Below, piece by piece: positions 1 through 64,000 of a stretch of 64,000 nt of DNA (within the stretch, counting starts at the first letter, position 1; each line of letters begins with the position of its first letter). Both the position numbers and the translations under genes were made by a program. A model generated the notes under the pieces. That model was given only the letters and a program-made list of their open reading frames with translations. It was not told where the DNA came from and made no database searches. The stretch spans positions 434,001-498,000 of the forward strand of contig NIVC01000571.1 in NCBI GenBank assembly GCA_002269645.1, written 5' to 3'. This DNA comes from Macrostomum lignano. Taxonomy: Eukaryota.

Positions 1-800
1 GCAGGTGCGATGCCGCTCTCAGAGACTTGGTGACCCAGGTACGTGACGCTCCGGTAGGCAAAGAAGCTCTTGCCTGGGTTCAGCTTCAGCTTGGCAGACC
101 GCAGTCGATGCAGCACCTTGGACAGTGACTGAACGTGGTTCTCAAAGTCCCTGTTGAAGATGATCAAGTCATCAATGTACGCGATGACCTCCTCCCAGCT
201 CAGGCCGGTCATAATGAGCTCCATCATTCGCTGGTACGTCGCAGGCGCGTTGCACATGCCGAATCCCATTTTGCGGAATTGCATCAGGCCGCTCGGAGTG
301 TAGAACGCTGTCAACGGCCGATCCTCCTCTCTGACCTCCACCTGAAGGAAGCCTTGGCGCATGTCGATCGTAGAGAACCATGAGCAGCCAGCCAAGGAGT
401 CGAGCGCTTGGTGCAAATGCGGCAGCGGGTGGGCGTCCTTCACTGTGAGGTTGTTCAGCGCCCGCCAGTCTACACAGACTCGGATGTCATTATTCTTCTT
501 TCTGACGATTATCAGGTTGCTCGCCCACGGGCTGGTGGAGGGCTCGATGACGCCGTGTTGTCGCATCTGCTCCAGCTTCTCGTCCACTTGCCTCCTGAAG
601 GCGTGAGGCACCCGCCGAGGCCGTTGGCGAATCGGGCGAGCGCCGTCGTCCAGCTCAATCTTGTGCTGCGCTGCGCTGCTCGTACCAACGTCGAACTCAT
701 GGACTGAGACCACGTCGGCAAATGCCCTCAGCAGCATTGCTAAACGGTTGCTGTCCTCCTCCGGCAGCTCCGGATTGATGTTGAACTGGTCTGCGGGGCC
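1..800 (-). CDS. Gypsy pol, reverse transcriptase portion
   Basis: Manual minus-strand translation gives ...IEPSTSPWASNLIIVRKKNNDIRVCVDWRALN...KDAHPLP...FSTIDMRQGFLQV...MGFGMCNAPATYQRMM...VIAYIDDLIIF...VTYLGH. It is open to the window edge and absent from the ORF track because it has no start codon here. Confidence 0.95.
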
Positions 801-874
801 TTCTTCTTCTTTTCTTCTTCTTTTCTTCTTCCCTTTTGTCGCCGTGTGGCATGGGCAGTCTTCGGGGTCTCTCG

Positions 875-3800
875 TCAGCAGTCCTTGCAGGTGCGTAGGT
901 GGCGTGCCATGTTCGTCGCGGCGAGCGTGCGCCCACAACCTTCGCATTGTTTAGTTTTCGCTCGGTACTTCCTCTCACCTCCCGGGGACCGTGTCTCTTC
1001 CCGCGTTGTACCGCAGGTTTTGCGGTGTCTCGCTAGGTTTGATTTCGATATTTCTCGAGCACAGGTCGCGCATTTTACGCGGTTTCCTCCCACTTCTCTC
1101 TCTCCTCCGCAGACCTTTACGTGGTTTAACCACGTTGCCTCTTGTCTGAACTGCTTCTCGCATTTTACGCACTTGAACGTTACTGGTTCTTCTATCTTGC
1201 GGTGCATCCTCTTTTGGTGAATGGTCAGGCCTGCTTTGCTTTTGCACTCCTTTCCGCAGTCTTCGTATTCACATATGAATGTTCTTGTTTTCTCCTGTTT
1301 CTGTTTGTCGTTCCTTTCGATGTTCCTTGCTTCTGCCTTCTTTCCTTGTTGTTGTTCCCATCTCTTGAGGTGGCTTATGCGTTCTTGAACAATTTTACGC
1401 CATTTCTGGCGGTCGGTTGCTAGTCTCTCTGTCATTTCCGGCTCGATCCCTGCTTGGCGTAGTAGTCGCTTCCAATATTCGATGGTGTTACCTTTTCTCT
1501 TACGTGTTTTCCTTATCTTTTCCAGACCCTTGTACCATCCGAGAACCATCTTTTTCGTTAGGCGGTTCGCCTCCATGCGAAGCACATGTCCGATGCGGAT
1601 CAGGTGGCTCTTCTCAATCTTTGTTTGTATTGTCGTTACTTCTAGTTCATTGCGAATGTCCTGCATATTTATTCCTTTTGCCTCCATTTCCCTTAGTGGT
1701 TCCATTTTCCTGCTGCTCCATATCTGCCGGTAGATTCGGTCCATGAAGCTTTGTAGTTGCTTCGTTTCTGACTTCAGGAATGGGCGTATGTTCGCGTGGA
1801 ATAGCAGGATGCTCTCTATACAGGCTTCAACGACCTTCGCTTGCGTGGTCTTTTTCAACCTGCACTTGATGAAACGTCTACGGATCGTCGACCAGCATCT
1901 CGCCGCTTTTTGCAATCTCTGGCTCGTGTCGTACTTCGTGTCCGTCCATGATCCTAGCATGCGTACTTTTCCTCCCTCTCTGGTTCCGAATATCATTACC
2001 TCTTGCTTTTTGTCGTTCGTTTGTTCTTCGAATCCTGCCATTATTTCTTTCGTCGACTCTAGGCCCGCGCTGAGTTCCTTGCGGTTGCCTAGGATAGTGG
2101 TGTCGTCTGCAAATAGAACTGTCCTGATGAGTTCGGTTTTGGTCTCCGAGTTTGGCTGGTTTCTTCGCTGAGGTGGGAGTGAGCTTCCTGGGAGGTATGT
2201 CCATTCAATTCCACATATTTGCTCTTTCTCCTTTGCTGTTTGTGTTCTTTTCTCCTCAACTTCCCTGATGCATGCTTGGTGAAAGATATTAAATAGAACT
2301 GGGGATGTCGGGCATCCTTCGCGTAGTCCTCTTTCTGGCAACCACGATTCACTGGACTGTTTCTTTCCTTTCACTTTATACTCCGTGTATTCATGAAGGT
2401 CCTTCAATTTGTCAATCACTTTTTCCGGCAGGGCGTACTTCTGTAGTATCCCCAAAGTACCGGTTTGCTGACTCTGGGGTATGCTTTCCGGAGGTCTAGG
2501 AGAAATGCTAGTTGGTCTTCTTCGAGGTTGCAGTCTCCTACGGCGTTTTTCGCCTGGCGGTATTCTGTTATGTCTTCTTGTATACGGATGATTATCTGGG
2601 TGCTGTCTGCCGTTGATCGGTTGGCTCTAAAGCCATTCTGATTGTCGTCAAGCGCCCCGACTCGTTCTGCCCAGTCCCGTAACCTTGAGGCGATGATTCT
2701 TGCCAATATGCGACTTAGCATCGGCAGGAGGCACACTCCTCGGTAATTGTTAAGGTCGGTCCTGTCCCCTTTCTTAAAGAGTGGTATGATAAGGCCTACC
2801 TTCTCACTGGCTTCCCAGTGCCACGCTCGGTGTTCGTATAGATATCGGATTCTTTCCCGGACAGCTTCTCTAACTTCTTCGGGCCCTTCCTTAAGGTAGC
2901 GCAGGCGTACTTCGTCCTCTCCCGGGCTTTTGTCCCTCATTTCTTTGATTGCTCTATCGATCTCCGCGTCGCTCGGTGTGTCGCTGAGTTCTTTGTATTA
3001 TTCCTTGCTAATGGTTTTACTTCCCGCTGGGGTTTTGATGTTTCTAATGAGCTCTGCGATCTTCTCCGGTTCGTTCTCCATTCTTGTTTTCTGTATGTTT
3101 TCTAGGTGTTCCTTGAATTCTTGTTCGTCGATATTCGTGCCTCTTTCACTATTGTTGAAGGCCGTGCCTATTTTGTCTAGGAGTCGGAGTTTGTCGTATA
3201 CCAACGCTATTTGTCCTTTGTCTGCTGCGTTTCTACATTCGTCGGCCAGTTGATCCCACCACTGTTCTTCCCACTCCCTCACCGTGTTTTTTGGGTTTTT
3301 CATGTTTTTCTCAGCGCCTCTTCTGCTCTCTTCGTCTGCTCGCTTCTCGGGCCGTGGGTTTCCCTGGCCCTGTTCCTCTGTTGGAGTATTACAGCCAATT
3401 CTTCGTGCAGCCTCTTTAGGTCGTTTTCGTGGGATGACATCCACGGATTTGTTTGTCGGTTCGCTGGTCCGCAAATCGACTTTGCACTCTCCACGATTAT
3501 TCTTTGCACTTCTGTCCATGGTGCTTGTTCTCTTTCCTCCTTGTTCTCCTTCCACGTTTGCATTCTTCTTTCCACCTCTTTTTTGAATTTCGTTGCGTTC
3601 TCTTCGTCATAGAGCTTCTTCCAGTTGATGCCTTGATTACTTCTCCTGTACAGTCTTTTTGCGTTCGGTCTTTTTCCTGTGTCGGCTACGCCCCTGATTA
3701 TTAATGTCTTTGGGATGTGGTCGGACAGTGCACAGCCGTTGTGATTTTTTATTGATTTTATGATTTTATTACGGTCCTCTGCTCTTGTCGCGAATCCATC

Positions 3801-4745
3801 AATTTCGTACCATCTTCCGTTACTTGGGTTCTGCCATGTCCCTCGTCGTTTTTGGTGGTAGAACGAGTTTACCCATGCGAGGTCGTTGGATGTCAACCAG
3901 TTCACTAGGTCTTCTCCCTGCTTATTTGTTGTCTCCAAGCCAAATTTCCCTCTGTTTGATGTTGGTTTTTCTGAGTTTTTGCCAATCTGAGCATTGAAAT
4001 CTCCTCCTATAATCAGTGGTCTTGGTGTCTTATCCACATGGATGTACCGTTCAATCTCATGTCGGAGTGCAGCCAGCTCTGTTTCGTATTGTTGACTGCC
4101 CATGACCGGACTATAGATGCTGATGATTGATAACTTGTAGATTTCAAGCATAACCGCTCTCTCGCACCTCGTTACCTTTGCTCCGCTCTCTCTCCAGATG
4201 GTGTGCCATTCGTCATTGAGTACAATTCCCGCTTTCCTGCTGTGAATCAGGTGGACATTCTTTCCTTTTTGGTGGTAGCTTCTTATTCCATCGTCTGGTG
4301 CTCTAAGTTCTGAGATTAGAGTGATTTGCCAGTTCTCTGTCATTATTTTCTTCGTTATCTCTCCGAAGCGTCTGTCCAGGATGTTAGCTCTCTGCACGTT
4401 CCATGTTGTGATTCGAGTCTCCTCTTCAAGTCTCTTCTGTCTGCGGTTCTTCTCGTTTTGCTTCCTTCTTGTCCTTCTTTCTTTCCGTCTTTCATTTCTC
4501 CTCTTCTTCCATTCACTTGTCTTTTTTTTTGGTTTGCGCTCGTTTTTATTCGTTTTTGTTTGTTTTTTAGGTGCTTCCTGTGCTCTCGGTCCCGGATTCT
4601 TTTCAATAGTTCTTAGTCTTATTCTTATTATTTCTGCAAGGTGTCTCTTCTTCTTCTTGATGTTGGTCCTGCTTGTTCTCTTTCTCTTCTCATCCCCGTC
4701 TCGACTGTGGTTGGCCTGGTGTTGTGCGGCAGCTAGGTCGGCCAT
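875..4745 (-). pseudogene. RTE ORF (~1,290 aa when joined): basic leader, 2A-like motif, AP endonuclease, RT, four zinc fingers
   Basis: APE motifs TTWNVQ, LISEL, IYSP, GGDFNAQIG, IDGF, SDH. RT motifs NYRGVCLL, QNGFR, DLRKAY, GLREGCPTSPVLFN, LFADD. Broken by homopolymer frameshifts at ~3305-3309 and ~2450-2453 and an in-frame TAA at 2998-3000. Confidence 0.9.
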
Positions 4746-4825
4746 GGCTACCTGCCGTTGCTGAAAAGGGCCGGTTGCACAGTTCCGACTTGCGTCGTGG
4801 GCTGGGCTCCGTGCCGGATTCCCTC

Positions 4826-4902
4826 TGTGTCTTCTTTGCCAGGATGCGTGACCGCATCCTGTCCGCTTGCCACCTCGGGAAGGTGAGACACAATCGGTAA
4901 GC
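4826..4902 (-). ncRNA. HDV-like self-cleaving ribozyme fold at the RTE 5' end
   Basis: GCTTACC-GATT-GTGTCTC-ACC-TTCCCGA-GGT-GGCAAGC-GG-A-CAGGATGCG-GTCA-CGCATCCTG-GCAAA-GAAGACACA. P1 has 6/7 pairs; P2, P3, L3, P1.1 GG, a 9-bp P4 and J4/2 GCAAA are in HDV order. G1 coincides with the insertion junction. Confidence 0.85.
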
Positions 4903-5694
4903 TGCGGGGCCTCGCCACTCGTGCACGTCCTCGTCCTCGTCGATAACCTCCGCGCTCTCGAAGGTGCCGATGCTCTGGTTGGAGAACAGCGTGACCGGGC
5001 TGCAGCTGAGGTTGCACACCTGAACCGGAATCTTGCCGCTCTCTGAAGACACCGCGAACACGTGGCCGGGCAGCACTCCGATTCTGTCGATGAACTCCTG
5101 TGACGGCTCGAAGATGCCATGTGCCTGCTTGGTCTCGGTCGTCACGTCCACCACTTTAACTGACCTTGGCGGTACCACGACGGCGCCCTGAACTCTGGCG
5201 ATGATCACTGTGGGTACCAAGCAACAAGACAGCGGGCCATCTTGCTTGGAATCGCAGTTACTGAACGGAACCGCCTCACCATCAAATGCGACTGTCTTGG
5301 CACCCTGGTCGATGCTGAACTGCGATCTGGCCGCCTTGCTCACGAAATCCATCCCCAGGATGAAGTTTGGGCGAATCCCTCTGACCACCAGCACGTCCAT
5401 TTGTCTGCGCAGCTGATGACTGAGTCGCACCGTAATGCTCACGCTTCCTAACAGCTCGAGAACGGAGCCGTCCACGGACACAGGCCTGACATCTGCCGGC
5501 TTCAGCTCGCAGCGACAATCCAGCTCTCTCAAAGCAACGTCGCTGATCAGCGAGGTCTGCGCTCTGGTGTCCAGCAGCCAGCGGCACGGCTTGCCGTTTG
5601 CCTCTCCAGGTATAAAAATAGCATGAAGCACGGGATTGCTCCTTGGGGTTGGTGTGGGTCCCGCACCCGTTGCACCAACCCTTAAAAGTTTCCC
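4902..5694 (-). CDS. Gypsy pol N-terminal part (aspartic protease)
   Basis: WLLDTRAQTSLIS protease-like motif and FILGMDFV flap region. It joins in frame to the RT once the RTE insert and one TSD copy are removed (EWRGPA|DQFNINP). Confidence 0.85.
5628..5694 (-). promoter_or_regulatory. -1 ribosomal frameshift signal (gag-pol)
   Basis: Slippery GGGAAAC at 5688-5694 just before the gag stop, 6-nt spacer, then a perfect 9-bp stem GGGTTGGTG/CACCAACCC. Pol is in the -1 frame. Confidence 0.85.
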
Positions 5695-6503
5695 GGAGCC
5701 TTCGATGGGCAGACAGAGGCCTTGTGCCCCCGCCCAGAGCACTTGTGGCAGATGATCGGACCCGGCTGTTTCTCTCGCTGCTGACATTGCGCTGCACGGT
5801 GTCCGAGCTGGCCGCAGTTGAAGCAGCCGCCTCCTCGCTGTTGACGGCGACGCCGAGTGTCGGTACCCGACTGTACGCTGACCCTCGCGATGAGCTCCTC
5901 CATGCGTTTCTCCAGTCGGTCCAGGCGGTCCTCGCTTGGTTCTGCCGATGATGTAGCGCTGACGGCTCCGACTGCCGCCACCGACTGTCGCCCAGCCAGC
6001 TCCTCCAGCCGAGCCGCCCGCTTCAGCAGAGTCTCCAGGCTGCAGGTCTCTGCGTCCTCTGCCTTAAGCAGGTTGTCACGAATGTCGGCCTTGAGCAGCT
6101 GCAGAAGCTTGAAGCGCACATCTCGGTCTCGCTGAGCAATTGAGTCCTCCGGTCTGGCTTTCTGGTGTAGCAGCTTCAGGTTAAAGCAGAGCTCACGCAG
6201 TGTCTCGGCATCTCCACGTTTCCTTGCGTAGAAGTCGCTCATGGCCTTAAAGCTGTCGGCTTCGCCTCCATAAAACTTTGTGAGGTCCTCCTTTATACTT
6301 TTAAAACTTTTTTGTCTTGTCTCGGCCAGGTCCCAGACGACAAGTTGGGCTTCTCCCGTGAGCAGCAGCTTCACCTTCGACGCTGAGGTCGCGTCGTCCC
6401 ATTTTGCATCGTTGGCGAATTCCTCAAAGATGCGCAGCCACTTTCTCACGTCAGTGCCGTCTGTTCCACTGAACTTTGGCGGTAGAAGAGTGTTCTGGGC
6501 CAT
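5682..6503 (-). CDS. Gypsy gag
   Basis: MAQNTLLPPKFSGTDGTDVRKWLRIFEE... (retrotransposon capsid-like); CFNCGQLGHRAAQC and CHKCSGRGHKASVC zinc knuckles. Confidence 0.92.
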   Translation of the reverse strand: MAQNTLLPPKFSGTDGTDVRKWLRIFEEFANDAKWDDATSASKVKLLLTGEAQLVVWDLAETRQKSFKSIKEDLTKFYGGEADSFKAMSDFYARKRGDAETLRELCFNLKLLHQKARPEDSIAQRDRDVRFKLLQLLKADIRDNLLKAEDAETCSLETLLKRAARLEELAGRQSVAAVGAVSATSSAEPSEDRLDRLEKRMEELIARVSVQSGTDTRRRRQQRGGGCFNCGQLGHRAAQCQQREKQPGPIICHKCSGRGHKASVCPSKAPGNF

Positions 6504-6525
6504 GAGTGCACTTGCACTGGGTTCT

Positions 6526-6536
6526 CGCTGCCACCA
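6526..6536 (-). promoter_or_regulatory. Primer binding site (tRNA-Leu-like)
   Basis: TGGTGGCAGCG lies 1 nt after the LTR end and is complementary to the 3' end (...CGCUGCCACCA) of metazoan tRNA-Leu. Confidence 0.8.
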
Positions 6537-6537
6537 A

Positions 6538-6747
6538 TGTAAGAGCCGAGAATTTAGAGTAAGTTTACGAAGTATATTTTGATGCACGATAATTTACGAG
6601 CGATTAAATAGTCAGCGATGATAGATCGATTAAAGTGACTCCCCCAACTGGGGTGGTGGGTATGTACAGAGAAGAAAGCGAGATGCAAGTACATATACTA
6701 ATAGAGCAGCCCCCACCCCGACGGCCCAAACCAAACGCAACCCTACA
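6538..6747 (-). repeat. Gypsy 5' LTR (210 bp)
   Basis: Bounded by TGTA...TACA and followed directly by the PBS. The partner LTR is outside the window. Confidence 0.8.
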
Positions 6748-7230
6748 ATTGAATAAGGTCATTGAGCATTGGATGAGGTCAGTAAGCATTGGATGTGGTC
6801 ATTGAGCATTGGATGTGGTCATTGAGCATTGAATGTGGTCCTTGAGCATTGGATGTGGTCATTGAGCATTGGATGAAGTCATTGAACATTGGATGTGGTC
6901 ATTGAGCATTGGATGTGGTCATTGAGCATTGGATGTGGTCATTGAGCATTGAATAAGGTCATTGAGCATTGGATGTGGTCATTGAGCATTGGATGAAGTC
7001 ATTGAACATTGAATGTGGTCATTGAGCATTGGATGTGGTCATTGAGCATTGGATGTGGTCATTGAGCATTGGATGTGGTCATTGAGCATTGGATGAAGTT
7101 ATTGAATATTGGATGTGGTCATTGAGCATTGAATGTGGTCATTGAGCATTGGATGTGGTCATTGAGCATTGGATGTGGTCATTGAACATTGGATGTGGTC
7201 ATTGAGCATTGGATATGGTCATTGAGAATT
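6748..7230. repeat. 20-bp minisatellite (ATTGAGCATTGGATGTGGTC)n
   Basis: About 24 tandem copies. Confidence 0.95.
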
Positions 7231-7252
7231 GGCTGCCGTCATTAGGTCTCAC

Positions 7253-10200
7253 CGGACTTCCAGCTCGTCAGCCAGCAGGCAGTCTTGGCGGAACGTGGCG
7301 CCCAGTCGGACAGGGCTTTGCGGCAGCGGTGCCTCCGAAGTTGTAAGAAAGGCGGAGAACTTCAAAAGGGTGGCGGTGGCGGTAAAGCTGAAGTGGACAG
7401 ACACTGAAAGACAGCAGCAGCCCATCCCCAGACACAGCAACCCTCACAGACACAGCAGTCCTTACAGACACAGCAGTCCTCACCGACACAGCAGTCCTTA
7501 CAGACATAGCAGGCCTCACAGACACAGCAGCAACCCCCCAGAAGACAGCAGCGCTCACCAAAAGCAGAGTCGCGTCTCCTTCCGCCCGGATCTCGGCGGT
7601 CACTTCGTTGATTTCGGGCAGCCGCAGCATCTCGCCGATGTCCACAGGGCAGCCGGCCTCGGCGGCGCAGAACTGCAGCGCCACGGAGCTGCGGACGGGC
7701 TCGGTTGTGGGGGCCGTCAGGGTGACGTTGAGCACCGGCAGCCTGTCGGCAAAGCCGGAGCCTTTCTGGCGCACCATGGCGAAGGCGCGGTAGCGAGTGG
7801 GGGCAGCGGAGTCGGCCGAGTCAGCAAACCGGAGACTGACGGTCGCCGCCGCGCCCGCCGACAGCTCCAGCGGCTGCCCAGGCGGAGGCGGCGGAGGCGG
7901 CGGCTGCCCGCCATCGGCGACTGGGCGCGGCTGGCCGGCAGCTGCCTGCGGCGCCTCCCAGGCCGGAGCGATGGCGGCGCGGGGGCGGCCGGTGCCGGCG
8001 ACGCCTGGCAGGCGGTAGCGGGCGATGCGGGACTCCAGCATCCGCGGCGACCAGCGGCTCGGCGGAATGGTGTACACGGCTCTCTGCGGTGCGGGGAGGC
8101 GGCTGCAACTGATTTGTGCGATCACACTGTCACACAGCACTGTCACACAGTAGTGCCATAGCCTCAGCACTGTCACACACCACTGTCACACAGCACTGTC
8201 ACACAGTAGTGCCACAGCCTCAGCACTGTCACACACCACTGTCACACAGCACTGTCACACAGTAGTGCCATAGCCTCAGCACTGTCACACACCACTGTCA
8301 CACAGCACTGTCACACAGTAGTGCCATAGCCTCAGCACTGTCACACAGCACTGTCACACAGTAGTGCCATAGCCTCAGCACTGTCACACACCACTGTCAC
8401 ACAGCACTGTCACACAGTAGTGCCATAGCCTCAGCACTGTCACACAGCACTGTCACACAGTAGTGCCATAGCCTCAGCACTGTCACATAGCACTGTCACA
8501 CAGTAGTGTCATAGCCTCAACACTGTCACACAGCACTGTCACACAGTAGTGCCATAGCCTCAGCACTGTCACACAGCACTGTCACACAGTAGTGCCATAG
8601 TCTCAGCACTGTCACACAGCACTGTCACACAGTAGTGCCATAGTCTCAGCACTGTCACACAGCACTGTCACACAGTAGTGCCATAGTCTCAGCACTGTCA
8701 GACAGCACTGTCACACAGCACTGTCACACAGCACTGTCACACAGTAGTGCCATAGCCTCAGCACTGTCACACAGCACTGTCACACAGCACTGTCACACAG
8801 CACTGTCACACAGCACTGTCACACAGGCGGCCTCACTAGGCTGAGCCCGGGCCCAGACAGCAGCTGCAGGCGGATCTCCGTGTCGGCCGCCTTCAGCGCC
8901 AGCTCTGCCGGCAGGCCGGGGGCGCTGCTTCTCTTGGCGGGGTGCCGGCAGGGCTTGGAGTTCGGGCACGCGGGCAGCTGGAACTCCAGGCTGTTGTCGC
9001 CCACCCGCAGGACCACTGTGTGGCCTCCAGGCCCGTCGCTGACGAAGTCCAGCAGCAGGAAGCGGCCCCCAGGGCGGGTAACGCTCAGCGCCAGGACGAC
9101 TTCCGAGTCCGCCGTCAGAAACCGCTGCTCGGCTGAGGACTCCTGCAGGATGCGCGTGTGGGAATGTCCAGGATTAGTCACCGTTCAGGGCTGAGGACAG
9201 CATGAGGGCTACAGCAAGAGGGCTAAGGCCGGAGGGCTAAGGCCTGAGGGCTAAGGCCTGAGGGCTACGGCCTGAGGGCTACGGCCTGAGGGCTACGGCC
9301 TGAGGGCTACGGCCTGAGGGCTACGGCCTGAGGGCTACGGCCTGAGGGCTACGGCCTGAGGGCTACGGCCTGAGGGCTACGGCCTGAGGGCTACGGCCTG
9401 AGGGCTACGGCCTGAGGGCTACGGCCTGAGGGCTACGGCCTGAGGGCTACGGCCTGAGGGCTACGGCCTGAGGGCTACGGCCTGAGGGCTACAGCATGAG
9501 GGCTACGGCCTGAGGGCTACGGCCTGAGGGCTACGGCCTGAGGGCTACGGCCTGAGGGCTACAGCATGAGGGCTATGGCCTGAGGGCTACAGCATGAGGG
9601 CTACGGCCTGAGGGCTACGGCCTGAGGGCTACTGTCTGAGGGCTTGCTACTTTCCAGTTTGCGCAGTTTCTATGAGGTTCTGGAAGCACCCTATCGAATC
9701 CCGTGCAGCCTCACCAGCCTGAACTTGTCGTCCAGCATGGGCAGCTCGAACTCCGAGCAGACAACGAAGTCGTTGGCGGCTGAACTCGGGCAGGGCGGCG
9801 GGCTGACAGCCGCGCAGGCCTGGCCGGTCAGCAGCTCGGCCGGCGTCAGCTCCAGCCAGTCGATCAGCAGCGCCTCCTGGGCGAGGCGGCCGTCGGGGTC
9901 GGCCAGCTCCAGCCGCAGCGTGAGGTTCCCGGCGTCCGGCAGCTCCACGGTGGCCGTGGAGGCGGCGCCGGCATCGGCGGGAGCTCCGACGGGCACGCTG
10001 GCCAGCTGCCGGCCGCCGACCGCGGACACACGCAGGGCGAAGCCGGCGGCGGTGTCGTTGGCGCCGGCGGGCTGGAAGCCGGCTGCCAGGTAGCGGATGG
10101 CGAGGCGCTGCGGCCCCGGCCCTGGGCTGACGGTCGCGAGTTCGAGCTCCACGGCAGGCTGCGGCTTGTCGAGCGGCACGTAGCCGAGGTAGGAGAAGCC

Positions 10201-13200
10201 GGGGAACTGCGTGGCGTTGAAGGCGTAACGCAGCTGCGGCGCCGTCCCGTTGGCGCCGTTGCGGGCGTCGGCCGGCGACGATGGGATTCGAGCGGAGGTC
10301 TCGAACTCGATTCGGTGCTGTCCGAGGCCCGGCCAGAAGTGCTCGGACGCTGGCCGGTCGCACAGGCGGCCAGCGACAGAGTCGTTTAGGCAGGCGCAGA
10401 CGCTGCCGACGCCGTCGGGCGCGGCGACGCAGTTCGGGCCGAGGGAGCCGGCGGTGTCGCAGCCGCAGGGCAGGCAGCCGAGCCAGCGGCCGGCCGCCAG
10501 GTCCCGGGAGCCGCTGGGGCAGCGGGAGCAGCCGGAGCCCACAGCCAGCGGCTTGCAGGTGCAGCTGACAGCGGGGGAGCGCGGGTGGACGGGGCGTTTG
10601 AGTGCAGCGGTGATTATTGCATCTGATTGGTGTCCGGGTGTGTGATTGGTGTCCGGGTGTGTCTGATTGGTGTCCGGGTGTTTCTGATGGGTGTCCGGGT
10701 GTTTCTGATGGGTGTCCGGGTGTGTCTGATCGTGTCCGGGTGTGTGATTGGTGTCCGGGTGTGTGATTGGTGTCCGGGTGCATCTGATTGGTGTCCGGGT
10801 GTGTGATTGGTGTCCGGGTGTGTCTGATTGGTGTCCAGATGTGTCTGATTGGTGTCCGGGTGTGTCTGATTGGTGTCCGGGTGTGTCTGATTGGTGTCCG
10901 GGTGTGTCTGATTGGTGTCCGGGTGTGTCTGATTGGTGTCCGGGTGTGTCTGATTGGTGTCCGGGTGTGTCTGATTGGTGTTCGGGTGCCTCACCGCCCA
11001 GTCTCCAAGTCGCAGTCGGCCAGCTCGCCGGCCACGCCCTCAGCCGTGCAGTTGCAGCTCTGGCAGCCCTCCGGATTGTCGCTGCTGAGGTCCCAGAAGC
11101 CGGGGCGGCAGCGCTGGCAGCGGGGGCCAACGGCGTTGGGCTTGCAGATGCAGGGTTTGGGCGAGTTCTGAATGCACAGGCCGTTGGGGAACTTCGGGAA
11201 CACCTTCGAGCCGCGGGTGTCGCAGGCGCAGGCTGAAGGGAAGCGGCGGCTGTCATGTGAGCTGCTGCTATAAACACAAAACCCCCATAGACACAGCAGT
11301 AAACAGGCGCAACCCCCTTAAAAACAGCAGTAAACAGCCTCAAGCCCCCATAAACACAGCAGTAAACAGGCGCAAGCCCCCATAAACACAGCAGTAAACA
11401 GCCGCATTCCCCATAAACACAGCAGTAAACAGCCGCATTCCCCATAAACACAGCAGTAAACAGCCGCACTCCCCATAAACACAGCAGTAAACTGCCGCAA
11501 ACTCCCATAAACACAGCAGTAAACAGCCGCACTCCCCATAAACACAGCAGTAAACAGCCGCACTCCCCATAAGCACAGCAGTAAACAGCCGCACTCCCCA
11601 TAAACACAGCAGTAAACAGCCGCACTCCCCATAAACACAGCAGTAAACAGCCGCACTCCCCATAAACACAGCAGTAAACAGCCGCACTCCCCATAAACAC
11701 AGCAGTAAACAGCCGCATTCCCCATAAACACAGCAGTAAACAGCCGCAAGCCCCCATAAACACAGCAGTAAACAGCCGCACTCACGCTCGCACAGCGGGA
11801 AGTTCCGGTAGCCGATCCGGCAGGAGTCGCAGTTGGCGCCGCGCACGCGGGCCCGGCAGCGACACTTGCCGGTCAGCGGGTCGCAGGCGCTCCCGGCTTC
11901 GCTGCCGGCGGCGCTGCACCGGCAGGGCTGGCACTCCACCGTGCCGTTGCCATGGTCACGCAGCAGCGTGAAGCCCGGGGTGCAGCGGGAGCAGTCCCGC
12001 CCGGCGTAGCCCTGGTGACAGAAGCAGCGGCCGTTGTCGGGGTCGCAGCCGGCGGTCCGGTCGGAGCCGGCCGGGTTGCAGCTGCAGCCGGTGCAGTTCG
12101 GGAAGCCCCAGCGGCCGTGCCCGCACTCGGAGCACTGCGGCCCGCCGAAGCTGGGCTCGCAGAAGCAGGCGCCGGTGGCGGCGCTGCACACCGAGGCGTT
12201 GGTACCATCCGGGTCGCAGTTGCACTCTGCGGGCGAGCGGCCCCGAAAGTTACTGAATCTCACCCGATATGTTTCTGAATCTTATCTGCCCTTTACCGAA
12301 TCTTATCTGCCCTTTACCGAATCTTATCTGCACTTTACCGAATCTTATCTGCCCTTTACCGAATCTTGTTTGCACTTTACCGAATCTTGTCTGCACTTTA
12401 CCGAATCTTGTCTGCACTTTACCGAATCTTATCTGCACTTTACCGAATCTTATCTGCACTTTACCGAATCTTGTTTGCACTTTACCGAATCTTATCTGCA
12501 CTTTACCGAATATTATCTGCACTTTACCGAATCTTGTCTGCACTTTACCGAATCTTATCTGCACTTTACCGAATCTTGTCTGCACTTTACCGAATCTTGT
12601 CTGCACTTTACCGAATCTTATCTGCACTTTACCGAATCTTATCTGCCCTTTACCGAATCTTGTCTGCACTTTACCGAATCTTATCTGCACTTTACCGAAT
12701 CTTGTCTGCACTTTACCGAATCTTGTCTGCACTTTACTGAATCTTACCTGCACTTTACCGAATCTTGTCTGCACTTTACTGAATTTTGTCTGCACTTTAC
12801 CGAATCTTATCTGCACTTTATTGAATTTACATGCACCGTCCTATCCCCCAGCCCCAGGCCGCACTCACTGAAGCAGCTGCCGCGGTACATGAAGAAGCCG
12901 GTGTCGCACTGGTCGCACAGCGGCCCCGTGTAGCCCGGCTTGCAGTCGCACGAGCCGCTGTCGGGGTCGCAGACTTCGCTTGTGGCTCCGTTGAGAGAGC
13001 AGTTGCACTCTGCAGCAGGTGCGCGTGTGACTCAGGGTGACTCAGTGACTCATTGTATGCTAGCCTGAGTGACTCATTGTGTGCTTGCCTGAGTGACTCA
13101 TTGTGTGCTTGCCTGAGTGACTCATTGTGTGCTTGCTTGAGTGTCTCATTGTGTGCTAGTCTGAGGCTCATTGTGTGCCTGCATGAGGGACTCATTGTGT

Positions 13201-16200
13201 GCTTGCCTAAGTAATTCATTGTATGCTAGCCTGAGTGACTCCTTGTGTCCTATTCTGAAGGGACTCATTATGTGCTTGCCTAAGTGACTCATTGTGTGCT
13301 TGCTTGAGTCACTCATTGTGTGCTTGCCTGAAGGACTCATTGAATGTGCTTGCCTGAGTGTTACTAGGAGTGGCGCATTGTGCACCATTCGGTGTGACTC
13401 ATTGTGTAATACTATGTACCAACTCTTATCAAGTTGCCAAAAAGCTCCAAATAAAAGTGCAGAGTGCGCCGGTGACTCACTCTGGCAGTCGGGAAAGCCG
13501 GTGAATCCGTCAGCGCAGGTGTCGCATTTGTCACCGCCGAACGTCGGCCTGCACGCGCAGCGGCCGTCAGCGGAGTCGCAGCGGCCGGCCACAGTGCCGA
13601 CCGGGTTGCAGTCGCAGGGTTCGCAGGCCGGCGGGTTCGTGTAGCCGGCGGCGCAGCTGGACGGGGGCGGGAAATCCCGGGGTTGTAAAATTGGCGGGGG
13701 CTTGCAGGGGACAGTTGAAGGGCAGATCAAAAGTACAGTTGAAAGGCAGATCAAAAGTACAGTTGAAGGGCAAATCAAAAGTACGGTTGAAGGGCAAATC
13801 AAAAGCACAGTTGAAATCTCACAGCTCGCAGTTAAGCCCGGTGAAGTTCTTCTTGCACAAGCACTCGCCGTAGCCATCCTTGCACTCGCCGCTGGAGATC
13901 TGCGTGCTGCAGTTGCACTCTGCGGGAGCAGGTTTTTCGGGAGGCACTTCATGAAAAGTTTGCCCCAGAGCCGCGAACCGAAAAACAGCAAAGCACAATT
14001 TGCGACGATGAGGCCTCACACAGGGTGTACAGCGGCCCTGACTTTCTTATCGTCAGGCATGTACATCTCTGTGCCTCAGGGATGGCCCTCATCTAACGGA
14101 ATCGAACTTGGCATTCGAGCTGCATTCCCAAAGGGGATCTCATTGTGCGGCCACTCACTGACGCAGGAGTCGGTGCGGTTCCACGCCCGGCCCCATGGGT
14201 GGAAGAAGCCCGGGATGCAGGAGCGGCAGTTCAGGCCGGTCGTGTTGTCGCTGCAGTTGGCGCAGACGCCGCCGCCCTCGTAGATGCCGTCGAGGTCCAT
14301 GGAGAGCCGCTTGCGGGCCACCTCCGGGTCGAAGGTGCAGGTCTGGCTGTGGCCGTGGCAGTTGCACTCTGCGGCGGATGTGGATTGGGGATTGGGGATT
14401 GTGTATTGTGGGTTGTGGATTGTTGATTGTGGTTTTTGGATTGCGGATTGTGTATTGTGGGTTGTGGATTGTGTATTGTGGTTTTTGGATTGTGGATTGT
14501 GGATTGTGAATTGTGGATTGCGGATTGTGGATTGTGTATTGCGGATTGTGGATTGTGGATTGCGGATTGTGGATTGTGGATTGTGGATTGTGTATTGCGG
14601 ATTGTGTATTGTGGATTGTGTATAGCGGATTGCGGATTGCGGATTGTGGATTGTGGATTTTGTATTGTGGATTGTTGATTGTGTATTGCGGATTGTGGAT
14701 TGCGGATTGTGGATTGTGGATTGTGTATTGCGGATTGTGGATTGTGTATTGCGGATTGTGAATTGTGTATTGCGGATTGTGGATTGTGTATTGCGGATTG
14801 TGAATTGTGTATTGCGGATTGTGGATTGTGTATTGCGGATTGTGGATTGTGTATTGCGGATTGTGGATTGTGTATTGCTGATTGTGGATTGTGTATTGCG
14901 GATTGTGGATTGTGTATTGCGGATTGTGGATTGTGTATTGCTGATTGTGGATTGTGTATTGCTGATTGTGGATTGTGTATTGCGGATTGTGGATTGTGGA
15001 TTTTGTATTGTGGATTGTTGATTGTGTATTGCGGATTGTGGATTGCGGATTGTGGATTGTGGATTGTGTATTGCGGATTGTGGATTGTGTATTGCGGATT
15101 GTGAATTGTGTATTGCGGATTGTGGATTGTGTATTGCGGATTGTGGATTGTGTATTGCGGATTGTGGATTGTGTATTGCGGATTGTGGATTGTGTATTGC
15201 TGATTGTGGATTGTGTATTGCGGATTGTGGATTGTGGATTGTGGATTGTGGATTGTGGATTGTGGATTGTGGATTGTGGATTGTGGATTGTGGATTGTGG
15301 ATTGTGGATTGTAGTATGTGGATTGTGGATTGTGGATTGTAGTTTGTGGATTGTTGATTGTAGATTGTGGATTGTTGATTGTAGATTGTGGATTGCGGAT
15401 TGTGGATTGTGGATTTTGGTTTGTGGATTGCTGATTGTGGATTGTGGATTGTGGATTGTGGATTGTGGATTGTGGGTTTGGGATTGTGGATGCTGGTTAA
15501 AAATCTTCAACCTCTTGATCTCCTAAATAATCCCACAGAAATCCCACAGAGATCCCACTCTCCGCTTACTTTCGCACGGCTTGCCGGCCTTCCACGGCTT
15601 CTGTGGGTGCGTGGCGGCGCAGCGGTCGCAGGTGTCGCCCTCGACGCCCTCGATGCAGCGGCACTTAAAGTCGTCGGCGAGGCTGTCCAGCTCACAGGAG
15701 CCCGCCAGGCCGTTGCAGTAGCAGTGGCCGCTGACCTTCAGCAGGCTGACGCTGTAAAAGTACTGCGGGGCGAGGCGGCGGGCGGATCTACAGGGCTAGA
15801 TTCTAGAAGCTAGAGTGAGAGGATCTAGGGACCGGAGCTATAAATCTAGAGACCGGAACGATAGATCTCGGGACCGGAGAGATAGATCCAGCGACCGGAT
15901 CTGGGGACCGGAACGATAGATCTAGGGACGGGAGCGATAGATCTAGGGACCGAAGCATGGGAGCTAGGGACTGGAGCATGGGAGCTAGGGACTGGAGCAT
16001 GGGATCTAGGGATTGGAGCATGGGATCTAGGGACCGGAGCATGGGATCTAGGGACGGGAGCATGGGATCTAGGGATTGGAGCATGGGATCTAGGATTTGG
16101 AGCATGGGATCTAGGGATTGGAGCATGGGATCTAGGATTTGGAGAATGGGATCTAGGGATTGGAGCATGGGATCTAGGGACCGGAGCATGGGATCTAGGG

Positions 16201-18005
16201 ACGGGAGCGATAGATCTAGGGACCGAAGCATGGGAGCTAGGGACTGGAGCATGGGAGCTAGGGACTGGAGCATGGGATCTAGGATTTGAAGCATGGGATC
16301 TAGGGATTGGAGCACGGGATCTAGGGATTGTAGCACGGATCTAGGGATTGGAGCACGGGATCTAGGGATTGGAGCACGGGATCTAGGGACTGGAGCATGG
16401 GATCTAAGGATTGGAGCACGGGATCTAGGGACCGGAGCATTGGATCTAGGGGCTGGAGCATGGGATCTAGGGATTGGAGCATGGGATCTAGGGAACGGAG
16501 CATGGGATCTAGGGAACGGAGCATGGGATCTAGGGAACGGAGCATGGTATCTAGGGATTGGAGCATAGGATCTAGGGATTGGAGCATGGGATCTAGGGAC
16601 CGGAGCATGGGATCTAGGGAACGGAGCATGGGATCTAGGGAACGGAGCATGGAATCTAGGGATTGGAGCATGGGATCTAGGGATTGGAGCATAGGATCTA
16701 GGGATTGGAGCATGGGATCTAGGGATTGGAGCATGGGATCTAGGGAACGGAGCATGGGATCTAGGGGCCAGGGGAATCGGCGGAACCCTCACCCGTTTCT
16801 TCTGGTTGTCGTCCTTTCTCTCGTTCAGCGGCGTCATGCTGGTGGAGAACTTGTACAGCCGGCGGAAGTTGATGCGCACCGATTTGACCCGCAGGAACTC
16901 CAGCAGCCGGTCTGAGGGCTGCTGCCCGCTTGGCCGGTCTTTGTTCAGCAGGATGTTGATCTGCCCGTGTTTTTTAGTCGCATGAACTTGGGTATATAAC
17001 GGGCTAATGCTCTACTTAAAGTAGGATAAAAGCATTTTCGTTTATGTATTGCACCGAAAATAGCTAAATTACACATTGAAATAGATTTTTTCTATTTTCA
17101 AGTGCATATTGTCATTGACTTTCTAAGAATCAGAAGTTAAATTTAGATTTCTATAAATACTTTCATATGTAACATTTTTTTATCTGTAATTTTGCTTTAT
17201 AAGAAATACTTAGTTGCATTTAGTGTATCGGAAAAAACATTTTGTTTATTATTTGATCTTAAATAATCACTTTTTCATTTGAAGTTGTTAGGATCAATTA
17301 TTTTAAACTTTCTTTCTTAGAATATATATTTTTACTTTTATTTCTATTTTTCTATGAAACACCCATTGTTTTTCTAAGAAAACCCCAGCACTGCGAACGC
17401 ACATCGGCCGAGTGGTCCTGGAAGCTCTCCAGCTTCTTGTACTTCTCCATGCAGATAACCTCGTCGTCAGCGTCCGCCCGCGTCTTCGGCTCCATGCGGA
17501 AGTCCCGGCGGCAGTCGGTGCTGAAGTACATCAGCGGCTGGTAGGTCTCGCCGTCAAGCGACTTCAGCACAACGAAGGCGGCCGGCCGGGGGCTCTCGCC
17601 GGTCTTCATCACGATGTTGTCGATCTGGTAGACCTTCTTGAAGGTGATGGTGAAGTTGACGTTCTCGAAGGCGTCGCCGCGGATGAGCGGCGGACTCATC
17701 CAGCTCAACGAGTCGCCCAGGTTCGAATTCTTCACGTGCGAGGCCGGGTGGGAGAACTTGTTGCACTTGCCGCACTGACTGCCGTCCTTCATCTCGATGC
17801 CAGACTCCGACTCGTGCTTGATGCCGCCGGTGATCTTGCAGAACTCCTCCGTGATGCTCTCGCCGTCAGGCCCGACCCCGCAGGTTGCCGAGGCCTCTAG
17901 GGTGGCCGCCTGCTCCAGGTTGTTCACCATGGGCTCCTGCAGCTTCAGCCCGGAGCAGCTCAGCAGCAGCAGCAGAGCCGCTGCCAACCGCCACTGTGTC
18001 TTCAT
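7253..18005 (-). CDS. LAMA5-like: Laminin alpha chain (LAMA3/5, LanA-like), multi-exon, 3' part outside the window
   Basis: Signal peptide and LN domain (ASATCG; [24 protein letters not shown]), a run of LE/EGF repeats, and a [16 protein letters not shown] insert domain. Approximate GT-AG exons: 17403-18005, 16793-16960, 15570-15762, 14159-14368, 13823-13919, 13481-13656, 12869-13009, 11786-12226, 10995-11232, 9715-10564, 8837-9142, 7559-~8105, ~7253-7387. Phases of the last exons are uncertain. Confidence 0.93.
8124..8825. repeat. Intronic composite minisatellite (GCACTGTCACACA units plus TAGTGCCATAGCCTCA)
   Basis: Tandem repetition is directly visible. Confidence 0.95.
9195..9640. repeat. 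Intronic 14-bp minisatellite (CTGAGGGCTACGGC)n
   Basis: About 31 copies. Confidence 0.95.
10620..10985. repeat. Intronic ~21-bp minisatellite (TGTGTCTGATTGGTGTCCGGG)n
   Basis: Tandem copies between laminin exons. Confidence 0.95.
11270..11783. repeat. Intronic 31-bp minisatellite (CCCCATAAACACAGCAGTAAACAGCCGCACT)n
   Basis: Tandem copies abutting the splice donor. Confidence 0.95.
12255..12830. repeat. Intronic 21-bp minisatellite (TTTACCGAATCTTATCTGCAC)n
   Basis: About 27 copies. Confidence 0.95.
13030..13420. repeat. Intronic degenerate ~24-bp minisatellite (CTGAGTGACTCATTGTGTGCTTGC)n
   Basis: Diverged tandem copies. Confidence 0.85.
14380..15490. repeat. Intronic (GGATTGT)n-based satellite with 14/21-bp higher-order units
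   Basis: Direct repetition over ~1.1 kb. Confidence 0.95.
15830..16765. repeat. Intronic 21-bp minisatellite (GGAGCATGGGATCTAGGGATT)n
   Basis: About 44 copies. Confidence 0.95.
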
Positions 18006-18869
18006 CTTGCGGCTGCTTCTGCGGAACTTCCGGCTGCGATTTTCAGGAGAGGAACAAAGAATGGGAGCTGCTGGAGGGTCCAGGCAGGGATCCGGGAGGT
18101 GGAGGCCCTAGTCGGGCTTTATGAAGCGCGCAACCGCCGATCGTCATGGGGGGGGGAAGGGAAGGGCAGAGACAGCAGAAGAAAGCGGCTGGGCCTGGAG
18201 GTGAACGCCTGTCAGTGGCTGGTCTGGGGGCCAAGGAGGTCTTGAACCGGAGTTTGGATTCACATTTGTAAGACCGCAACTTCCGGTTTGCACTCAGCAG
18301 ATTGGCAAGTTTTTAGCAATTTCTGCTCGAAGAATTCAGTTTTTGTAAACTCGATCTGATTTTAAAGCTGAGTGAGTTTGCTGCAGCAGTTTCACTTTTT
18401 TTCAACTGCTTTTTAAAGTCCAGTTAAGAATGATTTGCTTCAAAACTTCTGCATCCAGATTCTGATCCAAGGCTTCCTTGGTGGGGAGGAGGCGTAGGGG
18501 GGCGCCTGCCTGCTGAATCAGCAGCGCCTTTCGCATCCTGGAGGGGGGGCGAGGCTGCGGTCGATGGAGGTGCGCAGCGGGCGGTCCGGCATTCCGAGGG
18601 CCGAGGCCTGGCGGGGAAGAGGGGAGGCAGCCAGACTGGGGCAGGAATGAAGCAAAAGGATTTCGTTGCCGAACGCAGTTCCCAGTCATTTTAATTGTCC
18701 CCTCTGTTCCCAAAGATTCTAAAGTTCCGCAGCGCTGGGACGGCCGGGGCTGGCAGGCTGGGGCTGGCAGGCTGGGGCTGGCAGGCTGGGGCTGTGCCAG
18801 CTGCCCTGTGCGATGCCTGTATTGGGGAGCTGCGGCAGCCGCGGCATACCACTGCATCCGCATAGGCGT

Positions 18870-19435
18870 CTGTCACTCTCTGAGTCTCCCATGGTGTCAT
18901 ATGGGACGCCTGTCACTCTCTGAGTCTCCCATGGTGTCATATGGGACGCCTGTCACTCTCTGAGTGTCCCATGGTGTCATATGGGACGCCTGTCACTCTC
19001 TGAGTGTCCCATGGTGTCATATGGGACGCCTGTCACTCTCTGAGTCTCCCATGGTGTCATATGGGACGCCTGTCACTCTCTGAGTCTCCCATGGTGTCAT
19101 ATGGGACGCCTGTCACTCTCTGAGTCTCCCATGGTGTCATATGGGACGCCTGTCACTCTCTGAGTGTCCCATGGTGTCATATGGGACGCCTGTCACTCTC
19201 TGAGTGTCCCATGGTGTCATATGGGACGCCTGTCACTCTCTGAGTCTCCCATGGTGTCATCTGGGACGCCTGTCAAATCTCTATCTGAGTCTCCCATGGT
19301 GTCATCTGGGACGCCTGTCACTCTCTATCTGAGTCGCCCATGGTGTCATCTGGGACGCCTGTCACTCTCTATCTGAGTCTCCCATGGTGTCATCTGGGAC
19401 GCCTGTCACTCTCTGAGTCTCCCATGGTGGCATCT
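18870..19435. repeat. 40-bp minisatellite with an internal inverted repeat, between divergent genes
   Basis: (CTGTCACTCTCTGAGT[C/G]TCCCATGGTGTCATATGGGACGC)n, about 14 copies. Confidence 0.95.
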
Positions 19436-19814
19436 GAGGTAGACTAAGGGTTCAGAGAGTCAATATTTAATATATAATGTTCTTATTTTAGTGTGAAGGT
19501 GAGCACTGCATGCAGTCCAGTTGCCCAGTCAGTTCAGTTTCCAATCCAGAAATCTAGCTGTAGGCGTCCATGCGCGAGGCCGCTCTATTTATTTTCTCTC
19601 CTGCGCCTCTCCCCCTCCCGCTGAGCAGCAGCTGCGCCCGGGACCCGGCCAGCTGTGCGGCACAAGCCGGGCTTCCCAGCCCCCCCATTGGCCGCTGCCG
19701 CACAGCTGTGAGGCCGGGCGCCTCTCCGATAAAACCCGGCCGAGTGGGCAGCGAGGCCGGCCGGGCCTCCGCGAGATCTCCGGGTGAGCCGAGCAGCTGC
19801 GCCAAGCTCTGTGC

Positions 19815-22800
19815 GTGAGCAAAACAATTGACAAGCCGGCCAAGGCACAGCGAGTCCTCCGGGACCAGGCGGAGATCCCGCATGACGGCAACGATGGCGT
19901 CTGCAAGCTGACGAAACTGCGAAGGTTCCTCGCCACTCTGCTGCAGTTCGGCCAAGACATCGGCCCGCAGGTCGGGGATCGAGTCCAGGACCTTGTTAGG
20001 CAACTCCTGGTGAGAGATGGCGATTCTCACTGATCCCCACTGATCCCCATTCAAGTCACTGATCCCACTCAAGTCACTGATCCCCACTCACTGATCCCCA
20101 CTCACTGATCCCCACTCACTGATCCCCACTCACTGATCCCCACTCACTGATCCCCACTCACTGATCCCCACTCACTGATCCCCACTCACTGATCCCCACT
20201 CACTGATCCCCACCCGCAGACCCACAGTCTCACCTTGGAGCAGTTCCATTCGGAGCTGCAGGCCGCCACGAACTTCCCTCTGCGCCCATTCGTGATCCCA
20301 TTTCTGCGGTCCAGCCTCCCGCTGATGCAGGCGGAGGTGGCGCAGCTGTCGGCGGCCAACGGCCAGGCTCCCGGCGAGCTGCTGGCGGCGCGGAGACTGG
20401 CGGACTTCCTGCAGCGAACGCCGGCGGCGACGGGGGCGGCGGAGCCGGCGGGCAGCGGCAACCCGGCGCGGAAGCGGCGATGCAGCGGTGACTTCAAAGA
20501 AGGGTGAGTCTGCAAGGCAGCTAGAGATGCTCCGGCCGCTCCATCTACTGCCTGAGCTGACCTCACCGCAATGCACTTGCAGGGCCAGGATCAAGAGGCG
20601 GCTGTCCGATTCCGTTTCCGATTCCGTTGCTATGGGCAACGAGGCCTCGAGGGATTCGAATTCGAACTCGGCACCGGCATCGGTCAGGCTGTTCGGTGAG
20701 GCAGCGGGTGGGGAGGCATGGGTGGGGAGGCATGGGTGGGGAGGCATGGGTGGGGAGGCAGTGGGTGGGGAGGCAGTGGGTGGGGAGGCAGTGGGTGGGG
20801 AGGCATGGGTGGGGAGGCAGTGGGTGGAGAGGCAGCGGGTGGGGAGGCATGGGTGGGGAGGCAGTGAGTGAGGAGGCAGTGAGTGGGGAAGCACGGGTGG
20901 GGAGGCAGTGAGTGGGGAAGCACGGGTGGGGAGGCATAGGTGGGGAGGCATGGGTGGGGAGGCATGGGTGGGGAGGCAGTGAGTGAGGAGGCAGTCAGTG
21001 GGGAAGCACGGGTGAGGAGGCAGTGAGTGGGGAAGCACGGGTGGGGAGGCATAGGTGGGGAGGCATGGGTGGGGAGGCATGGGTGGGGAGGCATGGGTGG
21101 GGAGGCATGGGTGGGGAGGCATGGGTGGGGAGGCATAGGTGGGGAGGCATGGGTGGGGAGGCATGGGTGGGGAGGCAGTGAGTGAGGAGGCAGTCAGTGG
21201 GGAAGCACGGGTGAGGAGGCAGTGAGTGGGGAAGCACGGGTGGGGAGGCATAGGTGGGGAGGCATGGGTGGGGAGGCATGGGTGGGGAGGCATGGGTGGG
21301 GAGGCATGGGTGGGGAGGCATGGGTGGGGAGGCATAGGTGGGGAGGCATGGGTGGGGAGGCATGGGTGGGGAGGCATGGGTGGGGAGGCATAGGTGGGGA
21401 GGCATGGGTGGGGAGGCATGGGTGGGGAGGCATGGGTGGGGAGGCAGTGAGTGAGGAGGCAGTGAGTGGGGAAGCACGGGTGGGGAGGCATAGGTGGGGA
21501 GGCATGGGTGGGGAGGCATGGGTGGGGAGGCATGGGTGGGAGGCATGGGTGGGGAGGCATGGGTGGGGAGGCATGGGTGGGGAGGCATGGGTGGGGAGGC
21601 ATGGGTGGGGAGGCATGGGTGGGGAGGCATAGGTGGGGAGGCATGGGTGGGGAGGCATGGGTGGGGAGGCATAGGTGGGGAGGCATGGGTGGGGAGGCAT
21701 GGGTGGGGAGGCATAGGTGGGGAGGCATGGGTGGGGAGGCATGGGTGGGGAGGCATGGGTGGGGAGGCATGAGTGGGGAGGCAGTGAGTGGGGAGGCACG
21801 GGTGGGGAGGCATGGGTGGGGAGGCATGGGTGGGGAGAAAGTGAGCACAGATCCATATACATTGCTCGCATACTCCATATCCCGCACGCAGCCCAGCTGC
21901 CAGCCAGTGACGCTGACAACCGTCAGCCGCAGCTCCATCAGCTCCACCGCGACCACAGCCAGCATCCTCAGAGTGGCCAGCGGCCCGAGAGGCCGGGTGC
22001 AGGCGAGGCCGACGCCGCCGCCACAGAGGCCGATGGAGGCGCCGGCTTGGTTGCGGAGGCCGCCGGGGAGGGCCTTCAAACCGGCGATGAAGCGGCTGCG
22101 GAAGCGCTGCGGAGACTCGAAAGCGTGAGGCAACCGGGGGGAGGACAAATTGGAGATCAAGGGGGGACAAAGGGAGGTCAAAGAGAGAACAGTAGGAAGG
22201 GGGGGACAAATGGGAGGTCAAAGGGAGGACAAAGGGAGGGCATCAGAGCCGGGTGCGCAGAGACAGAAGCGCATAATACAGCAGCAGCAGCAGACGGCGG
22301 CAGCTGCTCCCCAATTGGCAGTCCCGGCAGATGGTGGCCAGCCGGAACCCTGGGAGGGGGGAGCCCAGCCTGTCCCCAGCAGCAGCGCCAGCAGCTCTCT
22401 CTCCCCAACTGCACACACGGCAGACCCTGGCAGCTGTGGCCAGCCTGGTGGCCGGGGCGCGGAGCTCCCTGGCTGAGCTGCAGAGAGTCTGCGAGCCTCA
22501 TCATCAGCCTCAGCAGCAGCAGCAGCAGGCGGCGCTGGCATCTGTGGGCGGCAGCCTGGCGGCCTCCGTGGCGGCGCTGATGCAGGGCAGTGCGGGGCGC
22601 TGGGGCATCGAAGGGTTGGAGAAAAATTTTGCGCGTCACCACCAGCAGCAGCAGCAGCCTCACATCCAGCAGGCCTCCGAGCAGCTCCAGACACTGGCTA
22701 GACCCCATCGGGGCTGGCCGCCAGTGCTGGACTGTCAGGCGTGGGGTGGAAGGTCCGTTGGCCACGGACACGAAAGCTGGAATTCCGGCCCCTCTGCTGG

Positions 22801-24795
22801 GGTTGACCCTGGTGGACCTGGTGGCAGGCTCACCGACATGCCCTCTGCACACTCACGCGGCGACGCGGTGGTGCAAGGCCCCTGTCCTATGGTGAGCGGG
22901 GCATTGACGGCTGGCTGTGCCATGTTGCAGTCAGACCGTTCCCGTAGGCCCATTGACCAGGTGACCCAGCGGGGCCGGCATCAACAACAACAACAACAAC
23001 AGCAGCAGCAGCAGCAGCAGATCATGCAGCTGGGTGAGTGAATGCTCATTTCAATTTAGCTTTTTTGTCACCTGAAACCGGCCGCCCTAACTTTGGATGT
23101 TCCACTTATTTTTCTGCTTTTGTCGCTTTATCTCTCGGTGAGCCCAGCTGCTTCCCTGATGCAGTTCGCCGCCTCTCCCTTTGTCCCCGCACCGAGCCTG
23201 GCTGCAGCGTCGCCCCTGAATTACCCGCCTCTCATTTCGCCCGGCGCTGCAGCTGCTCCCGCAGCCCAGGATGAGGCAGCCGATGAGAGGGGGCGGCAGG
23301 TGCAGAGGCCGGCCAGGAAGGGAGTTGGGCTGCGGCAGCAGCTGTTTTCAGGGGACAGCGAGGCGGGGCTGCGCGGGCCCCCAGGTGGTGCCTCAGCCTG
23401 GCTGTCTGGGGTGGGGGGGGCGAATCAGCTGCTGCCGCTGCTGCCAAGTGAGCTCAGCTGACCCAGGCAAGCCAGCGTGCTGAGCACAGGCCGGCAGGTG
23501 GTCCTGTAGAAACAGCCCGGGCGGCCCCCCAGCAGCAGTTTCAACAGTAACCCAATCTGTTACTGTCTCCCCCCCCCAGCTAAGTCCACCGGCTCTCTCG
23601 CCGAGTGCGCGAGGCTTCGGGCTGCAGCGGCGGGCGACAGGTGGCTTTCAGCGGTGCCAGGTGGCTGCTGCGCTTTGCCTGTCTGCCAGCCAGATTCCCT
23701 GCAACCCCCCCTGCTGTAGGAACTGAAACTGCGGGGAGGCAGTCTTTTGGGAGAATTGATCCTTCAGATCCCTACCTGCGACCGGTTCTTGCAGACAGCC
23801 TGGTGTCCAGCCTGCGGCGCCAGGCCCAGCAGGAGGCTCGCGCGGCCGTGGCGGCTGCAGAGGCGCGCGCGGAGCAGCTGCTGGCGGCCGAGCGGCTCCG
23901 GTCGCAGCGGATGGCGGCGCGAATCAGGGAGGAAGCCCTGGCGGCCAGCAGGGTGCAGGTCGGCTCCGCCGAGGTGAGCAGCGAGGGAGTGGCGGGCTGT
24001 GACCTGAGAGTGGCGGGCTGTGACCTGAGAGTGGCGGGCTGTGACCTGAGAGTGGCGGGCTGTGACCTGAGAGTGGCGGGCTGTGACCTGAGAGTGGCGG
24101 GCTGTGACCTGGGAGTGGCGGGCTGATTATGAGATTAGCGAGCTGATTGTGGGATTAGCGAGCTGATTGTGGGATTAGCGGGCTGAGTGTGGGATTAGCG
24201 GGCTGAGTGTGGGATTAGCGAGCTGAGTCTGGTTTTCCCGTCCAGTCGCCTTCGTTGTTTCGCCTCGCAGACCTGCTGGAACTGCGGTCGGATCGCTTCG
24301 GAGACGTGCAGCGGCTGCAGCGCGGCCAGGTACTGCGGCAGCTTCTGCCAGCACCGGGACTGGGACCGGCACAGGGCCACATGCGGAATTCTGGCCCAGC
24401 AGGGTGAGTTGCCGCGGTTTTGAGTGTCGATATTATAAGTCGTATCTGTCTGAATCTGTGTCCGTGCACCTGTCTGAATCTGTGTCCGTGCACCTGTCTG
24501 AATGTGTCCGTGCACCTGTCTGAATGTGTCCGTGCACCTGTCTGAATGTGTCCGTGCACCTGTCTGAATGTGTCCGTGCACCTGTGTCTGAATGTGTCCG
24601 TGCACCTGTCTGAATGTGTCCGTGCACCTGTCTGAATGTGTCCGTGCACCTGTGTCTGAATTTGTCCGCAGACTGCTGCAACAGACTCCCCACAAATTTG
24701 CAGAGTCCCCCATAGAGGATGACAGCGAAGGCGACAGAGGCCGTCGCTCCGCCCGCAAGATCAGGGGAAGCGCACCGCTGCAGGACCGCCCCTGA
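19815..24795 (+). CDS. CBFA2T: CBFA2T/MTG8/ETO (nervy) family co-repressor, multi-exon
   Basis: TAFH/NHR1 ([27 protein letters not shown]; [36 protein letters not shown]), NHR2-like ([21 protein letters not shown]), NHR3 ([22 protein letters not shown]), MYND ([37 protein letters not shown]). Approximate exons: ~19815-20009, 20220-20503, ~20584-20696, ~21851-22124, 22421-23033, ~23130-23448 (uncertain), ~23793-23972, ~24271-24403, ~24672-24795. True start not resolved. Confidence 0.92.
20025..20212. repeat. Intronic 14-bp minisatellite (CACTGATCCCCACT)n
   Basis: Runs up to the acceptor of CBFA2T exon 2. Confidence 0.95.
20700..21835 (+). repeat. Intronic G-rich 14-bp minisatellite (GGGTGGGGAGGCAT)n
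   Basis: About 80 copies with variants. Confidence 0.95.
23985..24220. repeat. Two short intronic minisatellites (GAGTGGCGGGCTGTGACCT-type and GATTGTGGGATTAGCGAGCT-type)
   Basis: Adjacent tandem arrays in one intron. Confidence 0.9.
24445..24662. repeat. Intronic ~22-bp minisatellite (GTCCGTGCACCTGTCTGAATGT)n
   Basis: Tandem copies. Confidence 0.92.
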
Positions 24796-25494
24796 CCTGC
24801 AGTGACCTCCTCGCTTTCATATCGCCCGAACAGAGTGACAGCTTTGAGCAACTCGGCAAACTTCTATTTCATTTTCTAGTGCAGCTGTCAGCTGTTGATT
24901 TGCAATGCAGTGGCAGAATCCAAGCCAGTACTGAGAAGTGAGGCCGTGCCAGATGTGCAGCAGCTCCGACAGGAATGAGCAGGCAGGAAGTGGGAACTCC
25001 ACCAGCTGGCGGGCGCCAACTGCGGTGCTTCTCACCGGGACTGGCGCTGAGTAGTCTCGCGAGATTTGCAGTTACCCACTCGGTTCGGGCACTCTAGTAT
25101 TGAGCTTCAACTTCAATCCGAGGCTTGCTGCTACACCTACTTAGAGTAATAAAATACGCAAATGCACATAGCGGTGAGACATGTGAATATAGACTGATCA
25201 CAAACACGGCACTGTCTGAGGCTCATTTATTTCTCTGCTCTGATCCAGCAATTCACAATTTATGCAGATTCAAATATGATTACGGCACCACATGAAGGCT
25301 TGCACAAGCAGAAATAATCAAGAATTCGAGTCAAGACATTTGGAATTCACTTTTCTCTGTCAACAGACTTTGATAACTAATACAACATAATTAGTAGCTC
25401 GGGAAAGGCGCCCAGAGAGCTGAAACTAACAGACAAGGAAAACAAGTTGCTCCACAACCATCGGTAAGAAGAATCTGAATGAGACTGATTGGGC

Positions 25495-28490
25495 AGCACT
25501 GCACAGGCTGCAGGTCAGGGTGGCACACAGGCTGCAGGTCAGGGTGGCACAGGCTGCAGGTCAGGGTGGCACACAGGCTGCAGGTCAGGGTGGCACAGGC
25601 TGCAGGTCAGGGTGGCACAGGCTGCAGGTCAGGGTGGCACACAGGCTGCAGGTCAGGGTGGCACACAGGCTGCAGGTCAGGGTGGCACACAGGCTGCAGG
25701 TCAGGGTGACACACAGGCTGCAGGTCAGGGTGGCACACAGGCTGCAGGTCAGGGTGGCACAGGCTGCAGGTCAGGGTGGCACACAGGCTGCAGGTCAGGG
25801 TGGCACACAGGCTGCAGGTCAGGGTGGCACAGGCTGCAGGTCAGGGTGGCACACAGGCTGCAGGTCAGGGTGGCACACAGGCTGCAGGTCAGGGTGGTCA
25901 GGGTGGCACACAGGCTGCAGGTCAGGGTGGTCAGGGTGGCACACAGGCTGCAGGTCAGGGTGGCACACAGGCTGCAGGTCAGGGTGACACAGGCTGCAGG
26001 TCAGGGTGGCACAGGCTGCAGGTCAGGGTGGCACAGGCTGCAGGTCAGGGTGGCACACAGGCTGCAGGTCAGGGTGGCACACAGGCTGCAGGTCAGGGTG
26101 GCACACAGGCTGCAGGTCAGGGTGGCACACAGGCTGCAGGTCAGGGTGACACACAGGCTGCAGGTCAGGGTGGCACACAGGCTGCAGGTCAGGGTGGCAC
26201 AGGCTGCAGGTCAGGGTGGCACACAGGCTGCAGGTCAGGGTGGCACACAGGCTGCAGGTCAGGGTGGTCAGGGTGGCACACAGGCTGCAGGTCAGGGTGG
26301 TCAGGGTGGCACACAGGCTGCAGGTCAGGGTGGCACACAGGCTGCAGGTCAGGGTGACACAGGCTGCAGGTCAGGGTGGCACAGGCTGCAGGTCAGGGTG
26401 GAACAGGCTGCAGGTCAGGGTGGCACACAGGCTGCAGGTCAGGGTGGCACAGGCTGCAGGTCAGGGTGGCACACAGGCTGCAGGTCAGGGTGACACAGGC
26501 TGCAGGTCAGGGTGACACAGGCTGCAGGTCAGGGTGACACACAGGCTGCAGGTCAGGGTGGCACACAGGCTGCAGGTCAGGGTGGCACACAGGCTGCAGG
26601 TCAGGGTGGCACAGGCTGCAGGTCAGGGTGGCACAGGCTGCAGGTCAGGGTGGCACACAGGCTGCAGGTCAGGGTGACACAGGCTGCAGGTCAGGGTGAC
26701 ACAGGCTGCAGGTCAGGGTGACACACAGGCTGCAGGTCAGGGTGGCACACAGGCTGCAGGTCAGGGTGGCACAGGCTGCAGGTCAGGGTGACACAGGCTG
26801 CAGGTCAGGGTGGCACACAGGCTGCAGGTCAGGGTGGCACACAGGCTGCAGGTCAGGGTGGCACACAGGCTGCAGGTCAGGGTGGCACACAGGCTGCAGG
26901 TCAGGGTGACACACAGGCTGCAGGTCAGGGTGGCACACAGGCTGCAGGTCAGGGTGGCACAGGCTGCAGGTCAGGGTGGCACAGGCTGCAGGTCAGGGTG
27001 GCACACAGGCTGCAGGTCAGGGTGACACAGGCTGCAGGTCAGGGTGACACAGGCTGCAGGTCAGGGTGACACACAGGCTGCAGGTCAGGGTGGCACACAG
27101 GCTGCAGGTCAGGGTGGCACAGGCTGCAGGTCAGGGTGACACAGGCTGCAGGTCAGGGTGGCACAGGCTGCAGGTCAGGGTGGCACACAGGCTGCAGGTC
27201 AGGGTGACACAGGCTGCAGGTCAGGGTGACACAGGCTGCAGGTCAGGGTGACACACAGGCTGCAGGTCAGGGTGGCACACAGGCTGCAGGTCAGGGTGGC
27301 ACAGGCTGCAGGTCAGGGTGACACAGGCTGCAGGTCAGGGTGGCACACAGGCTGCAGGTCAGGGTGGCACACAGGCTGCAGGTCAGGGTGGCACACAGGC
27401 TGCAGGTCAGGGTGGCACACAGGCTGCAGGTCAGGGTGACACACAGGCTGCAGGTCAGGGTGGTCAGGGTGGCACACAGGCTGCAGGTCAGGGTGGCACA
27501 CAGGCTGCAGGTCAGGGTGGTCAGGGTGGCACACAGGCTGCAGGTCAGGGTGGCACACAGGCTGCAGGTCAGGGTGGTCAGGGTGGCACACAGGCTGCAG
27601 GTCAGGGTGGCACACAGGCTGCAGGTCAGGGTGACACAGGCTGCAGGTCAGGGTGGCACAGGCTGCAGGTCAGGGTGGCACAGGCTGCAGGTCAGGGTGG
27701 CACACAGGCTGCAGGTCAGGGTGACACAGGCTGCAGGTCAGGGTGACACAGGCTGCAGGTCAGGGTGACACACAGGCTGCAGGTCAGGGTGGCACACAGG
27801 CTGCAGGTCAGGGTGGCACAGGCTGCAGGTCAGGGTGACACAGGCTGCAGGTCAGGGTGGCACACAGGCTGCAGGTCAGGGTGGCACAGGCTGCAGGTCA
27901 GGGTGGCACACAGGCTGCAGGCCAGGGTGGCACACAGGCTGCAGGTCAGGGTGACACACAGGCTGCAGGTCAGGGTGGCACAGGCTGCAGGTCAGGGTGG
28001 CACAGGCTGCAGGTCAGGGTGGCACACAGGCTGCAGGTCAGGGTGGCACAGGCTGCAGGTCAGGGTGGCACACAGGCTGCAGGTCAGGGTGACACAGGCT
28101 GCAGGTCAGGGTGACACAGGCTGCAGGTCAGGGTGACACACAGGCTGCAGGTCAGGGTGGCACACAGGCTGCAGGTCAGGGTGGCACACAGGCTGCAGGT
28201 CAGGGTGGCACAGGCTGCAGGTCAGGGTGGCACACAGGCTGCAGGTCAGGGTGACACAGGCTGCAGGTCAGGGTGACACAGGCTGCAGGTCAGGGTGACA
28301 CACAGGCTGCAGGTCAGGGTGGCACACAGGCTGCAGGTCAGGGTGGCACACAGGCTGCAGGTCAGGGTGGCACAGGCTGCAGGTCAGGGTGGCACACAGG
28401 CTGCAGGTCAGGGTGACACAGGCTGCAGGTCAGGGTGGCACATAGGCTGCAGGTCAGGGTGGCACACAGCCTGCAGGTCAGGGTGGCACA
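25495..28490. repeat. 3-kb intergenic satellite, 22/24-bp units (GCTGCAGGTCAGGGTG[G/A]CA(CA)CAG)n
   Basis: More than 120 copies with recurring variant patterns. Confidence 0.97.
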
Positions 28491-28736
28491 GTTAATGGCA
28501 TCAGAGTGGAATATTGCGCAATGCCTCACAGAATCGGAGGAATAAAGGACGATGACAGTCCAGCAGAATTCAGTACTGAACACTCAACATAGCGTGGAAG
28601 CGTGAAGCAGCACGCAGAGCCGCATACGCAGCAGCAGCAATAAAAGCAAAAGCACAAGAGAATATTTCGGCAGTCAACTTCCACCCCAAGCGGCAAACTG
28701 CCCCCATTGGCTAATTGTACTTGGATTTTATTTAGG

Positions 28737-31700
28737 CTATTTCTTCCGATGCAGCGACCGGCCTTTCTGGGTGAGCGGCGGCCCGCTGCCGAATACCGAG
28801 GGCTTGGCGGGAGCTGCCGCTGCTGCTGGTTGAGGCGGCGGCGGAGGCTGCTGGGGCGGCGGCTGCTGAGGCGGCTGCGGCACCTCCTGCGCAGATACCG
28901 GAGGTGGAGCAAGCGGCTGGTAGAAATTTCCTGTCGTCAAGGGCGGCTGAGGTGGAGGTGGCGGTGGCTGCTGCTGCTTGTACACCATGGGGGGCTGCGG
29001 TGGCGGCGGCGGGGGCGCAGCTGCCTGGCCGTAGAAGCTGGCAGGCGGTGGAGGCGGCGGCTTCTGCTGATAGAAAGCAGCAGCCGATGCTGGCGGCGGT
29101 GGCGGCGGCGGCTGCTGGTGAAAGCCGGATGGCGGCGGCGGCTGCTGGTGAAAGCCGGATGGCGGCGGCGGCGGCTGCTGGTGAAAGCCGGATGGCGGCG
29201 GCGGCGGAGTCGCCGGGGGCTGCAGCGGCGGCGTCATTGATGACAGGCGCGACTGCGAAGCGGAGGGTGCGAGGGCGGCGGGCCGCACGCCCAGGGGCAG
29301 GTAGGCCTCGCGCAGGATGGCCAGCGCGGTGTCCTCGGAGCTCCAGTAGCCGGCGTGGCTGCCCACGGCGAACAGGTACTCGTTGAAGGTCTCGATTGGC
29401 GACTCCTGCAGGACAAAGTCAACTCGGCGGCCGTTGTTGAGGGCGGCGGCGAGGCTCTCTTGGTCTTCGCCGTCGGGGTCGGCCGGGGCCCGCGGCTGCC
29501 TTGGCTGGCCCTGCTGCATGGAGTCGCTGAGCAGCTCGGCGGCCAGCGAGTCCAGCTGCTGGTCGTCTTCGGGCCTGGCGGCTACCGACCTGCGGCGGTT
29601 GGGGGTGGCGATTGCAGATCAGTGATCCCAGATTGCAGATCAGTGATCCCAGATTGCAGATCAGTGATCCCAGATTGCAGATCAGTGATCCCAGATTGCA
29701 GATCAATGATCCCAGATTGCAGATCAGTGATCCCAGATTGCAGAACAGTGATCCCAGATTGCAGATCAGTGATCCCAGATTGCAGATCAGTGATCCCAGA
29801 TTGCAAATCAGTGATCCCAGATTGCAGATCAATGATCCCAGATTGCAGATCAATGCTCCGAGATTGCAGAACAGTGATCCCAGATTGCAGATCAATGATC
29901 CCAGTTTGCAGATCAATGCTCCGAGATTGCAGATCAATGCTCCGAGATTGCAGAACAGTGATCCCAGATTGCAGATCAGTGATCCCAGATTGCAGATCAG
30001 TGATCCTAGATTGCAGATCAGTGATCCTAGATTGCAGATCAGTGATCCCAGATTGCAGATCAGTGATCCCAGATTGCAGATCAGTGATCCTAGATTGCAG
30101 ATCAATGCTCCGAGATTGCAGAACAGTGATCCCAGATTGCAGATCAGTGATCCCAGATTGCAGATCAGTGATCTCAGATTGCAGATCAATGATCCCAGAT
30201 TGCAGATCAATGATCCCAGATTGCAGATCAATGATCCCAGATTGCAGATCAATGATCCCAGATTGCAGATCAATGATCCCAGATTGCAGATCAATGATCC
30301 CAGATTGCAGATCAGTGATCTCAGATTGCAGATCAATGATCCCAGATTGCAGATCAATGATCCCAGATTGCAGATCAATGATCCCAGATTGCAGATCAAT
30401 GATCCCAGATTGCAGATCAGTGATCCCAGATTGCAGATCAATGATCCCAGATTGCAGATCAATGATGCCAGATCCCCAGCCACCAGCTCGCACCTGTGGG
30501 CCTGTGCGAATCCCTGCAGACTGGCCCAGGTAGATCGCAGGCTGTCCACCAGACGGGCTTTGAGATCGGCGCCCACCCTGGCCAGGCCGTCCCGCAGCTC
30601 CAGGTGCAGCCGCTTGCGGCCCTTGTGATGAGGCAGCAGGCAGGGCCGGGCGGGGCACTGCGGCAGCAGCGGCTCCAGGCGGAAGGCCAGCGGGTCCAGC
30701 GGGTGGAACAGGTTGAACAGGCAGGCACCGCCGGGCAGGCGGAACTCGGCGCCCAAGGTGGTGCGGCCGCGGGCGGCCAGGAAGAAGGCCAGCGGGCAGC
30801 CCAGGGCGAACAGGGCGCGGGGCGCGAAGTCCAGGCGGGCTGAGGCGTCGGCAATGGCGGGTGCGGCGGTGGAAGTGGCGGCGGGCGCAGCGGCGGAACT
30901 GGCGTCGGTGGCGGCCTGGGCGTAGGCGAGGAGTTTCTTCCGAGGCCCCAGAGGCAGACTGAGGTCCTTGGCGTCCTGCGAATTATCAGTAGTGCAAGTG
31001 CAATGAGGGCCCAGTGCAAGGACCAGTGGGGGGGAGGGCAGCGGTTAGGGGCTCGCAGCCGCAATAATTTGGGGTCAGCAACTCCCAAGGCATTAGCCAA
31101 AGCTTCTCGTAACCTACTGATTAACACGCAACTTATAAGAATCGAACCCGGGCCCTTCCGGCGAGCTCACCTGTTCAGTGAAGCCCCGCAAAGTCTCCAG
31201 GTCGATCTGCTCCTGGGCGAACTGGTCCGCCAGGTCGCCAAGTCCCAGCCGCTGCAGCACCGACTCCACGGTCTCCTCAGACTGCGGCTCCGCGTCCTCC
31301 GCTGCCGCCTCCGCTTCCAGGGCCTGCGCAACATCGCCGTTGGCGCTGGCCGACCCGGACGACTCGATCACGTCGAAGGCGAGGACGCCGCCAAGGCCGT
31401 GACCGGCGATGGAGAAGCCGCCAGAGTAGGCGGGGTTCCTGGCCGCGAACAGCGACCGCAGGCGGCACAGCTCTGCCGCCAGCCCGGGCGCCGCCTCGGC
31501 AAGTCGGCGGGCCTCCCCGGCGGCCAGCGCGTCGCCAAGCAGCCGCCGGAGCCGCGGCACCGAGGAGGGCGTCAGGCGGGCCATCAGGCGGGCATCGATA
31601 AGCGGAGGCTGCCGCCACACGGCCGGCAGGAACTCCAGGCGGCCGGGTCGGTGCGGGAAGTGGCTCCGCATGAGGTCCGCGCAGGTCCGCCGGATTCGAT

Positions 31701-32969
31701 CGGCCGCGCCCAGCGGGTGCTGAACGGCGCCGGCGTCGGGGACCAGCAGGATCACGTGATCGATGGGCTGCCACTCACCCTCGGGCAGGGCGCCCACCAA
31801 GTGGCCGGTGCCGCGCACCAGGGTCCAGGAGCCTGGGGACTCACCGGGGCCGGTGGCCGGCGCCACCCGGTACTGCAGCAGGTCGGCGGGGCCCTGGAAT
31901 ACGAAGGCCGTGTCCGCCTGGCCCAGCGACGCAGGCAGGCGGATCTCCCGGCGCCAGGCGCCGGTCTCCACAGCCGAGCGGTACTGCAGCTCCAGCTGCT
32001 CGCTGGTGGCCTCATCAAAGGGAGCGAGCACCCCGAGGAGTCGGCCTCGGCCCGGCGGAACCAGGTGCAGCGGCGGATCGGCAGGTCGGGCTCCTGCCAG
32101 TAGGCCGCCCGCTTCACTCTGGCCGGCAGCCAGGCGTCGTACCGGCCGCCGTCCACCGGCACCGGCGCCTCCGACATGGAGTTGGCGGCCTGCTCAAGGC
32201 GCTGCGAGTCGTGGCCAGTGAAGGGCATCCAGATCTTCTCCTGCCGTTGCTGGCCGGCCTCCGCCTCCGCATCCCAGTCGTCAAGCGGCTGCTCAAAGAA
32301 CCAGTGCGCCTCTGGCGGCCGGTAGCCGCTGAAGAGGCCGGGCGGCGGCCCGCCGGCTGTCGGATCGGCAACTGCCGGCACCGAGGAGGCCACCGCCGAC
32401 GCCGCAGCCGTTGTCTGGTAGCCGCCGGCAGCAGAGTTTGAAGAGTAGGAGACGGGCGGCGGCTGGAACACGGATTGCTGCTGCTGCTGCTGGTAGGATG
32501 CCAGAGATGGCGGCGGAGGCTGCGCGGAAAACGCTGTTGAAGAGGCGGCTGTCGCCGGCGCCGCGGAGCCAGAGAAGGCGGCGTCGGCCGGCGGCACCCA
32601 GCGACGCTGCGGGAGGCCGCCGAAACGGACGCCACCAGTGCCGCTGGGAGGAGGCGCTGCGGGTGGCGGCGCGCCAGCGGCGGGTGGCGGCGCCGCGGCC
32701 GGCTGGCCAAGGAAGGAGTCCTCGTCCAGGGCTTCCAGCTCCTCGAAGCCGCCGCCAACGACGCTGCTGGCCGCTCCGCTGGGCAGCTCGGCGGCGGCCG
32801 CGGGCGGAGGCGGCGGCGGAGGCGGCGGCGCAGGCGGCACCAGCATGGCGGGCAGCTCAAACGCGATGCCCTGATTTGAGGCTGCGAACAGCAGCGATGG
32901 GGCGGCTGCCTGGCCGCTGGGGGTGGCGCTTCGCTCGCGACTCTGCGATGCTCGGTGATGGTCGGACAT
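28737..32969 (-). CDS. SEC23IP: SEC23IP/DDHD2-family protein (WWE-like, lipase-like, SAM, DDHD), catalytic Ser absent
   Basis: HWFF...[32 protein letters not shown] ([23 protein letters not shown]...LPLGPRKKL), [63 protein letters not shown]. Exons 31171-32969 (apparent 1-nt frameshift at C4 run 32031-32034), 30494-30975, 28737-29589. Confidence 0.92.
29605..30470. repeat. Intronic 21-bp minisatellite (CAGATTGCAGATCA[G/A]TGATCC)n
   Basis: About 41 copies filling the intron 29590-30493. Confidence 0.96.
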
Positions 32970-33756
32970 GCCAGCAGCGCGATCTGAGGGCCAGGTGAAG
33001 GCAGTAGTAGTTATGAGCAGTGGCACATTATGGTATCTGAAAGTAATTCATTGATTAACTTTGTTTTTTTTATTTTGCAAGATATCCAACAGTAACTTTT
33101 TAATTGCATTATAGTAGAACTACTATGTGCTCTGCTATAGAATGTGTAAATGTTTAATATTGTTTCTAGTTTCATTGAGCCAAGAGCCAATAAGCATCTA
33201 GATAACAGGTAGATAGGTAACTAGGTAACAGATATGTATATTATATTTTTATAGGAAAAGATATTATATTAGTCAAGTAAACTTGAGAAAATATGCATAC
33301 TAGCAATCTATTGCCTCCTTTTATAAGGTGCCCAAAAAGCAAGAGACAAAAATATTCATGAATCCTATTTGACTTGACATCTTAGCAATTGCTTTATAAG
33401 CCTTGAATCTTAGCAAAAATAGTAAGCACCCCTAGATAGCAAATAGTCTATACAAAAATTTCCTTAGATCTATAGTTCTTTGTCACAATTTCTGATCAAA
33501 TGGTACAACTTTGAAGAAAATGGTTGAACTATTTTTTTCTGAAATCAATCATAAACTGATATATAGACAAACTATTTAGTGTATAATTTAATATATAAGA
33601 AGACACACAGATGATTTTTATATGTAGAGATAATAATAGTAATAATTGATTACACTTGCCCAAATGGGCAGATGTGCAACTGATAGCTTAGCTGTAGATA
33701 TTGTGTGGCATATCTGAAGGCTGCATATGGCTGTTCTAAGGATTAGGGTGTTAATA

Positions 33757-35436
33757 TACGAGGGGTGTTCTGAAAGTTTCCGGATAGGTAACAATGAACC
33801 AAGTTAACAAAGTGAAAATAGTTACAACTTTTCAAAGTATTCTCCAGCAACTTGCATGCACCAATTCATTCTCTGAAACCAGTTGGTGAAGCATTGGGAC
33901 CATTCACTTTGTCCTATGGTTGCCACTTGCATGCACCAATTCATTCTCTGAAACCAGTTGGTGAAGCATTGGGACCATTCACTTTGTCCTATGGTTGCCA
34001 CTTGCATGCACCAATTCATTCTCTGAAACCAGTTGGTGAAGCATTGGGACCATTCACTTTGTCCTATGGTTGCCACTTGCATGCACCAATTCATTCTCTG
34101 AAACCAGTTGGTGAAGCATTGGGACCATTCACTTTGTCCTATGGTTGCCATGGCATCTTGATATGCTTGAACAGCCTCCTCACTGGATGAAAATTGATGC
34201 CCCTTCAGCTGACTCTTGACTTTTGGGAACAAAAAAAGTCACATGGGGCCAGGTCAGGTGAGTAGGCTGGGTGTGGTAGCAATTTTACTCCAGAATTGGT
34301 CAAGAAGTCAACAGTCTAAGCAGCCATGTGTGCCAGGGCATTGTCATGGTGCCACAGAAGACCACGGACTCCAGTTCTAGGACATCATTTGGCCTATGCG
34401 TTGAGGACTTTTGGTACACAGACATTGGTGTACCAATGTGCTGTCACCATCTACTGACTCTCGAGTGCTACTATGGCCACATAGCCCATGAGCTGAAGAA
34501 TGCTATGACCATCTTCTTTCCTGAACTCCTGGATCAGATGGCCTTCTGAGCAACATCCTTATCAGGAAAGCACCACTGTGATGATTGACACTTTGTCTTG
34601 GGTGGAAATTGTAAATCCATGTTTCACCACCTGTTAGAATATCAAAAACAGACTACTGGATGTGTCCACTATTGAATTTGGTAGCAGTTTCTTGCGGCTA
34701 GAATTGTCTAATTGGGAGGGTTTTGTGTGTGGGCAGGATTTTTGTGTGGAAACATTGGTGTTTCCGCTTGGAATCAGCCAAAGAAACAGCCATATTTTGT
34801 AGCAGGTGTGTCTACTATTGAATTTGGTGAGCATGAACCAGCACCAATCTACCTTGGGAGTCTTCTGGTCAGCAGTGAGGCAATGGGGGATCCGCTGGGA
34901 CACCTCTTTTGCACTCGAAGGTGTTGGTATAGGATCTCATTAAGTGCCCCCAATCCAATCTCTAGGCTTGCCTCGAGCTAGCAGTAGGTGATTCAAGGAT
35001 CCTCCAAGATAAGCTGCTCTGCCTCATTAATGTTTTGCTAGATAACTGCGGTTGCAAGCCTGCCACAATGGGACTCATCTTGGAGGTGCTGCTGACTGCA
35101 TTTGAATTCTGCATATTAATCAAAAACTATTGTCCACAATAGTGCAGTCTTGAAAACAGCTTTGAAGCCGATTTAGTTATTCTTGGGATAATAAACCCAT
35201 TTTGTAGTCATAATAAACCATGGCTCTAAAATGCTCACAAGAGAGTTCCATGGCTGCTGCGTGTTCCTAAGTGGGGGTACAAGAAAAAAATCCAAATAGC
35301 TCAAGGCAGCAAACTTGTCTATAGCTAAAATTGGAGGTATAAATTTAAAACATATTTTTATGCCAATAAATAAAATATTTAAACCCTAAAACAAGCCATC
35401 TTGCTCTATCCGGAAATTTTCAGAGCACCCTTTGCA
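33757..35436 (-). mobile_element. Decayed mariner (Tc1/mariner) transposon
   Basis: Imperfect ~30-bp TIRs (TACGAGGGGTGTTCTGAAAGTTTCCGGATAG versus the reverse complement at 35406-35436). Transposase remnants RIPHCLT (WVPHEL-like), PHPAYSPDLAPCDFF and FPKVKSQLKGHQF...GEYFEKL; many stops and frameshifts. Confidence 0.9.
33850..34150. repeat. 75-bp unit x4 inside the mariner transposase 3' end
   Basis: Identical copies encoding ATIGQSEWSQCFTNWFQRMNWCMQV. Confidence 0.95.
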
Positions 35437-37273
35437 TTTACCCCTAATTATCTTAGCAAAAACTAATATCTATTTTAGTTAGAAAAACTTCTAAAGCAAT
35501 GAAAAGTTAAGTATCTTGCTCAAGCAGGGAAAATTTTTTTTTCAAGTTTTGTTATATTTTCTATTTTTGCTTATTTTTGTTATATTATAATAATAAGTAG
35601 AGCTAGGCTAGGCTAGTATGATAAAAAAACTCAGTTTAGTCACCAGGTTATAATTTTCCTATTAAAGGTTTGTATAGGATATGATTATGATCAATAGGTT
35701 AACCTCAAACTACTCTTAGCAATATTTTGGTTTTTTATTCTAAATTCTACATTTTTTAGCTTTTAATCCTTCTATTTTATGGACTTGTCATACTTAGCTA
35801 CAGCCTAATCTAACTTTCGCATTCTTATATATGTTCCTATAAAAATGCTACATTTACACTAGTTAGCCCCAGCCTTTATTTTGCTTTTCCCTATTATCCA
35901 CACTCTCTTAATGCTATACTATTTCCCCATACTCTTCATACATTGCAAGCCAGTGAGGCATTGACTGACTCACATTGTCATTAGGCCTAGTAGTAATTGT
36001 AATTCTATTAACATGTTGTAAGTGCACTTATAATATTTATTGTTATCTCTTATTAGGCCTACTGCTATAAGCCATCAAAATCATTTTAAAATGCTTAAAG
36101 AATCTAAATTTAGAGCCGAAGTGAAGATAGATCAAGTCAAGATTGGATTCATCTTCAAATCCAAAGCCGAAGTTGACTGGTTCAATTGCAACTGTGATAC
36201 ATTTAGCTAGACTAGAGAAAAAAACACAAAGGTAAAATTGCTAAAACTTTTCTGCTGACGAAATTTTAAATGGACAAGCGTTTGAATGGGCAAAAAGCCT
36301 GAGTGGGGCTGTCAAGCTAGCTAAACGATGACAATTGTTGTTTTTTGCCGCCTTTTGGTTTCTTAGAAAATGAGCCTGCATGACGCCGCATCAGTTTTAA
36401 ACCCCAGCTACTACTGTTAAACAAGTTTAACTGACCATTCTTAGGCTTTAGGAAGAACATAAAATTTTCTTACTTATTGCTTTAAGCTAGCATATTTTAC
36501 TTTCCAATAAAACTTTCTGTAGACATAACATAGTAAGAGCCGCTGCATTAAAATAATTAACAAATCCGGCATGAAAAACTTAAGCCTAGATGGCTGAGCT
36601 AAACTGTAGAAGGAATGCATTTACATACATATATACCCACATGGATTTGCATGGGCGTCTCTAGAACATTTTCGAAAATGGCTGACAATAGAGAGAAATA
36701 AAAAATAAAGGTAAATTAGGCGACCAAGGTTAGATTTGATTGACAACCGTTTGCATGGGTTATGGATGTCACGAAGAAAGAGTACAATCACGCTTTCTTT
36801 TAAACTTTTAAATTTCTAGACCTTTCAACTTTTATATTTCGATTTGTGTGTGGTAGGACTACAGCAATGTTAAGACTGTCGGCAGAGCAGCAGTTGCATA
36901 TCCACTCAGTCACGGCCCGAGGGGGCATTTAAGGCCACGTCACTGTCAGGAACGTCTTATTCAGCTATGAATCAAGGACCACTGTGTAGCTATATACAGG
37001 CTCATTGCTATGAACCCGCTAAAAAAAGAAAATTTTACAAAGAGATTTTTCGAGAGGAGTTTGATCACAAACTTTTCTTAGTTTTACATGTAACTTGCTG
37101 TCTCTTCTCTTCTTGTTTTAGGCTTTTAGCTAGCTGTCTCTTCAGATACAGCTCTCTTCTAGTATCTGAAAATTGTATTTTTAACACGCATGTGATTTTA
37201 TTTAAACTTTTTTCCAAATAAATGAAAGGTCCCGTTAATGTATAGTTATAGTGTCCTACAATATTTCGAATAT

Positions 37274-38917
37274 TCAGGGTGAATATTTCAACTGTTCAGG
37301 GTTAAGTGTCTTGGTTGCCTCACAATGCAATTCTTTTTGCTTCACTCGCACGAGTTTCCCACTGGGTCGAACAGCCGGATGACCACCAGGCCGGCCGTGC
37401 TGGCCGGCGTTGCCGCCAGTGGTGCCGCTGCAGCCGCTGCCGGAGCAGAAGGAGCCGCCGCCGCCTCCTGGAGGGCCCACCGAGAAGCTGGTGGCGCCTC
37501 CGCTGAAGCCGCCGCCGGCCCCGGCAGCGCCCCAGTAGGGGTTCATCGTGCCGCCGCCTCCGCCGACGCCGAACCCGCCGTCGCCGGTGTTGGAGCCACC
37601 GGCGTCGCCGCCCAGCCAGCCCTCGGCCCAACTGCCGCCTCCGTCACCGTCGTCCGGTCCCCGCCTGGTGCACACCGGCTTCCCCAGCCAGCCGGCGCCG
37701 CAGCCAGCGAGGTTCTGGTTGCCGGTCATGGCGCTGGAGTCGTGGAAGCCCGGCTGTCCGTTGCTGCCGCCGTGGCTGTTTCCGCTCGGATTCGCGACGG
37801 AGCCGTTGACGCCGGCCTCTCCGGGCAGCCCTTTTGCAAATTTGGAATCAAACTATTTAATTCAGGATTTATGATCAAATTCAGCTTCCTATTTCAATTT
37901 GAATTTTCACTGATTTGTGCAGATCTCGATCTTGTGTGATTGATCATCATGATTTGTATCTGACAATCGAAATATACTAAATGCTTTACTATAATGCCGT
38001 ACTCACCAGCTGAGCCGTAGGTCCCGGCACCGCCGCCTCCGGCTGCAGCCAGCAGCAGCTCGTCTGCCGTCCGGTACACGAAGCTGCCGCCGCCTCCGCC
38101 GCCACCTGCGTACAAGCTACTGGGCGGACCGCCGGCCTGTCCGACCACGACGCTCAGCTGGGTGCCGGCCGTCAGGTTGAAGGCGCCGGACACGAAGGCG
38201 CCGCTGCCGCCAGCCTTGCCTGAGAAGGAGTTGGTGCCGCCTCTGGCGCCCGACACTTCGATCCGGTAGCAGCCGGTCGAGGGGATCGTCACGGACTGGA
38301 TGGAGCCGGCCCTGCCCGTGCCGCTGTCTGCAGTGAGAGAGGGCGCTGCAGATCAGATGTCAAGGTGCAACAAATGCTCGAAGCGCAGAAAATTTGCAAA
38401 CATTGGCTTTTCCTCACTTCTGAGCTCAATGGTGACGTTCAGCATCCTCTTCCTCATCAGCATCAGCTTCGTGAAGTTCTCGGCCGTCCACAGCCTGGCG
38501 CCGGGCTCGGAGCCCACGAGTCTCTGCACGTGAGTCCTGGCCGGTCCCGGCGCCTGAGACGCGTCGTTCAGCAGCAGCAGCTGGCAGACGCGCGAGCTGG
38601 GGATGAGCGAAGCCAGCAGGCAGCCCTTCCGCTGGCACGCTGCCAGACACTCCAGCCGGGTCTGGACGCCGGTCAGGTTGACGAGTTCGCTGCTGGAGGC
38701 GTTGCCGATCAGGACGGGCTCGAGGGCCAAGGTAAAACGGCCGGAACAGTCCGGACGCGAGCCTGTGAGAGTTCAATTGGGAAAGCATCGCATGCATAAG
38801 TGAAACCGACGCAAGGGTTTTAATCCAGCTCCAAGATGTACCTGACACAGCAGCGGAGCAGCAGCAAAGCACGAGGGCTATGTAGCAGATCGGCAGCATC
38901 TCCATCTGTCTCGGCAT
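37274..38917 (-). CDS. Predicted secreted protein: signal peptide, PAN/apple-like domain, ALK/LTK-type glycine-rich domain
   Basis: Exons 38842-38917, 38418-38762, 38007-38327, 37274(or 37342)-37830 with consistent phases. PAN-like TRLECLAACQRKGCLLASLIPSSRVCQL; GRD motifs [73 protein letters not shown]. Confidence 0.8.
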
Positions 38918-39529
38918 GCTCTCTGCTAATCGCGGGCTTATTCAAGCTTTGGTCTATCAAAAACTGTCAAATGTGTCTGTGAGTGCACGGCCGCGCCACT
39001 CGGGACTCAGAAATAGCGATAGAAATAGAGGCAGAAGTTTGACAATTTTGCACTGAGCTGTTTTTCCCCGTTGCCTGGAGACTGCCAACAGAATTTGAGG
39101 GGTTTAGCAGTCTTCTATTGGCTAAGCAGGGGGCGGCAGCATTCCGGTTTGAGATTCCTCATCGGCTCATCAGCCCACGCAGGAATTGTCAGGATTCCAA
39201 TGCGAATACCTGAATGTGAGCACAAAGCAAGTAGGCTTAAGAAAAGTCTGTATGCGCAGTAAAGTGCACCCGGGCACCAATTGAAAGTTTGAAGCTCGCA
39301 CCCGTCCAGCAAGCTGGGTTGGGCGATTTGATTACTTATTAGATCACAAGCAAGATTTCAGCAGATCCCACCACTGGAGCTCCTCACCCTGTCGTGTTGG
39401 CTAAGTAGACAAAAGCTTTTACAAGATTGCTTGAACCCCAAATAATTCTATCTGTTTAAACCAAAATGGCATCAGCCCCGAAAGCCTGAAATCCAAGCTA
39501 AGATATGAGCATCCGCTTTGAGCATCAGC

Positions 39530-41200
39530 AACTTCCCCTTGAGCACTGGAATCTCAGAAACTTCCTTTGAGCACTGGAATCTCAGAAACTTCCCTTGAGC
39601 ACTGGAATCTCAGAAACTTCCCTTGAGCACTGGAATCTCAGAAACTTCCCTTGAGCACTGGAATCTCAGCAACTTCCCCTTGAGCACTGGAATCTCAGAA
39701 ACTTCCCTTGACCACTGGAATCTCAGAAACTTCCCTTGAGCACTGGAATCTCAGAAACTTCCCTTGAGCACTGGAATCTCAGAAACTTCCCTTGAGCACT
39801 GGAATCTCAGAAACTTCCCTTGAGCACTGGAATCTCAGAAACTTCCCTTGAGCACTGGAATCTCAGAAACTTCCCTTTGAGCACTGGAATCTCAGCAACT
39901 TCCCCTTGAGCACTGGAATCTCAGAAACTTCCCTTGAGCACTGGAATCTCAGAAACTTCCCTTGAGCACTGGAATCTCAGAAACTTCCCTTGAGCACTGG
40001 AATCTCAGAAACTTCCCTTGAGCACTGGAATCTCAGAAACTTCCCTTGAGCACTGGAATCTCAGCAACTTCCCCTTGAGCACTGGAATCTCAGAAACTTC
40101 CCTTGAGCACTGGAATCTCAGAAACTTCCCTTGAGCACTGGAATCTCAGAAACTTCCCTTGAGCACTGGAATCTCAGAAACTTCCCTTGAGCACTGGAAT
40201 CTCAGAAACTTCCCTTGACCACTGGAATCTCAGAAACTTCCCTTTGAGCACTGGAATCTCAGAAACTTCCCTTGAGCACTGGAATCTCAGAAACTTCCCT
40301 TGAGCACTGGAATCTCAGAAACTTCCCTTGAGCACTGGAATCTCAGCAACTTCCCCTTGAGCACTGGAATCTCAGAAACTTCCCTTGAGCACTGGAATCT
40401 CAGAAACTTCCCTTGAGCACTGGAATCTCAGAAACTTCCCTTGAGCACTGGAATCTCAGAAACTTCCCTTGAGCACTGGAATCTCAGAAACTTCCCTTGA
40501 GCACTGGAATCTCAGAAACTTCCCTTGAGCACTGGAATCTCAGAAACTTCCCTTGAGCACTGGAATCTCAGAAACTTCCCTTGAGCACTGGCATCTCAGA
40601 AACTTCCCTTGAGCACTGGAATCTCAGAAACTTCCCTTGAGCACTGGAATCTCAGAAACTTCCCTTGAGCACTGGAATCTCAGAAACTTCCCTTGAGCAC
40701 TGGAATCTCAGAAACTTCCCTTGAGCACTGGAATCTCAGAAACTTCCCTTGAGCACTGGAATCTCAGAAACTTCCCTTGAGCACTGGAATCTCAGAAACT
40801 TCCCTTGAGCACTGGAATCTCAGAAACTTCCCTTGAGCACTGGCATCTCAGAAACTTCCCTTGAGCACTGGCATCTCAGAAACTTCCCTTGAGCACTGGA
40901 ATCTCAGAAACTTCCCTTGAGCACTGGCATCTCAGAAACTTCCCTTGAGCACTGGAATCTCAGAAACTTCCCTTGAGCACTGGAATCTCAGAAACTTCCC
41001 TTGAGCACTGGAATCTCAGAAACTTCCCTTGAGCACTGGAATCTCAGAAACTTCCCTTGAGCACTGGAATCTCAGAAACTTCCCTTGAGCACTGGAATCT
41101 CAGAAACTTCCCTTGAGCACTGGAATCTCAGAAACTTCCCTTGAGCACTGGAATCTCAGAAACTTCCCTTGAGCACTGGCATCTCAGCAACCCCCCTTGA
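39530..41200. repeat. 28-bp satellite (GAGCACTGGAATCTCAGAAACTTCCCTT)n
   Basis: About 59 near-identical head-to-tail copies, no spacers. Confidence 0.97.
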
Positions 41201-42978
41201 GCCCCCCCCCCCCTGAGCGAAGACTTTTATGGGCGCGAATTTTCGGCGTACTGGATCGGACCGAATGAATGAAAGCGGTTTTCTTATTCTCCCCACTTTG
41301 ACAAAGGCGGCGGGTATTGGCATTACGAAAGAGCGTCCCTAAAGTGGGCGCAGCCATATCAAATGTAAAATCTATAAGAAGTGGTTGTCTAATGTACGCT
41401 GTATATTAGACATATAACGCCGCACATTTGGCAGGTTGAATGAAACATGCCGTAAAATTTAACTCACTATACGGACTGAAAGAAAATAAGCACATACCAT
41501 TGTACATTGTCTTATGATACAAAAACATACGGGTACAAATGTACGTTTGAATGTCCAGTTAGTCATTGTAAACTGTTTAACTGAGTCTAAAGCTGTCTTT
41601 GTGTACACAAAAGACAGAGCTGAGGCAGTGAGACATGTTTTCATGAGTTCAAGTTCCCTAGCTGCTTTTTCTCAGCTCTTAGTCTTTACTCGTGCAAAGG
41701 TCAAATACTTTTCCGAATGCCGTGCGGACACGCCTGCCGGCCATGTCAGCCCAATAAATATCTTCTCGACTGCTGCGACTTCAGCTGTGTGTCCAGTTGC
41801 GACAATTCCAATCAGACAACATCGAAGGCGCGCTTCATCTGGATTCGGCAGCTCAGTTGCGCCAGCTGTCTGAGAGCGACTGGAAAATCAGAGCTGTTTC
41901 CCTGATTAAGTACTCCGCTATTCCTGTCACCGACATCGAGCTGGTGCTGCCGAATAATAACAGTTCGACGAAGAGGACCTGCGGTAACTGGCAGATAAAT
42001 TCGAAGTCTAAAGCACAGCGTGTCTGAAGGACAATTTCTGAAGGACATCAGGGGTTGGAAACATTTTTTATCTTAAGGCTAGATGAAGAATCCAGTTCAG
42101 GCCGTGCGCCATGTGTGAGTGGAAAGGAGAGAGAATAGAAGCTGAGAGGCGAGAGATAATTGGGAGAAAATAAGGGGAGAGAAGAGGAGCGACGAGAGAA
42201 GGGAGAGAGGGAAGAGAAAAGAGGGGAGAGAGAAAAGTAAGAGGAGAGAGGAGGAAGAGGAGGGGAAGATGTTAGAGAGGGGAGAGAGAGAGGAGAGAGG
42301 ATCGAGAGGAGAGGGGAGAGAAGTATGAGGGGGCTTCTGGGACAATTTTTTAACGTCCTCCATAATCCCATTAAATCCATCCATATTATCTCCGACAGAA
42401 TCAGAAAAAAGGGGGGTCGCACTTACTCCGAAAACTTCAAACATAATCCCATTAAATCCATCCATATTATCCCTGACAGAATCAGAGCATAACAGGTGTC
42501 CTACATAATCCACTGACATCCACCCATAGCATCTTCGAAACAATCAGAAAATAATCTGCATTCTTCTCCCCACATTCAATTCGCGAAACCAGATCCCAAA
42601 GACTTTAAATCATCAGCGCAGGGTGCTCATCCTCCGAAAAAAATTTAATTCTCAATAAAAATGCTTCCAATCGTCTCTCCAGGTTCTTATTACAAAGCCC
42701 CCGAGCCTAATTACAAGAGTAAGTACCGATGCAAACTAGAATGCAGTGAGAACATGAGAAAATATTGGCCCGACGTTGATATCAATGTCCCTAATATTAA
42801 TCTAGCTCTCCAAAGCCACTGGTTTCATAAGTATGGAGTAACCTACGTAACAGATTACGACAGCTACTATAACTTTGCAGAAATCATTAGGCAATTGTAA
42901 TTTTTTTTCGCACATTCTCTCAATGATCAACTTCAATACAAACTCTTCACCGTTGAAATCAACACCCACCCCATCTTC

Positions 42979-44922
42979 CTCTCTTTCGGTGCCTGTCCTG
43001 AAAGGGGGCCCCCAGGGCGGCGTTCTCACCCCCCGTTCTCTGGAACATGGTCATGGATGAGTTGCTTTGCAGTGATCTCCACGACCCCATTCTCAAGGTG
43101 GGCTATGCCGATGATGTGACCGCGATATGCGCGGGCCCCTCGGTTGATACCATCAGAGACCTTCTGCAGGGCTTTCTGGGACGAGCGGAGCGTTGGGCAG
43201 ACCAATGTGGCCTTAGACTCTCAGAGTCGAAAACCACAGCAGTCATGTTTACCAACAAACTGCTCTGGACCATTAAGCCCCTCACCCTCTATGGAAAGAA
43301 TATTTCCATGGAGAAGCAGGTCCGCTGCCTGGGCCTCACTCTGGACCACAGGCTTAACTGGACTCCGCACATTCAAACTAAAGCCAAAAAAGCCCTGGCT
43401 GTACTGGCTCAGATCAGGCGCGCCGTGGGCACCACCTGGGGCTCACCCCAGGAAGCTGTGGTGGATTTACACTGCCATCATCCGCCCCTCGATCAGTTAC
43501 GCCAGCCTCGTGTGGGCTAGCGGCCTGAGCGTCAAGAGCAACCTCGACGCTCTCCACAAAATCCAGGGCAGAGCCTGCCGCATGACTATGGGCGCTCCAC
43601 CCTCTACTCCTTTTGAAGGCATGAATGCCTTCCTCTGTGCCCCTCCTTTGGATATTTATATCAAAGGAGAGGCGGCGAAGGGCACCCGGCGTCTTCTGGA
43701 TGCTGGGGTGGCCTTCAAGAAAGTGCGGGCCTTTAAGAAGCGGTCGCTTATCCCGCACTCTGACCTCTGCCTCAAGGCTCTCGAGGAGTGTGGCGGGCTC
43801 AACATCCTCACGGACTCGATCCCAGCCACCCTTCTCCTGAGCCAAAGGTATAAGGTCACCATTCAGCCTCGACACGAGGCGAGTGACAGCTGGAGCGACT
43901 CTGAAGTCCACTGTTACACTGACGGCTCTATGAGGCATGGTCTTTCAGGCTTCGGAGCTTGCGTCTTCTTCAAGGGAGAAGTGGTGTGGAGCTACTCCCA
44001 GCACACTGGGCTCAACTCCAGTGTTTTTCAGAGCGAGGTGCTTGCCATCAGCTCCTGCGCGGCAGAGCTGCGCCGAAGGCAGCTTAGCGGCCGGAAATTT
44101 ATTTTTCACTCTGACAGCCAAGCAGCCCTTCGGGCCCTCTGCCGCAGCACCGCCAGCTCCAGGTCCGTCCTGGACTGCAACACCCAGCTCAACGGGCTTG
44201 CGCTAGGCAACCAGGTGGAGCTCAGATGGATCCCGGGCCACGCCGGCTTCCCCGGCAACGAGCGCGCTGACCTGCTGGCCAAGGCTGGCTCCGCCGGCGC
44301 GCTATTGGGGCCGGGCCCGGGTGCCCCCATCCCCGCCTCGGTGATCAATTCCCGCGTTAAGCGCTGGGCTGACTCCGAGCATCTCCGCAGGTGGCACGAC
44401 ACCCGGAATTGTAGGCAATCCCGTGCTGCCGTCCCCTGCCCCTCTCCTCTCCTGCGTAGAGCCCTCCTCAGGCTCAACCGCAGAGACCTCAGAGCAGTTA
44501 GCATGGCCCTCTCCGGGCATGGCTGCTTCTCTCGCCACCGCTTCCTTCAGGGCCAAGTACCCGAGGAGCGGTGCCCCTTCTGCCGCTCAGGCAGTGAAAA
44601 CGCCGAGCATTTTATCTGCCACTGCCCGGTTTTCACCAGGGCCAGGCTCACTCACCTCGGGCCAAACCCGGTTCTCTCCGACGTTTGCAGGCCCGAGAGC
44701 ATCCCGCTGCTCGCCCGGTACCTCAGGGACACCGGACGAGCTGATTTCTTCCCCACCGCCGGTGAGGAGGACCGCGCTGCAGGCGAGACCGACGGGTCCC
44801 CCTGAGCGACACCACTTCAACGGAAGTCGTTGGTCGCCAGGGGCTAGCGGAATGGGCGGTCTCCTCCGCCTCCTCGCTGCATCCGCCGGACGCCCCCTGC
44901 AGCTAAGTCAAGTAAGTCAAGT
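42979..44922 (+). mobile_element. 5'-truncated LOA/R1-like non-LTR retrotransposon (RT C-half, RNase H, CCHC-like finger)
   Basis: 12-bp TSD CACCCCATCTTC at 42967-42978 and 44923-44934. Motifs PQGGVL..LWNMVMDELL, GYADD, YTDGS, FQSEVLAI, SDSQAAL, WIPGHAGFPGNERADLLAK, CPFC...EHFICHC; (TAAGTCAAG)-like tail; homopolymer frameshifts at ~43030 and ~43440. Confidence 0.92.
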
Positions 44923-45623
44923 CACCCCATCTTCAGTCTCAAACTGTAGCACAATCTCGTGAATCTCCTTATTAATTACTCAATACAACTCTTTTCACTG
45001 GATTTGGTTTCTCTACCAGCATTTGTCCTCCAGCTACAGAGTTTTTAGTAAAGACGTTTTCTAGAAAATCAAAACAGATTGAGGAAGTAAAACAGAAAGG
45101 AATTTATGAGTTAAGAGAGAATTATTGAGAGCTCATTCTACAAATTGCAAAAATAGCAGTGAATTTGAAGAGAAGGAAGAGGATACTTTTCTTATAGCTT
45201 GCCTATTAATTTTATTATTAATTATTTAGAACTATATATTTATTAACTATTACAAGATTATAAAAAAATTGATAGAAAAAAACAGACACCATGTAGGCTC
45301 TCAGAATTGTCTAACGCGTTAGAATTTTTCAACAACATACTGAGCCAGCCTAGCTTTCCTGTGAGCCAGCAGCTAGATTCTCTAACGCTGTTAGAAATTT
45401 CTATGTGAACATTCGGTGTGCCCAAGCTTATCTTGCGGGAAACTTTTCACATAGAAATTTCTAACAGCGTTAGAATTCCAAACCCCCCGATTGAGCTGTA
45501 CGCAGCACTGAGAAAATTGCTACCCTCCCCTACTTAACCAATCGGCTGCCTACAGTTAGTAGTTGAATCTTCTCTTTGAATTCTAACGCGTTAGAAAAAT
45601 TCTAAATGAACTAAATTTTAAAA

Positions 45624-46226
45624 TTACACAGTTTTCCACGCAGGATCACGGGCTAAAATTTCTTCTAGAAACTTCATCTTAGAGTTTAATTCCCTAATTG
45701 GCATCGACACCTGTCTCAAGCCTGGGTAGGTAACAGACAGTTTGTACAGACGAATGTAAAAATAGCCAGTTGATTGTTGGATGTTTACCTTTTTACACAA
45801 ATGGGCGGACCGCACTTTAACATCTTGTTCAAATTTCTTTTTCTCTTGTGTGCGATAAGTTGTAAGCAGCCGCCCAACTTCGAGAATCCAATATAGACCT
45901 TCAATTTGAGTCTTCTTGTACATTGCTAGAGCCGCCTTCACCCTAGTGATGATGTTCTGCTCGCCAGATGGAAGCTGGTGATCAACAGCATTCATCAGCT
46001 GATCAGTTAGTGTTACGCGGGATGCGTACAGCTTCTCCCTGAATTTCTGCAGATCCGCCATCTTCTTCTCTTCGCTACTCACATTCGCTGCGGCGATATC
46101 ATCAGGGGCCATGGCGAAAAACTCGATTGGTAGGTCGCCAGTTTCTAGACCGAAAAAGGTGGTTAGTTCCTCTCTTCTTCTTGCTTGTAGATGTGACGGA
46201 ATATCCTGTAAAACTCTTTGTAGCAT
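45624..46226 (-). CDS. Intronless 200-aa ORF of unknown function
   Basis: ATG-to-stop ORF with non-repetitive, globular, helix-rich composition in otherwise non-coding surroundings. No family recognised with confidence. Confidence 0.6.
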   Translation of the reverse strand: MLQRVLQDIPSHLQARRREELTTFFGLETGDLPIEFFAMAPDDIAAANVSSEEKKMADLQKFREKLYASRVTLTDQLMNAVDHQLPSGEQNIITRVKAALAMYKKTQIEGLYWILEVGRLLTTYRTQEKKKFEQDVKVRSAHLCKKVNIQQSTGYFYIRLYKLSVTYPGLRQVSMPIRELNSKMKFLEEILARDPAWKTV

Positions 46227-46649
46227 GGCACAAAGGCCTTGCTTATCTGTCTAGGGAATACTCTATAGAGTACTCTGTAGAATACTCTGTAGAGTATTCC
46301 CTGGGCCGGGGTGCCCGGGCCAAGTCAGGCCATTCATTTTTGGCTGTGAAGGGACAAGAGAGGAACCGACTGAGTGTAAGACATGTTAGAAAAAACCATA
46401 GGCTTCCCTGGAAGAGTGAATGATAAGAAGATGGGGGGTGTAAGATAAGGAGGGAAGGAAGAAATGTGCATTTGGGAAAGAAGAAAAGGAACTGAGGAAG
46501 ATTGCAGACAAAGACATTATGCACAATTGTACATTGTGCGGGACAAAAAGTTCTATGCACAGCCTACCAACTTTTGCCCTTCTCGGGTGTACGTTCTTTA
46601 TACGGTCGTATAAGTCTTCGCGAAGTTCCCAAGTTGCTCATTTTGTATT

Positions 46650-47047
46650 CGAAGAGCTTGCGTGCACGGCCGCCGTTCACGTAAGCTCAGAATTGCGTGC
46701 ACGGCAGAGCTATATCTTATAGGCTTATTATACAGTAAGTCATATACTATTTGAATTAATATTCAAGTTAACAAAAAAAACAATGAATTAAGATTACATT
46801 TGCAGTCCATGGTGTACGAGGGATAAAACATTATAAAACAATATAGTAAAAATATTTTTTAATTAGGTTTGCCAATGCCAATGCGTGGATTTAAGGGCCC
46901 CAGTCCCGGCCAATTGCCGGCTGCCGTGCACGCAATTACAACACTAGGTGTACGGCTGCATACATGCAAATAAAGCACTAGGTAGATAGCCGCCGTGCAC
47001 GCAATTCTGAGCTTACGTGAACGGCTGCCGTGCACGCAAGCTCTTCG
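46650..47047. mobile_element. MITE with ~58-bp TIRs and 9-bp TSD (Mutator-like signature)
   Basis: TIR CGAAGAGCTTGCGTGCACGGC.GCCGTTCACGTAAGCTCAGAATTGCGTGCACGGC at both ends; TSD TTTTGTATT at 46641-46649 and 47048-47056. Confidence 0.88.
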
Positions 47048-47096
47048 TTTTGTATTTTGTATTTTGTCCCAAGTTGCTCACTTGCAAAGATAAATC

Positions 47097-48330
47097 ATGG
47101 GTTACAAGTGCTGTGTGTTCGGCTGCAAATCAGGCTATTCGCCAGAAGGAACTGTGGGAATAAGCTACGAGTATTATGCTTTCCCAAAGCATCCTTTACT
47201 AAGACAGCAGTGGCTTCGTGCTATACCAACCGCCGACCTGAAGGCCACGTCTTCTCAGCGTGTCTGCTCGAAGCACTTCACGGAAGCTGACTTCGTCAGA
47301 GAATCAACCGACCACCTAGACTCAGTGACCTGCTAGACAAGTTGGATTCGGCCAATATTCCATCCGGATTTGTAAGAAGTACCAACGCTGGATTAGCTTC
47401 CTTTTTCCTGATCGACACATCCATCTCAGACTCCGCTCCACACCTCACAGCTTCACTGACTGTCTTTGAAGATCTCACGTATCAGGCATTTGTTTATGGC
47501 CTTCACTGTACTAGCAGCATGCTTGGACATCTGTTTCCAAAGCAGCAGGACACCCTCCATCTGTTCTCCACTTTTGAGGGTGGGTTTCATAAACGCGAAA
47601 CTTCACAAACGCGAAACTTCATAACCGCTAAAATTTTTGCGTTTACTTTGATAAACGGCAGTCTTTTTAGCGGTTGTGAAGTTTCGCGGTTAAAGTTTCG
47701 CGGTTGTGAAAGTAGGTGATTTAGCGGTTGTGAAGTTTCGCGGTTATAAAGTTTCGCGTTTATGAAAGTAGGTGATTTAGCGGTTGTGAAATTTCGCGTT
47801 TGTGAAGGCAACCCCTTCTGAGAACCTGCTGACATTCCTCAAATCTCTGGCCCAGACAGGAGAGACACGTGATCCCATCACGTCGTCTGATTTCGTGGAG
47901 GAGGTTTTGAGGAGCTACCTCGGATCTCTGAGCGATGAATCAGATGTTCAAGGACAAGTGAAGTTCCTTCTCGAGCAATTTTCCCTGATCCACACCCGGG
48001 GCCGTCTCGTCGCTATACGCCAACAACAACAGTACTGGCGTATTTGGTTTTTTCAACTAGCCGCGCTGCCCACAAGGCGATTCTGGACGATGGGTCCATT
48101 TGCTTGCCCTCTATCAGGAATCTCGTTAGGCTGACATCCGTTCTTTCCAAGGAGTCTGGCATCGTGGATGAGGCGTACATTCAGCTGCGGGCAGGATCGC
48201 TTGACCCTCGAGAGAAGTATGTGGTCCTCATCATCGACGAGGTGACCACCGCGAAGGGAGTGGAATTTCACTGCGACTCCATATATGGTCTCAGCAGCGA
48301 TGACAAGGTGGCTTTTGAGAACCTTCGAGG
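47097..48330 (+). pseudogene. Decayed THAP-domain / P-element-like transposase
   Basis: THAP: MGYKCCVFGC...YAFPKHPLLRQQWLRAI...VCSKHFTEADF. Downstream fragments ICLPSIRNL and VVLIIDEV resemble the P-element/THAP9 core. Interrupted by stops, frameshifts and a MITE. Confidence 0.8.
47577..47815. mobile_element. MITE with degenerate GGG-start TIRs and subterminal TTT(C/A)GCGGTTGTGAAA repeats
   Basis: Inverted terminal similarity (TTCATAAACGCGAAA.TTCACAA versus its reverse complement); TSD not clean. Confidence 0.7.
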
Positions 48331-48869
48331 CTGCAGCGATCTGGAAGAAGCTTCTCAGCGGCTTTGCTGCACTGATCATTGTCAAGATGCAGAATTCAGC
48401 TTAATTCGCATCGTGTCGCTTTCGTTGCTCTAAGCACTCTCTCAGGCAAGTAATTCGGTAGTTTTCCTTCCGCCTTCTCAACTGCTTTCTTAAGAACTTC
48501 ACTGCAGAGATCAATCGTCCTTCCCTCGTTCGCAAGCGAAGAACTGATGGCCTGAAAGAAAACGACAGCTGCTGAAAAATTGCCAAGTTGAACCCCCAGT
48601 TCCGGACCACTTCTCTCCGTTGCTTTTCCTTTCATATCCTGGCTTTTGACAGTTTTTGGTAAATTTGAATGGCAATGCCTACTATCTGATGCTATTTCTA
48701 TTGTGTGCAGTATATAATGATAACTCGAATTCTAATTTTTGATGTTTCTAAGTAACAAATTAAGGTCTTTTTTATTTGCTTGCAACATCAATATGCATGA
48801 ACTGGGCTGGGCTCAGGCTCGGAAGAGGTCGGCCTGACTTGGCCCGCCCCCATTGGCCAGTGTCACTTC

Positions 48870-49158
48870 CAGGTCTAGAGAATTCCCTGTCCAGGTCTAG
48901 AGAATTCCCTGTCCAGGTCTAGAGAATTCCCTGTCCAGGTCTAGAGAATTCCCTGTCCAGGTCTAGAGAATTCCCTGTCCAGGTCTAGAGAATTCCCTGT
49001 CCAGGTCTAGAGAATTCCCTGTCCAGGTCTAGAGAATTCCCTGTCCAGGTATACAGAATTCCCTGTCCATGTCTAGAGAATTCCCTGTCCAGGTCTAGAG
49101 TATTAATTCCCTGTCCAGGTCTAGAGAATTCCCCGTCCAGGTCTAGAGAATTCCCTGC
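48870..49158. repeat. 22-bp minisatellite (CCAGGTCTAGAGAATTCCCTGT)n
   Basis: About 13 copies. Confidence 0.95.
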
Positions 49159-49864
49159 ATGGACTCGGGACCGACCGCTAGGAGAGGGCGGGGTTTGGAA
49201 AGAGTGAAAAACGGTTTCGAAACTTATAAGAAAGTTAAAATTTATTGCCAGGGAATCGGCCACGAAAAAAATTGCACTATCTTTGAGTGCAGCGTCCTGC
49301 ATATACTGCTAGTAGTCTCTTTGAGAAATTCGTACCTGTCTAAATAATTTTTACCTTACTTTATTGTGTTAAATGCATGGCAATAACCGGGGGCGTCGCC
49401 AGCGGCGGGGACAGGGGACATGTTCCTCAGTAAAAGCTGTAGGGGGAACATGACAATGCTTTGCCCCCTTACCGGACCCCACCTTGCGACCCGTTGTGGA
49501 AAGCAATAATTTTGTTTCAATCCCTAAAATTCTATTGATACAATCCAGCAATGAGCTGTTGATTCAAGCTATTGTGATTACAGATGAAGAAGTACGAATA
49601 CGAACTCTAACACTTAAAAAAAGTATTTTCACTTTTTGAATATTTATGTTGTAATAATAATATTTATACTCTTTCAATACTACTTTTCTTATGCTTGTAT
49701 TTCTAGGCCTTAATCTTAATAATGTTATGATCCTTAGTAATCTAACAATCTTGACAAATATAGTTTCAAGTTTGTTCATTAAAATTAAAATTTATTGTAT
49801 TTTCTGCTTTCTTGAAAATATATATATATTGATATTATTTACATTTACATAATACTTTCTCTAG

Positions 49865-49930
49865 CAAAATTCGAACCTCCGACCTTTTAACTACGAGTCA
49901 GACGCACTGGCCCACTCAGCCAATGAGTCT
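49865..49930 (-). other. Degenerate tRNA-like sequence (tRNA pseudogene or SINE head)
   Basis: A-box TGGCTGAGTGG, CTGACTCGTAG anticodon-like arm, B-box GGTTCGAAT; stems imperfect. Confidence 0.55.
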
Positions 49931-50049
49931 ATTTTTAGCTCTCCCATTCCCAGAGAAGCCCGAGTCCACGGCTGCAGTCCAGTCCACGCGGACCAATGGC
50001 AGCGCTCCTTGGCATATCGTGTGCACTATCACCTGATCGGACTCTCACA

Positions 50050-50466
50050 GGGGACGCTTTCATAAGACCTAAATTCACAACGCCTAAATTTCATATCGCC
50101 TAAATTTCACAACGCCTAAAATCTTTGCTTCTCTCCTTCACATTCAGTTTTAGGTGTTGTGAAATTTAGGCGATATGAAGTTTAGGCGATATGAAAGAGC
50201 ATGCAGATTTTTAGGCGTTGTGAAATTTAGGCGATATGAAATTTAGGCGATATGAAGTAGGATGCATTTTTGGTTTTAGGCGTTATGAAATTTAGGCGAT
50301 ATGAAATTTAGGCGATATGAAATTTAGGCGATGTGAAATTTAGGCGTTGTGAAGGAGGCTGCATTTTCGATTTTAGGCGTTGTGAAACTTGGGCGTTATG
50401 AAATTTAGGTGATGTGAAGTCATGTGCTTTAGGCGTTGTGAAATTTAGGTCTTATGAAGCGCCCCC
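50050..50466. mobile_element. MITE with ~38-bp TIRs, 8(-9)-bp TSD and subterminal TTTAGGCG.T.TGAAA repeats
   Basis: TIR GGGG(A/G)CGC(T)TTCATAAGACCTAAATT(T)CACAACGCCTAAA; TSD CTCTCACA at 50042-50049 and 50467-50474. Confidence 0.9.
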
Positions 50467-51032
50467 CTCTCACAGACTGGTCTTCGTGGCTCCACACGTG
50501 GACTCACTTAGTCAGGTATTTTTTGTTTAGTGGAATGTCTGACTAGTCCACGGCCATTGGGTGTTCAAACCCGTGTCAAGATGGTCTCTGCATTTCATCC
50601 CAATTCCCCAACAGTCCATATAGTGAATGAAATTGTACAGCATGTTTCACCGAGCCTGACAAATGTGCAGCTTTATGAAAATATGGGTCTTTGTACGAGC
50701 GTACATTGGATCATAGAGATCTAGAACTAGAACCTGGAGTCTTCCCGGAACTCCTTTGGCCCCGTACGCTAGTAGGCTGACTGGGGAAACCCCACACAGC
50801 CGCACATGCTTTTGCCTTTGAACAAATATTTGGCTATGAGATGCTCGCTAGAAACTAATATCGGATTTTCAAGTATGGAAATGAAACGAATATTGTATTT
50901 TTGTATTTTTTAGATAATTAATAAAAGCACACACATTCTTATTTATTGCATGCAAAATGTATAATTATGGCAACGGCCTTACAGTTTTGCATTGAATGAG
51001 GATGGATAAATCTGCATTCGCATATTACCAGC

Positions 51033-51070
51033 GGGGGCGCTTCATAAGATCTAAATTTCACAACGCCAAA
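51033..51070 (+). mobile_element. Solo TIR of the same MITE family
   Basis: GGGGGCGCTTCATAAGATCTAAATTTCACAACGCC matches the 50050-50466 TIR. Confidence 0.75.
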
Positions 51071-51075
51071 AACAG

Positions 51076-52846
51076 TTGTCTGTTGTCTGCTATTGGTCTG
51101 TTGTCTGCTATTGGTCTGTTGTCTGCTATTGGTCTGTTGTCTGCTATTAGTCTGTTGTCTGCTATTGGTCTGTTGTCTGCTATTGGTCTGTTGTCTGCTA
51201 TTGGTCTGTTGTCTGCTATTGGTCTGTTGTCTGCTATTGGTCTGTTGTCTGCTATTGGTCTGTTGTCTGCTATTGGTCTGTTGTCTGCTATTGGTCTGTT
51301 GTCTGCTATTGGTCTGTTGTCTGCTATTGGTCTGTTGTCTGCTATTGGTCTGTTGTCTGCTATTGGTCTGTTGTCTGCTATTGGTCTGTTGTCTGCTATT
51401 GGTCTGTTGTCTGCTATTGGTCTGTTGTCTGCTATTGGTCTGTTGTCTGCAATTGGTCTGTTGTCTGCTATTGGTCTGTTGTCTGCTATTGGTCTGTTGT
51501 CTGCTATTGGTCTGTTGTCTGCTATTGGTCTGTTGTCTGCTATTGGTCTGTTGTCTGCTATTGGTCTGTTGTCTGCTATTGGTCTGTTGTCTGCTATTGG
51601 TCTGTTGTCTGCTATTGGTCTGTTGTCTGCTATTGGTCTGTTGTCTGCTATTGGTCTGTTGTCTGCTATTGGTCTGTTGTCTGCTATTGGTCTGTTGTCT
51701 GCTATTGGTCTGTTGTCTGCTATTGGTCTGTTGTCTGCTATTGGTCTGTTGTCTGCTATTGGTCTGTTGTCTGCTATTGGTCTGTTGTCTGCTATTGGTC
51801 TGTTGTCTGCTATTGGTCTGTTGTCTGCTATTGGTCTGTTGTCTGCTATTGGTCTGTTGTCTGCTATTGGTCTGTTGTCTGCTATTGGTCTGTTGTCTGC
51901 TATTGGTCTGTTGTCTGCTATTGGTCTGTTGTCTGCTATTGGTCTGTTGTCTGCTATTGGTCTGTTGTCTGCTATTGGTCTGTTGTCTGCTATTGGTCTG
52001 TTGTCTGCTATTGGTCTGTTGTCTGCTATTGGTCTGTTGTCTGCTATTGGTCTGTTGTCTGCTATTGGTCTGTTGTCTGCTATTGGTCTGTTGTCTGCTA
52101 TTGGTCTGTTGTCTGCTATTGGTCTGTTGTCTGCTATTGGTCTGTTGTCTGCTATTGGTCTGTTGTCTGCTATTGGTCTGTTGTCTGCTATTGGTCTGTT
52201 GTCTGCTATTGGTCTGTTGTCTGCTATTGGTCTGTTGTCTGCTATTGGTCTGTTGTCTGCTATTGGTCTGTTGTCTGCTATTGGTCTGTTGTCTGCTATT
52301 GTTCTGTTGTCTGCTATTGGTCTGTTGTCTGCTATTGGTCTGTTGTCTGCTATTGGTCTGTTGTCTGCTATTGGTCTGTTGTCTGCTATTGGTCTGTTGT
52401 CTGCTATTGGTCTGTTGTCTGCTATTGGTCTGTTGTCTGCTATTGGTCTGTTGTCTGCTATTGGTCTGTTGTCTGCTATTGGTCTGTTGTCTGCTATTGG
52501 TCTGTTGTCTGCTATTGGTCTGTTGTCTGCTATTGGTCTGTTGTCTGCTATTGGTCTGTTGTCTGCTATTGGTCTGTTGTCTGCTATTGGTCTGTTGTCT
52601 GCTATTGGTCTGTTGTCTGCTATTGGTCTGTTGTCTGCTATTGGTCTGTTGTCTGCTATTGGTCTGTTGTCTGCTATTGGTCTGTTGTCTGCTATTGGTC
52701 TGTTGTCTGCTATTGTTCTGTTGTCTGCTATTGTTCTGTTGTCTGCTATTGGTCTGTTGTCTGCTATTGGTCTGTTGTCTGCTATTGGTCTGTTGTCTGC
52801 TATTGTTCTGTTGTCTGCTATTGGTCTGTTGTCTACTATTGGTCTG
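51076..52846. repeat. 18-bp satellite (TTGTCTGCTATTGGTCTG)n
   Basis: About 98 near-identical copies. Confidence 0.98.
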
Positions 52847-53141
52847 TGCCTGCCCCCCCTTCCCACACGGACTTCCCCCATTTTTCTCTATCCTCGCACC
52901 AGCCTACTGGGGTCCGGGTCCGAGCGCCTCCACTCAAGAGTTGCTATTCCAGATACTAGATCTAGATTTCCTTGGCTGGGCCAGCAGCTGAACGTACTTA
53001 GCTTTGCACAAAGGACTGCACAAATGTACAGCCAGAAAACCTGGGCTTTTGAGTTGAGCCCCCATTTTGCTTGAAAGTCCAATAGGACCACTTGTTCAGG
53101 GTTGCGATTGCAGAAAGATTCTTTCTCTGAGAATTGTAAAC

Positions 53142-53270
53142 ATGGGCTACAGATGTGCTGCAATCAACTGTCAGTCTGGCGGCTACTTGCAAAGAAATTT
53201 CACTGAGAATCCTGAAACGGACAGCAGAATTTCATTGTTTGGGTTTCCTGTACACGAATCCACTGCTTCT
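53142..53270 (+). pseudogene. Truncated THAP-domain fragment
   Basis: MGYRCAAINCQSG...ISLFGFP matches the N-terminal half of THAP; the C-terminal CxxHF is absent. Confidence 0.6.
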
Positions 53271-53525
53271 CCTAGAATTGCTGCAACGCATTCAAAGATA
53301 AAAATGCAGCCCAAGAAAACAATCAAGATTTTGCTCCTTGCAATTCAAGGACGATGACTTCATCCGGGAAGGTTAATTTAGGTTAATATCTAGAATTCCA
53401 TGGCCTTGACATCTCAGCAACTTGCCCTTGAGCATTGGCATTGATCGAAATGTCACTTCACGGTAATGACCTCTGCTTAATGGCTGGTCAAGAATGGTCA
53501 TTAACTGAAAGTCCTAGTTCAGACA

Positions 53526-54010
53526 TGGCGCCCCTGGTGCTGGCGCCCCTGGTGCTGGCGCCCCTGGTGCTGGCGCCCCTGGTGCTGGCGCCCCTGGTGC
53601 TGGCGCCCCTGGTGCTGGCGCCCCTGGTGCTGGCGCCCCTGGTGCTGGCGCCCCTGGTGCTGGCGCCCCTGGTGCTGGCGCCCCTGGTGCTGGCGCCCCT
53701 GGTGCTGGCGCCCCTGGTGCTGGCGCCCCTGGTGCTGGCGCCCCTGGTGCTGGCGCCCCTGGTGCTGGCGCCTCTGGTGCTGGCGCCCCTGGTGCTGGCG
53801 CCCCTGGTGCTGGCGCCCCTGGTGCTGGCGCCCCTGGTGCTGGCGCCCCTGGTGCTGGCGCCCCTGGTGCTGGCGCCCCTGGTGCTGGCGCCCCTGGTGC
53901 TGGCGCCCCTGGTGCTGGCGCCCCTGGTGCTGGCGCCCCTGGTGCTGGCGCCCCTGGTGCTGGCGCCCCTGGTGCTGGCGCCCCTGGTGCTGGCGCCCCT
54001 GGTGCTGGCG
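53526..54010. repeat. 15-bp GC-rich minisatellite (GGCGCCCCTGGTGCT)n
   Basis: About 32 copies. Confidence 0.97.
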
Positions 54011-55570
54011 CTTCAGCGCACAAGTGGCAATTTGGCCATTAACTTTAATTCTCGCTTCATATTAACCTTCCATTAACGTGCACGTGCAATGCACTGCGCA
54101 ATGCTCTGTGCAGTGTTGTGCCCAGTGTGACAGCACAGATGATTCTCAAAAATTTCACAGAGCACTATAGTCAGAAATTCTCTTGTGCTGTCAGGATTTG
54201 TATCGGTGTACTGCTAAAAACCGATAAAAACAGGTGTTTTAACGTGTGCAAAATTCTAACCCTGCTCGCTGCATCAGCAGTCCAGTCTGTTCACATCTAG
54301 GCTGGGTCTCCCGATAAATTTGTTCTCACATCAAGTCAGTTAAAGGAAGCACTTATGGCGTAATAGATTTCACAGGCAGTCAGTATCAGTCTTTAGAAAT
54401 TTAGCAAAACCAGAGCTATGCAAAGAAGACGCAATGCTTTGGACACCCTTGATTACCCATTCTCACCTTTTGCACCCAGCCAGAATTGCACTCTGCCCCA
54501 ATGCACAGTCTTCACCTGCCTGCAAGCAATGACGTAATCTATTTTAGTTCAATTTCAGACAGTCAGTAACCACACCAAGCAAATATATGACGCAGATTGA
54601 CTAAATTTTTGCGAAAGGTGCCTGAATGCTGTGACATCTATTGCAGGAAACGCGATCAAAATTCTTTCAGTCATTCTGTCCGTAAATTAACGCCTTTTAG
54701 AGCCAACCCCAAGGCCAACAATAAACCAACGCCGTAAATAATAAACGCTGTACACTCCTGTGCGAGTGTGTGCTTATGCGCCTGACTGCTCGGGGGAGTC
54801 GGCGGAATGGGCAGCAATGCCTCTCGCCGGTTGTGTGACAATGCCGCTTTAAGTACCCCAGCGATGGGGTTGCTAAGCGTACATATCTACGTGCTTGCAA
54901 GCTGCTCAATCACAAGTCTGATGCGCACGACTCACCTGTTGAAATCGCACTGACTCAAATGGCAGCACGGTTGGTTTTTCAGGTCTCAACTTGTGTTGGT
55001 CTAGATGAGTAAAAACTCCTATGTAAATTCATTAGACTCTCCCTCTTCATCAGCAGGTGCAGCAACCCTCGAGGCTCACGCCCCCAGTGTGATGTACAAG
55101 GCAATCGATTTGGTGTACAAAATGGAGTGGACCTCCCATTTGAATTGAATCGATAAATCTTGAGAGTAAAGTGCACCAAAGGCCCGATCACAATACACGC
55201 AACACGCAACACAACACAATACAGCTGCTGCAACTTGTAGGAATAGCAATTCACATCGCAGCAATAAGTAAAAAGCAAGCAGTTTAGTTCGCAGCCGTTT
55301 GCCTAATTGGCTCGCATTTTAGTTTGTCTGTGGCCGAAGGAGCAGCACGGCGCCAATTGAGCAGTCGAAATGGCTTAATTACGGCTGAAACCGTCACTTC
55401 TCTCAGTCCGGATCGGCCTCACTGGCGAGCGGCAGCGTGCATCACAGCCAACAATTTGCTTCGTGCTCTCAGAGCCGCTCTGACGCAATAAGCTGCACTG
55501 CTCGGAGAATAAAATCTGCCTCTCGCTCTCTCGGAGTTGAAGCGGCATTTCTCAAAGTAAACAGACGAAC

Positions 55571-58500
55571 ATGGTGACTGCCTGTGAGCAGATCTGCGTG
55601 CTGCTGTGGAAGGACATCAAGCTGAAGCAGAGACGGCCGGTAAGTCCGCGGTGGCGCAACGCTTGTGACGCGCTGGTTTCATTGGTTTTACATTTCTACT
55701 TCCTCCTGAAATCCCCCTGAGCAGGCGCACAAGCGCGGATACGTACGCAGTCATACACACAGGCACACAGGCAGGAGTGTACAGCGGCCCTAACTTCGTT
55801 TATCGTTAGGCTGTGCCTCGGAGGTTTGCCCTCAATTGCGTTGATTGCACAAGTAGTCCCAAGCCGTTATTCCAACCGAGCCCCAAATTAATGTGACTGC
55901 ACTTGAGCTCTTATGTTCAATAAGAGTTGAGCCTGGGCCGCTGGCACATAAGAGCGCCGCACTTGACCACTGGGCTACGGCCTCCTTAACCAGCCAGAAT
56001 TGCAGTGATGAGGCTGTCCCGATTCGCAGTGATGAGGCTGTCCTGATTCGCAATGAGGAGGCTGTCCCGATTCGCAGTGATGAGGCTGTCCTGATTCGCA
56101 ATGAGGAGGCTGTCCCGATTCGCAGTGATGAGGCTGTCCCGATTCGCAGTGATGAGGCTGTCCTGAATTGCAGTGATGAGGCTGTCCCGATTCGCAGTGA
56201 TGAGGCTGCCCCGATTCGCAGTGATGAGGCTGCCCCGATTCGCAGTGATGAGGCTGCCCCGATTCGCAGTGATGAGGCTGCCCCGAATTCAGCGCTGAAT
56301 CATCCAACACCGCCGCTCAAACTCTGCAGATCTCCACTTTGATGGAGCTGCTCGCTCCGCTGGTGATCATCTCCATCCTCATCGGCATCCGGCAGTCGCA
56401 GGACTTCTTTCAGAGATCGTCGGCCTGCCAGTTCAAACCGTCCCCCTTGGCTTCGAGCGGCCTGGGTGCGGTGCTCAGGTCATTCTGTCACCTGGGAGTT
56501 TGTCGAGAGGGAGCCCAGACTTTCCACACAGACCAAGACCTCGTGACTGACGAGGGGTGAGATCTCTCCTTGGTCAAGGCGAAAAGTTCCAGCTAATTTT
56601 ATTATTCGCCTCGTTCCAGTTTCAGAAACATATCGCGGGTGATGGGCGCGATCAACTTCTGGCTGAACCACAACACCATCAAGAAGCTGTCACTCGCCGC
56701 CTCGGCCACGCGCCCTGCCCTGTCCGACCCCACAAGTGAGCTGAGCTGAGCTGTCCCTGCACTCTCCTGTCCCTGCTCTCTTCTGTCCCTGCACTCTTCT
56801 GTCCCTGCACTCTCCTGTCCCTGCTCTCTCCTGTCCCTGCTCTCTCCTGTCCCTGCTCTCTCCTGTCCTTGCTCTCTCCTGTCCCTGCACTCTCCTGTCC
56901 CTGCACTCTTCTGTCCCTGCACTCTCCTGTCCCTGCTCTCTCCTGTCCCTGCTCTCTCCTGTCCCTGCTCTCTCCTGTCCTTGCTCTCTCCTGTCCCTGC
57001 ACTCTCCTGTCCCTGCACTCTTCTGTCCCTGCACTCTCCTGTCCCTGCTCTCTCCTGTCCCTGCACTCTTCTGTCCCTGCACTCTTCTGTCCCTGCACTC
57101 TCCTGTCCCTGCTCTCTCCTGTCCCTGCTCTCTCCTGTCCCTGCTCTCTCCTGTCCTTGCTCTCTCCTGTCCCTGCACTCTCCTGTCCCTGCACTCTTCT
57201 GTCCCTGCACTCTTCTGTCCCTGCACTCTCCTGTCCCTGCTCTCTCCTGTCCCTGCTCTCTCCTGTCCTTGCTCTCTCCTGTCCCTGCTCTCTCCTGTCC
57301 TTGCTCTCTCCTGTCCCTGCACTCTCCTGTCCCTGCACTCTTCTGTCCCTGCTCTCTCCTGTCCCTGCTCTCTCCTGTCCCTGCACTCTCCTATCCCTGC
57401 TCTTTCCTGTCCCTGCACTCTCCTGTCCCTGCACTCTTCTGTCCCTGCTCTCTCCTGTCCCTGCTCTCTCCTGTCCCTGCACTCTCCTATCCCTGCTCTT
57501 TCCTGTCCCTGCACTCTCCTATCCCTGCTCTCTCCTATCCCTGCAATCACCCGTCCCTGCATGAAAATGGGTCATGACATTGCAGAGATGAAGAAGATCA
57601 AACTCCGCTCGCTTTTCAAAAACAACGGCAGCGCGCTGTTCGATGGCGTCAAGGTAACAAAGGAGCAGAGAGCGTCTTTCGAGACGGCGGAAGTGCCGTT
57701 TCCCAAGGTAAAGTGGAATAAAATTAGCTGAATTTCACTGCCTGAATGTGCCTATGAACTGAGAACAATGAAATATTAACTATTGAGTATTAACTATGAG
57801 CTGTACGGATAAAGTCTTAGGACATGCTCACCACTTCCTACGGGACTCCGTGTTAGAATTTTGTACAATTAGACATCACCCATTGCAGCTCTTGGACCTG
57901 TCCATGGGCCCCGGCATGGCTGGCCTGATGCTGTCGCAGAGCGGGCTGCCCAATATCCTGTGCAGCGGGGCCGGCGCCACCGCCAACTGGACCCGGGCAG
58001 TGCGGGAGCTCTGCAAGCAGCCGCGGTTCCGCGAAAACCTCCGGTCTCAGCTGGATTTTGACGCGGTTCGGGCCCAGGTGAGAGGGATGGAGTTCTTGAC
58101 ACCTGTCTAGAGCTGTGCTTTCCAGAGACTAGAGGTTACTTATGCGTTAAAGAGCTTAGCAGCAAATTAAGCCTTGTGACTCCAACTCCAACCCAATCAT
58201 TTTCATTAAAAGATGGCCTCTACAGACAGCAACAAGCGCAGCGTTCTGCTCAACCCCAGTGACCTCAAGAGTCTGCAGATGCTTCTTTCTCAGGTAAGCT
58301 CCATGGTTGAAGATTGGCAAATTGAAATAGATATCATGGTAGATCTGACAGCACAACACACGCTCTTACGAGGCTCTTCTTTCGTACATTACGTTGAATT
58401 AAAATATCCCGCAGATTAACGAGATGAGCAACGATGGAACGCTGCTCGTGTTTCAAAAGATGCGCGACCTCGCCGTGAATGTGACTGAAGGCCTGTCGAG

Positions 58501-61500
58501 CAGCAGACTGAAGGGCTGGCTGCGGTCTGTAAAGATCTTAGCCGGCCATGTCTGCGGCTCCGGCAAGAACGTCCTGTCGGACTACCTGGACCGCGAGATG
58601 GTCGAAGATGTAGCCGAAGACTTCGAGCCAAACGAATTAATCGAGAAATCGACAAACGATTCAGAGGAGACAGTCAATCTGACAACCATTCTGCCTCCAG
58701 AGGAGTGTGAGCACCTTGTTTTCTAATGCAGTCCTCAGAATGCACGTTTTTTATATGCTTTCGGAGCACTTTGGGTGTTCCTGCAGCCCAAGAATTATCT
58801 CAACTTGCATCTTCTATTGATACTCAGCAACATCAAAATTTCGCCATCACAGAAGATTCTGTCTGTGGTCGCCACTTTTATGAGGGCAGGTAAAGTCTCA
58901 ATCTTAGCAGGTGAGGCATCTTAGCTACGCCGCGGCAGACTTAAGTTGAGAAATGAAGTAGGGGGGGGGAGCGTTGTGCGAGGATTGGACGGATCAAAGC
59001 TACCCCGATCAGTTTTCTCGTATATTTTATTTCAGAATAGTCCAAGAGAAATTGCTCACTGGCGCATAGAGTGGCGACTTTTCATTGTCGTGTTGCCGAG
59101 TGTGCATTATGACTCAGCACAAAATGTCAACTTGTGCTCACAGTCAGTATCATCAAGACATTCAACTATCACCTGATTTTATCTTCTAGAGTTGGAAATC
59201 AAAAATATTTGTGCCATTTTTATCTGATCTCTTCACTGTGCAGTAAAGAGTTTTAAATTTTGAATGCAAGAAGAGAGAGGACGTTTCTCACCCGCAGTTT
59301 GCTCAGACAAGCGCTATCAGAATGCCATCCTGCTGCTTCCTGACTGGCTGCTCGACAAGCTCGGGCTCTCCGGCCTCAAACGGCTCATGTTCGGAGAAAT
59401 CCTTTACTATCCTGAATCAGAAAGGACGCGAAAGTTTCTCAAGAAAGTAAGCCGATGAAGCAAACAAATTGAATTTTGAGAGTTGAAAACAATGCAAGCA
59501 TCTTTACACCTACAATTCAACACTCCAGCTGAACGAGACCCTTATTGCAGCGTCCTGGGCATCCTACATAGCGGAGAACTTCGTGAAGTCAACGAGTCCT
59601 CGCATCGCCAACTTCATCACCAACAGCAGCGAGATGACGAATATGCGGGTTGGTGCGATTTTGTTTCGGGTGTTTTGAACGGTTTGGGCATTGCGCTGAC
59701 TTGGCTGCCTCTGAAACAGCAAAGATTCTTTGCGTATATTAAGTTTGAATCAGCTGCAGGGGTCTTTGGGCATCCGGATGCAGCGGGGAATCATCACCGC
59801 TCATTCCGCAAACCCTCGGCGGGAGGGGGGCCGGGTGTTTCATAAGCTCGAAATTTCATATTCTTTCCCAACCTCAAAGTTTGCCACGGTGGAAATTTCA
59901 TAAGTTGCGCACATAGCTAAGCCTCATCTAAAGGTTTCAAACGGCACATTAACATGAGCTTGTCGGCAATGGCGTGCAGCGCTTTCGATGAAACATCCAG
60001 ATCGAACAGCATTCTGGTTGAGTACGAGGGACGTCAGACTGATGGGGCGGTAGGCTTTGGCAGAGTGATGCACTCACAGTCTCCCTTCCCAGCTTTGGAA
60101 ATGAAAACAATCGTAGCCTCTTTCCGGGCCTTGGGCACGTACTGGAGGGTAATACACCTGATCTTTTGAGAACTAAGAGCTTTGACATCTCGTCAAGAGT
60201 GAGGGTCTTGACCACGCGTGAAGTAGCGCCCTCCAGCTCCGTGCAGTATTGGTGACACTTGTCGGACTTGGCTTTCCTGCTTGCTTTTGCGTTTCTTCTT
60301 GGCTAGCAACTGAGAAACTCCTCAGTTAAGAACCTGGTAAGAGGCTGAGCCAAAAGACCATCAGTGCGGTGCTACACTGGGCTCTTGATAGACAAAGAGG
60401 CTGTCTCCAGAGGCTGGTGGGCTGGCCGCATACCCTGTTAAATTCAAAAGGCAACACCAGTCCCTTAGATCCGTAGCCAGAGGCACCTGATACGCAAAGG
60501 TACACTTCCAGGAGAACCCGCGTACCCAACATGACCAAATCAAAAGTCAAGGCCACGGATGGGTTGCCCCCCACTGGAGCCCTGTCAGTCCAGCCTCATT
60601 AAGCATATGCTGGACGCGAACCCCTAGACCGGCTTGTGAATCAGCATGGAGGAAGGTTCTCTACCCATTCTTACACCAAAACAGAGAGGGACCGTGTGTA
60701 GTACCGCAGACCTTAGCCCGTGAGCCTGGGCTGCCTTATACTATATGGTTGTACTGCGTGTCTGCATTCGATGCGTATGCCTTCGTTTCACACATTCAGA
60801 CACTGCTGAGTCACTGCCAAATTTACTACGCCGGGCAGCCCAACGGTCGCAACTGCAAGAACCTGGAGCTGTTTCTGCAACCAGATCCGCCTTCCGCTCA
60901 GTCGAATACCAGCTCTACATGGAGGACTCCCTGAATACAACGAACACACTAATGCTCAGGCTGTACTTCGCCACCGCCTGTTTCCGCCTTAGCAAGCTTC
61001 GCGGCTTCAGCACCGAGAAGTCGCTGGAAAACCGCACCAGCTTCCTCATCGACGAACTGGAAGACTACAAGAAAGTGAACAAGTCGCTGTTCATTGCGTC
61101 TCTGCTCTTCGACAAGCTGGCGCCGGGCTTCGTGAAGTACCGCTTAAGATTTCCAGAAAACTCCATTGACAGCACCAGGCACTTCAAAGTATTGGACAGC
61201 CATTTCAAACCAAAGCCTCGAACGAATTTTCAAACCGATTTTAAGTACTTTACATCTTTCTTCATATACATTCAGGTGAGCTTTTCTTCCATTAAGTCAT
61301 TCAAGAAAAATATTTTCACTGGAAAAATTTGATTACTGATTTCAAACTGCATACCAGCTGCTCCCACTGAAAAAGCAACCGTGACAAGAACCGATGAAGA
61401 GTGATAGTAAACGACTCACTAGTGACTCTAGAGACTCTGGGGTACCTGTTGGGACTTTTAAAAATGCGAGTACTTAAATGACTGTGATGTAGAGGCCACT

Positions 61501-63870
61501 GTTGAGTCACGAGAGCAACACGGGAGCTGTAACATCGTAAAAGAGTCGCAAAATTAGTATAAGAGTCGTTGTGTTAGCGCTTAACTTTCTACCTTACTTA
61601 CTTACATGAAACGAAGGTTTAACCCTGGTGCGAGGGTTTAGCCCCGCAAGTAGTCGGCAGGTTCACAGAGGAGGCATCGGCGACCTTCATCCGGCCGGTA
61701 TCTCGGACCAACTCGCGAAGATCACGGATGTTGTTCGGGGTGGTCAGCTTGCCCATCCCTGGGGGTGGCCTTTCTACTAACTCAAGCAGACTAAATACAC
61801 TCAAAAAGTTATTAAAAATCTGAAATGCACTTTTTTATTTCAAAGAGTGACTCAGATGCGCTTTAGACACAATTCAGTGACTCTACAGCGACTCTTGCAC
61901 GCCTCAGGTTCGACTTTACTGCCCATCATTATAGAAGCGCCCCAGAGTCACTTGTGTCGCTCGTTTTAGAGTCACTTCTTTTCTATTTTACCTGTGTTAC
62001 CTGCATCGACTCTGGGACGCGTCTTGTTTTAACTCGCAGTTCTTTTTAATTTTCTCATTTTACACCAGGAGCTGCTCGAACACGGAATTCAAGCAGAAGT
62101 TACAGGCGTGAACGCGCCGCTCCAGACCTACTTGACAATGTTCCCATCAGTGTGCTACATGGATGACACCTTCGCCAAAGTCACCAATGCTTTCTTACCC
62201 ATGCTCTTGATTTTCACGTGGATATTCAATGTGTCCGTGCTGGTGAATGCCATTGTCTACGAGAAAGAGACCCGGCTGAAAGAGATGATGAAGATTATGG
62301 GACTGTCCGACGGAGTGCACTGGGTCTCCTGGTTCATCACCTCATTTGCAATCATGCTGGTTTCGGGCACTCTGATAACAGTGATGCTGAAGGCTGGGCA
62401 AATAATCGGCCTCTCAAATCCTGGGCTTTTGTTCCTTTTCATCGTCTCATTCGCGGTCAGCACGATTTGTGAGGCCTTCTTCATATCGATCTTCTTCTCC
62501 AACGCAAGCGTAGCGGCCGCGGTCGCAGCCGTGGCCTACATTGTCGGCTACGTGATCTACCTGGTGGTCATACAGTTCACCAGCACCATGAGGCAAGCCC
62601 ACTTCATTGTGAGCTTTCTGATTCCGCAGATTGCATTCGGCATTGGCAGCGAGATCATCAGCAACTGGGAGCTGGCCGTGATCGGACTGCAGGCCAATAA
62701 CTTTTTCAGCGCGCCGCTCTGGAGTGAGGAGCTGTCATTTTTCTTGGTAAGATTTTGCTGACTGATTTGCAGGACTACGAGCTAAAATTATAGATAAAGT
62801 ATTTTAGCACAGCTTTATGCAGTACAAACTGATTCTAAAATTCAACTAAAACTATGCGTCATGAAAAAGTTATGATTGAGAGTCCCCCACTGAATAATTT
62901 CTGTCTAATCAAATATTTCTATCTGTATTGTCAACTCGCCTTCAAACGACTTTAGGTGATTCTGATGCTGTGGGTCGATTCCGCCATTCTAATGCTGCTC
63001 ACCTGGTACCTGGAAAAGTTATTCCCCGGCCCGTACGGAGTCCCGAAGCCGTGGTACTTTCCTTTCCTGCACTCCTTCTGGTTCGGGAACACAAGCAAAC
63101 ATGGTGTCAGTGACAGCAGCCTGGCATTTTCCAATGGCAAAGTAGAATCAGTCTCAGTGGATTCCAATGAAAGCAGCAAGCAGCACTTCGAAGACGAGCC
63201 CGCGAACCTGAAAGTGGGCGTTGCGATTAGGAATTTGTCGAAGATCTACCGGCCCGGTTGCTTCTCCTGCCGGAGACAAACCGAGCCTCTCACTGCTGTT
63301 GACGACCTCAGCTACAACTTCTTCGAAAATCAGATCACCTCCTTTCTGGGTCACAACGGCGCCGGTGAGTTGCAACGCTAGCTAACAGTGACAAATCTGA
63401 TTTTAGTTCTCGAAGCTCTGCTGCTGCTGAACCCGATATTCATTTTCGTATGCTGATTCAAACTCAGATCTATTAAAGTTTACGTAACCTTTTGGCCACA
63501 GGAAAAAGCACGACAATGTCGATTCTCACTGGATTGTTTCTGCCGACATCGGGCACCGCCTTCATCGGCGGGTACGACATCCGCACAGAGATGGACCAGA
63601 TTCGCAGGCACCTCGGCCTGTGTCCTCAGTACAATGTGCTGTTCGACACCCTGACGGTTGAGGACCACATCTACTTCTACGGCATGCTGAAGGGCCTCAG
63701 CAGGGCGGAGCTGAACGTACAGATTGACTTCTTGGCCGCCGATGTGGGCCTCGAAAAAAAGAGACACGAGATTTGCGGTAATCTGTCAGGCGGGATGAAG
63801 CGAAGGCTGTCTGTTGCCCTGGCATTTATAGGCGGATCGAAAGTCGTTGTTCTGGACGAACCAACTGCCG
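55571..63870 (+). CDS. ABCA: ABC transporter subfamily A (ABCA1/2/4-like), N-terminal half; continues off the window
   Basis: Exon 1 [23 protein letters not shown] (55571-55639); exon 2 [11 protein letters not shown]...[12 protein letters not shown] (56330-56556); further ectodomain exons ~56619-61275; TMD exon with [38 protein letters not shown] (~62089-62746); [14 protein letters not shown] and Walker A GHNGAG|KSTT (~62956-63365 and 63501-); signature [10 protein letters not shown] and Walker [11 protein letters not shown]. Confidence 0.93.
55700..55985 (-). mobile_element. tRNA-derived SINE-like element in ABCA intron 1
   Basis: Head GGCCGTAGCCCAGTGGTCAAG...CCCAGGCTCAACTC (A-box and degenerate B-box). 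The body shares CGCTGTACACTCCTG with a related copy at 54746. Confidence 0.5.
56000..56290. repeat. Intronic 24-bp minisatellite (ATTCGCAGTGATGAGGCTGTCCCG)n
   Basis: About 12 copies. Confidence 0.95.
56745..57545. repeat. Intronic 16-bp pyrimidine-rich minisatellite (CTGTCCCTGC[A/T]CTCT[C/T])n
   Basis: About 50 copies. Confidence 0.95.
59950..60700 (-). mobile_element. Highly decayed non-LTR (LOA/R1-like) fragment in an ABCA intron
   Basis: Remnant [12 protein letters not shown]...[11 protein letters not shown] (RT domain 0/1) at ~60030-60140; boundaries uncertain. Confidence 0.6.
61590..61800 (-). mobile_element. Short 3' fragment of a non-LTR retrotransposon
   Basis: Coding-like end ([15 protein letters not shown]) followed by a (GTAA)n tail at ~61592-61606. 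Confidence 0.45.
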
Positions 63871-64000
63871 GTGAGCTCTGCGGGTGGCCTGGGTGACATT
63901 TGAAGACATTCTTCTCTCTTACAAAGCGAGAAAAAGAGAGAGCCCTGTTGACCAGAATATGCTGCAACTATAATACCGCCGCTTCATGTTGTTTCCATGA

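Follow-up and report, generated by a model that had tools for sequence, protein, structure and literature searches.

The 77 nucleotides from position 4902 to position 4826 on the minus strand of the window (the whole stretch of 64,000 nucleotides of Macrostomum lignano DNA that was analysed) very probably form an HDV-like self-cleaving ribozyme at the 5' terminus of a non-LTR retrotransposon with a single ORF. The HDV-like fold at this site is real, and it is conserved and covaries in related elements; cleavage is predicted from the sequence. We have high confidence that the 5' element of the family is a ribozyme. In contrast, cleavage by the window copy itself is uncertain, with the chances about evenly divided, because its core deviates from the canonical one, its MFE fold contains a competing hairpin, and its ORF has decayed.

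HDV-like ribozymes comprise a nested double pseudoknot whose strands follow the order P1-P2-P3-L3-P3'-P1'-(P1.1)-P4-J4/2-P2' (PMC4908430). From 4902 to 4826 on the minus strand, the sequence reads GCUUACC GAU UGUGUCU C ACC UUCCCGA GGU GGCAAGC GG A CAGGAUGCG GUCA CGCAUCCUG GCAAA GA AGACACA. Direct reading and a descriptor scan find all helices and junctions in the canonical strand order, in agreement with an earlier note on this DNA (Table 1). J1/2 has three nucleotides (GAU), and the mismatch in P1 is A4898.C4869 (A5.C34 in ribozyme numbering). The pyrimidines of L3 (UUCCCGA) pair with GG, one pair being U.G, so both the L3 core and P1.1 are present; the G of L3 is marked as conserved in HDV-like ribozymes (PMC3774820). 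The MFE z-score of the window ribozyme is -3.15, and in the MFE structure P3 is lengthened to a 6-bp hairpin (CACCUU/GAGGUG), which would bury L3. Ribozymes of this class have their cleavage site where P1 begins, usually at a G that forms a G.U wobble. The window copy departs from the canonical core in having G1-C in place of G.U, the A.C in P1, and the U.G in P1.1.

Table 1. Features of the retrotransposon, its putative 5' ribozyme and its insertion site
Feature	Position	Strand	Basis or remark
Non-LTR retrotransposon, 4102 bp	801..4902	-	single copy in window
TSD, 5' copy GGCCCCGCA	4903..4911	-	adjoins G1
TSD, 3' copy GGCCCCGCA	792..800	-	adjoins 3' end of element
Element 3' end	801..843	-	motif GGCGACAAAAG, then GAA-rich tail
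Interrupted Ty3/gypsy, upstream part	4903..6587	-	gag zinc knuckle PF00098, aspartic protease PF13975; same orientation as LINE
Gypsy pol continuation (start of RT)	1..791	-	in frame with 4903-5787 after LINE removal
Putative HDV-like ribozyme, 77 nt	4826..4902	-	G1 = 4902; direct reading, RF02682, leave-one-out covariance model
P1, 5' strand GCUUACC	4896..4902	-	pairs with 4865-4871; 7 bp including one mismatch
P1, 3' strand GGCAAGC	4865..4871	-	G4902-C4865 closes predicted cleavage site
P2, 5' strand UGUGUCU	4886..4892	-	perfect 7 bp with 4826-4832; outer pseudoknot
P2, 3' strand AGACACA	4826..4832	-	partner of 4892-4886
P3 ACC/GGU, 3 bp	4884-4882 / 4874-4872	-	encloses L3
L3 UUCCCGA, 7 nt	4881-4875	-	within P3 (4872..4884)
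P1.1 GG	4863..4864	-	partners U4880 and C4879 of L3; U.G plus C-G
P4 hairpin	4840..4861	-	CAGGAUGCG (4861-4853), loop GUCA, CGCAUCCUG (4848-4840); perfect 9 bp
J4/2 GCAAA	4835..4839	-	candidate catalytic C = 4838
Leader motif UUUU..GCAACGG..UAGCCGACC..AGGC	4713..4767	-	nucleotide conservation across lineages; contains first ATG (4745-4743)
2A-like peptide TIEKNPGP	4587..4610	-	D to T relative to D[VI]ExNPGP consensus
AP-endonuclease (APE) domain	3711..4130	-	Pfam PF14529, E=6.4e-9
Reverse transcriptase (RT) domain	1955..2772	-	Pfam PF00078 on two ORF pieces; tblastn frames; frameshift near 2485-2449
C2H2-type zinc-finger cluster	878..1290	-	Pfam PF00096, E=2.7e-8
In-frame TAA stop	2998..3000	-	comparison with homologous proteins

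The boundaries of the element can be read precisely, and self-BLAST detects no second copy of this LINE in the window. The TSD is (A)GGCCCCGCA(G), 9 to 11 bp, and flanks 4902..801. Its terminal G could belong to the TSD or to the element, and G4902 is assigned to the element because every relative starts with GCU. With this one-base ambiguity settled, the earlier placement of G1 at the junction with the target duplication is confirmed. In silico excision of 4902..792 joins ...HEWRGPA to DQFNINPELPEEDS... in a 558-codon stop-free gypsy pol frame that runs into the RT. The flanking TSD copies and the restored gypsy frame thus establish the insertion together with the exact position of its 5' junction. 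Taken together, the TSD, the restored host ORF and the Pfam matches show that the ribozyme begins precisely where an element encoding APE and RT begins. Of the arguments that a single sequence can provide, this coincidence with a start defined by the TSD is the strongest. At the opposite end, the element terminates in ...GGCGACAAAAGGGAAGAAGAAAAGAAGAAGAAAAGAAGAAGAA, and the motif GGCGACAAAAG also precedes a (GAT)n tail in a relative (L015, 10424-10434; contigs other than the window are designated by L numbers).

Protein searches with the N-terminal and APE part of the element yield 7 relatives (28% to 41% identity), and searches with the RT yield 310 (up to 54% identity), among them sequences from Branchiostoma belcheri, Symsagittifera roscoffensis, Convolutriloba macropyga and many marine metagenome contigs. 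The contigs encoding twelve relative proteins were examined, and L008 and L011 were added by a DNA pattern scan. Wherever the 5' end of a relative was present, an HDV-like fold was found there. The same fold is located at L001:6098, L006:285, L015:6407, L003:4887 and L018:86, and also at L008:508 and L011:2433(-). Two folds each occur in L016 (6179 and 10238, in head-to-tail copies) and in L002 (5993 and 1376), and L005:536 is an aberrant version. In most loci, G1 is preceded by a microsatellite of (GAT)n or by the tail of a copy lying upstream. In L015 it is preceded by the RT of another LINE, and in L018 and L005 by unrelated DNA; AT-rich DNA is also among the types found. Because the upstream sequence is locus-specific and unrelated between lineages, homology among the relatives starts at G1. 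Several other contigs were set aside. L014 and L017 are uninformative regarding the 5' end, being 5'-truncated or starting inside the RT, and L007 is too short. L004 was excluded as truncated, since it retains P3, L3 and P1' but is missing the 5' strands of P1 and P2. The pattern-scan matches L009 and L012 look unrelated, and L013, a soil contig, carries a different, minimal HDV-like motif.

Rfam evidence by itself is weak, and is suggestive rather than decisive. Gathering mode gives zero matches in the whole window. In permissive mode on 301 nt, the better of two matches is to RF02682, with 23.3 bits against a gathering score of 44 and E=0.022; model positions 1-74 align at exactly 4902..4826. 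The HDV ribozyme is the sole Rfam family matched at the locus, below threshold, and with rescaling to the full window and to all of the 4227 families, the RF02682 E-value would be above 1. Among the relatives, permissive mode gives a single RF02682 match, in L008, which is likewise sub-threshold, and the best relative reaches 28 bits.

Searches designed for this fold are more specific to the site. A loose descriptor (G1; no more than one mismatch in each of P1 and P2; P3 of 3 bp; GG; a short P4 of at least 5 bp; NCAAA) has one match in the window, compared with 0.08 per Markov-1 randomised 64-kb window (both strands). When P4 was permitted to extend up to 170 nt, matches at 61724-61850 of the window and at three loci were discounted as chance, because the expectation is then 0.74 per window. 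Nothing would force a chance match to a descriptor onto the first base of an element. A leave-one-out covariance model (model R2), built from six relatives with the window sequence excluded, was applied to every position on both strands with filters off. This model matches 4902..4826 on the minus strand with identical ends at 43.4 bits (E=1.5e-9), and the runner-up in the 128 kb of strand has only 10.5 bits (E=0.5). A first covariance model, which included the window sequence, scored L015, a sequence outside its training set, at 50.5 bits. Thus, when the locus was searched as the earlier note had proposed, both the descriptor and the leave-one-out model arrived at the site, whereas the Rfam threshold was not reached. 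The Rfam scores might suggest a chance resemblance to the HDV fold; however, this is refuted by the exact position at the TSD junction, by the covarying homologous folds elsewhere and by the leave-one-out E-value, and we assign it almost no weight.

Compensatory changes had been named beforehand as a check on the stems, and among related elements they are found in 18 of 28 pairs. Fourteen sequences were aligned by hand and fitted to the structure, with N as filler and with only the basal part of long P4 stems included, and MAFFT preserved the register of this alignment. The 14 aligned sequences represent only about 6-7 independent lineages. Pairs were counted in P1, P2, P3, P1.1 and P4, pseudoknots included. 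Standard pairs occupy 97.0% of the 332 pair cells, compared with 75.1% in shuffles and with 32-43% in slid controls, in which the 3' partner is shifted by 1-3 columns. The changes noted above affect both sides of a pair, and the observed covariation score was reached by none of 500 shuffles. All seven pairs of P2 covary, as do five of the nine in P4, and P1 has both-side changes in four of its seven. For example, P2 is UGUGUCU/AGACACA in the window and GGUCUUC/GAAGAUC, UGACUUC/GAAGUCA, GGUUGGA/UCCAACC or AUACUUC/GGAGUAU in relatives; P1 is GCUUACC/GGCAAGC in the window, compared with GCUUGGC/GCCAAGY, GCUCGGU/ACCGAGC and GCUGUG/CACAGU.

Several core positions hardly vary across the same alignment. 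G1 is present in 13 of the 13 rows that contain its column; its partner is C in the window and eight others, and U (giving G.U) in four relatives. The GG after P1 is constant in 14/14 sequences, and the P1.1 cells are 100% paired, with one C-G pair in all 14 sequences and the other pair C-G in 9 or U.G in 5. The third base of L3 is an invariant C, and its fifth C and sixth G occur in 13/13 unmasked rows. J4/2 contains CAAA in all 14 sequences, which bears out the C at 4838 to which the earlier note had drawn attention, with catalysis as its candidate role.

The conservation could alternately reflect an internal promoter acting at the level of DNA, as does Pr77 of L1Tc, or a constraint on an N-terminal peptide, the RNA fold being incidental. 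The same 77 nucleotides serve as promoter and ribozyme in L1Tc (PMC3383444), and the region lies inside an open frame. However, compensatory changes on both sides of so many pairs are unexpected under either constraint, and a coexisting promoter could not explain the covariation. In addition, the lineages differ in frame and do not conserve the encoded peptides, and the lineage with a long P4 keeps the fold despite stops in all frames within the ribozyme. This explanation is therefore very unlikely.

The open frame itself was evaluated separately. The frame of the window copy is indeed open from G1 to the first ATG (4745-4743), as had been reported, but 37% of dinucleotide shuffles are also open over this interval, so in the window copy alone the feature is unremarkable and not significant. 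It becomes significant only across lineages. The frame containing NPGP is stop-free back to G1, over 90-106 codons, in the window, L001, L002, L006, L015, L018 and L005, and a 566-codon frame in L016a begins at nucleotide 2 of the ribozyme. In a conservative shuffle test that spans G1 to the last in-frame ATG before NPGP, the window has an open fraction of 0.37 and the other sequences have 0.02-0.08, with a product of 2e-8. An in-frame ATG occurs at ribozyme nucleotides 9-11 in L001, L016a, L002, L006 and L015, and in the window and some lineages the frame is open from G1 without an embedded AUG. In the long-P4 lineage, every frame is interrupted by stops within the ribozyme, and therefore an open frame through the ribozyme is not universal.

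Such frames are also compatible with a non-catalytic double pseudoknot whose only role is structural: to help initiate translation, to bind protein or to protect a 5' end that lacks a cap. In six lineages the ORF continues through the fold without a stop, with the embedded AUG in five loci, and in R2 the HDV-like folds reportedly also bind the protein of the element and function in the manner of an IRES (PMC6765202). However, little or no variation is seen in the features of the catalytic core (G1, the C and the C-G of L3, the GG, and the J4/2 CAAA), none of which a mere scaffold would need; nor would a scaffold account for a genomic 5' junction that coincides with the predicted scissile bond. 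Moreover, in known cases such roles come on top of cleavage. A purely structural function is thus improbable, and we continue to favor a self-cleaving ribozyme as the 5' element of the family.

Downstream of the ribozyme, the element is a single long frame for a basic leader, a 2A-like motif, APE, RT and C-terminal C2H2 fingers. In the relatives, the 2A motifs are DIEKNPGP, DIETNPGP, DVEKNPGP and HPNPGP. Comparison with homologous proteins reveals two frameshifts, near 3366-3300 and near 2485-2449, in addition to the TAA stop. The window copy is an old, coding-dead insertion; the claim that it is full-length holds for its extent (4902..801) but not for its coding frame, which is broken by these lesions. 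Pfam detects no RNase H in the window element or in 120 relatives. The names of the relatives are merely "hypothetical" or "uncharacterized," PDB searches give weak matches to L1 ORF2p and R2, and Pfam, PDB and protein names do not discriminate among LINE clades for the window element.

The decay of this copy makes it quite possible, although we lean slightly against it, that the family ribozyme is genuine and the window copy is a relic that cleaves inefficiently. This possibility overlaps the best explanation and concerns the window copy only. Two frameshifts and a stop indicate that the copy is decaying, the D of its 2A motif is lost, and its MFE fold has the competing hairpin over L3. Also, A.C occurs in P1 where the helices of L001, L002 and L015 are perfect. 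However, P2, P3, P4, the L3 core, the GG and J4/2 are all intact, and an A.C midway along a helix of 7 bp is a minor flaw. Elsewhere, a single P1 mismatch is conserved: in the long-P4 lineage, four diverged copies have A opposite A at position 4 of P1. Imperfection of P1 may therefore be compatible with activity, or these four copies may have lost theirs.

These features suggest a pathway, on the pattern documented for R2, R4, RTE and L1Tc, for an element whose layout is ribozyme, leader, 2A-like peptide, APE, RT, C2H2 fingers and microsatellite-like tail. The element would be transcribed within a longer RNA, possibly by read-through from the gypsy element of the same orientation in the window, and possibly from an upstream tandem copy or flanking DNA in the relatives. 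The double pseudoknot would then fold, and C4838 of J4/2 would catalyse scission immediately 5' of G1, so that the element RNA would start at its own first base with a 5'-OH. Because the cut would fall 5' of G1, no upstream sequence would be carried along, and target-primed reverse transcription to the end of this RNA would yield a genomic copy with G1 at its 5' junction. Head-to-tail arrays, as in L016 and L002, and a context of gypsy read-through, as for the window copy, are situations that call for such processing. Catalysis, co-transcription and a role in translation are predictions of this model, and the precise junction is the only direct trace that the proposed events leave in the DNA.

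The coding potential inside the ribozyme suggests a tentative extension of this model. The leader motif is located approximately 100-170 nt after G1 and is conserved though it is read in different frames; RNAalifold predicts a hairpin with compensatory changes in this motif, but with no net covariation energy. N-terminal 2A peptides are known in LINEs (PMC3708506), and the ribozyme and LINE literature covered contains no description of an initiation codon inside a LINE ribozyme. Perhaps the ribozyme also starts the coding region, as part of a coupled "cleave, initiate, skip" module for an uncapped LINE RNA, a proposal that we regard as possible but doubtful. The cleaved RNA would start 8 nt upstream of an AUG in J1/2-P2, and the ribosome would traverse the ribozyme and the leader with its second conserved RNA motif. 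The 2A StopGo sequence, approximately 90-105 codons in, might then separate the APE-RT protein from the leader peptide that the ribozyme encodes.

With this family, a widespread group of LINEs joins the elements whose 5' end is set by an HDV-like ribozyme, cleavage being predicted. The trimming of an RNA to its exact start is known from other elements and is predicted here for a family outside current RNA-family models. Because the family is invisible to the curated models of Rfam, such ribozymes are likely under-counted in genome annotation. The fold also supplies a precise 5' boundary for annotating elements of the family, and the relatives constitute a natural series of variants: G1-C or G.U, mismatched P1, an 80-nt insertion in P4, and an insertion in L3. 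The combination of a ribozyme, an open frame that starts inside it and a downstream 2A could offer a handle on the translation of uncapped, ribozyme-processed LINE RNAs.

Elements of the RTE clade typically have a single APE-RT ORF without further domains and a tail of short tandem repeats. The window element, called RTE-like in the earlier note, is compatible with this clade in its single APE-RT frame and simple-repeat tail, but its 2A-like peptide and C2H2 fingers are atypical; the comparison is by description and not by sequence. 2A sequences are listed in Rex1, Crack, L2, L2A, CR1 and Ingi, and not in RTE (PMC3708506). A 5'-terminal ribozyme and its function are documented for R2, R4, RTE and L1Tc (PMC3774820, PMC3185411, PMC6765202). 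The ribozymes of RTE, R4 and other LINEs form the precise 5' end of APE- or RLE-type elements and process co-transcripts, according to Ruminski et al. 2011 as cited in PMC3774820, and the ribozyme has been proposed to help translate the downstream ORF (PMC6765202).

R2 shares the 5' double-pseudoknot HDV-like fold, release from a co-transcript, and an ORF without a conventional capped leader (PMC3774820, PMC6765202). It differs in being specific to rDNA and in having a restriction-like endonuclease, and its cleavage site in many species lies upstream, within 28S sequence, with P1 formed in part by host bases. In contrast, P1 of the window element is wholly element-encoded, and its target is non-specific. 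RF02682, the HDV ribozyme of F. prausnitzii, and the genomic HDV ribozyme have the same order of helices and share U-N-C-N-C-G in L3, GG in P1.1 and C-A-A in J4/2; the base of P1 in the window ribozyme is G1-C, not G.U.

The architecture of the element is like that of Ingi/L1Tc except for RNase H, which L1Tc has, and this likeness is one of domain layout and not of clade membership. The tail of the window element is microsatellite-like, not poly(A), and its relatives are from amphioxus, acoels and marine metagenomes, not from kinetoplastids. L1Tc, of the ingi clade in Trypanosoma cruzi, shares the single ORF, N-terminal 2A, APE, RT and C-terminal C2H2 fingers (PMC6765202, PMC3708506), and also short TSDs and frequent tandem copies, according to sources that include PMC4035085 ref. 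14. Its ribozyme, L1TcRz/Pr77, comprises nucleotides 1 to 77 of the element, with cleavage 5' of +1 (PMC3185411, PMC3383444), and a role proposed for it is the release of individual copies from read-through transcripts (PMC3185411, PMC3383444, PMC6765202).

The 2A-bearing reading frame of the non-LTR retrotransposon (LINE) is free of stop codons back to the first base of its HDV-like ribozyme in six lineages (coordinates of all features are in the table). Conservative shuffle fractions for this open frame multiply to 2e-8, and the window copy by itself gives 0.37. In L001, L002, L006, L015 and L016a, one of two head-to-tail copies in L016, an ATG at ribozyme nucleotides 9-11 is in frame with 2A. 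The first ATG of the window copy derives from a 6-nucleotide ATGGCC insertion within a leader motif, UUUU..GCAACGGAGG..UAGCCGACC..CUCCUUAAA..AGGC. This motif has counterparts in L001, L002, L003, L004, L005, L015 and L018, is kept at the nucleotide level despite differing reading frames, and could fold into a hairpin whose loop is UAGCCRAC.

Coordinates of the LINE, its relatives and other features (L-numbers, contigs retrieved by protein homology or DNA pattern scan; G1, first base of ribozyme and element)
Feature	Position	Strand	Remarks
Stop-free frame	window 4902-4587	-	
Stop-free frame	L001:6098-6391		
Stop-free frame	L002:5993-6270		
Stop-free frame	L015:6407-6695		
Stop-free frame	L018:86-405		
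Stop-free frame	L005:536-865		
Stop-free frame	L016:6179-7880		
Leader motif	window 4713-4767	-	
2A-like "StopGo" motif	window 4587-4610	-	TIEKNPGP
2A-like motif, relative	L001:6368-6391		
G1 after (GAT)n or upstream tail	L016:6179 and 10238; L002:1376 and 5993; L003:4700-4886; L001:6010-6097		
3'-terminal motif	window 801-843	-	common to L015:10424-10500
Long-P4 ribozymes	L002:1376-1510; L003:4887-5034; L008:508-644; L011:2433-2297 (-); L010:1849-1710 (-)		
Aberrant ribozyme	L005:535-623		
Minimal HDV-like motif	L013:245-314, 748-807, 993-1048		
Ty3/gypsy element split by LINE	window 1-791 and 4903-6587	-	CCHC-knuckle gag, aspartic protease, RT
Two tandem-repeat arrays	window 6628-7347 and 8079-8881		periods 20-bp and 13/43-bp
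Further long ORFs	window 43144-44805 (+); 50996-53074 (+); 9691-11781 and 13146-13991 (-)		

Two ribozyme variants were found among the relatives. In one sub-lineage, P4 carries a structured insertion of ~80 nucleotides, an A.A opposition is conserved at P1 position 4, and all frames encounter stop codons inside the ribozyme. The L005 ribozyme has a P1 that is one pair shorter on both strands, a P3/L3 region extended by a ~25-nucleotide insertion and a P4 of just 3 bp, and an ATG spans its predicted cleavage site. The pattern scan and R1, our first covariance model of the ribozyme, also brought up a minimal HDV-like motif, present three times in a 1-kb soil metagenome contig (L013; Ga0066671_10274284). 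This motif, which has no relation to the LINE, comprises P1, P2, ACC-UCCGCGC-GGU, GG and a nearly absent P4, and its copies are spaced between small ORFs.

In relatives, G1 is directly adjoined by a (GAT)n microsatellite or by the tail of a preceding head-to-tail copy. This arrangement suggests that copies form tandem arrays or that the family inserts into its own tail repeats. Unlike these, the window copy has a non-repetitive target. It splits a Ty3/gypsy element whose pol frame is unbroken over the junction once the LINE is excised. On the minus strand, two tandem-repeat arrays lie 5' of the gag of this gypsy element, at higher coordinates. At the LINE 3' end, the terminal motif GGCGACAAAAG is followed by a simple-repeat tail, which is GAA-rich in the window and (GAT)n in relatives; this is probably the end recognized by the RT.

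Further long ORFs also occur in the window. The ORF at 43144-44805 has an RNase H domain and is probably another retroelement, and the two on the minus strand have laminin-type EGF domains. The ORF at 50996-53074 contains six LED repeats, and a search of a large protein collection found no homologue of it at E<=1e-10.

The 2A-like motif lies ~90-105 codons past G1 and 5' of the endonuclease, and is also found in L002, L003, L004, L005, L006, L015, L016 and L018. Variants among relatives are DIEKNPGP, DIETNPGP, DVEKNPGP, DVETNPGP and HPNPGP. In L016a the motif reads DIEKHPGP, and this N-to-H change is identical to that of a variant reported in 20% of L1Tc copies (PMC3708506); L1Tc is a Trypanosoma cruzi LINE that likewise has an HDV-like ribozyme and 2A.
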